Source: Proteromonas lacertae | Taxonomy: Eukaryota | NCBI GenBank assembly: GCA_002245135.1 | Contig: NGBS01000587.1 | Span: forward strand, 1-64,000 | DNA length: 64,000 bases | Direction: 5' to 3' | In this document: piece by piece, positions 1 to 64,000 of the stretch | How positions within the stretch are numbered: the stretch's first letter is position 1 | Layout: every line of letters begins with the position of its first letter | Translations under genes and position numbers: made by a program | The notes under the pieces: model-generated | Told to the model about the DNA's origin: nothing | The model's input: the letters and a program-made list of their open reading frames with translations, nothing else | The model's database searches: none

Positions 1-1435
1 GAATATCATATAGCTTCTTAACATTTGGGTAAAAAACTCCATACATATTGTACCATATATTAGTTGATATCTTTTTCGAAAATATATCTGAAGGGCACTT
101 TTTGGAGTATGGTTTTCTTCTTTCAAAATGATATATCTCATTTAATGCTTTCTGATTTAAAATAGGGCTGAATTTAGATAATATATATCTTTATATATTA
201 TCCTTCTCCATGTCTGAAAATTTATGTTTACTGTTTATGTCTAAAAATTCATATAGAGCTAAAATGCTGTAGTTTGCATGTCTAGTCTCTTTTTTTATAA
301 TGTCTTTAATAAGTTCTTTTTCACTTGATGACCTTTTCATTAACTTTCTTTTAATTTTGGTCAATATTCTGAAACCATCATTTAATGTAGATGAATCTTT
401 GCATAATAAGTGTATATTTGTGGAAATATATTTTGCAATCTTGTAGCATTCTTTAATTTCTGGTATATCTTCTTCCTTTAATAATTTTATCTGTAATAAA
501 ATTTCTTTATTGAGTAATATTTTTCTAAATACATCGCTATAGCTTGACCATCTCGTATCACAACCCTTGCGTATTTGGATATTTTTTTGTATAATTGAAT
601 ATATAGTTTCTCTAATCTTTTGATTATTATTTAACTTATGAATAATGTCATTACACATGACTATCACTTTTTTGTATTTCTCTATTTCGAATACTTTTTT
701 ACTGATTAAGTTTAGGATGTGTGCTAAACATCCAAACTTTAATACAGGTCTATTTATTTTTTTCTCTAAAATACTACTTATCTTTTTCATGGTGTAGTTG
801 TTATCACTACTCACAGCAACAATGTTTTTAATATCTAGTTTATACTTCACTAATGTTTGAATTATTAATTCCACTATATTTTCTGATGTTTCTCGTTTAT
901 GTAAATAAATGGATTCCAAAAACGAAATATCACTGCTTTTCTTTATTGCCAAATTAATAACGTTTTCATTGGTTACTGATTTCCAAGCGTCCACAATTAT
1001 ACATATTTTACTGTTATCTACAATTTCCTTTACTATTCTTTCTGCTTCTTCGTTCATTGATGCTTTTATTTTGTTTATTGTTATTGACTTTGTAGTTGGA
1101 TTTAATGCATATATTAGATTTTTAAAGGATTTAGATTGTATGGTTCTGAAAGCTAAGTTATTTTTTATAAGATATTTGGTCACCATTAAGTTTATTGCAC
1201 GTTCATCATATCTCAATTCTGTAAGTTTTGATTGGATTAGCTTTTCACTACATCTAATTTAATAAATATAATAAATATATTTATACTTTTTGTAATGACG
1301 TTTCAAATTAGTGCAATGAGCAATAATCATTGCCTTGCACCTTCTGCATTGAATTCTGTTGTATTTTTCAAGGGGTTTCTTTAACACCACATCTTCATTA
1401 AAGTATCTATACACAGCATCTCTCGTTTTACCCAT
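1..1435 (-). pseudogene. hAT transposase (BED zinc finger, DDE core, start of dimerisation domain), disrupted
   Basis: BED finger AVYRYF..CRRC..TNLKRH; intron ~1254-1286; core motifs IVDAWKS, SSDN, CLAHILNL (CxxH), TRWSS; C-terminal WYNMYGVFYPNVKKL. In-frame TAA at 191-193 and a frameshift near 120. Confidence 0.8.
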
Positions 1436-2077
1436 ATACAATTGAAATGCAAAATGATAGCTCGAAATTCTCAAACCATTTTCTAAGTATTCAAATAATT
1501 GCTTGAAATACATTAAGTAGTATGCAAAATATACTAAATAGTAATTTTGAAATAGTTTTTCTATTAGTTTATGAAATATATTATGTTATTATCATAACAA
1601 GTACTATTGATTATCAATTAACTGAAAATACCCATTCTATAGCTATACTTCTTAATTATCTATATGATTATGTATAATATACAAAATTATTTATTATATA
1701 AATTACATTTATGTTCAGTGACGTCAATCACCTTGAAATGTACATAATGTATATATATGCATATCAGAATATGATATACAGTATGTATATTCTATATAAT
1801 TAGTATATATGCATAAACATATGATATTATATAATCATAAGAAAAGTAGATGACTATTATGTTATAATACACAATAATATATCCTTTTTAACATATGTTA
1901 GTATATCTAGATGATAATATGGAAAAGTTATAACAAAAAATCAGAAAAAATATACTACAGCATAACACATGCTAATATTACTATGCCCGAGCAGTAAGGG
2001 GCAGGCTTCTTTTCAGCTGAAAAAAAAGGGGCAAAAATAGGGCAAAATTCGAAAAGGACGCCCTTTATCGAACCCAG
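1..2077 (-). mobile_element. hAT-superfamily DNA transposon, decayed, running off the left edge
   Basis: Contains a transposase (next feature). The only GC-rich patch nearby (1983-2077) has repeated GGGCA/TGCCC subterminal-like motifs. On the minus strand the end reads CTGGGTTCGATAAAGGGCG, resembling a (C/T)AGGG hAT terminus. The other end is outside the window. Confidence 0.7.
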
Positions 2078-2215
2078 ATTTTATATTTTTAATGAAAAAA
2101 AACATAAATAATATTATATATATATATAACTATAATTCTATATTTCTTAATTTATTTAAATCTCAATAAAACTATACTCTTAAACATTTTTAATTGAAAA
2201 ATCAACAGGAAGAAC

Positions 2216-3676
2216 TTAATTTGAAAAATGACTATAATATATCCCATTACTAATAGATGGTTTATTCTCAATACTCTTAATTGCACTTCTACAATCATTT
2301 GAATAGGCTTGATGGTTGATACTTAAACAACTAACATCTTTGCTATTATTATTGTTATTAATCCCAGTTGTACTACTACTACCACTTTCTGTATTACCAT
2401 TTCCACTATCTTTACCAGTTTCTGATCTAGCTGATCTTAATGGAATTCCATTTACTGTCATTTTATTCTTTCTACTTGTTTGTAATGAAGAATGCTTGGA
2501 TCTGGCACTTAATTCTCTTCTACTCATACTTCCACTCTTTATGAAACTTGGATTTAATCTTTTACTATAACCATATCTTTGTCTTAAATGATATAAATAC
2601 ACTTCATTAGTAGCTTGAAAATCACAAGTTAAATAATCACAGTAATATGGGTTTGGTTTATGCTTGACTGCAACACGATAGAACTCTTCCCAACATCTCT
2701 CATGAGGTAATACAATTGTTGAATTTACTCTACTAACTCCATTTATACTACTGTAACTTAAAGTGTCTTTGTTATTATTTTGTCTGTATAATCGGTAAAA
2801 TGATCTTCGTTTGATGATTATATTATAACCTTCATAACTAATGATTTTTTCTATTAACACTATCTTTGATTCGTGAAGTGGTAAAAAGAGATTCTCACTG
2901 TTATTGATTAATTCATAAAATGATGATAATGATATATAATCGTTATTATCTCTTTCTACTATATTAAGCCACTGATTCACAAATTGAATCTTATTGGAAG
3001 CTATTCCTAAAGATCTGAAGAATTTCTTTACTTGAGATTCATTAATAACTCTGTTACTTTTAATATCAATTATGGAAAAGATTACTATAGTTATATATTA
3101 TATTTATTATTATTATACATGGAATGAGTAATTGATTTGAAAAAAATGTGAATATACAAATAAATTCTAAAAAGACACTAATGTCTACTTCTCCATCTAT
3201 TTAATTTTATAACAATAATTTAATTATACCGAAGGGAGCAAAAAATAGAGAAAATAATGGTATCTTTTGTAATCCAAGTGTCTCTAACAATGTATCTGCA
3301 GGTATATATGGCTGTGATTTGTTTTTTGACCACAGATTTAAATAAAAATATTGCCACTCAGAAATCTCGTAATTATTCACTATTATGATATAACAAAATC
3401 AATTTATACGACATAAACAGTCAAACAAAGTTCTACAATCATCGCTGATGTTTACCAACAAATATGAATGAGGACGATTCGTTTTATGAGCTTTAAAATA
3501 CTCTAGTCCATTATTCTACAGCAAATAATAAAATAGGGGAGGTATACGTATATTTCTAATAGCTCTTCCTCCATAAAAATTGAGTAATGATTAATTAAAT
3601 AACCAACCGACACTTTATTCGTTATTGTATTTAATGGAGATGGTGAGTCTAAAAACAGTGAGATCATACTCAACAT
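2216..3676 (-). CDS. EF-hand calcium-binding protein with low-complexity C-terminal tail (multi-exon; start approximate)
   Basis: Joining exons across four GT-AG introns (~3086-3550) gives EF-hand-like loops DGEVDISVFLEFI, IDIKSNRVINESQV and DNNDYISLSSFYELI. Confidence 0.55.
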
Positions 3677-4113
3677 ATACTTATAGTTTTATATAATGTA
3701 ATAAGACTTCATTTTTATAAATATAAATCAATATTCAGAAAAAGTAAGAAAAATAAATAAGTATTAGAGCCACAAAGCTTTTTAATAGCATGTTATATCA
3801 ACAATGAAACAACTGTAACTCATTTTCATTCTGGCGATCTATATTTGATAATGCATCTTTATGAAGGTATTGGTGTTAAGCGTATAAAATAAATAGCACA
3901 ACGATTCTTTTGATTTTTTTTGACATAAACATAATCATTGAGAGAGTTACAGGTTATATAGATTAAACAAATATATTAGCTAAACGGCACTGTGACTGTG
4001 AGTTAGTTTCGATTATTTAATTAGTGTCGTTTAAAAAAGAAAAAAAAAAAAAATAAGATTGAAACCACAAGCCAAGCTATTCAAAAAATATCGTTTTGAT
4101 TAGAAAAGTGTAA

Positions 4114-6487
4114 ATGATAATATATAAGAGGATAAATATATTTCTGATAACATTTGTATTATTAGGAATGGTATATTCAGAGGATATTGGCTTTATATGT
4201 GAAGATCAGACTGATGTTTTAAAGACTGACATTGAAAGTTATATAGCGAAAGAAGGCAAAGGCTATGAATTGAAACCTGAAAATATTAAGATATTATCAA
4301 TACCAATAGATGTTGATTCTTTAAACTCCACATTAACCGAAATTGCCAAGAAGAATATTAGGTACATTTATGCGCATTTACCATCTTTTCCATTGGATAA
4401 GGTGAATATCATAGCTGCATCAAATGGAGTGACAATTTTTGTTCCCCAAAATGATTCAAGTCATCTTTGTCTTGAAAATGTAATATATGGATATGATAGA
4501 TGTCATTCAGCATATAGTTGTATGAATATATACTAATTTATATAATTATTAGATATTGATCATATTAAAGGTAGATATAGAATGAATATAATCATTGGTG
4601 AGAATAATGAATGTAATGTAAAGTTAGTAAAATATGTTTCTCAATTTGGTAGTCAATCATCATATTCATTTCTTGCTGATTATGATAAAGACATTTTAAA
4701 AGCTCATTTAGAAGCTGTTTCTGGTAATATGACATCAACAAATATGACATTGAGTATTGCTATATATAATATGTATGCAATTAATGAAGATATTATGACT
4801 ATATATAAAGATACATTTGACACTTTTGATGATAAGAAGTTGGTTAATTTCGTATTTGATGTTGCTCAACTTACTGCATATCAAGCTTATACTAATATAG
4901 ATGAGACAATAGAATTTGTAGGTGAGGAATTAAACAATGAAACAAGTCTAAAAACTGCATTAGATGATAATTTCGGTGTAGCAAATCATATTAATGGATA
5001 TACTAGTATAGAAATAGAATTGTATATTATAATTATAATTATGAATGTATAGTTATGGATTGTTAGAATTATTATCACAAAAATTGATTGAATTAGAAGG
5101 TGCTTCTGTTGAACAATTAAGATATGCATTATTCAATAAACAAGTAGATGCAAGTGGTTTATTAATAACAATGCTTCCAGATCATCGGGTTATTTCACCA
5201 TTATATTCAGCCTATTATGATAAAGTAACAGATACATCAAATCCAGAATGGAAATATGAAAAATTAGATATAGGAAATACAATGCCAACATCTCAAGTAT
5301 TTGGACAACCACTCAATGTAACTTGTGATTTATTCACATCTAATGATTTTATACCATTAGAAGGCTTCTTTATGGTTTTATCATTCTATGGAGGTAATAA
5401 TCCACGAGGTTATTATGAATCATTTACATTGAATGCTGCATTAGCTGCGATTAAAGATATTAATGATAATGGTGGATTATTAGAACGAGAAATAGTTCCT
5501 ATATTTATTGATGGTGCTTTAAGTGATAATGAATATATTACTTTATTGAATTTATACCATGAACAATTTGATATTTCTATATTCTATATATCATTGCAAA
5601 TAGCTGATGTAATACAAATTGATAAGTGTATATATATATAAACATATTTTATATAATCTAATAGTATTTAATCAGAAAGAAATATGGATTAATATTCAAA
5701 CAACAGGAGGTGAATTCTGTGAAACAAATATTATGACTGGTGCAATTCCTAATTCTGCATATTTTCAAAGATCTGTTTTTACTGTTTTAACAGAATATTC
5801 AAACGTGTTTGTTGTATATAGTAATGATCGACTTGGATTAGATACAAAAACAGCAATTGAAGAAGTTGAAAAATCCATAAAAAATCTGAATATTGTAAAA
5901 ACAGAGTTAATGGTTGGAACTAACGTAGTGAATGGTGAGAATGTATTGAGTAAAATAAATGATGCTTGTAATGAATATGAAAGTATATACATTTATAATA
6001 ATAATATAATGTTATTAGGTTGTATGATTGTTTTAGCTACAGAATTCGTCTATTTAAAACCATTCTATGTTGCTTATTTAAATTCACAAATGAGAAATGC
6101 CACAAGATATCCAATTATGTCATTTGCTTTAAATGAAGTTTTAATTGATGAAATTGTGAAAGAAACAAATAAATCAATGGAAGGTCATTATGTAATGGGT
6201 TATTATTTTGATTCAATCACTGATTCTGATGAAAAGATATATTTCAAACAAAATGTTACATCAATGTATAACGGTTATAACAATTTGAAATTTACATCAC
6301 AAATGGCTTTATCTTATAGTAATATTTATTTAATGAAGAATGCAATTGAATTAGTTTATACCGATAGTTATGATTCATTAAAATCTGTTTTTGGTAATAT
6401 CAAAGTTGTTGGACCAGGAGGTATATTACAATGGACAACTGATGGATTTGCTAGTGGAGCAATTAAACTAGGAATTGTATTAATATA

Positions 6488-6533
<46 letters not shown>

Positions 6534-9500
6534 TTATAGATAAAAAGTGATAATACAATTGGCATTCAAGATTCTTCCACTTATATTGAACCTACTCATG
6601 CATTTATTGATTTATCAAGACAATGTAGTTGGGATAATAGTGTTGAGATAACCAGAGAAATATATAAGATAGTATATCTGAATATATTTAATGATGCTTC
6701 TGATTTATATGCTTATTCCTATAATCAATACTTCAGTTTAGTCATAGCCATAATGAATGATGATTATAATGGCATTAATGGAAGATATTTAAAAGCAGTA
6801 AAGCCATTATTACATAGCATTGAAGAAATGGTTGAATATGTTAAAGAAGTGGGTAATGATCCTGAAGTATTAGCATTTATAGGAACTTCTACCAATGAAG
6901 AAAGAGAAGCAATTCATCCATATTTATTAGAATATAATAAATTATTATTTTCAGTATATGCTGTTGAAGGTGAACAAAGTTTACAGAATGTAATTCAGTT
7001 TGGAAGAATGCCACATCATTATATGAATAAAGTATTTGGCTATCATTATACTAAATATAAAGATTGTGTTGTTGTTGCTGAATATACAAAGTATATTATA
7101 TATTATATTGCTTTAATAGACAAAATGAGAAAATTGTAGATTATATAATGGCATTAGCAGGAGGAATTCAAATATTGAACTGTAAATCTAATTACACTAA
7201 TTCAACAGATGATATTGATGGATTTATAACAAAATTAGATGATGAATATCCAAATGGTGTAGCAATATACAGTTTGCTACATATGAATACAAGATATTTA
7301 TTGAGTGAATTATATGATCATAGTCTTAATAGCAGTAAATATCCAGTAACAATTTTAGATATTGTAGAACCAATGTTAAGCAAGTATTCAGGAGATCCAA
7401 AAGAGATTGAAGGACAATATTTTGTAGTTTCTTTTACCTATTTATATGATAGTGAGAGTAATATTGCTTGGAACAATTTCTTAAGAACTAAATATGGTGA
7501 ACCTTATTATTTATCTGTAGAAGTTTCCTATGCAATGTATTCAGCACTTCGATTCTTAGGAGCAGCAATAGAGAATTCAGGTTCAACAGATTCATCAACA
7601 GTAAGATTGGAGATGTATAGAACAACAATCGATTTACCATTAGGAGCAACAAAAGTAACAAGAAAGAATATGGCTGTTATTGGTTCATTTCTAATGCAAG
7701 TTCTACCTGATAGACAATTTAAAATAACTCTTAGTATTACAGCTTTAATAGATACTACTCAATATTCTGCATTATTGTCAAGTAATGGCAAACAATATGA
7801 ATGTGATTATTCAATAAGTAATGAAACTACTGAATCTGATTTATACAGATATGCATTGTGGATTAAATCTGATTCAGAAAATCTACAATTTATGTTGAGT
7901 TATTATCAAAATGTATTGAATTCAGATGGTGGTAATTCTGGAAGACCATATGTATATATATTATTTTTATTATATTCAAATAGTCTATGATAAAAGTATA
8001 TTGTGATGATGAAGAAGGATTAGAAAAATCATTAAAGGATGATACTATTTCATTTATAATAAGTCAATGTGGAAATTCAACCAATGCATTATATAATGAT
8101 GATTTAAAAGAAAAGGGGAAAGTAATGTTATCTACTCAGAATGAAGATACTGGTATTTGCTATAGTAATATCATTCAAGTCGGTTCATCTCCAGCTCAAA
8201 GAACAATTGCAATGATTCAATATTTAATTGATAGATATTCAACTCAGTTTGTATTATTTCTACCAAAAGGATTTGAAGATACAGCTGAATATAAACTACT
8301 AAAAGATTCAATTGAATCACAAAGTGCTGTTATTGAATATAAGGTTGTAGTTGATGGTAGTGATTTAGATCAAGCTAGTTTGAATCAAACAATTCGTGAT
8401 GGTTTAGCTTCTGTCAAAAGATATATGCCTTCTGGTGGTGTTATATTGAATTATTTAAAGGCAACAGAAGCAGATATTGTATTTCAGAAATATTTTGAAG
8501 TAATGTCAGTATATTATGAAGGAGCAACTGATACAACTGAAATGGCAAAGTCATATCCAATTGTTACTCCATATTTAAGAGTATATCAGGTATTACCATT
8601 ATATCTAAGAAGAGGACATTTGGCTAGAATCTATGGATTTGCCAATGAAGATACTAATCAAAAGATTTATACATTTAATAGAAATATACAAGGAGAAGGT
8701 GTTTTAACAGGTGAAGAAGCTGCAATATTAATGTTGTCTTTTGAAGCATTTATTTCTGTAGTTACAACAAAATCATCAAAATCATTCTTAGAATTAATTC
8801 AAACTATACCTCTATCAACATCATTTGGTGAGTTGAGAGTAGATACTGACAATTATTTATTACATCAAATGTATATAGTAACTACTGAAGGTGATGATGT
8901 TAAGATATTAACTGAATTGTATCAGGAATATCCAGCTAGAACTTACAGACAATGGTTTAATGTTTATTTAAGTTTTGATATATGTAATATCGTCACTTCT
9001 AATTATCATGAAGTAGTTAATCCAATTCCATTATTAATCATGATTCCATTAAATGGAGCTTATACAATGCATGGAACTGACATGGTATTATCATATTTAA
9101 CTACAATTGATTATCTTAATGATAAAGATAGAGTAAATAATAGAATATATTCACCAGTAGTTATAAATACTCAATTTGATTCAGCAGTTGCAATTGAATA
9201 TATAAATTTAGCAAGAAATGTATATAAGACAAGAATGATATTTGGTATTTACAGTTCTGAAATTCGAAGAGATGTTGAAGAAGTGTTAAGGAAAGAAGAA
9301 TTGTTATTATATTATCCAGTTGATTATGAAGGTTTGGAATGTAAAAGAAATATATATTATACTGGTATTCCATTTGGTTCTAAAACAGCATTTGTTCCAA
9401 TAGTAAGTCAAGATTATGGTTCTGCAGTATATATTGTATATACTGATACTTATATGAATCAAAAGATGGCTGCTTCTATTAGAGAGTTATTTGACGAAAG

Positions 9501-12500
9501 AGGTGTAACTGTAGTAAATAGTGTTGAAATACCATTAACAGGATATACAATGAAATCTATTTTGAATATCATAACATCTGAATTTAGTAGTGGTGCAATT
9601 ATATCTTTGTTAGATGGACAAACTACAATTGATTTTATGCAGGAATTATATGATGAAGGTTATACATCTACTACCTATCGTGTTTTTAATATGTATTTAA
9701 GACATATGGATGTGATGAATAACTTGGAGATATTGAATGGACATTATCATTGGCAATCTTTCTATGAAATAGCTGAAGATTTATTTAATGAGACAAATAC
9801 ATTACATAAAATATCCAAAAATACTTATACACATTATAATGAAATATCTGAATTAGTTCCATCATGTGTATTGTCAATGTTATTGAATCATTATGCTGCA
9901 AAGAGTATGAAATGGAATGATAGTGATCCAATTGGTTATTCATTTGATGATTTATTAAATGCTGTTCATAATACTGTTATTGAGGAATATCCACACCTTA
10001 AACCTTCAGTTAGTAATCATATTACATATTCATTTGCTATGTATCAAGTATTAGATAAACAAATAATTAGACTCTATCAATACATAAGTCCAGGTGCAAG
10101 TAATCCATATCAAACTAGGCTTGATTGGGAAGGTTCTTATTACTGTTTATTTAATAATGGATTAGAGATAGAGAAGGAAAGACTTCATACTTATGTTGTT
10201 GGTTTGTTATTCTCAATTAGTGGATCATTGAGAGATTTTGAATATACTGCTGTAGAAGCTTCAATAGCAGTTGTTAATGAAGTTAATAGAAAAGGTGGAA
10301 TTAATGGTAAATATTTGGATTATAAAATATATGATACAGAAAGTACAGCTGAAGGTGGTAGGAAAGCTGCATTAAAGGCAAAAAATGAATGTGTAGATGT
10401 ATTTATTGGATGTTTTTTAAATGGCTGTAGATTAAGTGCAACAGATGCATTAGCACCATATAATAAGACAATTTGGTATCCTGGTATTTATGATGGTCAA
10501 GAATGTAATAGAAGTACTTATTATACTGGATTAATCCCAAATCAATTTATGGATCAAATGACTAGTTATATAACTGGAAAAAACTATAAGCAAATCTTGT
10601 ATTTAGTTGGAGATACAGGTACTTATGCAGCATTTATATACAATATTACTCAAGTCAAAATTGGTAATTCATTCCAGCTGTATAGTACTTATGGTGTTAC
10701 ATCTTTGGAGATTCAAGAGATGGTTGTTGACATAGTGACAAAAATGCCAGAAGGTGGTACAATCATTTCGACATTTTCTGAAGCTGAATTTAGAGTATTT
10801 TTGCCTTCACTAGAATCAAATATATTTCTAGAAAATGCATATCAATTAATAGTATTAAATATTGATTCAACAGTTGTAAATTCAATTGATCATAATGGTG
10901 TTATTGATATAATAATAGTTGGATCATATTTTGATAATTATATCAAAGACAATAATTTCTATCAAGCTGTATTTAATGAAACTGGCAGAACTTATAACAC
11001 TATGTTTGCTGAATCAGCAAGTATTGCTATTAACTTATGGGCTGCTGGTGTTGCTAAATTAAACTTATCCAGAGATGAAAAAATAGATGAAGCTGCATTA
11101 GAAAAAGCATTATTTAATACAGAAGTTGAATCTGGAAGTGGTAAAGTAAAAATGAATACTAACCATCATACATCATTATACGCATTAATGGCAAGATGGG
11201 TTAAGAATACTCATAATCTTGAGATTGTATTTTCACAATCACTATATCAAGATCCAATGGCTTGGAATTGGGATATTCCTGAAACAAATGGTTTAGTTTG
11301 TGATTATAGTAATCCAGATATTGGCGCTAAAAACAAAGTTATTGCTTTGAATATATTAGTTGCAATATCTCAAAGTGGAAATCATAAAGATACTGACACT
11401 GGTTTATCAAGTGTTGTTGAATTAGCCGTTTCAGATATTAATTCAAAAACAGGTGGTTTGTTGAATAAGAAGTTATACTTGACAACAGTTGATATTGCTT
11501 CAAATGATGAAATATGCAAGACAATAATTGAATCAACATTGAAACAAAAGGATTATGAAGTTATATTCACAACAGCATCGAATAAGTGTTTGAATTATAT
11601 TTTGAATTTACCTGAAACACGTTTTATTCCTGTATTCTTTATTGGATTTGCACAAGGTGAAATATGTGTTAAACAAATTATATATTCTTCAAGAGAACCA
11701 AGCATATTAGATAGAGCAATCGATATTTATTTACAATATGATGATGAATTAACAATGAGATATGTTACAGTTGGAAATGATGAGTTCTATTCTGTAGAAG
11801 GAATGAAATATGCTGAGAAATATATTGAATATAGAGGTGGAACTTGTGATAATGATAAAGTAACAAATTTCAAAATTGATAATACTGATTTTAAGAATAT
11901 AGTAACTTATATTAAAAATACATTTCCAAATGGTGTAACAATCTTATTCTTTGGTACAGTATCCAATCATATTGCATTTGATAAAGAATTAGCTAATAAT
12001 GGATTATCTATTGAGAAATACCCAATTATATCATATGCAACAGGTGAAAATATGATTGGAACTGGTGTAAGAGAATTCTTTACATTACAAACATACTTTA
12101 CATCAATCAATACACAAGTTAGTAAAGATTTTGTAGATATGGTATATGCTTATACAAAAGAAACAATCAGTGAATTAATGGAAGATACATTTGCTGTATT
12201 TAACATTTGGGCAGAAAGTGTTACAGCTGTTAGTTCTACAAATAGTACAATCTTAATGCCTGGAATTTATAATCGTCCTTTTAACTCACCTGAAGGAATG
12301 ATTCATATAAATACAAATAATTATTTATCTCATTATTTATTACTTGGTAAATTAAACAAAAATGGTGATGGAATTGATATTTATTACCAATCAAGTGTTC
12401 CAATCACACCAAACCCATATAAGAAGTTTGTGAATGATGGTAATTATATATGTGACTTTACAAAAGAGAATGTTGGATCTAAAAAGAAGGATTTAACTGT

Positions 12501-15500
12501 AACTGTTGGTGTATTTGTTTCACAAGATGGAAAAAACAAAGATACAGAAAGAGCAATGTTTTATGGTATTATGCAAGCAATCAGAGAAATCAATGAAAAT
12601 GGTGGAGTTTTAGGTAGAAAAATACTAGTAGAAACAGCTGATCCTAAATCAATATTAGAGAATTATATTAAACATGCTGAACATTTTGGTGAATTAGATG
12701 AAATTAAAGCTGTTTTTGGTGCTGGTAGATATGAAGATTTGATTTTATTAGCTGATATATTTAGTCAATATAATAAACCCTATTTCTATCCTGGTTTATC
12801 AGCAGGTAATATTTGTAATGGTTATACATTCGTTACTCAATTAACAACCAATCAAATTTCAATTGCCGTTAAGAAATATATTGCTGAGAAGTTTAGTGAT
12901 TATGTTATTATATACAGTGAAAAAGATGACTATTCTGTATTGTTGAGTAAATCAATATATTATACATTATCAGATATGGATGTGAATATATATGGTCCAG
13001 TTGATATGCATAATACAACTGAATTAAATAATATTATTTCAAATATTAAAATAGAAAGTACAGCAATACTTGTAGCTGTAGGTGTAGATGATAATGAAGC
13101 TATATTCAGTTATTTATGTGAAAATGGATTAACTGGTACTACAGGTAATATATATGCAAGTACATTGAATATAAATGTAATTAAGAAGATTGATAGTGTT
13201 TGTATTAAAGGTGCATATACATTTAGTAGTTTTATAAAAGAGATGGGTGAAGAGACTTCTGATAGAATGACATATCAATCATTTTCTAAAAATTTTATTG
13301 ACTTATTAAAGAATTCATATGGTAATTTTGTTGTAGTGACTCCAGCAACTGAAGCTTCATATACAGCTGTTAAATTATGGGCTGAAATTGTACAAAATAC
13401 TTACTCATTTGAAGCTGATCAGATTAGAAATAGTTTATATGGTTATTCATTTTCATCTCCAGCTGGTGCTTTGGAAGTTAATACTAATGGTTTTACTAAT
13501 AGAGTTGTGTATTTAGCTCAAGTTGGTGATAATGATGCATTATCGATTATTGATTATTCAAGTCAACCAGAAGAAGCATTAGCATTTGATACAGCATTCC
13601 CAGAAAATAAAGAAGTTACTTGTGATTTAACAGTAAGTGAAATAAGACAAAATGTTAGTTCAATAAAAGTGATATTCTTGCATGAAGCTAATTTTAATGA
13701 AAGGGAAATACCTGTTTTATTAGAAGAAGATGCAAGAGTGAAAGATTTGAATTATAATAAAGTAAATGGTTATCAAGTTGTACCTGTTTTTATATTTGGT
13801 TCTAGTGAAGCTGAATTTGATGAAAAACTAAAGAAATATGAAAATGACTCGAGTGTTGTTTCATTTATTGGTTGTAGAAGTATAGGATGTAGAAATGCAG
13901 CTTTAAAAATAGCTGAAAAACAAAAGAAATTATTCTTAAATCTAGGTTCAACAGAAGGTAATTATTGTAGTGAAAATATAATTAATTTTGGTACAACTGC
14001 TTATCAAAAGATTTCTATATCAGCAGATTATTGTCATGATAATGGAATAACGAAATTTTACTTTGTTGGTGATAATTCTCAAGAAAGTGAAGCTGAATAT
14101 GAGATGGCAAGTGCTTATGTAAAAGAGAAATATGGTTTTAATATTCGAAGTACTTTAATAGAAATTGATCCAATTACAGAAGATGAAGTTAAAAGAACAA
14201 TTATTAGAGTTACAACAGTGTCTGAAGATGATGAAATAGCAATATTCTTTGCTTTAAAAGATGAAAAGGCCAAAACATTTTTAACATATTTAAAGAATGA
14301 CAATCTCTTATCAAGATCAATGAAATTGATATTTATCAGTTATAGTTATTATGATTATGTTGGATATGATTTATCGTCATTTGATAGTAGTTATGTAGCA
14401 ATTAGTTTCCACCCAATTCTCACAAGTTCATTAGCTCAATCATTCATATCAGATACACAAAAGAATATTGGTTATAATCAGGAAATCACTGAAGAAATAG
14501 AAAGTGTAAAAATAGCAATCGATTTATGGAAAACAGCAATGGCTAGTAGTTACACTGATTCTAGTCAAAATATTCCTCCATTGAATTATATAAGTATAAA
14601 TATGATTGGTCAAGATATATCAATTCCAAGTGGAACATTAAAAATAGAAACAAATGGTTATGCAATTCGAAGTGTTTATTTATTAGAAATCAATCAGAAT
14701 GGTGAATTAAACCAATTATATCCATACAGAGGTGGTGCTACAATCAATAAAGAAGCTAGACCATATGTAAATTTACCTTCAAAATGTAAATTTGGTAAAA
14801 GTGATCAATATTTTGAATATTCAGTTGTGTTAGAAGCATTATACTTTGTATTTATGGGTATTGCTTCTGTTTGTAGTGTTGCATCCTTAATATTTACAAT
14901 TACTCATCAAAATCAAAGAATTATTAGAGCTTTTGGTAGAGCTTATTCTTATACAATGGCTGTAGTTTTATTAGCTTGTTCATTGTCAGCTATTCCAATG
15001 GGTTTACCTCCTTCAGATAGTAATAACATCTGTATGGCAAGACCAATAGCTTTAGCAATCTGTGTAAAAGCATTATTAGGTGTATTATTGTCTAAATCAA
15101 CAAAGATTTATAATCGTACAAAACGAAAGGCTAATATGGAATTGGCAAAGACAAGAATATCGTTAATTAGAGTGTTTAGCTTTATGTTTTCATTTGTATT
15201 AGTTGAAATAGTGATTGTAGTTTTATGGGATTTAATTGATCCGAATGAGTATCAAGAAACATACAGTCAGAAATATAGTACATACTTTGAAGATATTTAC
15301 ATTAGAGAATGTTCAACTTCCACTGCTTTTACTGTAATTGAATTAGTTACAGATGGATTAATATGTGTTTATTTCTTAGTGATTAGTTTCAAATCAAGAA
15401 ATTCTGCAAATAGATTTAACGATTCAATCGGTTTGTTTATTTCATCCTGTTTATTAACAGTATTAGGAGCAGTGTTAGTTGTATTAGATTTCAATATCAG

Positions 15501-15783
15501 TAGTGAACCAGATAGTGTTTTGATATTCAGAGGTATTGGCGTTCAGATCATGGTTGTTATACTTTGTATAACTCAATTTGGAATAAAGATGGTGAATTTA
15601 TTCTTAAATGATGATGCTGGTCAAGAATCACAAAGTGGAAGTGCTTGTCAACAAGGAAATAATGCTTCAACATTCTCTACAAGCAAAATGTCACAGTCAA
15701 ATAGTGTATTTCAATCTACTACAATGCATACTCGAACTTATACCACTAGAATGACCACTTTTACAACTCATGAACAAAAGTAA
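4114..15783 (+). CDS. Giant class C GPCR-like receptor 1: signal peptide + 9 tandem UrtA/AmiC-type periplasmic-binding (Venus flytrap) domains + 7TM, ~3802 aa
   Basis: Seven GT-AG introns (4520-4552, 5022-5052, 5628-5664, 5983-6018, 6477-6539, 7091-7119, 7952-7983) join the ORFs in frame (11409 nt CDS). Repeated motifs INxxGGxxG, YYPVDYEGLECKRNIYYTG and WYPGIYDGQEC..YTGLIPNQ. The 7TM has class C hallmarks C..R..L, LLSKSTKIY, VLWDLIDP, REC and SRN...FNDS. Confidence 0.85.
6485..6533 (+). repeat. (AAT)n microsatellite inside intron 5 of receptor 1
   Basis: Visible AAT tandem run that expands this intron to 63 nt. Confidence 0.95.
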
Positions 15784-15870
15784 TTATTCTTTCTCTATAT
15801 TAATTTATATATTATATTATTTGTGTGTTTTTGTGATTAATAAACATAAAAACTAATAATAAGCAATAAA

Positions 15871-16607
15871 TTATTCAATTTCCATCTCATTATCAATTTT
15901 CTGTTCAAATGGCTTTTCATCACTTCCTAAATCATATTTTAAATCATGTATAGTTCTCATTAATAGTAAAAACTGATTTCTCCTTCTATTCAATGTTTCA
16001 CTTAATACTTTCTTTTTATCTTCTAATTGCTTTATCTCTTCATCTAATTCTTCAACACTCCTATACATTAAAATACAATATATATATTACTGTTTTGTTT
16101 CTAAACGACTGGGATATTCTTCAATTTGTTTTGCCAATGTTTCATATTCCATTCTATGATCTCTTATTTGGTTTGTAACATTTAATTTCTCCTTTAGTTC
16201 ATGAATATTATTTTTAATTTGATTAATTTGAATATCTACATAATTAATTATTGATATACTGATTGTTTCTTCCAGCTTTTTGTAATTATCAATTTCTCTT
16301 CTACATGTGTCCATTATTATTGATGATTTATTTAATGTAAGTTGATAATTATTCAAAGACATTATAAATTCTCTTGATTTTTGAATTCTGTAATAAAAAT
16401 ACATTTATAACAATAAATATATACATTTCTTGTTCATTGCTATCTTCATTACCAGCACAGTTTAAAAAGTCAAAACCACTACTTGTTACGTTTGATAGAC
16501 AATATTCTCTGCTATTAACAGGCATACGCTCTACCTGTATTCTATCCATTACAATTTTTTCTAAATTATTTAATATGTAATTGTATTATACCATTATTTT
16601 GACTCAT
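15871..16607 (-). CDS. THOC7: THO complex subunit 7-like (multi-exon)
   Basis: Spliced coiled-coil protein with EYETLAKQIEEYPSRLET and RRRNQFLLLMRTIHDLK, typical of THOC7; short GT-AG introns link the ORFs. Confidence 0.75.
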
Positions 16608-16641
16608 TTTCAAAATACAATGAAAATATATCCGTTTCAGG

Positions 16642-17547
16642 ATGAACTTATCTCTTGTTTTTTATCCGAGCGAAAACATATTTTATACAAATAATACTCA
16701 GATACGAGACTATGACGATAATGAAATTATAACTCAGATTAAATACAATAATATACTTCTGGATGAAACTGATATAGTATTATTGATATATTATATAACA
16801 CAATATGATAGAAACGAATAAAATCTGGTTGGTTGAATGATAATGTAATTGATTTTTTCACAAAATATTTTCTTGATGAAATAGAAGAAGAACAAAGAAA
16901 GAGAATGTATATATTTGGTGCAACTTTCTATGAAATGCTACGTACTACTAAATATAAACCTACAAAAACATTTTTCGATGTTTCAAGAATAAATACAATA
17001 ATCTTTCCTATTTGTACATCAGCACACTTCAGTTTAGCTATATTTCACAATTTACTAACGATATATAACGATGTTAGAGATGAATGTTGTAATGAAGATG
17101 ATTGTAAAATACTTCCTGCGATAATCTGTTTAGATCCTTTAAGGCTTCATTCTCCTCATCAAATAGCTAAAATATTGAGACATTTTTATACAAATATACT
17201 AAACAAGTATATTGGAGAAGAACATGAAATATTAGAAATATTCCCAAGATTAATCTTACCAAAAGTATATATATATTTCTAAATTATACAATTATAACAC
17301 TATAGATGACGTTACAGGAAAATGCATCAGACTGTGGAACTTATATACTTTCATATTTCAGATATTTTATTCATCACATACCTCAAATTGGTAAAAAGGA
17401 GTATAATTCACAATTATTTGTTTGTATCACAATAGAATTGATAATAATTTAGTCGATTGGTCAAGTGATTATGATCAATGTGAAAATCCTTTAAGAATGA
17501 GAGAAGAAATGATGCAAATTATACATAATATAAATAAAACCGAATGA
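16642..17547 (+). CDS. Ulp1/SENP-family (C48) SUMO/NEDD8 protease (multi-exon)
   Basis: WLNDNVIDFF, catalytic His in AHFSLAI, Asp in CLDPL, and QENASDCG after the intron at ~17265-17305. Confidence 0.85.
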
Positions 17548-17647
17548 ATGACAAATAAAGATAGTATGGATGTATAAGTAAATTATTTAATTTAATTCGT
17601 TTAATTTGCTTTGTTTATGAATATACTAACATATATTTAATTAATTA

Positions 17648-18448
17648 TTAAACATTCTTTTCTTTTCTCCAATAAACTCCTCTTATAAATTCTCCAGCTT
17701 CGTAATGAACAAGATTTATAGTTTCTGTTATATTATTCTCATTTCTATACTTAGTAGTTGCATCTCTACATCCTGGCCATTCAATATAATCATCAATTAT
17801 AATATAACCACCAATTGACAGTTTTGGATATAAATAAAGTAATGAAATATATGTACTGTTATATGTATCTCCATCTAGTCTTAATATTGACAATTTGTTT
17901 AATTTTAGTTTTGGAAATGTATTGTGAAAATAACCTTTCACTAAAATACTTCCTTCATTTAAACCAAGTTTATTGAAATTCTTTATTACTTTCTCTACTG
18001 GATTATTATTCAATATTTCATATTTATATGCATTTCTATCCATTAAATATATAGAATCATCCATTCTAGGAATTCCTTCAAAAGAATCACAACAATACAC
18101 TTTTCGACTCTTCTCTTCATAAGCATCAAGAATCGCTCTGGCATACATCATTGCTCCTCCTCTCCAACAGCCTGCTTCTAATACATCTCCTTCTATGTTG
18201 TTATTTATTGTTTCAACTAATAAATCTTTTATATTATCCATTCGACGTTTACCTATCATTGTCAAGGCATGCTTTGGATGAATACTACCTTCAATCAATT
18301 TTTCTGCATTATCTTCATACATTAGGTTGAGAAGAAGCATCTCCAACAAATCCAAGTATTTAGTTTTATAAACATCATTATCAATAATGTTTTTGTTAGA
18401 TTTACTACATATTGACAAACTCAATAAACACAAAATAATGAATAACAT
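17648..18448 (-). CDS. TylF/NovP/MycF-family (macrocin-type) sugar O-methyltransferase with signal peptide, copy 1
   Basis: ALTMIGKRRMDNI, GDVLEAGCWRGG, DSFEG, VKGYF, LRLDGDTYNST, GGYIIIDDY..WPGC; hydrophobic N-terminus; intronless. Confidence 0.9.
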   Translation of the reverse strand: MLFIILCLLSLSICSKSNKNIIDNDVYKTKYLDLLEMLLLNLMYEDNAEKLIEGSIHPKHALTMIGKRRMDNIKDLLVETINNNIEGDVLEAGCWRGGAMMYARAILDAYEEKSRKVYCCDSFEGIPRMDDSIYLMDRNAYKYEILNNNPVEKVIKNFNKLGLNEGSILVKGYFHNTFPKLKLNKLSILRLDGDTYNSTYISLLYLYPKLSIGGYIIIDDYIEWPGCRDATTKYRNENNITETINLVHYEAGEFIRGVYWRKEKNV

Positions 18449-18603
18449 ATTTTAATAAAAATATATTCGTTTCAATTTTTCATTTTTCTTAAATACAATG
18501 CAATTCTTATTCTTTTTTCAATAATATAAACAAAATTTTATTAATAATAGTTAATATTATAATAATTAAGAAAAAAGTATGAATATTATATTATTCATCT
18601 AAT

Positions 18604-21600
18604 TTAAGCTGGTAATAACATTTGTCTTGTTGCTAATTGTCGATATAATCCACCTTCAATTTCCATTAATTGTTCATGCTTTCCTGCTTCAACTACTCTT
18701 CCATGATCCATTACAAATATCATATCAGCATTTTGAATTGTACTTAATCTATGAGCAACTATTATACTTGTTCTATCACTACTTTCTAATAATTTATCAA
18801 TTGCTTCTTGAACAACAGCTTCACTTTCGGTATCTAAAGCACTAGTTGCTTCATCTAATAATAATATCTTTGGATTTCTTAATATAGCTCTGGCAATGGC
18901 AATTCTTTGCTTTTGTCCTCCACTTAATGATCCACCTTTATTACCAACATCAGTATTGTAATTATCTGGAAATTCCATTATGAAATTATGAGCATTTGCT
19001 GCTTTTGCTGCTGCTACTACATCCTCATGAGTTATTTTATCATTTCCATAATCTCCCATCTTTATATTATCTTCAATTGTTCCACTGAATAAAACTGGTT
19101 CTTGACCAACTAAACCAAATTGTTTTCTCAAATACTTTATATTGATTGATCGAAGATCATGACCATCCAATAACACTTCACCAGCATCAGCATTATAGAA
19201 TCTTTGTAATAAACCAATTATTGTTGATTTACCACAACCACTTGAACCAACTAAAGCTACTTTCTGACCTCTTTGAATCTTCAAATTCAATTTTCTTAAG
19301 ATTGGAACATCTAATCGAGTTGGATATCTGAATTTCACATCTCTGAATTCTACTTCACCTAAGATTTCGGGTGTTTCACCATCAGGACGAGTATAATCAA
19401 TTGGTGGAACTCTATCTAATAATCCAAATACACTCTCAGCTGCTTGATTAATCTTTACATTATCAGTTGCTCTTCCAGCTGTTTGACCTACACTTTGAGC
19501 TGCTACCATTACAGACATTAACACTTTCATTAAATCAGAACTATCACATTTACCTTCGATTGCCCATATTCCACCTACTCTCATTGCTAAAGCTGAAGCT
19601 CCCATTGATATTATTGTATTATAGAATTGTAATAAAGCAGTACACCAAGCATCTTTCTTACCCATTTCATATGGTTTCATTTGTTTCTTTCCAAACATCA
19701 CTGAGAATTTCTCTTGTAATCCAAAAGCATGAAGTGTTCTAATTCCATTTACTGCTTCTGAAGCTAAAGCTCCTGCTTCTTCCATTGGTTTTCTCATTTC
19801 TTTGATTATTTTTTGCATTGCTTTTCCTTGTAAATATGAACCAAGAACTAAGAATGGGAATGCAGCTAAAATAACAAATGTTAATAACCAATAAGATATA
19901 AATGCAATTATTAAACCAACAAGACATGTAAATACAGTTTGAACAATAGTTGCTAAGTTTTCACCTAAAGCAGCTTTTATATTTTGAGCATCTTGAGATA
20001 ATTTGGATGTCATTGCTCCAGTACTGTTATTTTCATCATCATAAAAACCAACATCTTGTTTCAACATTGCTGTAAAACACATTTGTCTAATTCTACAAGT
20101 TAATCTTTCACCCATTGCACCAAATGTTAAAGAACGAATAAATGTAAGAATGAATAAAACAACTGCAAATGCTACTAAAATACCAGCCCACATAGCTGTT
20201 CCATTTCTCATATCAATTGTTCTTCTTTCATAATAAACATTTAACATTTCTGAAAACAATATACCAAATACTGGCATTACAGCACCAGAAACTGCACCAC
20301 AGATTGTACCAACAACTGTAAGACATGTTTCTGGTTTAGCTAAAGCCCATAATCTTGATTTTGGTACTACTGGTTTTTCTACTTTAGCACCAGTTGCTGG
20401 ATCTACTATATTGGATGTTAATCTACTATCTCTCATTGAAGATAATTTAGCTACATAAACTGCATCTTCTTCATCTTCATCCACATCTTCATCACCTTCT
20501 TTCTTTTTGTTTAACATTTGACGATTTCTTAATTCAGCATATATTCCATTCTTGGCTATTAATTCTGAATGAGTTCCATGTTCAGCTATCTTACCTTCAT
20601 TAAACACTACAATTTCATCAGCAGTTTCAATTGTTGATAATCTATGAGCAATTATCAGAGTTGTTCTAGCTCTTTGTTTTACTAATTCATCTAAAGCAGC
20701 TTGAACTATCTTTTCACTTTCACTATCTAAAGCACTTGTTGCTTCATCTAATAATAAGATTCCGGGATTTCTAACTAAAGCTCTAGCAATTGCTATTCTT
20801 TGTTTTTGACCACCACTCAATGAATGACCACCTTCACCTACAAATGTATCATATCCTTCAGGAAATTCCATTATGAAATTATGAGCATTTGAATCTTTGG
20901 CAGCTTTTATTATATCTTCATCAGTAGCATCTAATCTTCCATTTCGAATATTGTCTTTTACTGTTCCATTGAATAACACTGGTTCTTGACCTACAAAACC
21001 CATTTGATGTCTTAAACTAGCTAAATTCAAATCACGGATATTCATTCCATCAACAAATACTTCACCTTCTTCTGGATCATAGAATCTTTGTAACATTTGA
21101 ATTGTTGTTGATTTACCACATCCACTTGCACCAACTAAACCAACTGTTTTACCAGCTTCTATTGTTAAATTCATTCCATTTAAAATCACTTGATCTGGTC
21201 TACTTGGATATCTGAATTTGATATTTTTAAATTCGATTTTACCTTCTAAATGTTCTATTTTCTTACCTTTATCATCCATTCCATCAATTGGAGGAATTCT
21301 ATCAATTGTTGCATATACTTCAGCACCAGAACCACAAGCTTGTCCAATTGATACAACAGATGGTCCTAACATAGTTAAACCCATTGTTCCCATTAATACA
21401 GACATAAACACAGTTATTACATTTGCACCAGTAAAACAACCATGTTCACCCATCATACATTCACTAGCATATTGACAAGGCTTAAATCCATTTTCACCAC
21501 ATGTTTTTCCAGCAAAATTGAATTTATTACCTTCAACATCTTGAGCATCACAGAAATCCATCATTGATTTATGTTCTATCTTCTCAAACCATTGCATTTC

Positions 21601-22917
21601 TGGTTCATTTTTACATTGTTCCATTATATAATCTCTAACATCATCTTGATCATCACCAACTAATTTGCCACCATACCATAAACCTAATGCAAATGTTAAA
21701 TACATTACCATCATAAATATTCCAATAACAGCACCAACAACCTTTGACATTTTTATACCAACATCTCTGGCTCTTTCAACTGCATTTTTAAATCTTTGAA
21801 TGAAATAATCTTCAATACCAAATGAAGCAACTGTTCTGATTGAACCAATCGCTTCTTCAGCAATACCACCAGATTCAGCAAAGATATCTTGAGCTTGTAA
21901 TATGAATTTTCTTAACATAATACCAAAACCACTTCCAACAATACATAATGGAATTCCTAAAGCTAAAATGACTAAAGTCATTGACCAATCTTTTGTAAAA
22001 CCAATTGCATAACCAGCAATAAACTGAGCTATGGATTGTAGTGTCATTCCTATATCTTTACCCATTCCAGAATTCATTATGATTGTATCATCAACAATAC
22101 GAGTGGATAATGTCTTTGGATCATGATGATCAAACCAAGTAACATCTTGACGAATTATACCTCTGAAATACAAATATCTTATTCTAGCAATTTGTCTTTC
22201 AGCTGATAATTTCCATGCCCACATAAAGAAGAAACTTGCAACACCCATTCCACAAGCAATTGCAAACATATATAGACTATTAGTTATAATACTATCTTTA
22301 GCATCTTCCATTATTTTTGCAACTGCATCTGCATCTGGTACTGCATCTGAGTTTGTTTCACCTTGATAACTGGATTGTCCCATCAAATCACCAAATATTA
22401 ACATAGAACATGGTGTTCCAACACCAGCTCCTAGTGAAAATATCATACCTATTATTTGCAAGAATCTATCTATCTTATCTGAATATTTCAGTAATTGTCT
22501 TAGTGATAAACTCTTTTTCTTTGGTTCTGAATAAGTGTCAGGAGGTGGAGCATCTGCATCTTTTTTGGGTTTTACTTCAATAACAACAGGTGTTTTCTTT
22601 TCTGACTCAACCTTTTCAACAGATTTTACCTCACTTTCATTTTTAGCATCATCTGGATTTGAATTTTCATTACCTGGAGTTGTTTCTTTAATTTCATTGT
22701 CATTTTTAGTTTCTGAGGTTTCTTGTTTGTCTTCAGGTTTGTTTTCAGGAGTTTCTTTCACTTCTTCGGTAGTTGGCTCTGTTTCTTGTTGTTGAGCTGA
22801 ATTAATATTCTCAACTTCATTGGAAGTTGTATTATTCTCAGGTTCTGTGGTGTTTAATGTTTTGTCTTCATTGTTGGATGAAGGTAAGAGATCACCTTCT
22901 TTATTATCTTCAGACAT
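18604..22917 (-). CDS. Full-length ABCB (P-glycoprotein/MDR-type) exporter, copy 1, intact
   Basis: TMD-NBD-TMD-NBD; Walker [10 protein letters not shown] and [23 protein letters not shown] twice; [11 protein letters not shown] twice; intronless, 1437 aa. Confidence 0.97.
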   Translation of the reverse strand: MSEDNKEGDLLPSSNNEDKTLNTTEPENNTTSNEVENINSAQQQETEPTTEEVKETPENKPEDKQETSETKNDNEIKETTPGNENSNPDDAKNESEVKSVEKVESEKKTPVVIEVKPKKDADAPPPDTYSEPKKKSLSLRQLLKYSDKIDRFLQIIGMIFSLGAGVGTPCSMLIFGDLMGQSSYQGETNSDAVPDADAVAKIMEDAKDSIITNSLYMFAIACGMGVASFFFMWAWKLSAERQIARIRYLYFRGIIRQDVTWFDHHDPKTLSTRIVDDTIIMNSGMGKDIGMTLQSIAQFIAGYAIGFTKDWSMTLVILALGIPLCIVGSGFGIMLRKFILQAQDIFAESGGIAEEAIGSIRTVASFGIEDYFIQRFKNAVERARDVGIKMSKVVGAVIGIFMMVMYLTFALGLWYGGKLVGDDQDDVRDYIMEQCKNEPEMQWFEKIEHKSMMDFCDAQDVEGNKFNFAGKTCGENGFKPCQYASECMMGEHGCFTGANVITVFMSVLMGTMGLTMLGPSVVSIGQACGSGAEVYATIDRIPPIDGMDDKGKKIEHLEGKIEFKNIKFRYPSRPDQVILNGMNLTIEAGKTVGLVGASGCGKSTTIQMLQRFYDPEEGEVFVDGMNIRDLNLASLRHQMGFVGQEPVLFNGTVKDNIRNGRLDATDEDIIKAAKDSNAHNFIMEFPEGYDTFVGEGGHSLSGGQKQRIAIARALVRNPGILLLDEATSALDSESEKIVQAALDELVKQRARTTLIIAHRLSTIETADEIVVFNEGKIAEHGTHSELIAKNGIYAELRNRQMLNKKKEGDEDVDEDEEDAVYVAKLSSMRDSRLTSNIVDPATGAKVEKPVVPKSRLWALAKPETCLTVVGTICGAVSGAVMPVFGILFSEMLNVYYERRTIDMRNGTAMWAGILVAFAVVLFILTFIRSLTFGAMGERLTCRIRQMCFTAMLKQDVGFYDDENNSTGAMTSKLSQDAQNIKAALGENLATIVQTVFTCLVGLIIAFISYWLLTFVILAAFPFLVLGSYLQGKAMQKIIKEMRKPMEEAGALASEAVNGIRTLHAFGLQEKFSVMFGKKQMKPYEMGKKDAWCTALLQFYNTIISMGASALAMRVGGIWAIEGKCDSSDLMKVLMSVMVAAQSVGQTAGRATDNVKINQAAESVFGLLDRVPPIDYTRPDGETPEILGEVEFRDVKFRYPTRLDVPILRKLNLKIQRGQKVALVGSSGCGKSTIIGLLQRFYNADAGEVLLDGHDLRSINIKYLRKQFGLVGQEPVLFSGTIEDNIKMGDYGNDKITHEDVVAAAKAANAHNFIMEFPDNYNTDVGNKGGSLSGGQKQRIAIARAILRNPKILLLDEATSALDTESEAVVQEAIDKLLESSDRTSIIVAHRLSTIQNADMIFVMDHGRVVEAGKHEQLMEIEGGLYRQLATRQMLLPA

Positions 22918-23570
22918 TTAGAAAATTGAATGAATGAAGTGTGTTTAATTCAGTGTTTATTCTTATCGAATAAAATATCGTGGGTTACGAAAAATTAACA
23001 ACCAATTCAATTTTTTTCGCAAAATTGGACAGCCCACCATTTTAAAAATACTGGCTATTTTTTTATTGTTTTGGAAATGAATGTATGATCAGAAATAATG
23101 TGAAGTAAAAATTTCATATAGAATTCCATATTAGTTATATTAGTGGAGTATAAAATGTTGTAGTTATCATTTACACAAGATGGGGAATTGGATGTATTTT
23201 ATTAATTAAACTAGAAAACATGGTAAGTTACGGTCTATGAAATTCAAATGAGATTTTAAAAACGCACAATGAATGAAATTTATCATGAAAAAATCAAAAA
23301 TGCAATAAAAGCTTGAATTTTCAAACATTTATTTATTTATTTTTTTTTCTTGTGTTAGTTATAATGTAGAATGATAATAAGCATTGTATTTCTAATTTTT
23401 GATTCACAATACGTAATTCTGCTATTACTATTTTATAAATACTCATCATTATTTCTTAACAGCTTATAAAAACCATAAATTTCCTTTCATAATGAAATTA
23501 AAAGCATTTAATTGCATTTCACAAGAAATTAATGTTTAATAGGCAAAAGAACTCTTTTAAACTTCAAGAA

Positions 23571-26500
23571 ATGACTTTGTTCGTTACACCTTCAAATACA
23601 TTATTTTTTATTTTAATTATTCTACTGCTTATTAGTAAGACATTATGTACTGATATAAAAGTATGGATATTTATATCAAAGAGGGGACATCTCAGATCCA
23701 TCAGTAGATGTATTTAGTAAGGCAATATTTGATGGTTTTACACAACAAATAACAAGTAAGGACTATCCAGAGAATTTTCTATTCACAAATTTCTCTTGTA
23801 ATACAAGAGGTGATGATTTAACAGTAGTTTTGAACAATTTCAAATCAGAAGGAATAAAACATATTTTTTCGCCCATCATATTTAATAATTTTACGCTTGT
23901 AAACCAAAGATTTAAAGAATATGGAATGATTCTATGGTCTTCAACAGCACAACTACTTGAATCATGCCATAGCAATATTATATATTATGGATCAGAAAGA
24001 AAGCTGTTTGAACAATGTATATACATTATTCTCCAATTTATATTATAGATATTGTATATTCATCAGCAAATAAAAAGAATTTTGTTGTTTTGTACCAAGA
24101 AGACCATCCATATGCGAATATTATTGAATATGTGGAAGAATTATTAAAAATGGTAGGTTCTACATTACTACCTTTAGAATCATGGAAAAAAGGGGAAACA
24201 ATATCATCAACAAAGAATCAAGAGATATTGACAAATATAACTTACTATTCTACTGATTGTGATAATTTAGAAATTTTAATTTTGTTAGAACATGACATTT
24301 ATGATGATATTGTAACTAATGGTGGTGGATTTACATGTGTTCCAACGATAATATCAATTGATGGTTATGATTTTAACTATTATAATGATATAACTGTAAA
24401 TCCACCATCAGCACCTATACCAGTTTACTTTTTGTTTAATTTTTATGAAGATATTGATTATTTATTGACAGTCAGTAATCCTGAGACAGATCCGCTAGTT
24501 TTTAAATTGTATAATTGATACTTAATATATTTTATAGATCATTTTTATTTGACATATTTCACAAAGGATATACAAATATTGGAGGTGATTCAATATTCAA
24601 TTTATTATATTCATTATATGATAATAAAATTGAATCTTATGGAAAAGATACATTACTTTTACATACAAACGTAGTTCCATCTATATCTTTATATGCACAT
24701 GAAGGCCAAATATTTTATCCTCCATTTGTTAAAATGGTTAAAACAGAAATACCATATGATGAATATATGTTATATTTAGAGATGTATGGAAAACCAGATA
24801 TTCTACAATGTACATTCAATAGTAAATATGTAAAAGTAAAAGAAAGTTATGGAGTTGTTTTGCTTCATTATTTAAGTGGTGATTTTTTAAATAAAGGCTT
24901 TTATTTGAGACAACAGTTTATTGTAGATACAGAGATTCAAAGTTTAAGAGATAGTGACAAATCAGTATATAAATATATGTTTATTGTTATTCCATAGTCT
25001 AATTTGAATGTTCATTTATATCCAATAATAGTAGATGCTGGTAGAGATAAGGATGAAATAGTGGAATATTTAAAGAAGTATTATGATAAAGGATTATTCA
25101 ATTATATTTTCACAACATTAAGAATTGAAGATAGAGATGAAATATTGAAAATGATGCTTGATAAAGGAATGAAAGATATACAAATGCTTGCTGTAATGTA
25201 CAATACAGGATTAGAATGTAATGAACATATTGTTTATACTGGTATTTCAATGAAATCAAAATTAGATTTAGCTTATTTTACTTTTCTTCGTAATTCCGTC
25301 AATCCTGTAGTTATTATTGGTAGCAATCTTAAATATGGCAAATCAACATCAGATTTTGTTAGACAGAAACTATTAGATAGTGGAATAACAAATATAGTTA
25401 CATATATAATGAAAGAACCGTCACCAGCTGAAGGAAATACTGCAGTTTCATTTATGAGATCTACTATTTATCCCAGTATAAATATAAATATTTTTTAATG
25501 TCATAGTTAATCCTGAAGATGAAGTAGAACCAACTTTGCCTCCTCAATGTTGGATGGAGCCATGGCTTCCTGAATGCTTGGTAGATACAGACTGTGATCC
25601 TTCTGGATATACAATTTTATGTTTAGAAGAAGAATATCAAGAAGTATTTTTGCATGCATACAAGAATCAAGATTTAAGATTATGCAAATATCCTATCATA
25701 TTGAGCGAATATGATGATTCATTATTAGAAATGGATAGTATCTATTCTGACAACGTATTTGCTATACTTTATTGTGTATAGTATCCAGATGTTGTGTTTG
25801 GTTTTGTTCTATATACAGTTGTCATGCCACCAGATCATATTCAAAGTTCAATCACACATTTTCTTAGAAAAGGAATAATAGGGTTGTATAGTTATATTTC
25901 ATATTATGTAATCCAATTACTCAAGGAGGTATACTGTTAATTATTTCATATGTAATAGTGTATAATATCAGCAATGTCAATTCAATTCAAGTTTGTTCAA
26001 GAATATCTTATAGGAACATCAATTAAAACAGAAATTGGACCATATAGAATTATTAACTCTGGATATGCATCTTTCCGTATTTCTATTTCAAATGTATTAA
26101 TAATTCTAATTCAATTTACTTATATAATATATAGATTGATTGCTCTTTCCAAATGAATACTTATGTTAAAAAAGCTGCAGGTGCTTACCAAACACCTGTT
26201 TTTTTGATAGAAGAGAATAAATATTGTGATTATAAGAATTATAGTATACATTTACATTATAATGATTATAGTCTATAATAATGATATTAAATCATCAAAA
26301 GAACAATATAAATTGATTGTATTACTTCCTACAGAAAGTGAATATAAAACTAGATTTGCTGAATTAACTGAAGTGATTGAATTAGTCTGTACAACAGTAA
26401 ATACCTACAATCAAATATTAGATGGAGAATTAGAAGCAATATATCCAAGATATTCAAAATCAATATCCGAAATAAAAGAAAGGATAATCAACTATGGAAA

Positions 26501-29500
26501 AGATGAAAATGTAATAGGATTTACAGGTGTTTTAATGTATTTGAATATTGATATATTATTTTTGAATAGAAAAAGAGAAAGGGATATATTAAATCCTATT
26601 TTAGTAGAGTATGAAAAAATCCTTTTGCAGTTCTTTCCATTTGAAGGAGATTCTTGTGAAGAGAATACTATAACTATATCCTATTTTTTATCAATTTGAT
26701 TTGTGTAATAGATATTCTTAATTTTCATTTACAATACAAGAACATATGACAATAGTCTATACTATCTAATTGATATTATAACAACTTCTACACCAAGATG
26801 TGGTGTATTTTATCAAAACGATGAAATATCCGTTCATTTGTTTAATGCAACAAAATATTATATTGAGAATGTGGTATTAAATAAAGAATGTGAATATCGT
26901 GAAATTGTTAAAGATGTAGTATTTGACGATAATATAGTAGGTAATGAAGCGTTATGTGAGACTGATGTATCAATTTTACTAATAGCTGGAGATTTACTAT
27001 TCAATTTTATATCTAAAAAGATATGTACTGCTCCTAAGTTTTATATTTATAATGGTTCTCCACGAATATTTAATAATCCATTAATTTATGATAGTAATAT
27101 GCTTGAAGGCTATTTTGATGGTACAATAGTAATAGGTTCTTTTTTCCCATTCATAGAGAATAAGAGAAGTGAAGTATTAAAGAATGAAGTTGAAACAATT
27201 ATTGGTAATGCGAATGAAGTGTTGTTTGAAGATTTTGTTTCACTGTATATTTCAATATTATATCAATAATTTAAATATATATAGATATGAGTTGTTAAAA
27301 ACATTTTCAGAAGCAGCAAAATCGAAATCATCATTATCAAGAGATTTAATAATGTCATACTTTAAAGATTTGAAGTTAAATTCACCAGAATTTGATACAG
27401 GTAAAGTTCTTGATTCAAGATATTTTATGAAAGGATTTTATATAGCTACATCGAAATACAATTGGGATGGTTATACTTTTGAAGAGTATATTAGTTATCC
27501 AACTGCATTATACACATCAGGATATGATTTGGTTGTATAATTAATATTTTGCTTATATTCATTATTAATAGATGAATGATAGCCAAATAGAATGCAGTTT
27601 CTTTATAGATGAAAGAAGTTTAGATTATTATACTTTATTTCCAATCAATATTGGCGTATTGTATAATAATGATACAAATAAAGGAATTGATAGTACAACA
27701 GTTCTTATAAACTGGTTTTTAGAATATCTAAGAATGAATAAATACTTTGAATCTAGAAAAATCGTATATATAATCATTGATTAATACATTGTAATAGCAA
27801 ATAAAAGTTCTTAAATGTCCAACTGATAGTGTTTCATTAAATGTTATTAAAGATTATCTGTTAGACAAAGAAGTGACACTATTCATTGGAGATTGTAATA
27901 AAGATGTAGTTGATATGTTTTCTACTGATAATCTATTACAAAATACTGTTTTATTAGATGTTGGTATAAATCCAGGAGAAATCTGTAAAAAGAATACTTT
28001 CTTTATTAATCCATCTCCATACCAATATATTTCTTCACTGTTGAACTATCTTTTAACAACTTATGGTACATCTCTTGCATTTATTTATGATGATGATCCT
28101 ATTAATAATATTTACAATAGAATAATATTAGATGCAATTGAATCATTACGAATTAATGTTATAATTAAAGAAATGGTATTATCTTCCTCTTCAGATGGTG
28201 ATAATTCATTAATTATGGAAAATTTTATTGACAATATATTGTATTCTGCTACAGAGAATGAATATGTAATAAACACATTATCCAGTAAGAATTTAAAGAC
28301 TTTTATTGATATTTATGCAAAGAGAATGGCTTTACTGAAAGTTTTTCCTATATTTTACATTGATAGTTCTATTCTTGACTTTGATAAAAGTAAAACAGAT
28401 GGATTTTATTTGATATCTTATGAAATCAATTCATCTTCAGAAGAAGAGTTTATTTATCAATCAATTAATGAAATACTAGGAAATGGTTATAAAATAAATG
28501 GAAAAGAAATTAGTTATTTAGTTGCATTTTACTACTTAGCTGTAAGTTTAAAATCAACAAAAATATTAACAAGAGATACTGTAATAAATAGTATGTATAA
28601 CTCACATTCTGATGAGTTGTTTGGACATTTAGAAATGGTGAATGATAATACTTTAACTCGTTCAATAATACTGAACAAAATCACATCTTCTGATGGAATA
28701 TTGTTTGAAAAATATATAATGAAATCATCAAATGAAGGTGAAGTATGGAGAATTCATTCATACTCCAACAAAGATATATACTTGTAATTGGAAAGAATAT
28801 GCAAGTGAAAGATTTGAAAGATCAGTTATGAAAGTAGGAATTTTATTATCTTTTTCAGGTAGTTACAGTAAAAAAGACAGACAATCATTAGTTGCTTTTT
28901 TAATTGGCATTTATTATTATAATATAGAAATGAAAGGTATAAGAGGTTTAATAATTGTACCAACAATCTATGATTTAAAATCTGATGTGAATAATGTAGT
29001 TCCATTATTAGAATTATTCAATTCGAATGGAATAAATAGTGTAATGGGATTGTCAAATTCAGAAATGAGATTAGCTGCTATTGTTACATTAGAAAGAAAT
29101 AATATGTTGTTATTTTATACACATGATTATGAAGGACTTGAATGTAAAAGGAATATTATCTATGTTGGAATTCCATTTACTAGTTACAGTAGTTATAGAT
29201 ATTATATACAAAGAGAATATATTGAAACAAATAGAAAGATAGGAATTGTATATACTGATTTAGAGTATTATAAAAAGTCAGCAGAGATAGTGAAAGCAGA
29301 TTTAGAAGCACTTGGATTAACAATTTCTACAATGTTGAGATTGAATAAAGATATTACAGATATGAAACCAATTATAGAAAGTATTAATTTACACCTATTA
29401 GGAAATGGAATAATTGTGTCATTAATCGGAGGAGATTCAAAGTATTTGTTTTATGAAACTGCTTATAATAGTTATTTATCACCTCCAACTTATTACTTTT

Positions 29501-32500
29501 ATGATTTTGATATTGATCAAAGTGTTTTGAAGACTGAATATGCAAAATATTTGACTGGCCATTATATTGTTACAGGTGCTATTGTGGAAGATAATACAAT
29601 AACTAAAATGATAAATAAATACACAAATAATTATTTCCCTTATATTAAATATTTTACCAATGATATGTATTATTCTACAATAGGAATAATGTTATGGAGA
29701 GAATCGATAGAAAGAAAGAAATTATATACAACTGAATTTATATTAGAAGCAATAAATGATTTATCATTTTTATCACCATTTGGTATTATTAATACTTCTA
29801 CAAATCATCATATATCTAGTTTAAGATTAATTGCTCATATTGTCAGATCAAAGGAAGGTAGCATGTCAATATAGAATGATTTATTTATTAAATTCTGGAA
29901 ATAGAGTTCCAAGTCCATATTCTACAAAATATCTTGGTGAAAAAGTATTAATATGTGATTGGAGAAGTGATGATGAAATAAAAGAAGAGTTATCATTTAA
30001 TGTATTAATTATACTCTCTCCAAAAGAAGAATCATCTTTTTTATCAATAATAGCTGTTACAGTTGCTGTAATTAATAATATTAATAGTGATAATGGTGTG
30101 TTAGGATATAAATTAAATCCAATATTCATTAACTATAAAGATGGAGATATAACTTTAAAAACAAGAATTGAAAAAACTATGATAGAAGATGATAAGAATA
30201 TATTATACATTGGTTGTACAACAACATTCTGTGTAAACACTATCTTACCATTACTATCACAATATAAAAGATTACTTCTTTATCCAGTCAAATTTCAAGC
30301 AGAAATGTGTAATCCATTTATACTATCAACTGGTCCAATTCCTAATCAAATTGCTGATTCAGCTAATACATTTATTTCGAGTTTATCGAATAGAAATAAT
30401 ATTGTATTACTCTATTCAGATAATACGAAATGGAATATATTTAAGAATATATTTGAATATGGTTTAGAAAGTAAATTTCATGTTGTATTAGAGAAAGAGT
30501 TTAATGATCATTCTTTTTTCTCTACTTCGATGGTTAATACAATCATTTCACTAGTTAGTAAAGGTGGATTGATAGTTAGCTTTTTGAGCGAAAAACCCCT
30601 AATCAATTTGCTCAAGTTTCTGGATTTGATGATTGTTGATAAAAAGCAGATACAATATGATTTATTTAATTTCAGAGTTCCTCCATCAATCATAAGTTCA
30701 AATCTACCAGATTTAGAATTTCCTTATTACTATATATCAGGTTTGGATGCTCCTGTTAAGAATAATTCTTTTATTATTAAGATAGAGAATATATTGAAAG
30801 GTAATTTTGGTATTGTAGATATAACAGATGATAGTGTATCTGTCGCATATATACTTTATGGAATGAAAAGAATAATAAATGAAGCTGGATCTCTGTCATT
30901 AGATACATTGAAAAATTACTTATATTCTTACAAGTTGATAGATGATGATTTTACAAAATTTGATTATAGTAATTATTTGGTAAGAGATATTTACATTTAT
31001 AGTTATAGTGGAAGAGAAAAGACTGTATTAAGAACATTTCTAACAACACAACCACAACCATATAATTGGAAAATTATTAAGAATTATGGTAAAGTATGTG
31101 ATGTAACACTTATTAATGAAAATAATAACAATCCAGTAACAGAAGTTGGTATAATTACAATTTTGCTTATAACATCAACTACTGGAGCAAATAGTCTAGA
31201 TTTCAGAGGAGTTTCTGAAGTATTTCAAGAAACAATAAAAATCAGTTAATACAGATGGTGGAATAAGAGATAAAAAGATCGTTTATGATGTATTAGATGA
31301 TAGTTCTGATGATACTATTTGTTCAGAATTAATCAAAACTAAATTACAAGATGATCCTACTATCTCTGCGATATTTACAACTGGAAGTCAGATGTGTGTT
31401 GATTTGGTATTGAAAACTTTAAATGATTATAAAATCAAGTTATATCATATTGGTGTATTCGGAGGAGAGAGTTGTGAATCAAGTGTATTTCACTTTGGAA
31501 TTGAACCTACAGTATTAGAGGTTGTTATTGAAAGATCAATCAACAGAGGATATGATAATTTTGCTATTATAGCTACTTCAGATTCAAATCATTTGAAATT
31601 CTCGAATTATGCTGAAAGATACATTAAGTATTTTTATGCAAATTTGTTAATAACAACCACTGTTGATATAGGATTGAATGATTGTACTGCAATGGCACAG
31701 AATATTGTTGCAAAATTACCTTCTGGAAAATCAGTTTTATTGTTGTTTGTTAATGCAAATATTCATATACTATTATCTCAAGCATTAAAGAAAGCAGGAA
31801 TAACAGATGAACAATATAGGATGTATTCATTTTCGACATATGAGAATGTAGCACAAGAAGATGATATATTACCATTCTATTCATATGCACATTATTTTAA
31901 CACAATAGAAAGTGATGCAAATACAGAATTTGTTAATAATTTAGCAATTAGTTTACCAAATGGTGTAATTCCAAATGCATACCATGAATCAATGCATCAA
32001 GCAGTAATGTTTTGGTTAGTTATGGTGTTTTCCTATGGTGATGCTGATATAAAAGATCTTACAAACGAATATTATGATGTTTCTTGTATTACAACAACTG
32101 GTAATATGAAAATAGGTAAGAATAATATAGTGAATAGAAAACTGTATGTTGGTTATTATGATGGAAATAGTGAAGGAAGAATCTCAATTGATTCGATTGA
32201 AGATTATTATGAACCAATAGCCTGGAAACAGTTTATTAACGATGGAATTTATATGTGTAATTTAGTAGATGCATCAATAGGACAGAAATACAAGTACCCA
32301 GTTGTAACAATTGGAGTAATGGCATCTTTAACTGGTGGTGATGCAGCAAGGGGAAGAGAATTAGCTTGTAGTGTGTTATTAGCAGCTAGAATGATTAATA
32401 AAGCTGGTGGTTTAATTGGTAGTAGATTGGTAGTTGATATTATAAATACAGAATCAAACTTTGAAATATTAGATCATGTATCTAGTTCAACAGCTGCGAT

Positions 32501-35500
32501 TGCTGAATTAAGTGCTGTATTTGGAGCAACATGGGACGATGAATATAAAATATTAATTCCATATTTCAATAGAGCGCAGAAACTGTTTTTCTTTTCAGGA
32601 ATTGCTGTAGGTGAAGGATGCGAACCATATGGTGTTCTTGCTCAAGATACCAGTTTACAGTTAATATCAATATCAAAAAGTACATTAGTAAGTGATATAC
32701 AGAATGAATATATACTGATTTATTCTGCTCATAGTTTCAGTACAGGAATGTTACGATTATTTAGTAATTTACTTGATGAAATTAGTGTTCATTATGAAAA
32801 ATACGAATATACATCAACTAATAATGAAATATTCACAGAAATAACAGAAAAGTATCCAGATGGTGCAAAAATAATAGATATTGGTTCAACTTGGTATTGC
32901 TTAGAATTGTCGATACAAGCTACAAAAGCAGGAATGGTATATCCGAAATATCCATTATATCATTATTTTGCTGATGAATATTTAATTAATGGAAATGAAA
33001 AGTATTTCGAAGGACATATATTTTATGCATCATGGTTTTCTATAATAGGAAAAATGAAATCTAAAGAATATTCAAACCAACGAAATATGTATAATACATA
33101 TACAGATTATTATAAAGATTCATTAATAGTAAGTGCTGCAGCTGAGTCTATGTATACTTCTGTGATGCTTTGGGCAAAAGGAGTGAAAGAATCTTTCAGT
33201 TTTGAATCAACAAAAGTAAGAAAAGGAATGACAGGAATAAAATTTGTTGCTGGTTCTAGTTTTATTAGATTAGAATCTGATAATATGATTTCAAGAAAAT
33301 TCTATATTGCTCAAGTGATAAATGGGGTTTTGACAGTTGTAGAAAGTCCAACTGGAATGATATATCCATACCCATTTTCATATTGGCTTGTTGAGAATCA
33401 AGGTAAAACTTGTAATTGGGATTTGAAGGATATAATAGTTGTTAATAAAAACATTATAAGAGTAGGATTAGTATTAGAATCAAATCATCCAGTTAATGCA
33501 GAAATATATAATTCATGGTTATCTTTTACAGATACACTAAATGAAGTAAATGAAAATGGTGGAATAAACGGAATGGAAGTATATGATGTTACAAAAATCG
33601 TTCCCTTAGATGATATAGAAAATGTGACAGTTGCAATGATAGAAAGTAATACTGTTAATGCAATATTTGGTTGTATTTCAAAAAAATGTAGAGATATAGT
33701 AAGCGAAGTCTGTGAAAAGAGGAAAATGATGTTCTTTTTTATTGGAAGAAGTGAAGGTGATTATTTCTCAAAGTACACAATTACTGTTTCTTCAACAATC
33801 ATTCAAAAATTAGAAGTATCAATGGAATATACAACAAAACTATTCACAAATTATTACATTATTATTGATAATCAATACTAATATCTTTTTTTTAAAATAT
33901 ATTTATATGTTTGATCCCTTAATATGTGAATTGATCTATATTTTAATTCGATATACAAATATTTAGATTCATATCCAAATATTGAGTTAGTAGGTTATAC
34001 ATTATTAGATACTAGAAGTACATGCAATGTTGTTTTAAGGAACTTATATTCCTCTATGAATGTTTTTGATCATATGATATGTATATATATATATATAACT
34101 ATTATTATATATATGTGAAAAATAGTAATTACTGCTTTAACTGGTAAGTCATTTGAGACTTGCATAGATTATTATGTAGAAAAGAGTTTTAGTAAACATA
34201 GATTCCTATATCTTTTAATCTCCTATGACCATTATGATTATGAAAGAATTGATCTAAACAGAATAGTTGGTAGTTATATTCCAATAGAATATCAACAAAA
34301 TACTACTTATTATAGCAATTATGCATTTAGACAAAGGACAAGTAATATTTTAAAACCATCATATTTTATTACACCAATTTATGAAGCTTGTAATACAGCT
34401 GTTAATATATACATTAATGCAGTTACAAAAGCAGCAAGTTATGGGAGTAGCAACAATACAAATGCTTGGCCAGAGAACGAATATATTCGACTAAGTGTTC
34501 CAGATATTCAATACAATTCAGCAGGTGGAGTTGTGAAGATGACAATTAATAATTTTGCTAATAGACCAATGTTCTTCATGGAAATAGAAATGAATAATTT
34601 TGTTCAACTAAACCCACCACTTGGAGAAACAAAATCATATAATCCTTATCCATTTGTTAATTATTTTCCAAAAGAAAGTGAAAATACTAAAGAAACCAGT
34701 ATCATCCCATTAAATGAAGTAGAATCTTGGGTTTCAATTAGTTTATGTATTGCAAGTATAATCATAACAATTGTGTGTTTATTCTTTACCATAAAATACA
34801 GAGAAAAGAGAATTATTAAATGTTGTTCAGCATTATACTATTATTGCTTATTATTTACTCTAGTAATAGCAGCAGGAAGTGTTGTTACATTAACAGTAGC
34901 TCCAACCACATCTTCATTATTGTGTTATTTTAGGATTAATGCTTGTTTATTTTCAGTTATTTCTGTATCATCAATGTTGTTTACCAAAGCTGCTAAGTAC
35001 AATTTTAGTAGAAGAAGAAAAATCCATAAAGTATATATATAATTGTTATGTTTATAGATTCGAATTTCCTTTTTAAGTATTATAAGAAATTTTATTGTTG
35101 CTTATATTGTTCCACTTACTGTTTCTGTTATATATCAGGTATTGTCAAAGCCATCTTATTCGTTAAGATTAAACATTGATAAATCCAATTTTCTAGTCAA
35201 TTATTACTATGAAGAATGTACTCAGAATGATACATTTAAGTATATAATATATATCTATAGATTAATTATTTCACTAGTATCATACTAATGATATATGTAG
35301 TAATGTTTCTTATTTATGGTTGTTATTTATCTTTTCATTCAAGAAAAAAAGCTGTGGAATTTGGTGATTCATATACTTTGTTAATAACATACCTTGTAGA
35401 ATATATCTTTTTTAAATATATATTCAATTGTCCTTAATGAATATAATATTTATGTTATTGATATTTTTCGTATTGGAATATGTTATAGATGCTTCCCCAG

Positions 35501-35801
35501 ATTCATTGTTGTTATTCAGAGGTATTGGATATCCTGCGGTTATTATTACAATTACATTAATTCAATTTGTTCCAAAAATAGTGATTATATTTACGAATGA
35601 AGAAGCATTAGATACAACTGATAGTAAATTTGATCTGTCAGTTACGGCTAGTGAAACACATTTATATCCTTTTTTTCTATAAATATATGATAATTATATG
35701 ATTCTTTAACCACATTTAAATCTCATTCTATCTCACACTCTATGAGTAGATCAATTTCTCAACAACATAGTGTTATGAGAAAAACTAGTAATATTAGATG
35801 A
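23571..35801 (+). CDS. Giant class C GPCR-like receptor 2 (9 UrtA/AmiC-type domains + 7TM); many introns incl. four U12-type; four apparent +1 frameshifts
   Basis: Signal peptide MTLFVTPSNTLFFILIILLLISKTLC; nine domains colinear with receptor 1 (domain 5 YEGLECKRNIIYVGIPF); 7TM with LCYFR..MLFTKAAK, SRKKAVEFGDS, PDSLLLFRGIG; Ser-rich tail ends at TGA 35799-35801. Frameshifts near 23660, 28750, 29866 and 31240 mean either assembly error or a young pseudogene. Confidence 0.75.
26676..26732 (+). other. U12-type AT-AC intron (57 nt) in receptor 2
   Basis: 5' ATATCCTA, branch TTCTTAAT (26715-26722), 3' AC; removal deletes an in-frame stop and joins ORF 26226 to the frame of ORF 26838. Confidence 0.8.
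33881..33931 (+). other. U12-type AT-AT intron (51 nt) in receptor 2
   Basis: 5' ATATCTTT interrupts the apparent TAA; branch TCCCTTAAT; the two nearer frame-compatible acceptors create stops; no GT-AG alternative seen. Confidence 0.7.
35403..35446 (+). other. U12-type AT-AA intron (44 nt) in TM6 of receptor 2
   Basis: 5' ATATCTTT, branch TCCTTAAT (35431-35438); removal gives a gap-free alignment with receptor 1 between F(N/G)DS and VL(D/E). Confidence 0.75.
35664..35719 (+). other. U12-type intron (56 nt, AT-AA; alternative AC at 35713) in the tail of receptor 2
   Basis: Perfect 5' ATATCCTT, branch TTCTTTAAC; removal opens a Ser-rich tail SHSISHSMSRSISQQ like that of receptor 1. Confidence 0.7.
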
Positions 35802-36316
35802 TAGATGCGAATAGAATATTATAACAGTTTTTATTTTTATTTTTATTTTAAAAATTATTATTTTGAAATTGGTGTATTTATCGAAAATAAGTTTCACAAA
35901 CCCACATCATTTAAATCTCATTTTTAGAAGTGTTTAACATATTTTATATATCACAATTATCAAAATATTTTATATTTTGGTATAATTTTAATTGAAATTT
36001 AAAATATAATGGCTGAATCACAATAGTAATACAGTTCTGAATTTTTGTGCTAATTATCAGTTAAAAAATTATAATATTTAATAATAATGATTATTGGATT
36101 TTTCTTTTTCAATATCTATGCAATTTATGAAATAATTAAGGTTTTCACTTCCACTCCTTTACAATGTTTCAAATACACAGTATAATATGCATTTTTTGTG
36201 TTATTAGACTCTAGAAATGGTTAAAAAGAAGGATGTAATAAAAAAACAATTTTGGTTGTAAAAACGGATAGTTGTGTTTTTGGATGTGTTTTGCAACAAA
36301 AATTGAGCCATTTGAC

Positions 36317-39300
36317 ATGAATAATTGCGAAATTGAATTACAAAAAGTGGCTAGTGAAGCTCCTAAAGAAGAATTACCAGTGAAAACTGGTTAGCTTTAT
36401 CCTCAGCTAATGAAGCATTAGAAAGTGGATATGAGTATTATGCTAAGCAAGTGAAATCCTTTTTACCAGATTTACCACCTGTTGATATAGCTATGAAAGG
36501 TGTGAATTATACAGCCAAACAACTGAAAAGTGAAGAACATGGTGTGATTAACATAATTAGTGGGTTTTATTATCAAATTCGTAATTTATTTCCTTGTGGT
36601 ATATATGAAGATAGACCAGTAGTGAAGAATATCACATTTAGATTTAAACCTGGTACTTCAACATTAGTAATGGGTCCTCCATCATGTGGTAGTTCAACAG
36701 TATTGAAAATATTAGCAAATACACTGCCTAAAAGCCAAATAGCAGGTTCAATTACATGTAATGGCAAAGAATTAAAAGAATTCAATTGGTCGCATTATTC
36801 AAGTTTCTGTGGACAATTAGATGTTCATTTACCTTTATTAACTGTAAAGGATACATTTGATTTCGCAGTAGGTTGTTTAAATGGTAAAGGTGAAATGAAA
36901 AAAAGTGGTCATTCAATGATAGAAGATGATATAAATATTCGAAGTGATTTGTTCTTGAAATTATTGGGATTGACAATCTGTAAAGATACAATAGTTGGAG
37001 ATGCTGTTCATCGTGGTTGTAGTGGTGGTGAAATGAAGAGAGTGAGTTTAGGTGAATCTTTATTAGGTCCAAGTCGAGTATTATTATTAGATAAAATCAG
37101 TACTGGTTTAGATAGTGCAGTAACATTTGATATTTGTAAATTCTTAAACCAATGGACAAAGATATTTGAAGGAATCTTAGTATGTCACTTATTACAACCA
37201 GATCCCGAGGTAATTGCATTATTTGATAATATGATAATACTGAGTGAAGGTCAAGTTACTTATGCTGGTCCATGTGATGGAATATTACCTTATTTCAATT
37301 CAATTGGTTATCAAATGATCGAAGGAAAAGATTTAGGATCATTTATATGTGAAGTAGGTAAAGAAGAAACAAGAAGCTTATATCGAAAAGATGAATCAAT
37401 TCCATTAACAACTCAATACTTAGTTGAAAGTTATGAAAAGAGTGATTTAAAGAAACAAAATATGGACAGTGTTAATGAAAAAATAGTAACAACAGAAGTT
37501 CCAAAGAATGATTACAATGAAACAATGTTTGTAAAACGTCATGCAATGGGATTATTGCATGAACTGAAATACCTTATGAGAAGACAACTAACAATAACTC
37601 TTCAAGATAAAGGATTTTTAATTGCAAGAATGATTCAACAAGTATTAATGGGTTTAATATATGGATGGATATTCTTCAATTTGAAAAAGGACGATTATAC
37701 TTCAAAATGTGGTTTAATTTCTACTTATGTTATGACATTAATCAATACAGCTCATTCTGTTGTTATTGGTTTATTCTTTTCAAAACCTGTGATGTATAAA
37801 CAAGTTCAAGGTGGGTTATTTTCAGTTCCATCTTATGTTGCAAGTGTTACAATAAACCAATATCCTATTCAGTTGCTAGAGACTCTGTTATTTGGTAGTA
37901 TAATCTATTTTATGAGTGGATTAACTCTTTCTGATAGTGGAGTTCATTATTTCATTTGTATGGCTTACTTATTTATTGGTTATGTCACTTACACTTCCCT
38001 TCAATTGGTGTTATTATATTTATTCAAGAATATATCTGTTTTAGCAGCATTTTTACCAATATTTGGTTTCTTATTGAATGCATTTAATGGATTTGGTATT
38101 ACTCGTAAAACAATTCCTGATTGGTTAATAGAATTTTACTATTTTACTCCATTAAGTTATATGATCAAAGGTTTAGCAGTAAATGAATTTACTTCAAGTG
38201 ATTATGGTCCAGAAGGTATTATATACTTAAAACAATATGATTTTCCAACAGATAAGAATGAACAATGGCAATATTTCTTGATATTAATTTGTGAGCATAT
38301 TGTATTTGTATTGTTACAAATGGTTGTTTTGCACTATATTGTATATGATCCATTTCCACCAAGTAAAACAGTTTCTATAAAAGATGTGAAAGCAGTAAAT
38401 GATGCTAGACAAAGTGAAATGAGTGCCAGATCCTCAGCTTCAGAGATTAACTTTAAAGCAATCGATTTTTCATTTGAACATATAAAATATACAGTAAAAG
38501 TAAAAGATGGAGATACTAAAAAGAAAGTGGATAAAGTATTATTGAATGATGTAAGTGGATTTGTTCGAGCTCACAGTATGACAGCATTAATGGGAGCAAG
38601 TGGAGCTGGTAAAACAACATTATTAGATGTATTAGCAAACAGAAAAACACAAGGAAAGATTGAAGGTAAATTCTTATTGAATGGAAAAGAATATAAAATG
38701 AAAGATTTGTGTATGGTAAGTGGATATGTTGAACAACAAGATACATTACCTGAAACTGAGACAGTCAAAGATGCATTATACTTTAGTGCCCGATTAAGAT
38801 ATCCTGGTCATCCAAGTGAAGCAACAATCCACAATCATATAAAAAATGTAATAGAAATATTAGAATTAAAGGATTATAAAGATATGTTGATTGGTCAAGC
38901 TAAAGATGGTTTACCAATGGGTGTAAGAAAATTAGTGATGGTTGGAATAGAATTAGCAGCAAATCCTTCAATATTATTCTTAGATGAACCAACAACTGGA
39001 TTAGATAGTTCAGCTGCTTTATTAGTATGTCAAGTCTTACAAAGAATTTCAGCAAGTGGTCGAAGTATAATTTGTACAATCCATCAACCATCATTTGAAA
39101 TATTTAAGTTATTTAGTGATGTATTATTATTAGAAAGAGGTGGAAAAGTGGTTTATTGTGGTCCACTTGGTGAAAATGGTAGTAAAGTAGTAGAATATAT
39201 GGAAAAGATTGATGGAGTAACTCCTATTGAAAAAGGCCAAAATCCAGCTAGTTGGATGTTAGATGTAACTGGAGCTGGAACAGGAAATACAAAGAATGTG

Positions 39301-40275
39301 AAATTTGGAGATTATTATTTGACAACAGATTTATATCGTAATGTAGAAATTACTCTTGAGAATATAAAATCTGCCAATTCTCCAGCAGTAAATTTCAAAG
39401 AAGATTATGCAGTTTCAATAACAAAACAAATATGGGAAGTAACTAAAAGAAATTTCCGATTTGATTGGAGATTATTAGATTATAATACATCCAAAATCAG
39501 AAATACTTTAATCATGTCATTGTTTGTTGGAATATTATACTTTCAACAACCAATGGAAACAGCTGGTAATGTGTTAAGTAGATATTCTGCTATAGCATTA
39601 GGAATAAATGCAGTTGTGATGAACAATTTAATGAATATAGTTCCTGTATTAATCGATAGAAGAATGGTGTTTTATCGTGAAGATGCGATGAGAACTTATC
39701 ATCCAATTGCACAATTAATAGGTCATGTTTTAGTAGAATTCTTTTTCCTATTCTTTATAGCTTGGTGTTTTATGTGTTTCTCTTATGGAATGATGGGTAT
39801 GAAAAGTACAGTAGCAGCTGTATTTAAAGAATTTGTTGTTGATTATTCAATGATGATATTAGCTACTATGTGTGGTTTGATGTTTTCCTATTTATTCCCT
39901 GTTATGCAAGTTGCTGGTGTTATTATAGGTTGTTTAACAAGTATTCTGTTTTGTTGTAGTGGTTTTCAACTTCGTTATCCTTCAATGAAAGCACCTTGGA
40001 AATGGATTTATTGGATTAATCCTTTTGCCTTTGGAGTTCAAGCTTCTGCATCTAATCAATTTGATTGTGAAAACTCTATCATTAATGAAACTTACTGTCC
40101 ATCATTTGCAAATGCTGATGGAAGTGTGACAACTGTTCATGATTTCTTTGGTATGTTGTATGATATTCGATACGATCAATACTGGAATAATATTGGATAT
40201 ATCTGGATAGAAATTGCAGTAATAATTGTATTCTTTTTCGTTGTATTGAAGAAAGTAAGATATCTTGATAGATAA
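36317..40275 (+). CDS. Full-length ABCG (PDR-type) transporter
   Basis: NBD-TMD-NBD-TMD; RGCSGGEMKRV, GASGAGKTTLLDVLA, LFLDEPTTGLD, CTIHQPS, NPASWML. ATG 36317 links to the long ORF via a 17-nt GT-AG segment (36390-36406) or a 1-nt indel. Confidence 0.93.
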
Positions 40276-40464
40276 AAATGATTTTATATTAAATATTGTC
40301 AATTTTTTGTTCATACTCTTTTTATTGGTGGAAAATTTTTAGAAAAACAAAAACAATAGTTTGAGGTCTCAAACCTTTATAAAAGCTTGAGTCATTTTGA
40401 AAGGCTTGATCATTCATCTTTCTTTATCTTCTCAACAGGTCAGTCTGTTATTTTTTTAATAATA

Positions 40465-41735
40465 ATGCTTGCATTACGAAGAATTGTTAAATCGAATGTT
40501 ATTAGCAAAATCCCATGTTCTGTAAGAATGATGAGTGATGCTCCACAATACAAGCATGTAGATAATATGTCAATTGATGAATTATTTAAAAGAGAGCCAT
40601 ATGAAAAATCTGACTATGTTGTATATATATTCAAATGATTTTATATTTCTAGTTATATCCAAATGAAAAGCCAGGACTCAACTACAAATTAAATTGGTCT
40701 TTATGTAGAGCTGATATAGTACCATGGAATGATGCTTGGAGAAATCCTGATTTAAAATTTTTAATTGAACAATGTCCAACCAAACCAGATGCTGATGGTG
40801 CAATGCAATGTACAATGAACTTCCCCAAACCAGAAGAAGTAGAATTAGATACAAAAAGTGATTTTGAAGATTTATCAGTAATGGTGAAGAAATATTTATC
40901 AGGTGTACCAGATTTGTTTGTAGAAGATGCAGGATTAGGCTCAGCAAGACCAACGGAACAGAAAATCAGAACTGTTACAAATGATCCATTAACAGCTTTA
41001 TTTATGAGAAAAATGGGAGTATATATATATAATATTTATTTATATTAGATAAGATTACCACTTCGAGATCCATATTTACCTCAAAGTATATTAAATGTAG
41101 TAGCTCGTGGTTATAATGATTTATTCTCCTGTATGGGAGAAGATCCAAATAATGGCTCTTATACCATCTGCTTCGCAGGAAATGTTCCATTTGAACGAAT
41201 AATTTCAGATTTGGCTGCTGCTTATAAAACAACTACATTAAAACCAGAATCACCTGTTTTAATTACTGGTTCATTGTTATACCCTAAGAAAGGAGGTTTA
41301 CCATCAATGGTTATAGGTGATCATCCCAATATTACCTCAATTGCATATTCAGTTGGTTGTTTATACGGAGCTCACCATGTAATATTACATCCATCATGTA
41401 GCTCAAGATTATGGGGAGGAGTGTACTATCCAATAGTGGATAAAGTAATTAATAAAGTACAAAAAGGAGATATAGTTGTAGATGGTAAGAATATATGTAG
41501 TTCATTTAAAGCTGATAATGCTATGGATTTACCTGGTACTATATTGTTCGTAGATAAAGAACATTCTTCAAATATGTCAGAATTGTCTTATGATAAAGCT
41601 CAAGAAAAGTTCAAGAATCTTGGATATTTAGATGCTGAAATTGATAAAATCATTGCTATTGCTAAATTGGGTAAGATTGAATTTTATGAACTTAATGAAA
41701 AGAATTTAGAAGAAGTTGTAAGAGCTCTTGCATAA
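40465..41735 (+). CDS. PEP-carboxykinase-like protein, probably mitochondrion-targeted and divergent (2 introns)
   Basis: Arg-rich presequence MLALRRIVK; LNYKLNWSL; DLFVEDAGLGS..E.KIRTVTNDPLTALF resembles the ATP-PEPCK N-domain; no kinase-1 motif seen. Confidence 0.5.
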
Positions 41736-41864
41736 ATCAATAATATAGTTGACATAAATAACCCCATTATTTCTCATTATTCTGTTTTTAATGTGTTGAA
41801 AAATGAAAAATAATATTTTGTGAAACGAATATAATTTTAATAAACTTATTTTTGTATTTCCAGG

Positions 41865-43394
41865 ATGAATAATGAATTATTGTTTGATATGCTTATTATT
41901 TTTATAATAAGCAAACATTTCTGCTATACCTATAATGATCTATCAAGGCTAAAAGTTAACAGTGAAGGTAAATTCAAAATAGTTCAGGTATATTTAGAAT
42001 TATATTAGAAAATAGATGACAGATCAAACATTAGGGTGGTTTGAACCAGAAAGAGATGATAATACTACTAAATTGATGAATTTAGTATTAGACTTAGAAA
42101 AACCGGATTTTGTTGTTGAAACTGGCGACATATTGTTTCCATTTAAATATTTATATCCTCCGATGGCAAATCATTCATTAGAATATCAAAAAGAATGGGA
42201 ATTGAGAATATATGATAGAGGGATTAAACCTGTGCTTGAAAGAAGTATTCCATATGCTTTGACACTTGGTAATCATGACTGTGAAGGACCTTTAACAGAT
42301 AAAGAGGTTGTAGATTATGATATGAAACAGTATTTATCTTATACTCAAATTGGACCAAAATCAATTTCTGGTTTGACAAATATATCATTTTTACAGTTTA
42401 AATATAACTATAATTAGTTTATTTAATTTAATATTTACTATATTTTACCAGTATATAACCATAATGAGAGTGAAATTGTTTTATACTTATGGTTTATGGA
42501 TAGTAATAGGAACAAATGTAACAATATATCAAGTTATGGTTGTTTTGAAGATAATCAAAGTATATATATATATATATATGAAAATGTTTATTGATATTAA
42601 CAATAGTTGAATGGTATTATAATGAAAGTATTAGACTATATAAATTACATAATAACCATACAATTCCTGGATTTGCATTTTTTCATGTTCCAACAATTGA
42701 ATATTTATATGGGATAAACGGTTCAAACCTTTATGGTATTAAAAACACTCATGTTTCTTGTGGACAGTATAATCATACATTAATTGATACAATGTCTGAA
42801 ATGTATTGAACTATTATAATAAATATTACTTTATATATATATATATATATAGAGGAAATATTATGGCAACTTTTTGTGGACATGATCATGAAAATGATTT
42901 TTATATTAAATATAAAAGTATAATATTAAATTTCTTATACAAATAGATATGGAATTGCATTATGGACGTAGAACATACTATAATCCTCAACCTAAAGTGT
43001 ATGAATATTTATATACAATTCAAATAGACTGTTAGATGGATGTAAAGTGATAGAATATAATTTACATACAAATACTTTTACAACATGGATAAGAAATGAA
43101 TATGGTGAAAAAGAAATACAGAATTTATCAGATGTTCCTGCTACTGATTCAGATACAAAATGTTTTAATAAATATAATAGGAGATATAATAATAATCATA
43201 AGAGTAGTAGTTATTTGATAATATGGAAAGAATCACACTTATCTAATCTATTTGTCATTATTTTTACTATCTGTGGAACAACATTAGGTATTGGAATATA
43301 CTATCTGTATTATTATTGTAAGGAAAAATGTGCTAAAAAACATAAATTAATAATATACAGAAAGCAATCTTCATATGTAAGTGATGTAATTTAA
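41865..43394 (+). CDS. Calcineurin-like metallophosphoesterase (DCR2/PAP29-like) with signal peptide and C-terminal TM
   Basis: GKFKIVQMTD, KPDFVVETGD, LGNHD, AFFHVP, FCGHDHEND, LHYGRRT; several introns including one AT-AC. Confidence 0.88.
42382..42438 (+). other. U12-type AT-AC intron (57 nt)
   Basis: 5' ATATCATT, 3' TTTAC; removal deletes a stop and restores the family motif GLTN|YILPVY; branch is degenerate (ATTTAAT). Confidence 0.8.
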
Positions 43395-43499
43395 TAACCA
43401 ATTTTTTTTCATTAGATTCGTTTTATAAATGCTGTTTTATATTGGTATAATACAATTAATAATCAATAAACACAATAATAACAATTTAATTGTTTTAAT

Positions 43500-44806
43500 T
43501 TACTTTGTCTCAATTAACTCATGTGATTTGGATAAGAATGTATCTAATAACTTCATTGCTGCTCTTCTTCTTGTTAAACCCCCACTCAACATCTGAGCTT
43601 TATATTTTATAGCTAATTCAGATAATTCAGGGTCTGTAACTGCACGATTTACTATTAACTTATCAACTTGAGTCCACATTGCTCTTTCACCCTGTTCCTT
43701 ACGCTTCTTTTCTAATTCTGTAGTCTTTATGGCATTGTCATAGAAATCACTACAAATCTTCCACACCTTTTCAATATTAGTGTTTTTATTAGAAGAACAG
43801 GTTTGAACTTTACATTTCCAAGTGGGTGACTTTTTTCTTTGCATATCCAAAGCTCTTCTATTTTCACCAGCAGTTTTATTAGCAGCACTATATATATATA
43901 AAATAATAATAATAATAATATAAGAAATACACTAATAGTGGACCATCTGCTTTAGATATAACAATAATATCAGCATGTTCCATCACTCCTTTCTTTACAC
44001 CTTGTAACTCATCACCCATCAATGGAGGCATTAATAACATAAACATATCCACCATATCATCCACCATCACTTCTAATTGACCTAAACCAACAGTTTCAAC
44101 TATAACTATATCATAACCAGCTGCTTCTACAAGATGTACCATATCTACTGTATTCTCTGCTACACCACCTAATGTACCACCACTTGCAGCGGCTCTTACA
44201 TAAGCATTTGGCTCTTGTAATAATTCTTTCATTCTTGTTTTATCACCTAAAATTGAACCTTTACTTTTTGTTGAACTTGGATCAATTGCTATTACTGCTA
44301 CTTTGTGATTTTTTTTAGATAATAATGTTCCAAATCTGTTGATAAATGTGCTCTTGCCTGCTCCTGGAGGTCCTGCTATGCCAATTCTAAATGAACCGGG
44401 ATGAAAACCTGGGCCTAACTCCTTTTCTCTTTGTTCACGTTTTACTCCCATAACATAATCTAATAATAAGTCAGCTTGTTGGATTTTATCATTTCTAGAA
44501 TTTTCAACTATATTTTTATTAAAGAAAAGAAAATATATACGTAAGCTGGTTGCTTTACTAATGGACCATCTATCTTGCTTCAAAACACCTTCAGCTAATT
44601 TTAGAGTATAATCATCCATTCCCTTTGGAACTTTTATCTATAATATACAAACAAGCAAGCATACTGAAGTAGTTCCACATGTTGCACATTTTACAAAACT
44701 AAAGAATAATGAAATAAACATACTTAACACATGGAATACGATTCATCATACATATTTTTGATGAAATTCCTTTGAAAAATGGATTTGTCAATCTGGACAG
44801 AAACAT
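43500..44806 (-). CDS. MMAA: MeaB/MMAA GTPase chaperone of methylmalonyl-CoA mutase (mitochondrial, multi-exon)
   Basis: RIGIAGPPGAGKST, AIDPSS..GSILGDKTRM, IVETVGLGQ, GDELQGVKKGVME, SKADG; presequence MFLSRLTNPFFKG. Confidence 0.93.
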
Positions 44807-44897
44807 AATCTTTTCTGTATTAAGAAAAAAGTAAAATTAAGATGATTATATTCAAGCCGAGTTGTAATCAAGCCAAACATTTTATTTTTATATTTTG

Positions 44898-45749
44898 ATG
44901 AATACTGTGAAGGAGATAGCTAAATTAAATGAATTAGAATTAGATAAAGGTATATCAGAAAAAGCTTCATGGCATTATCATTACAGAAATAGTGCTTGGA
45001 TTTATGTTGGTGGTTTGCCTTATGAATTGACTGAAGGTGATATAATATGTGTATTCTCTCAATTTGGAGAAATTGAAGATATAAATTTGGTTAGAGATAG
45101 TGAGACAGGTAAATCAAAAGGTTTTGCTTTTTTAAAATACGAAGATCAAAGAAGTACAATATTAGCAGTTGATAATATGAATGGAACAGAATTAATAGGA
45201 ATGACTTTAAGGGTTGACCATAAAGATAACTATATTGCTCCAATTAAAAGTAAAAAAGAGCTGGAAGAAATGGCAGCACGAGATGAAGAAGATGACAGAG
45301 AATACAGGCCAGGCAGAGCTTATGAAAACAAAGAATTAGCTTCTGAGTTTAGTTTACATAAAGGTGTGGATATATATGGAAAAGGTGAAGTACAACAATC
45401 AAAAGAGGAAGAAGATGAAATTATTAAGAAAAGAATTGAAGAAAAAAAGAAAGAAGAAAAGCAGAAAAAGAAAGAAAAAGATGAAATTGAAAGATTTAAA
45501 AGAAAACTTGAAAAGAGAAGGAAAGAAAATAAAAAGAAGATTGAAGCAAGTGATCATATATCACAATTATCAAATGGTATGGTATATGGATGGAGAGGTC
45601 GTATGGATCCAGCTGCACAGAAGATTAAAGAACAGAAAGTAATTGATTATGAGAAATGTCCTTATTGTGGTAAGAAAGGACATGCACCTCAAGATTGTCC
45701 TTTAGGAGGTGAAAATTCTCATATAGCTGGTATTAATAGAGTTAGATAA
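44898..45749 (+). CDS. RBMX2: RES complex RRM protein Snu17/Ist3/RBMX2 with C-terminal CCHC knuckle
   Basis: SWH..Y..SAWIYVGGLPYELTEGDIICVFSQFGE, TGKSKGFAFLKYEDQRSTILAVDNMNG; CPYCGKKGHAPQDC. Confidence 0.93.
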   Translation: MNTVKEIAKLNELELDKGISEKASWHYHYRNSAWIYVGGLPYELTEGDIICVFSQFGEIEDINLVRDSETGKSKGFAFLKYEDQRSTILAVDNMNGTELIGMTLRVDHKDNYIAPIKSKKELEEMAARDEEDDREYRPGRAYENKELASEFSLHKGVDIYGKGEVQQSKEEEDEIIKKRIEEKKKEEKQKKKEKDEIERFKRKLEKRRKENKKKIEASDHISQLSNGMVYGWRGRMDPAAQKIKEQKVIDYEKCPYCGKKGHAPQDCPLGGENSHIAGINRVR

Positions 45750-45929
45750 TTATTTTTATTTATTTATTTATATATAATGTGTTTTGCATTTCATTTTCTT
45801 TTAAACAATCTATGAATATGTAACGAATCTATTTTATATAAAAATAAGAATGTTGAAATATTCATTAAAGGTTCTGTTGTGCTCAATATTACCTTATGAT
45901 TCAATCGTATTATTTGTTAATGTAGAATA

Positions 45930-47720
45930 ATAGATAAAAGAAAGAGTAGAAAAGAGTAATTGTGAAATAGATTTCAGTTGTACAACATAAAATTACTGTG
46001 AAAATGGTGAAACTCTTTAAAATAGATAGAATTAAGGAAAAGAAGATATTAAAGTTCTGTGAAAATAACACATTTTTATCAGAGTGTTGTAAATCATCCG
46101 TCTATCATTCAAAAATACTTCAATCAGATATATATCTTGAATATATAATATTAGAAAGAAAATATTACATAAATGATTTGGACCAAGTGATTCAATTAAA
46201 ATCGTTGTGCAATAGTGATTTAAGTAGAATAATATGTGCAATTTGTGATATACTAATGGTAGTTAGTGGATATGATATAGTGGTTTGTAATTTAAAGAGT
46301 TCTAACATAACTGTTGATGGAGAAAATGATATAAAGATATGTGATATTGGTTTAGACACTTTGAGAAAAGATGAAGAAATGAGAGTATATGATATATGCT
46401 TCACAAGTCCAGAAGAACTGAATGGATTAGAATGTAATGAAAGAAGTGTAATTTGGTCAATTGTGTATTCAATGAAGATAATGATATGAATAAAACAAAA
46501 GAGAATATCATGAAATGTAAATACAGTTTTTATATGAAATGCGATGACTTGATGATAGAGATGATAGAAAAAATGCTAAAAGTGAAGAGTGAAGATAGAA
46601 TGAGTTTGAAAGAGTTGAAAAAAGAAATGACTAAAATGGGTGGAGTATTAAGAGATGATGAGATGTATTTAACACTGTGTACTGAAAGAAAACAAACATT
46701 ATTTAATAATGATTATACTTCATTAACATTTTCAATCATTTATCAATCGAAATATTATCTTGAGAGTAGTAAATGGGAAGAAATTCGAGATGTTTTAATT
46801 GAATCTTACAATAAAAAACCAAATGAAAGAGTTTTGGCAATATTGCTGATGATAAAATTGAATAAAAGAGATAGTGATATAAAAGATAAACTTCAATTTC
46901 ATATTTTTCACAAATGTGGAGATGGATATGAAGAATGTAATTTAGATGAAATGAAATTAAACATATTATATAATGAAGGAATTATAATGGTTTATTCAGC
47001 TTGTGTTTGTTTGTGTGAAGAAGGGATAAAATATTTGTTCAAAATATTAAAATTAATTAATCCAATATAATTGAATTTTGATCTAATTCCAATCCATCAT
47101 CAAACATTATTCTTATCATATATTTCACAATAATCAAATCTGAAAGAATTATATTTATCAAAATGTAATCTTTCTTTTCATTTCATAGAATTGTTAGTAT
47201 GAAATTAGAATATATTAATCTTCATTGTATATATTATATAAATGTAATATGTAATTATTATGAAATAGCTAATCGAATTAGTGTTAAAGGATTCAAATTA
47301 TTGCTTCCTTATTTATATTTATTAATCAACAAAAATAATGAATTAGATCTTGAAGAAATGAATTTAAATAATGAATCAATGAAATTATTATCAGAAGAAT
47401 TATATAAATATCCAAATCTTGAAAGAATTGATATTAATGGGAATGATAGTATTCATTCTACTGGATTAAAAGCTCTATTCTCCAAATTTCCTATTTCAAA
47501 CATCAGATTTGATTTTAATAATAGTAAAGAATTGCTTGTTGATAAAGATTTTCCAGATTTAGTCAAATACATTATTAGGGGTGGGGAATATGAATTATAT
47601 CTTGGTGATTTGGAAATCGATGATGACATATTCAAGTCATTTTTAGAAATATTCTTATCTATTGGAGAAATCAAATTATCTGGAATTACAGAAGAAGAAA
47701 AGAAAAGTATTTATCAATAA
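45930..47720 (+). pseudogene. Degenerate protein kinase + leucine-rich repeat gene, fragmented
   Basis: Kinase-like CNLKSSNI, IKICDIG, FTSPEE, then LRRs (LERIDINGN); in-frame stops and frameshifts near 45990, 46470 and 47070-47150 not explained by introns. Confidence 0.6.
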
Positions 47721-48300
47721 TTAATGTAATGTAGCTATTTTAATTTCTGTTAGAATTGAAAATGCGAAATTAGAACAGAAAATGGAATAATTAATAATTA
47801 TAAATATGCATTTTGTGTTGTTTATAGTGAAATACAGTATTATTAGAAATAAACTCAATAAATCCAAAAAAAGATTCAATATCACTCTTTCATTTTCTTC
47901 AATAACTAGTAATTTCACTTTATACTACTCTCAAATATCACGAATTATCATTTTCATCATACATTCTAAACATCACTCAAAAATGACTCATCACATCACT
48001 TCTAATTAATATTCTAACTAATAAAGTAATCGTAAAAATTACTAATAAGCAATGTTCCATTATCAAATATGCAATTCATATATCAAGGACATTTGTTTTT
48101 CAAAAACATGAGGCTCCCAACAGTCAAAATGATACTCAGAATTATTGATATCATCAGTACAATCCATTTTTAATATTCATCATTGTAAATGGTAATCCGA
48201 TGAAGTCGTAATTCATTCAAAAATTATAAAAATGAATTTAAAATCATTTTGATTGGTTCGTTTCATCATCATTCCATTTAATCATTTTCATTTAAAAAGA

Positions 48301-49506
48301 ATGTCTGGTCTCCCAGAAGGTCACTTTTTGTTCACTAGTGAGAGTGTAAATGAAGGTCATCCAGGTATAATTTAAAACTAAGAGTTCAACTACTATATTT
48401 TAGATAAAATTTGTGATATTGTAAGTGATGCGATATTAGATGCTTGTTTAGCTCAAGATCCTAACAGTAAAGTAGCTTGCGAGACCTGCACAAAGACGAA
48501 GATGATAATGGTGTTTGGTGAGATAACAACCAAAGCTACAGTGAACTATGAGAAAGTAGTTCGTGATGCGATAAAAGATATCGGTTATGACAGTGATGAC
48601 AAGGGTTTAGACTATCAATCTGTGAATGTGATAGTAGCTATTGAAGAACAAAGTGTTGATATTGCTCAAGGAGTACATGTAGGTCGTGCTCCCGAAGAAC
48701 AAGGTGCTGGTGATCAAGGTATAATGTTTGGTTATGCCACAAATGAAACAGAAGATTATATGCCAGCTACTGCTTATTATGCTAATAGATTAGGTTATAA
48801 ACTAACCGAAGTTCGTAAGAATGGTACTCTTCCATGGGTTCGTCCAGATGGTAAAACTCAAGTAACAATGGAATATAAGAAAGAAGGCAACAAATTAATT
48901 CCTGTTCGTGTTCACACAATAGTAATCTCAACTCAACACAGTCCTGATGTTTCAAACGAAAAGATTCATGAAGATTTAATGACTTATGTAATAAAGCCAA
49001 TAATTCCAAGTGAATTATTAGATGATAAGACAATATATCATTTAAATCCAAGTGGTCGATTTATAATAGGTGGTCCACATGGTGATGCTGGTTTAACAGG
49101 TCGTAAAATCATAGTTGATACTTATGGTGGTTGGGGCGCTCATGGAGGAGGTGCTTTCAGTGGTAAAGATCCAAGTAAAGTTGATCGAAGTGCTGCATAT
49201 GCTGCTCGTTGGATTGCTAAGAGTTTAGTTCATGCTAATTTATGTGATCGTGTTTTAGTTCAATTAAGTTATGCAATTGGTATAAATCATCCCTTATCAA
49301 TTTATGTTGATACTTATGGAACTGGTAAGAAGAGTGATACTGAATTAATTGATATAATAAATAAGAATTTCGATTTACGTCCTGGTTGTATAATTCGTGA
49401 TTTAGGATTAACAAGTGCTATATATCGTAAGACAGCTGCTTATGGTCATTTTGGTCGAAAAGAACAAGCTTTCACTTGGGAAACTCCAAAAGATTTGAGT
49501 GTATAA
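48301..49506 (+). CDS. MAT: S-adenosylmethionine synthetase
   Basis: [18 protein letters not shown] across intron 48365-48403; [28 protein letters not shown]. Confidence 0.98.
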
Positions 49507-49789
49507 GCTGTGAGTAATTTTAAACATTGTATAGATAGACTAACCCTTTAATACTATAAAATAATATAAATTTATTTTGTTTTTAAATAAAAATCTAAAA
49601 TTGAAATATAATGAAGATGATGATGATATTATTAACAATGATATATAGTTATATTCATTCAATCTGATGAAAAAGAAATAAATGAAAATATATTCGTTTC
49701 ATTTATTTTAGAAATGTTAAAGTAATGCTGTAGATGATATAATATTCTCAATATTGAGAAGTAATGCTGGAGTATATTTGATTATTTAT

Positions 49790-49923
49790 TGATATAGATA
49801 AAAGAGAGAATAGAAAAGAGTGAAAATGAAATAGATCTTGTGAAACAATATAAAAATGGTATGAAAATAAGACAATTCATAAGCGTTGATAAAATGAAAG
49901 AAAAAGATATTGCCAAAGTTTAG
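49790..49923 (+). pseudogene. Truncated 5' fragment of a kinase-LRR family gene
   Basis: IKERIEKSENEIDLV...DKMKEKDIAKV* parallels IKERVEKSNCEIDF...DRIKEKKILKF at 45932-46060; ends beside the inverted repeat arm. Confidence 0.6.
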
Positions 49924-50085
49924 TTTTTCAATTATAAAAAAAATAGCCAGTATCTTAAAATTGGTGGGTTGTATTTTTTAGTGAAAATGTATATTTTGGT
50001 TGTATTTTTTCTCGTACCCCATGAATTGTGATTGGACAATTTATTAAACACTGAATTAAACACTTAACAACATTTACTTATTCAA

Positions 50086-53000
50086 ATGTCTGAAGATAAT
50101 AAAGAAGGTGATGTTTTACCTTCATCCAATAATGAAGACAAAACATTAAACACCACAGAACCTGAGAATAATACAACTTCCAATGAAGTTGAGAATATTA
50201 ATTCAGCTCAACAACAAGAAACAGAGCCAACTACCGAAGAAGTGAAAGAAACTCCTGAAAACAAACCTGAAGACAAACAAGAAACCTCAGAAACTAAAAA
50301 TGACAATGAAATTAAAGAAACAACTCCAGGTAATGAAAATTCAAATCCAGATGATGCTAAAAATGAAAGTGAGGTAAAATCTGTTGAAAAGGTTGAGTCA
50401 GAAAAGAAAACACCTGTTGTTATTGAAGTAAAACCCAAAAAAGATGCAGATGCTCCACCTCCTGACACTTATTCAGAACCAAAGAAAAAGAGTTTATCAC
50501 TAAGACAATTACTGAAATTTTCAGATAAGATTGATAAATTCTTGCAAATAATAGGTATGATATTTTCACTAGGAGCTGGTGTTGGAACACCATGTTCTAT
50601 GTTAATATTTGGTGATTTGATGGGACAATCCAGTTATCAAGGTGAAACAAACTCAGATGCAGTACCAGATGCAGATGCAGTTGCAAAAATAATGGAAGAT
50701 GCTAAAGATAGTATTATAACTAATAGTCTATATATGTTTGCAATTGCTTGTGGAATGGGTGTTGCAAGTTTCTTCTTTATGTGGGCATGGAAATTATCAG
50801 CTGAAAGACAAATTGCTAGAATAAGATATTTGTATTTCAGAGGTATAATTCGTCAAGATGTTACTTGGTTTGATCATCATGATCCAAAGACATTATCCAC
50901 TCGTATTGTTGATGATACAATCATAATGAATTCTGGAATGGGCAAAGATATAGGAATGACACTACAATCCATAGCTCAGTTTATTGCTGGTTATGCAATT
51001 GGTTTTACAAAAGATTGGTCAATGACTTTAGTCATTTTAGCTTTAGGAATTCCATTATGTATTGTTGGAAGTGGTTTTGGTATTATGTTAAGAAAATTCA
51101 TATTACAAGCTCAAGATATCTTTGCTGAATCTGGTGGTATTGCTGAAGAAGCGATTGGTTCAATCAGAACAGTTGCTTCATTTGGTATTGAAGATTATTT
51201 CATTCAAAGATTTAAAAATGCAGTTGAAAGAGCCAGAGATGTTGGTATAAAAATGTCAAAGGTTGTTGGTGCTGTTATTGGAATATTTATGATGGTAATG
51301 TATTTAACATTTGCATTAGGTTTATGGTATGGTGGCAAATTAGTTGGTGATGATCAAGATGATGTTAGAGATTATATAATGGAACAATGTAAAGATGAAG
51401 AAGAAATGCAATGGTTTGAGAAGATAGAACATAAATCAATGATGGATTTCTGTGATGCTCAAGATGTTGAAGGTAATAAATTCAATTTTGCTGGAAAAAC
51501 ATGTGGTGAAAATGGATTTAAGCCTTGTCAATATGCTAGTGAATGTATGATGGGTGAACATGGTTGTTTTACTGGTGCAAATGTAATAACTGTGTTTATG
51601 TCTGTATTAATGGGAACAATGGGTTTAACTATGTTAGGACCATCTGTTGTATCAATTGGACAAGCTTGTGGTTCTGGTGCTGAAGTATATGCAACAATTG
51701 ATAGAATTCCTCCAATTGATGGAATGGATGATAAAGGTAAGAAAATAGAACATTTAGAAGGTAAAATCGAATTTAAAAATATCAAATTCAGATATCCAAG
51801 TAGACCAGATCAAGTGATTTTAAATGGAATGAATTTAACAATAGAAGCTGGTAAAACAGTTGGTTTAGTTGGTGCAAGTGGATGTGGTAAATCAACAACA
51901 ATTCAAATGTTACAAAGATTCTATGATCCAGAAGAAGGTGAAGTATTTGTTGATGGAATGAATATTCCGTGATTTGAATTTAGCTAGTTTAAGACATCAA
52001 ATGGGTTTTGTAGGTCAAGAACCAGTGTTATTCAATGGAACAGTAAAAGACAATATTCGAAATGGAAGATTAGATGCTACTGATGAAGATATAATAAAAG
52101 CTGCCAAAGATTCAAATGCTCATAATTTCATAATGGAATTTCCTGAAGGATATGATACATTTGTAGGTGAAGGTGGTCATTCATTGAGTGGTGGTCAAAA
52201 ACAAAGAATAGCAATTGCTAGAGCTTTAGTTAGAAATCCCGGAATCTTATTATTAGATGAAGCAACAAGTGCTTTAGATAGTGAAAGTGAAAAGATAGTT
52301 CAAGCTGCTTTAGATGAATTAGTAAAACAAAGAGCTAGAACAACTCTGATAATTGCTCATAGATTATCAACAATTGAAACTGCTGATGAAATTGTAGTGT
52401 TTAATGAAGGTAAGATAGCTGAACATGGAACTCATTCAGAATTAATAGCCAAGAATGGAATATATGCTGAATTAAGAAATCGTCAAATGTTAAACAAAAA
52501 GAAAGAAGGTGATGAAGATGTGGATGAAGATGAAGAAGATGCAGTTTATGTAGCTAAATTATCTTCAATGAGAGATAGTAGATTAACATCCAATATAGTA
52601 GATCCAGCAACTGGTGCTAAAGTAGAAAAACCAGTAGTACCAAAATCAAGATTATGGGCTTTAGCTAAACCAGAAACATGTCTTACAGTTGTTGGTACAA
52701 TCTGTGGTGCAGTTTCTGGTGCTGTAATGCCAGTATTTGGTATATTGTTTTCAGAAATGTTAAATGTTTATTATGAAAGAAGAACAATTGATATGAGAAA
52801 TGGAACAGCTATGTGGGCTGGTATTTTAGTAGCATTTGCAGTTGTTTTATTCATTCTTACATTTATTCGTTCTTTAACATTTGGTGCAATGGGTGAAAGA
52901 TTAACTTGTAGAATTAGACAAATGTGTTTTACAGCAATGTTGAAACAAGATGTTGGTTTTTATGATGATGAAAATAACAGTACTGGAGCAATGACATCCA

Positions 53001-54401
53001 AATTATCTCAAGATGCTCAAAATATAAAAGCTGCTTTAGGTGAAAACTTAGCAACTATTGTTCAAACTGTATTTACATGTCTTGTTGGTTTAATAATTGC
53101 ATTTATATCTTATTGGTTATTAACATTTGTTATTTTAGCTGCATTCCCATTCTTAGTTCTTGGTTCATATTTACAAGGAAAAGCAATGCAAAAAATAATC
53201 AAAGAAATGAGAAAACCAATGGAAGAAGCAGGAGCTTTAGCTTCAGAAGCAGTAAATGGAATTAGAACACTTCATGCTTTTGGATTACAAGAGAAATTCT
53301 CAGTGATGTTTGGAAAGAAACAAATGAAACCATATGAAATGGGTAAAAAAGATGCTTGGTGTACTGCTTTATTACAATTCTATAATACAATAATATCAAT
53401 GGGAGCTTCAGCTTTAGCAATGAGAGTAGGTGGAATATGGGCAATCGAAGGTAAATGTGATAGTTCTGATTTAATGAAAGTGTTAATGTCTGTAATGGTA
53501 GCAGCTCAAAGTGTAGGTCAAACAGCTGGAAGAGCAACTGATAATGTAAAGATTAATCAAGCAGCTGAGAGTGTATTTGGATTATTAGATAGAGTTCCAC
53601 CAATTGATTATACTCGTCCTGATGGTGAAACACCCGAAATCTTAGGTGAAGTAGAATTCAGAGATGTGAAATTCAGATATCCAACTCGATTAGATGTTCC
53701 AATCTTAAGAAAATTGAATTTGAAGATTCAAAGAGGTCAGAAAGTAGCTTTAGTTGGTTCAAGTGGTTGTGGTAAATCAACAATAATTGGTTTATTACAA
53801 AGATTCTATAATGCTGATGCTGGTGAAGTGTTATTGGATGGTCATGATCTTCGATCAATTCAATATAAAGTATTTGAGAAAACAATTTGGTTTAGTTGGT
53901 CAAGAACCAGTTTTATTCAGTGGAACAATTGAAGATAATATAAAGATGGGAGATTATGGAAATGATAAAATAACTCATGAGGATGTAGTAGCAGCAGCAA
54001 AAGCAGCAAATGCTCATAATTTCATAATGGAATTTCCAGATAATTACAATACTGATGTTGGTAATAAAGGTGGATCATTAAGTGGAGGACAAAAGCAAAG
54101 AATTGCCATTGCCAGAGCTATATTAAGAAATCCAAAGATATTATTATTAGATGAAGCAACTAGTGCTTTAGATACCGAAAGTGAAGCTGTTGTTCAAGAA
54201 GCAATTGATAAATTATTAGAAAGTAGTGATAGAACAAGTATAATAGTTGCTCATAGATTAAGTACAATTCAAAATGCTGATATGATATTTGTAATGGATC
54301 ATGGAAGAGTAGTTGAAGCAGGAAAGCATGAACAATTAATGGAAATTGAAGGTGGATTATATCGACAATTAGCAACAAGACAAATGTTATTACCAGCTTA
54401 A
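50086..54401 (+). CDS. ABCB exporter copy 2, with two single-T insertions (51965, 53859): error or recent pseudogene
   Basis: Near-identical to 18604-22917; AATATCCGT>AATATTCCGT and TCAATCAAT>TCAATTCAAT split it into three ORFs. Confidence 0.9.
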
Positions 54402-54556
54402 ATTAGATAATATTATAATAATTAAGAAAAAAGTGTGAATATTATATTATTCAACTATTATTAATAAAATTTTGTTTATATTATTGAAAAAAGAATAAGA
54501 ATTGCATTGTATTTAAGAAAAATGAAAAATTGAAACGAATATATTTTTATTAAAAT

Positions 54557-55357
54557 ATGGTATTCATTATTTTGTGTTTATTGAGTTTGTCAATATGTAG
54601 TAAATCTAATAAAAACATTATTGATAATGATGTTTATAAAACTAAATACTTGGATTTGTTGGAGATGCTTCTTCTCAACCTAATGTATGAAGATAATGCA
54701 GAAAAATTAATTGACGGTAGTATTCATCCAAAGCATGCCTTGACAATGATAGGTAAACGTCGAATGGATAATATAAAAGATTTATTAGTTGAAACAATAA
54801 ATAACAACATAGAAGGAGATGTATTAGAAGCAGGCTGTTGGAGAGGAGGAGCAATGATGTATGCCAGAGCGATTCTTGATGCTTATGAAGAGAAGAGTCG
54901 AAAAGTGTATTGTTGTGATTCTTTTGAAGGAATTCCTAGAATGGATGATTCTGTATATTTAATGGATAGAAATGCATATAAATATGAAATATTGAATAAT
55001 AATCCAGTAGAGAAAGTAATAAAGAATTTCAATAAACTTGGTTTAAATGAAGGAAGTATTTTAGTGAAAGGTTATTTTCACAATACATTTCCAAAACTAA
55101 AATTAAACAAATTGTCAATATTAAGACTAGATGGAGATACATATAACAGTACATATATTTCATTACTTTATTTATATCCAAAACTGTCAATTGGTGGTTA
55201 TATTATAATTGATGATTATATTGAATGGCCAGGATGTAGAGATGCAACTACTAAGTATAGAAATGAGAATAATATAACAGAAACTATATATCTTGTTCAT
55301 TACGAAGCTGGAGAATTTATAAGAGGAGTTTATTGGAGAAAAGAAAAGAATGTATAA
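54557..55357 (+). CDS. TylF/NovP-family O-methyltransferase, copy 2
   Basis: 266 aa; four substitutions versus copy 1 (L>V, E>D, I>V, N>Y). Confidence 0.9.
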   Translation: MVFIILCLLSLSICSKSNKNIIDNDVYKTKYLDLLEMLLLNLMYEDNAEKLIDGSIHPKHALTMIGKRRMDNIKDLLVETINNNIEGDVLEAGCWRGGAMMYARAILDAYEEKSRKVYCCDSFEGIPRMDDSVYLMDRNAYKYEILNNNPVEKVIKNFNKLGLNEGSILVKGYFHNTFPKLKLNKLSILRLDGDTYNSTYISLLYLYPKLSIGGYIIIDDYIEWPGCRDATTKYRNENNITETIYLVHYEAGEFIRGVYWRKEKNV

Positions 55358-55556
55358 TAATAATTGAAATACATTATTTATGTTTATTTTTTATATTTTT
55401 TAAAAACATAACCCCAAACAACAACCAAATTAAATATACATACCATACTTATTTGAATTATTTTATAGAATGAGAAAAAAATGAATAATTAGAAATGATA
55501 AAAAAATATAAAATATATAATTAATCTTCTTTAACTGTTACTAACATTGTTATATT

Positions 55557-57184
55557 CTAATCTGAATCTAAATCTTCATCATCTTCAAATATTTTACCAT
55601 TAGAACCATTCTTTCCTGATATTTCCTTATTCTCTTTTTTATTATTTTCTTTTACCTCTTTCTTATTTTCTTTTACTTCCTTTTTCTCTTCTTGTACTTC
55701 TTTTTTCTTCTCTTCTTTCTCCTCTTTTTTATCTTCTTTCTTTTCTTCTTTTACTTTCTTTTTCTCTTCTTTCTCCTTTTCTTCTTTCTTAATATCTTTA
55801 TCATCTTCTTTCACATCTTCCTTCTTTTCTTCCTCTTTTTTCCCCTCTTTCTTTTCTTCCTTCTTTTCTTCTTTTACCTCTTTCTTCTCCTTTTTATCTT
55901 TCTTTACTTCTTTTTTATTCTTTTCATCTTTCTCTTTGTCTTTATTATCTTCACTGCTATCATCATCATCATCTTCTTCTTCTTCTTCCATTTTATTAAT
56001 CTTTTCATTCTTTCTTAATCTTCTTTCTAATTCATCTCATCTACATCCTCATCGCCTTCTTCTTCATCCATTTCTTTTATTTGTTCTTCAGCTCTTTCTA
56101 AGGCTTTCTTCAACGAAGCATTCTCCTCTTTTATTTTTCTAAAGTTATCTTTGAATTCTTCAATTTCCTTACGATAATTTCTATTTTCAGTTTCTAATTG
56201 TAAAAGTCTTTGTTTGGACATTGCTTCTACTGCACTTAGTGAAGATCTTGATTCTCTTTCCTGTTTCTTTAATTCTTGTTCGTGCATATCCATTGTGTTA
56301 GATAATGTTGCTTCTAATTGATTATTTTTTGCTTCTAATTCTGTAATTCTTCGCTGAAGTTGGATTTTTTCATTTTTTAAAAGATTTAAATCAATTTTAA
56401 ACTACATATATATATTTTTATAATAATAATAATAATAATATATATATATATATATATACAGCATTTAAACTTATTGTATATTCTGCATCTTTCTTTTGCA
56501 TTTCTTCTAATAGTTTTTCTGCATTACTATCTATTGAGAGTGGATTTGATCTTTGAACCTATTTCATAATATTATATATATATATATATATATACTTTTG
56601 TTGATTCTTCAGTTTTTTGTTTCTTTTTTGGCTCTGAATCTTCAAATTCTGATGATCTTTTCTTTGATTCATGTTTATAATTCTTAAAACATCTGTGACA
56701 GTATAATTTATTATCTATTGTAGTTGGATTTTCTGGTTTTATAAATGCACATTTGTGTTTACAACTTGTACATGTTTTTGGTTCGCCGTATTTCTCTTTG
56801 TGACGTTTACATATATCACAGATATCTCCATTGAAAGCACTTCGATTATCACAGTATTTACAATGTTTTGGTTCACCGTATTTCTTTTTATTCTCTTTAC
56901 ATTTTTGACATATAGGTTTTGGATCTTTTGCATTTTTCTTTAATATATGAAAGTCTAATTTGCAGTAAGGACATATTGATCTAGGAAGTGTTCTATTTAA
57001 AATGTATTATTTCTTCTGAAAATACTTTATGCATTCAGAACAGAGTCTCTCATTGTAAACATTACCTCTATTATACTTAACAAATTCTATAAATACTTTT
57101 CATATTCACGCTTTTTACAATTTTTACATACTATAAAGTATAAATATTCCAATTGATACTAGTTTTATGAGGTTTATTTTCCAT
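55557..57184 (-). CDS. FAM76: FAM76-family Cys-rich protein with coiled coil and Lys/Glu-rich tail (multi-exon; probable 1-nt indel near 56037)
   Basis: CQKC..KKYGEPKHCKYC..SAFNGDICDIC..EKYGEPKTCTSCKHKCAF..LYCHRC in a frame not shown by the ORF track, followed by coiled coil and K/E low complexity. Confidence 0.8.
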
Positions 57185-57301
57185 AAAAACGAGAAAAATA
57201 AAAAAATAATTCTTTAATTTAAAAATGGCTTGAATATAGGTTCGAAAAGTGAAACGAATATTTAATTTTTAATTCAATATAATCATATTTACAAATAGAA
57301 T

Positions 57302-58205
57302 ATGAATATACACAAGATAAAATTATCTAAGGAGGTTGGAGAATTACTTGAAGCCAGTAAAAATAAAATATCTATAAAAGTTTCGGAAGATAGTTCAGTA
57401 TACAAGAATATTATATGTAATAGATTTTGAGTATTGGAAATAAATCGTATAAACTAAATGAAAAGAAAATTGAACCTATTTTAGCTTGTGATCAAGAATT
57501 ACAAGATGATCAATTGAAAATTGTATATATTTCTAATATATATATTATAGATTGGCACAGTAAATCAATGTTACGAAATTAAAGAAGAAAATGGAGAAGA
57601 AGAAAGAATTACATATAAAGAAGCTGCTGTTAGTATTATTATTAGAAATATCCTAACTAGAAAGACAAAAAAGTTCTACAAAAGGTAAACCAGCAAAATC
57701 TAGGAAAATATCACCACCAGTCAGAGAATCCTCCTTTAATAACTAAATCAAGTGGATTAGTAAAGAACAATAGTATATATTTAAATTATATACACTATAA
57801 ATAGTCAGTGTATCAGAATTAAAAGAACTAGAAGCTGTTTTAACTCCATCAGAATTAGATTTTCTAGTAAACCCTGATATACTACAAGAAGTATTGAAAT
57901 ATAAAATAACAACCCATAAACAACCCAAAACAAAAGAAGATGTAATGAAGTTAGTTCATTGTTTCAATGAAATATATCCTCTATATGCAAATGTATATGA
58001 AGCATTATATGATAATAAACAATTATTTACAAGATTAAATGAGTTATATAAAGTTAATAATCAATATAAAAAGCAAATAGAGAAAAGAATAATTGAATTA
58101 TATCAGATAAGGAAAGATGAAGTAGTTCAATGTCAGAAAACATTAGTTGATTTACAAACAGAAGTTAATCAATTGAATAATTTAATAACACAGTATAAAA
58201 CATGA
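57302..58205 (+). CDS. Occludin/ELL-domain protein (ELL elongation factor-like, multi-exon)
   Basis: C-terminal helical region FNEIYPLYANVY...LFTRLNEL...LNNLITQYK fits the occludin/ELL domain pattern; short GT-AG introns. Confidence 0.5.
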
Positions 58206-58285
58206 TTTATTTGAGTTTACATTATTTGACTGATTTTTACCAAGCTTTTTGTAATTTGTTTGAATTATTCTTTTGGATTTAGTGA

Positions 58286-59486
58286 ATGTTCTGCAGGGTT
58301 CAGAGACAAATAAAAACAATTTTCAATAACAACATAAAAAGATATATTACACAGAATGATACGTATATTATTATACTCCATTTTCTAGATTATGTGTTTC
58401 TTCATCCGTAGTTCAACCTCAAGAATGTTCCGCTGCAAAATTAATGTGGGGATCTAATCTTTTATCTCATATCGCCAATATATCAACAGTTTCATGTTCA
58501 AAGTTATTCCATCGTTGTGCAATTTTACGTTCTATCATTTATTCAGATTTTAAAAAGCCAATTTTCGTAGGTAGAATAATAAATATTAACGTATTTGTAA
58601 ATCCCTCTTTCTATGTTTAGTCTCGAATATGCAATATAACCAAGCATACAGCGACTGTAGAGTCAATAGTAAGATCCAGAAATTTCAAGGAACCAGAGAC
58701 ACAAATAAGAAATCACACTTTAATGACATATCTTTAAAGATTAATACATATGTTATTCTTAATTATAAATAATTTTGTATGTACAGATATAGATTTGAAT
58801 AAAGGAGAGTTTGATCCTATATCATTTATTACGCCAACTCAACAAAAGATGTATTCATTGATTTTTTAACTGTTATTTATTGCTATAGAAATGAATTAGT
58901 GAATAAATGGATAAAACAGTCAAAAGAAATGGAACATTATGAATTTCAAAAATCTCAAAAAGAAATCTTCGATATTACACTAACAACTCCACCATTTGAT
59001 ACATCCCTATCCTATTCAGAATTAAATTATATCGTTCAACCGAAAGATCTTAATTGTTACCAAATATGTAATAGTCAATTGTTAATGTCATTGGTTGAAC
59101 AAAGTGGTAGAAACAGTTGTACAAAAATATCTCGTATATTAACAATATACAATTTATTATAACTAGGATCAAGATGTTTATTAAGATGTGTAAGATCTTT
59201 TAATTTCAATAGTCCAATAAAATGTAATGAAATAATTACAGTAAGAACACAAGTAACTAGATCATTTTATCATAGTATGGAAGTAGCAGTTGAAATTAGA
59301 AGTAGAAATGTTGAAAATCCATCAAAAGAGAAAATTGTAGCGAATGGATTTTTAACATACATACCAGTTGATTTTCAAGAAAGACCAAGAAGATGTCCAA
59401 AGCTGATGGCAAAGAATAGATATGATATTAAACACATTAAATTAGCTGAAGAGAGGAAAGTATTTATAAGAAATGAAATTAATTGA
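58286..59486 (+). CDS. Double hot-dog acyl-CoA thioesterase, probably mitochondrial (multi-exon)
   Basis: Two repeats: VVQPQEC..FKKPIFVG..TLMTFVC and IVQPKDLN..FNSPIKCNE..TRSFYHSMEVAVEI..GFLTYIPVD...P. Confidence 0.8.
58728..58772 (+). other. U12-type AT-AA intron (45 nt) in thioesterase
   Basis: 5' ATATCTTT, branch TTCTTAAT (58756-58763); removal deletes a stop and restores hot-dog strand HTLMT|FVCTD. Confidence 0.75.
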
Positions 59487-59549
59487 TTTATATTGTATTG
59501 CTTTCGATTTGGGATTGTTATATAACAACAAAATGAATAGATTCAAGAA

Positions 59550-62500
59550 TTAGTATATAAATGGATATTTCTTTTCTATTTCAGCTTTTGTATCATCCGG
59601 CAATACACCTGTTCCTGTTTTGATTATATTGCAATAAGCAAAAACATTGATGCCAGTTTTCATTGCTTCCATAAATTCTGTTAATTTATCTGACTGAACT
59701 TCAGCACAAATCCAAATCTTAGCTCTTCCTGAAATACAATATAAAAAGAATATAGTCTTATCAAGATTCTCCACTGGATATTTTCTACACAAAATAATAT
59801 AATCATTATGTATTAATTTCTTTGAATCTGATATTGAATAATCTAAATACTCAAACAATCCTTCTTTACCAAATAAATTACCAAGTAAGCCAAGATTAAC
59901 TAGAAATGGGAGGTTATATAATTCTTTGTTTAATATTTTAATTCCATTATATTCAATGAGATTTCCATCCAATAATAAAACTTCAAGTTTTGAAATATAA
60001 GCAAAACTGGAAGAAAGAGGAATCATTCCTTCATTAGCTAATTTATTCTCTATTAATGAACAAAAATAATATATATAAATAATACTTGAAATATCAAGTT
60101 GTTTTAGTTTATTCAGACAAATTAATCCTTCTCTTAAAATAGTCATAGTTGAGGGATTAATATCACATTCTACGAAATTTATTATATAATGATAAAATAA
60201 AAATATATACTTATTAGACTCAATTCTTCAATATTCACTAATATCTTTAACACAATTGAAAATTGTTTCATTATTAACGAATTAAAGTTACATCTTAATA
60301 ACTTCAGCTTTTTTAAACTCAAATTATTCATCAGACTATGTGGTAATTGTGCTAAAGCATCATATTTTTCAACATTTCTCATGGTAAGTTCTTCTAATTT
60401 TGTGGCTGAAGATAATGATGAGATTAATTGCTTTCCATTGTTACTACTTAATTTACTACCTAAAAAGAAAGATTAATAACAATTACTATACATGTAAATG
60501 ATATTTTCTTGATTGATGGCGAATCACATAAAAATGATTCAATACCTTTCACTGCATTGCGATTCATTTGTAGATAATCATAAAGAAATGATTCAATAGA
60601 AGGACAATATTCGGATATTTTATCTGATAATTTCATTAGTGCTTCACCTTTGATTCCACTATCTAATCAAAATATTATACATATATATATATACTGCTTA
60701 TATTCAGATATTTTAAATTAGTAAAATATTGAATTGAATTTTCAAGATATTTACATCCTTCTTTAATAGCATTTCCTATTAAAATGAATGATACATAAAT
60801 ACTAGAAAGATCAATTTCTTCTAAGTTGCTTAAACCTGATAAATTCTCAAATGTTTTACTAAATAATTCATAATAAATTTCATCATCTATTTTTATTTGA
60901 TTATCGTTAATTAACAACTTCTTTATAGTTTTTTTGTTCTTTATAAAACGACTTAAATGATAAAACCCTTCATTCGTTATACTTGCTCTATTAACATTCA
61001 ATTCTTCCAGGTTTGTAAGATAATTACTATTTTCTGCTCTATAAAAGAGATAATACACTCCATCATCTTTAATGTCATTTCCTATAATATTCAAATGATG
61101 AATATATATGTAATACTATAAATAGAAAAGACCTTTAGCTTTTGTAAGTTGTATATTGTTTCACCTAAATCATCCATTGACACTTCAGTCAATTGATTTC
61201 CACCTAAATTCAATACTTCTAAATTAACCATGTTCTTAAATGATTTGCACATTTCAATTAGCATTATATCAACCATATTTAGATCAGATAAACATAGGTT
61301 TTTTAAACTTACTAATTTGTTCATAACACTAAATAGATATTTTCCAGATTTTATTACAAGTTTTCTTTCTTCTAATTCTACCAAGCTTAATGGTTTGTCT
61401 GTTATTTCTGCATATTGTTTCTTCTCATATTCATCAGTTGAGTTTATTAAAGAAGCTATAACAGCAAATAATAATAATAACAAAAATAGATACATGCAAG
61501 TTTGAATTTTTCAAGCTTAGTCATATTTGTTAATCCATTCAATAAATCAATCTGAAATTCACATAATTTCAATGCATTGGCTATAATAAACAAATTGAAT
61601 ATAACAATAATAATACATTGGATATTCAGTTTCTTTACATTAACACAACTATTGAGAATCAATTTCAACCCTTCACACCATTTCGTAATATTCAAAAACT
61701 GCATATGATATTCTCTTGTACATCTTAGATTGAGATATTCAACATTTACATTTCTCTTTAATACATTTGCTAGGAGTTTTTGTGTTGTAAAAGTCATTAA
61801 ATTATCTATTAAATTAAAAAAAAAATAATATTATACTTCTAAAATTGGCATATTCCAAAGTTGTATAATTCTGTATTCCTTGAACAATATGTCTCATATT
61901 CAAACAGGAAATACAATTCTTACTGAAGTTCAATATTTTCACTTTATTTAAACAACTTAATAGTAGTGAAAATAATACACATTCATATAATGACAAAATT
62001 GGTATTTCTATTATTATATACATAATTACTTAATACTATTCTTCATATTAACTTCTTCAGTATTTCTATCTCTAAATACTTCATCAAATACTTCAACCGG
62101 TAATGGATAACTTAGAACATTATTAATTATTTTATTCTTTCCTTTTCGTTGTATTGTTTCATAGAATAAGTCTTTTAGTCTTTCATATTCTTCATTGGAT
62201 GCTTCTTTTATTCCATCTATTTGTGATATAATATAATATAATATAATACTAAGTGTGACTTTATTCAAAAAACAAACACTTAAATAGTATTTTGTATCTT
62301 CATCTTTAACATTTTGAACAATATTTATGTAATCTGAATATGATGATAAATCTGATATTACTGGATATTCATAATATGCTAATTTGTAGAATTCTTTTTT
62401 TATTATCACATTTACTGTAATGATTGGCGGTTTGAATATATTACTGTGTTTTAATAGTAAATCAAATACATTCAAATCATTATCTGCATTTTTTAAATCT

Positions 62501-63077
62501 TTTATTATTGGAATATATTTAGAAAGATAATTTATTTTAGAATTTTCTATATACTCTTCCAATACATTTCCAAGCATTACAAAATCAGTTTTATATTGAA
62601 ATAATGGCTTGAGTTTTTTAACTGAATCTAATGGAATATCAAAACCAGATTTTAGAAGTGTATCATTGTTATATATGTAATATTTCCCACTATCTGATAA
62701 TTTATACCCATTTGCAGATTGTAGAATGTTATTAGACTTTACAGAAGTGTGACATAAACCACATTCATGTAGAAAATGCAATGCATTTAATACCGGATAT
62801 AACCACATCATTAAGTGCTATTAACGAATTATAGAATGATAGTAATACCTCTTCTGTCCTTTCTCTCATTGGAACAGAACTTAGATTTCTATTACATTTT
62901 ACTGTAGAATAATATAAATAACTATCGTCTTTAATAGTTCTACAGTACTGATTGAGGTAATCTGTTTCGAAATTCACAATCGAGTATATCTATGGCTATA
63001 TAAAAGTAAAATACATAAAATTCGTTTGGAGTTCTTGTCAGTCCTATTGGAATTATGGTCTTTACATACTCCATCAT
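59550..63077 (-). CDS. Pseudokinase + RNI-like leucine-rich repeat protein (many introns)
   Basis: WLYPVLNALHFLHECGLCHTSVKSNNIL..YKLSDSG (HRD and DFG degenerate); many LxxLxLxxN repeats, several with an intron near the consensus Asn. Confidence 0.75.
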
Positions 63078-63158
63078 TAAAATATTCTTAATACAAAAAC
63101 TATGAAACGGTAATAATTTTCAAAACAAAAAACTAAGTGACATAAATACAAATTTAAC

Positions 63159-64000
63159 TTAAAATAATGGTGTCTGTCCCATATTCAAAGGCACAGTTCT
63201 TTGCATTGTATTATTGTCTTTTGTATAACACAAATTTGACATACTATTTATTGTTGAAGTTTTATCTTTATTCCAGTCTTCCAATAACCTCTGTTTCTTC
63301 ATCTCACATCTATATCTTTCGATACACCCATTCTTCAATGTTCCTCTTTCACACAATTCGGGTGTATTTAATTCAACTTTTTCTGGCTCAAGTCTGATGT
63401 AATTTCTATTCAATATTCCTCCATTACGTTTCATCATATAATCAATTCTTTCATTCTTTTCATTATAACTAGGAGGCCAATTCTAATAATAAATATATTC
63501 AATATTAATCTATACTTTTTGTGTTTTAGATATAAAGCCATGTTGAATTAATGCTGTTGTGCCTGGTGGAGCTGGTTTTAAATGAGCTCTTTGCTCCTTC
63601 ACGGGGATTTCTCTTTGCCATGGTGCAATTACTTTAGCACTATCAGCATTGTATGTAGATGATTGTGAATTGGATGATTTGATGGTACAATTTGGATTAA
63701 GATTGGAATTATAGTTATTTGGATATAGTTTTACTCCTCTTTGTGTGATTTCTGTTCCACATTCTAATAATCTTTCAGGAAAATGTTTCTTTTCTATAAG
63801 AATTGGCTAAATATATATATTATACCTGTTGTTGTATCAGGTGGAAGTTCTTGTTTAACATGCTTCATTCCTCTTGGTTGCCATTCATAATCATAATTAG
63901 GTTTCTATAATAAATGAGACAATTCATACTCTAAAAGATTTTTGTGGTTTATATTCATTTAGAGGACTATTGCAGAATTGAGGGAATCCACCTTCACCAA
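63159..64000 (-). CDS. Hypothetical protein, 3' part (multi-exon, continues beyond window)
   Basis: Open frame across GT-AG introns near 63483-63515, 63807-63825 and 63905-63930; no recognised domain. Confidence 0.55.

What the first reader, a model, noticed from the sequence alone, without database searches (positions are those of the whole stretch)
4114..15783. Giant class C GPCR-like receptor with nine tandem bacterial UrtA/AmiC-type flytrap domains
Seen: after removing seven tiny introns, one ~3802-aa protein has a signal peptide, nine ~380-400 aa repeats and a C-terminal 7TM with a Ser/Thr tail. Known: class C GPCRs (mGluR, GABA-B, CaSR) carry one flytrap domain per chain. These repeats instead match bacterial urea/amide-binding UrtA/FmdD/AmiC proteins (YYPVDYEGLECKRNIYYTG; C-terminal PMAWNWDIPETNGLVCDYSNPDIGAK, close to UrtA ends as I recall them). 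Inference: a laterally acquired solute-binding domain was amplified ninefold and fused to a class C 7TM, giving a multi-ligand nutrient (urea/amide/amino acid) sensor or adhesion-like receptor. I know of no described receptor with this architecture.
Basis: partly seen in the sequence, partly recalled or inferred. Interest (0 to 1): 0.9.

Follow-up and report, generated by a model that had tools for sequence, protein, structure and literature searches.

The report
Nine-flytrap receptor from bacterial urea binder
A protist gene encodes a predicted 3,802-residue surface receptor in which nine copies of a bacterial urea-binding fold sit on a GABA-B-like seven-helix membrane domain; all nine copies have lost the urea pocket, so it likely senses something else through one or two of them, while a distant relative keeps intact urea sites and may be a urea-sensing receptor.

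Summary
Observation confirmed. Seven GT-AG introns give one 3,802-aa frame: signal peptide, nine UrtA-type repeats, a 7tm_3 domain (E 6e-29) and a Ser/Thr tail. The last exon alone carries about six repeats plus the 7TM. Models match cyanobacterial UrtA (Z 48) and GABA-B receptors.

No repeat keeps the urea pocket (at most 3 of 9 residues). Pocket positions are conserved only in repeat 5 (family-wide) and repeat 8 (close orthologues), so nine ligands is unlikely.

The gene is not a one-off. A nine-repeat paralogue lies at 23.6-35.7 kb, and 22 of 150 listed hits carry two or more repeats plus a 7TM. They include Capsaspora CAOG_05347 and unnamed P0022 (nine repeats, five with all essential urea residues). 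Fusion and amplification therefore look old, not recent in this lineage.

'Peripla_BP + 7tm_3' is listed in a 2014 survey, and the scan earlier noted a three-flytrap mollusc receptor on other DNA. Ten paper searches found no description of this tandem UrtA family. mRNA, dimer, ligand and G-protein coupling are untested. Verdict: new variant of class C GPCR.

The parts
4114..15783 (+). Gene A, whole coding span, 8 exons, 3,802 aa predicted
4114..4179 (+). Predicted signal peptide (aa 1-22)
   Evidence: hydrophobic segment aa 1-20; cleavage site inferred by eye
4180..5347 (+). Repeat 1 (aa 23-390), most decayed; spans introns 1 and 2
   Evidence: 38.8 bits with family profile, 0.3 with bacterial profile
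5351..6647 (+). Repeat 2 (aa 392-778); spans introns 3-5
6648..7828 (+). Repeat 3 (aa 779-1162); spans intron 6
7829..9003 (+). Repeat 4 (aa 1163-1543); spans intron 7
9013..10164 (+). Repeat 5 (aa 1547-1930); N-lobe pocket residues Ser, Tyr, Asp (for Gln), Glu conserved across paralogues; best candidate ligand site
10183..11319 (+). Repeat 6 (aa 1937-2315); clearest cyanobacterial-type UrtA tail; pocket not conserved
11332..12474 (+). Repeat 7 (aa 2320-2700); pocket not conserved
12487..13644 (+). Repeat 8 (aa 2705-3090); rebuilt pocket conserved among the three closest orthologues only
13651..14808 (+). Repeat 9 (aa 3093-3478), membrane-proximal, followed by a short stalk strand
14818..15609 (+). 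Class C seven-helix domain (aa 3482-3745) with Cys3553, Lys3574, Cys3646, Asp3683
15610..15783 (+). Cytoplasmic tail, 57 aa with 22 Ser/Thr, and stop codon
4520..4552 (+). Intron 1 (33 nt)
5022..5052 (+). Intron 2 (31 nt)
5628..5664 (+). Intron 3 (37 nt)
5983..6018 (+). Intron 4 (36 nt, in frame, stop-free; least certain)
6477..6539 (+). Intron 5 (63 nt, holds an AAT run)
7091..7119 (+). Intron 6 (29 nt)
7952..7983 (+). Intron 7 (32 nt)
23571..35683 (+). Gene B, nine-repeat plus 7TM paralogue with many small introns and about five single-base frame breaks (assembly errors or pseudogene)

Best explanation
Gene A encodes a predicted class C-type receptor with nine UrtA-fold domains on a GABA-B-like seven-helix domain, and it likely senses a small polar solute other than urea at repeat 5 (perhaps also repeat 8) and likely passes the signal down a stiff chain of domains to the membrane. 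Shown: the architecture, the fold, the loss of the urea pocket in all nine repeats, and repeat-by-repeat conservation between paralogues. Predicted by models: neighbouring repeats pack in a defined way through the old bacterial C-terminal tail, which forms a beta-hairpin running into the next domain; repeat 9 joins the 7TM by a short stalk strand beside the second-loop beta-hairpin, with no nine-cysteine domain. Inferred: closure of repeat 5 would bend or twist the rod, most other repeats would act as spacers and relays, the change would break the TM3 Lys-TM6 Asp lock (probably in a dimer, as in known class C receptors), and output would go to a G protein or through phosphorylation of the Ser/Thr tail. 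The ancestor likely bound urea at most repeats, as P0022 still appears able to.
For: 7tm_3 above cut-off. Best solved 7TM relatives are GABA-B and mGlu receptors. The repeat 8-repeat 9-7TM model has pLDDT 89.8, pTM 0.81, seven helices, stalk strand and loop hairpin; its top Foldseek hits are GABA-B receptors, and repeat 8 aligns to cyanobacterial UrtA over 380 residues, Z 48.2, rmsd 2.5. The repeat 5-7 model has pLDDT 88.1, pTM 0.81 with structured linkers. Cys3553, Arg3556 and Lys3574 are at least 90% invariant among 41 sequences; Asp3683 aligns with the FNE/FND acid of relatives. Repeat 5 pocket positions: Ser in 7 of 9, Tyr 8 of 9, Asp 7 of 9, Glu 9 of 9; mean identity 0.44 against 0.24 background, p 0.010. 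Repeat 8 among three closest orthologues: 0.85 against 0.53, p 0.009. For 8 of 9 repeats of gene A the best match in gene B is the same-numbered repeat. P0022 repeats 2, 3, 5, 6, 7 and P0047 repeat 2 keep all 5 essential urea residues.
Against: The two pocket p-values come from 10 tests and do not survive correction (about 0.1). The Tyr and Glu of repeat 5 lie in a motif that may be structural. The C-lobe half of the repeat 5 pocket is variable. Repeat 5 is four domains from the membrane, and no relay over that distance is known in a class C receptor. pTM reports model confidence, not stiffness. The TM7 Pro of the 'PK' motif is Ile in gene A. No G-protein gene was seen among the window ORFs examined, and no genome is held.
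Confidence: 0.5

Rival explanations
1. The ectodomain is a ligand-less structural or adhesive rod that contacts other cells, host surface or particles, and the 7TM anchors it or reports mechanical load.
For: None of 162 domains of the AT-rich family keeps 4 or 5 of the 5 essential urea residues, and 103 keep none. Pockets of repeats 6, 7 and 9 are no more conserved than background. The family is large and fast-evolving. The ectodomain has 26 N-glycosylation sequons.
Against: No adhesion-GPCR hallmark (GPS/GAIN, 7tm_2) was found. The repeat 5 pocket is conserved across paralogues, repeat order is kept, and 7TM activation residues are kept.
Confidence: 0.25
2. A multi-ligand nutrient sensor in which most of the nine repeats each bind a different amide, amino acid or related solute.
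For: All modelled repeats keep the full two-lobed fold. Each repeat has a different pocket. Bacterial BvgS-family kinases carry 1-5 flytraps and are proposed to integrate several signals (PMC4352136).
Against: Pocket positions in repeats 6, 7 and 9 vary as much as or more than background even among the three closest orthologues. Repeats 1-4 could not be tested the same way because few full-length relatives exist.
Confidence: 0.15
3. A G-protein-independent capture or uptake receptor: the repeats concentrate a solute or cargo at the surface, and the 7TM and Ser/Thr tail drive internalisation.
For: The domain descends from an ABC-importer binding protein. The tail has 22 Ser/Thr in 57 residues. 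The same repeats are fused to a different output, a glutaminase, in P0159.
Against: Class C lock residues are conserved. No importer partner was seen in the window ORFs examined.
Confidence: 0.07
4. The long protein is a gene-model artefact, and the region makes several separate proteins.
For: No RNA evidence is available. Repeats 1-4 depend on seven predicted introns.
Against: Introns fall inside repeats and restore continuous profile matches. There is no second signal peptide. About six repeats plus the 7TM lie in one exon. P0022 (nine repeats plus 7TM) and P0043 (signal-like N-terminus plus nine repeats) are single database proteins.
Confidence: 0.03

Closest known systems
GABA-B receptor (class C GPCR; e.g. 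PDB 7c7s, 9jr0)
   Same: 7tm_3 domain, type I flytrap joined to the 7TM by a short stalk without a nine-cysteine domain, second-loop beta-hairpin, TM3 Lys and TM6 acid.
   Different: One flytrap per chain, of ANF_receptor type, binding GABA; here nine UrtA-type domains. Dimer and G-protein coupling are untested here.
Cyanobacterial urea ABC-transporter binding protein UrtA (PDB 8hic, 7s6e, 7s6f; TIGR03407) and Pseudomonas AmiC
   Same: Fold over 380 residues including the C-terminal tail with its Cys.
   Different: Single bacterial domain serving an importer. Gene A repeats 5-9 score 76-120 bits against a cut-off of 492.75 and lack the urea pocket defined in PMC10392092.
Capsaspora owczarzaki CAOG_05347 (XP_004347032.2)
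   Same: Tandem Peripla_BP_5/UrtA-type repeats plus 7tm_3; annotated in UniRef as a family 3 GPCR-domain protein.
   Different: Three repeats, not nine; an opisthokont; no functional study found.
Non-metazoan class C GPCRs with bacterial binding domains (Bmp, OpuAC, SBP_bac_1, Peripla_BP; Krishnan 2012 PMC3251606, de Mendoza 2014 PMC3971589, Seppala 2016 PMC5168858)
   Same: Bacterial-type solute-binding domain fused to 7tm_3; 'Peripla_BP//7tm_3' is listed in de Mendoza's supplementary figure.
   Different: No tandem array, UrtA ancestry or urea pocket is mentioned in the parts read; the gut-fungal domains are type II and sugar-binding-like.
BvgS-family sensor kinases (PMC4352136)
   Same: Several flytrap domains in tandem (1-5) that act together across a membrane, with unequal roles among domains.
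   Different: Bacterial, single transmembrane segment and histidine kinase output; no 7TM.
Mollusc three-flytrap class C receptor (earlier scan note e1-9560608, unchecked)
   Same: Tandem flytraps on a class C 7TM.

Membership tests
Class C GPCR | 7tm_3 domain above curated cut-off with seven helices | tested here: met
   101.9 bits against 33.5; seven helices in model; GABA-B and mGlu best hits
Class C GPCR | N-terminal type I flytrap domain | tested here: met
   Nine copies, of UrtA type rather than ANF type
Class C GPCR | TM3 Lys / TM6 acid lock and TM3-loop 2 cysteine pair (motif roles recalled, not from a call) | tested here: met
   Lys3574, Asp3683, Cys3553, Cys3646 align with GABA-B R1 9jr0 and with relatives
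Class C GPCR | TM7 'PK' motif (recalled) | tested here: inconclusive
   Gene A has IK, gene B, P0022 and P0083 have PK
Class C GPCR (mGlu, CaSR, TAS1R branch) | Nine-cysteine domain NCD3G | tested here: not met
   No NCD3G hit; also absent in GABA-B and non-metazoan members
Class C GPCR | Obligate dimer | not tested
Class C GPCR | Ligand-driven G-protein activation | not testable with these tools
   No genome held; needs experiment
UrtA urea-binding protein (TIGR03407) | Score above family cut-off | tested here: not met
   Repeats 5-9 score 76-120 bits, pieces of repeats 2-4 37 or less, cut-off 492.75
UrtA urea-binding protein (TIGR03407) | Pocket Trp120, Ser122, Gln144, Tyr190, Asn246 (essential) plus Tyr141, Glu146, Phe192, Ser274 | tested here: not met
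   0-3 of 9 and 0-1 of 5 essential per repeat in gene A; 49 of 60 bacterial controls keep 5 of 5
UrtA urea-binding protein (TIGR03407) | Fold including the cyanobacterial-type C-terminal tail | tested here: met
   Z 48.2, rmsd 2.5, 380 aligned; tail Cys in 9 of 9 repeats
Adhesion GPCR | GPS/GAIN domain and 7tm_2 | tested here: not met
   Pfam scan of the last exon gives four families, none of them these
BvgS-family sensor kinase | Histidine kinase and phosphorelay domains | tested here: not met
   C-terminus is 7tm_3 plus a 57-aa tail

The most novel reading that the evidence does not exclude
An undescribed, old family of class C receptors was built once from a cyanobacterial-type UrtA, spread across distant eukaryotes (Capsaspora, a SAR-like protist and unnamed others) and grew into arrays of up to nine or more flytraps. 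Members such as P0022 are urea-sensing GPCRs that count urea at five or more sites per chain, and in this lineage the nine-domain rod was retuned to new ligands and expanded into a large chemosensory gene family.
Probability: 0.35. Interest if true: 0.9.

Novelty: new variant of a known kind. Interest (0 to 1): 0.72.

Why it matters
Class C receptors are understood as one flytrap per chain acting in a dimer. A chain of nine raises a testable question: can binding far from the membrane be relayed through serial flytraps, or do repeats serve as spacers? The family offers a natural series, from relatives with intact urea pockets (P0022, P0047) to fully rebuilt ones (this gene), and a cultured, annotated member (Capsaspora CAOG_05347). 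It is also a case where the bacterial source of a GPCR ectodomain is still recognisable (53-56% identity between P0022 repeats and bacterial UrtA), and it points to a possible urea-sensing GPCR, a scaffold of interest for biosensors.

Tried and rejected
Own genome not held, so G-alpha genes and family size could not be checked. Sequencing runs: no RNA holder listed. A word-index search with repeats 8-9 plus 7TM among 603-1,922-aa proteins gave one weak hit only, though the full HMMER search found many. The metagenome scan with P0022 kept 80 of 422 loci, and in those 80 the profile found only single-domain proteins. Donor assignment by tree: the mixture-model tree put all 17 repeats from 7TM- or tandem-type proteins on one side of a branch (SH-aLRT 87) next to tail-bearing UrtA, but the AU test did not reject grouping the AT-rich repeats with tail-less bacterial proteins (p 0.63; the constrained tree was 3.8 log units better), so the donor of gene A's repeats is not fixed by tree. 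The 20-sequence 7TM tree did not show the UrtA-bearing receptors as one clade: P0022 joined an ANF-bearing receptor, P0148. Lineage: my first guess, Blastocystis, was not supported; the window's SAM synthetase has Placidida, Suigetsumonas, a ciliate and Blastocystis among named hits at 73-75% but fell outside the named Blastocystis clade. Urea binding by gene A was rejected on pocket residues. Earlier-finding look-ups by sequence and by place were empty.
Full report
Observation. The window is a 27% GC eukaryotic contig with small introns. From ATG 4114 to TAA 15783, removal of seven GT..AG introns gives 3,802 codons without a stop. Six introns are required for the frame; the seventh (5983-6018) is in frame and supported by its form and a 10-bit gain in profile score. 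The last exon is one 2,599-codon frame carrying most of repeat 4, repeats 5-9 and the 7TM, so the core architecture needs no splicing assumption. Pfam finds Peripla_BP_5 and 7tm_3 (E 6.1e-29). All nine repeats match a profile made only from database relatives, well above shuffles; repeat 1 fails a bacteria-only profile. The repeats are 10-22% identical to one another, so the amplification is old.

What the repeats are. The closest solved structures are cyanobacterial UrtA (8hic, 7s6e, 7s6f), then a Caldicellulosiruptor urea binder and AmiC. A confident model of repeats 8-9 and the 7TM (pLDDT 89.8, pTM 0.81) aligns repeat 8 to UrtA 7s6e over 380 residues (Z 48.2, rmsd 2.5). The match includes a C-terminal tail ending in Cys-Asp-Trp. 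This tail is present in 81 of 81 full-length domains from the 80 metagenome loci closest to P0022 and in 0 of 71 full-length domains from the GTDB loci; the named tail-bearing proteins are cyanobacterial (Synechococcus, Alkalinema, Prochlorococcus). In the eukaryotic arrays this tail has become the linker: all nine repeats of gene A end in its Cys, as do 140 of 145 complete domains of AT-rich relatives. A model of repeats 5-7 (pLDDT 88.1, pTM 0.81) shows it as a beta-hairpin leading into the next domain.

Ligand pocket. Wang et al. 2023 (PMC10392092, passages read) name nine pocket residues in UrtA, five of them essential. Gene A's repeats keep 0-3 of 9 and 0-1 of 5, and score far below the UrtA family cut-off. 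Across 162 domains of the AT-rich family none keeps 4 or 5 of the essential residues, against 49 of 60 bacterial controls with all 5. Urea binding by the known mechanism is therefore unlikely. Conservation of pocket positions within same-position repeats picks out repeat 5 across nine paralogues (0.44 against 0.24, p 0.010) and repeat 8 among three close orthologues (0.85 against 0.53, p 0.009). The other eight of the ten tests were not significant, including all for repeats 6, 7 and 9, and the two positive ones do not survive correction. Repeats 1-4 were not tested this way.

The 7TM. Its best solved relatives by sequence are Drosophila GABA-B R1 (E 1.9e-9), mGlu7/4/8 and GABA-B R2, and GABA-B receptors head the fold search. 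The model shows seven helices, a stalk strand and a second-loop hairpin. Cys3553, Arg3556 and Lys3574 are nearly invariant in 41 sequences, Asp3683 keeps the TM6 acid, and the TM7 Pro is replaced. The roles of these motifs are recalled knowledge.

A family, not a single gene. A paralogue lies at 23571-35683 with nine repeats and a 7TM; 8 of 9 repeats of gene A match best to the same-numbered repeat of gene B, so the nine-unit array predates the duplication. Gene B has about five single-base frame breaks, mostly at homopolymer runs. A search of 1.84 billion representatives gave 894 hits at E 0.001 or better; of the 150 listed, 36 have three or more repeats and 22 have two or more plus a 7TM (the counting profiles were built from these hits, and Pfam confirmed Peripla_BP plus 7tm_3 in all eight such proteins among the 20 scanned, one of them below the 7tm_3 cut-off). 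Of the 36, 33 have an AT-biased amino-acid make-up like gene A's; those looked up are unnamed Logan proteins. Many look cut at introns, so repeat numbers are lower bounds. Three differ: P0083 is Capsaspora owczarzaki CAOG_05347 (three repeats), P0047 has three, and P0022 has nine (N-terminus incomplete), with repeats 2, 3, 5, 6 and 7 keeping all five essential urea residues. P0159 has the same repeats ahead of a glutaminase. That P0022, P0047, P0065 and P0159 are eukaryotic is inferred from architecture.

Origin. Descent from bacterial UrtA is clear. One old fusion shared by distant eukaryotes is the simplest reading, given the shared tail-as-linker design, a degenerate membrane-proximal repeat in each, and 7TMs that find one another in the search. 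Trees are compatible with this but do not prove it: the AU test cannot exclude another donor for the long-branched AT-rich repeats, and the 7TM tree does not unite the UrtA-bearing receptors. The host is a protist of uncertain, probably SAR-type placement; one gene did not place it within named Blastocystis.

Mechanism. Most likely (0.5) a surface sensor: a rod of nine flytrap folds in which repeat 5, perhaps also repeat 8, binds a small polar solute other than urea, and the change is relayed through structured linkers to repeat 9, the stalk and the 7TM lock, probably in a dimer. Architecture, fold and pocket loss are shown; packing is predicted; ligand, relay, dimer and output are inferred. 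Rivals are a ligand-less adhesive or structural rod (0.25), a true multi-ligand sensor (0.15), a capture and uptake receptor (0.07) and a gene-model artefact (0.03).

Comparison with what is known. Bacterial binding domains on class C 7TMs are known in protists and fungi. Krishnan 2012 (PMC3251606; passages and one section read) lists Bmp, OpuAC, SBP_bac_1 and others, with N-termini up to 1,667 residues, which matches the Capsaspora protein's 7TM start and is probably that protein (inference), but names no UrtA-type or tandem domain in what I read. De Mendoza 2014 (PMC3971589; passages and part 1 of 2 of the supplementary figure text) lists 'Peripla_BP//7tm_3'. Seppala 2016 (PMC5168858; passages) reports type II binding domains on gut-fungal class C receptors. 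Tandem flytraps are known in BvgS-family kinases (PMC4352136; passages), and an unchecked scan note reports three in a mollusc class C receptor. An Entamoeba flytrap protein lacks a 7TM (PMC12965686; passages). Two Blastocystis genome papers hold no G-protein terms (PMC5608401, PMC12129017; term counts and passages). Ten library searches found no description of tandem UrtA-type class C receptors; the library lacks most subscription journals.

Verdict. A real gene and a new variant of class C GPCR. The nine-fold array and its UrtA ancestry appear undescribed, but the fusion type is catalogued and the urea-sensor idea fails for this gene. The strongest new lead is the wider family, with intact urea pockets in P0022 and a testable member in Capsaspora. 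Interest 0.72.

Noticed in passing
window 23571-35683 (+): Nine-repeat plus 7TM paralogue of gene A with a signal-like N-terminus, many 27-45 nt introns and single-base frame breaks near 23660, 26690, 28765, 29835 and 31240; assembly errors or a pseudogene.
   Followed up: partly
P0022 (unnamed Logan protein, 3,745 aa): Nine UrtA repeats plus 7tm_3 in one protein; five repeats keep all essential urea residues, 53-56% identical to bacterial UrtA. Candidate urea-sensing GPCR.
   Followed up: partly
P0159 / P0217 (cluster of 46 members): Tandem UrtA repeats followed by a Cys-rich stretch, a likely single membrane helix and a glutaminase domain: a possible urea-regulated receptor enzyme.
   Followed up: no
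window 17631-23064 and 49937-55374: Inverted duplication, 98.5% identical over 5.4 kb, holding an ABCB/MDR-type transporter and a TylF-family methyltransferase; the second transporter copy is in three frames.
   Followed up: no
window 191-1258 (-): DUF659 (transposase-associated, recalled) ORF, probably a hAT-type element remnant.
   Followed up: no
window 36367-40275 (+), 43888-44637 (-), 40653-41735 (+): Full-size ABCG/PDR-type transporter, MeaB GTPase, and a weak PEPCK-like match.
   Followed up: no
window 48382-49506 (+): SAM synthetase with an 88% unnamed relative and named hits at 73-75% from Placidida, Suigetsumonas, a ciliate and Blastocystis; outside the named Blastocystis clade in a one-gene tree.
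   Followed up: partly
P0056, P0064, P0099: Proteins with one UrtA-like domain at each end flanking an NTPase or HEAT-repeat region in the two scanned.
   Followed up: no
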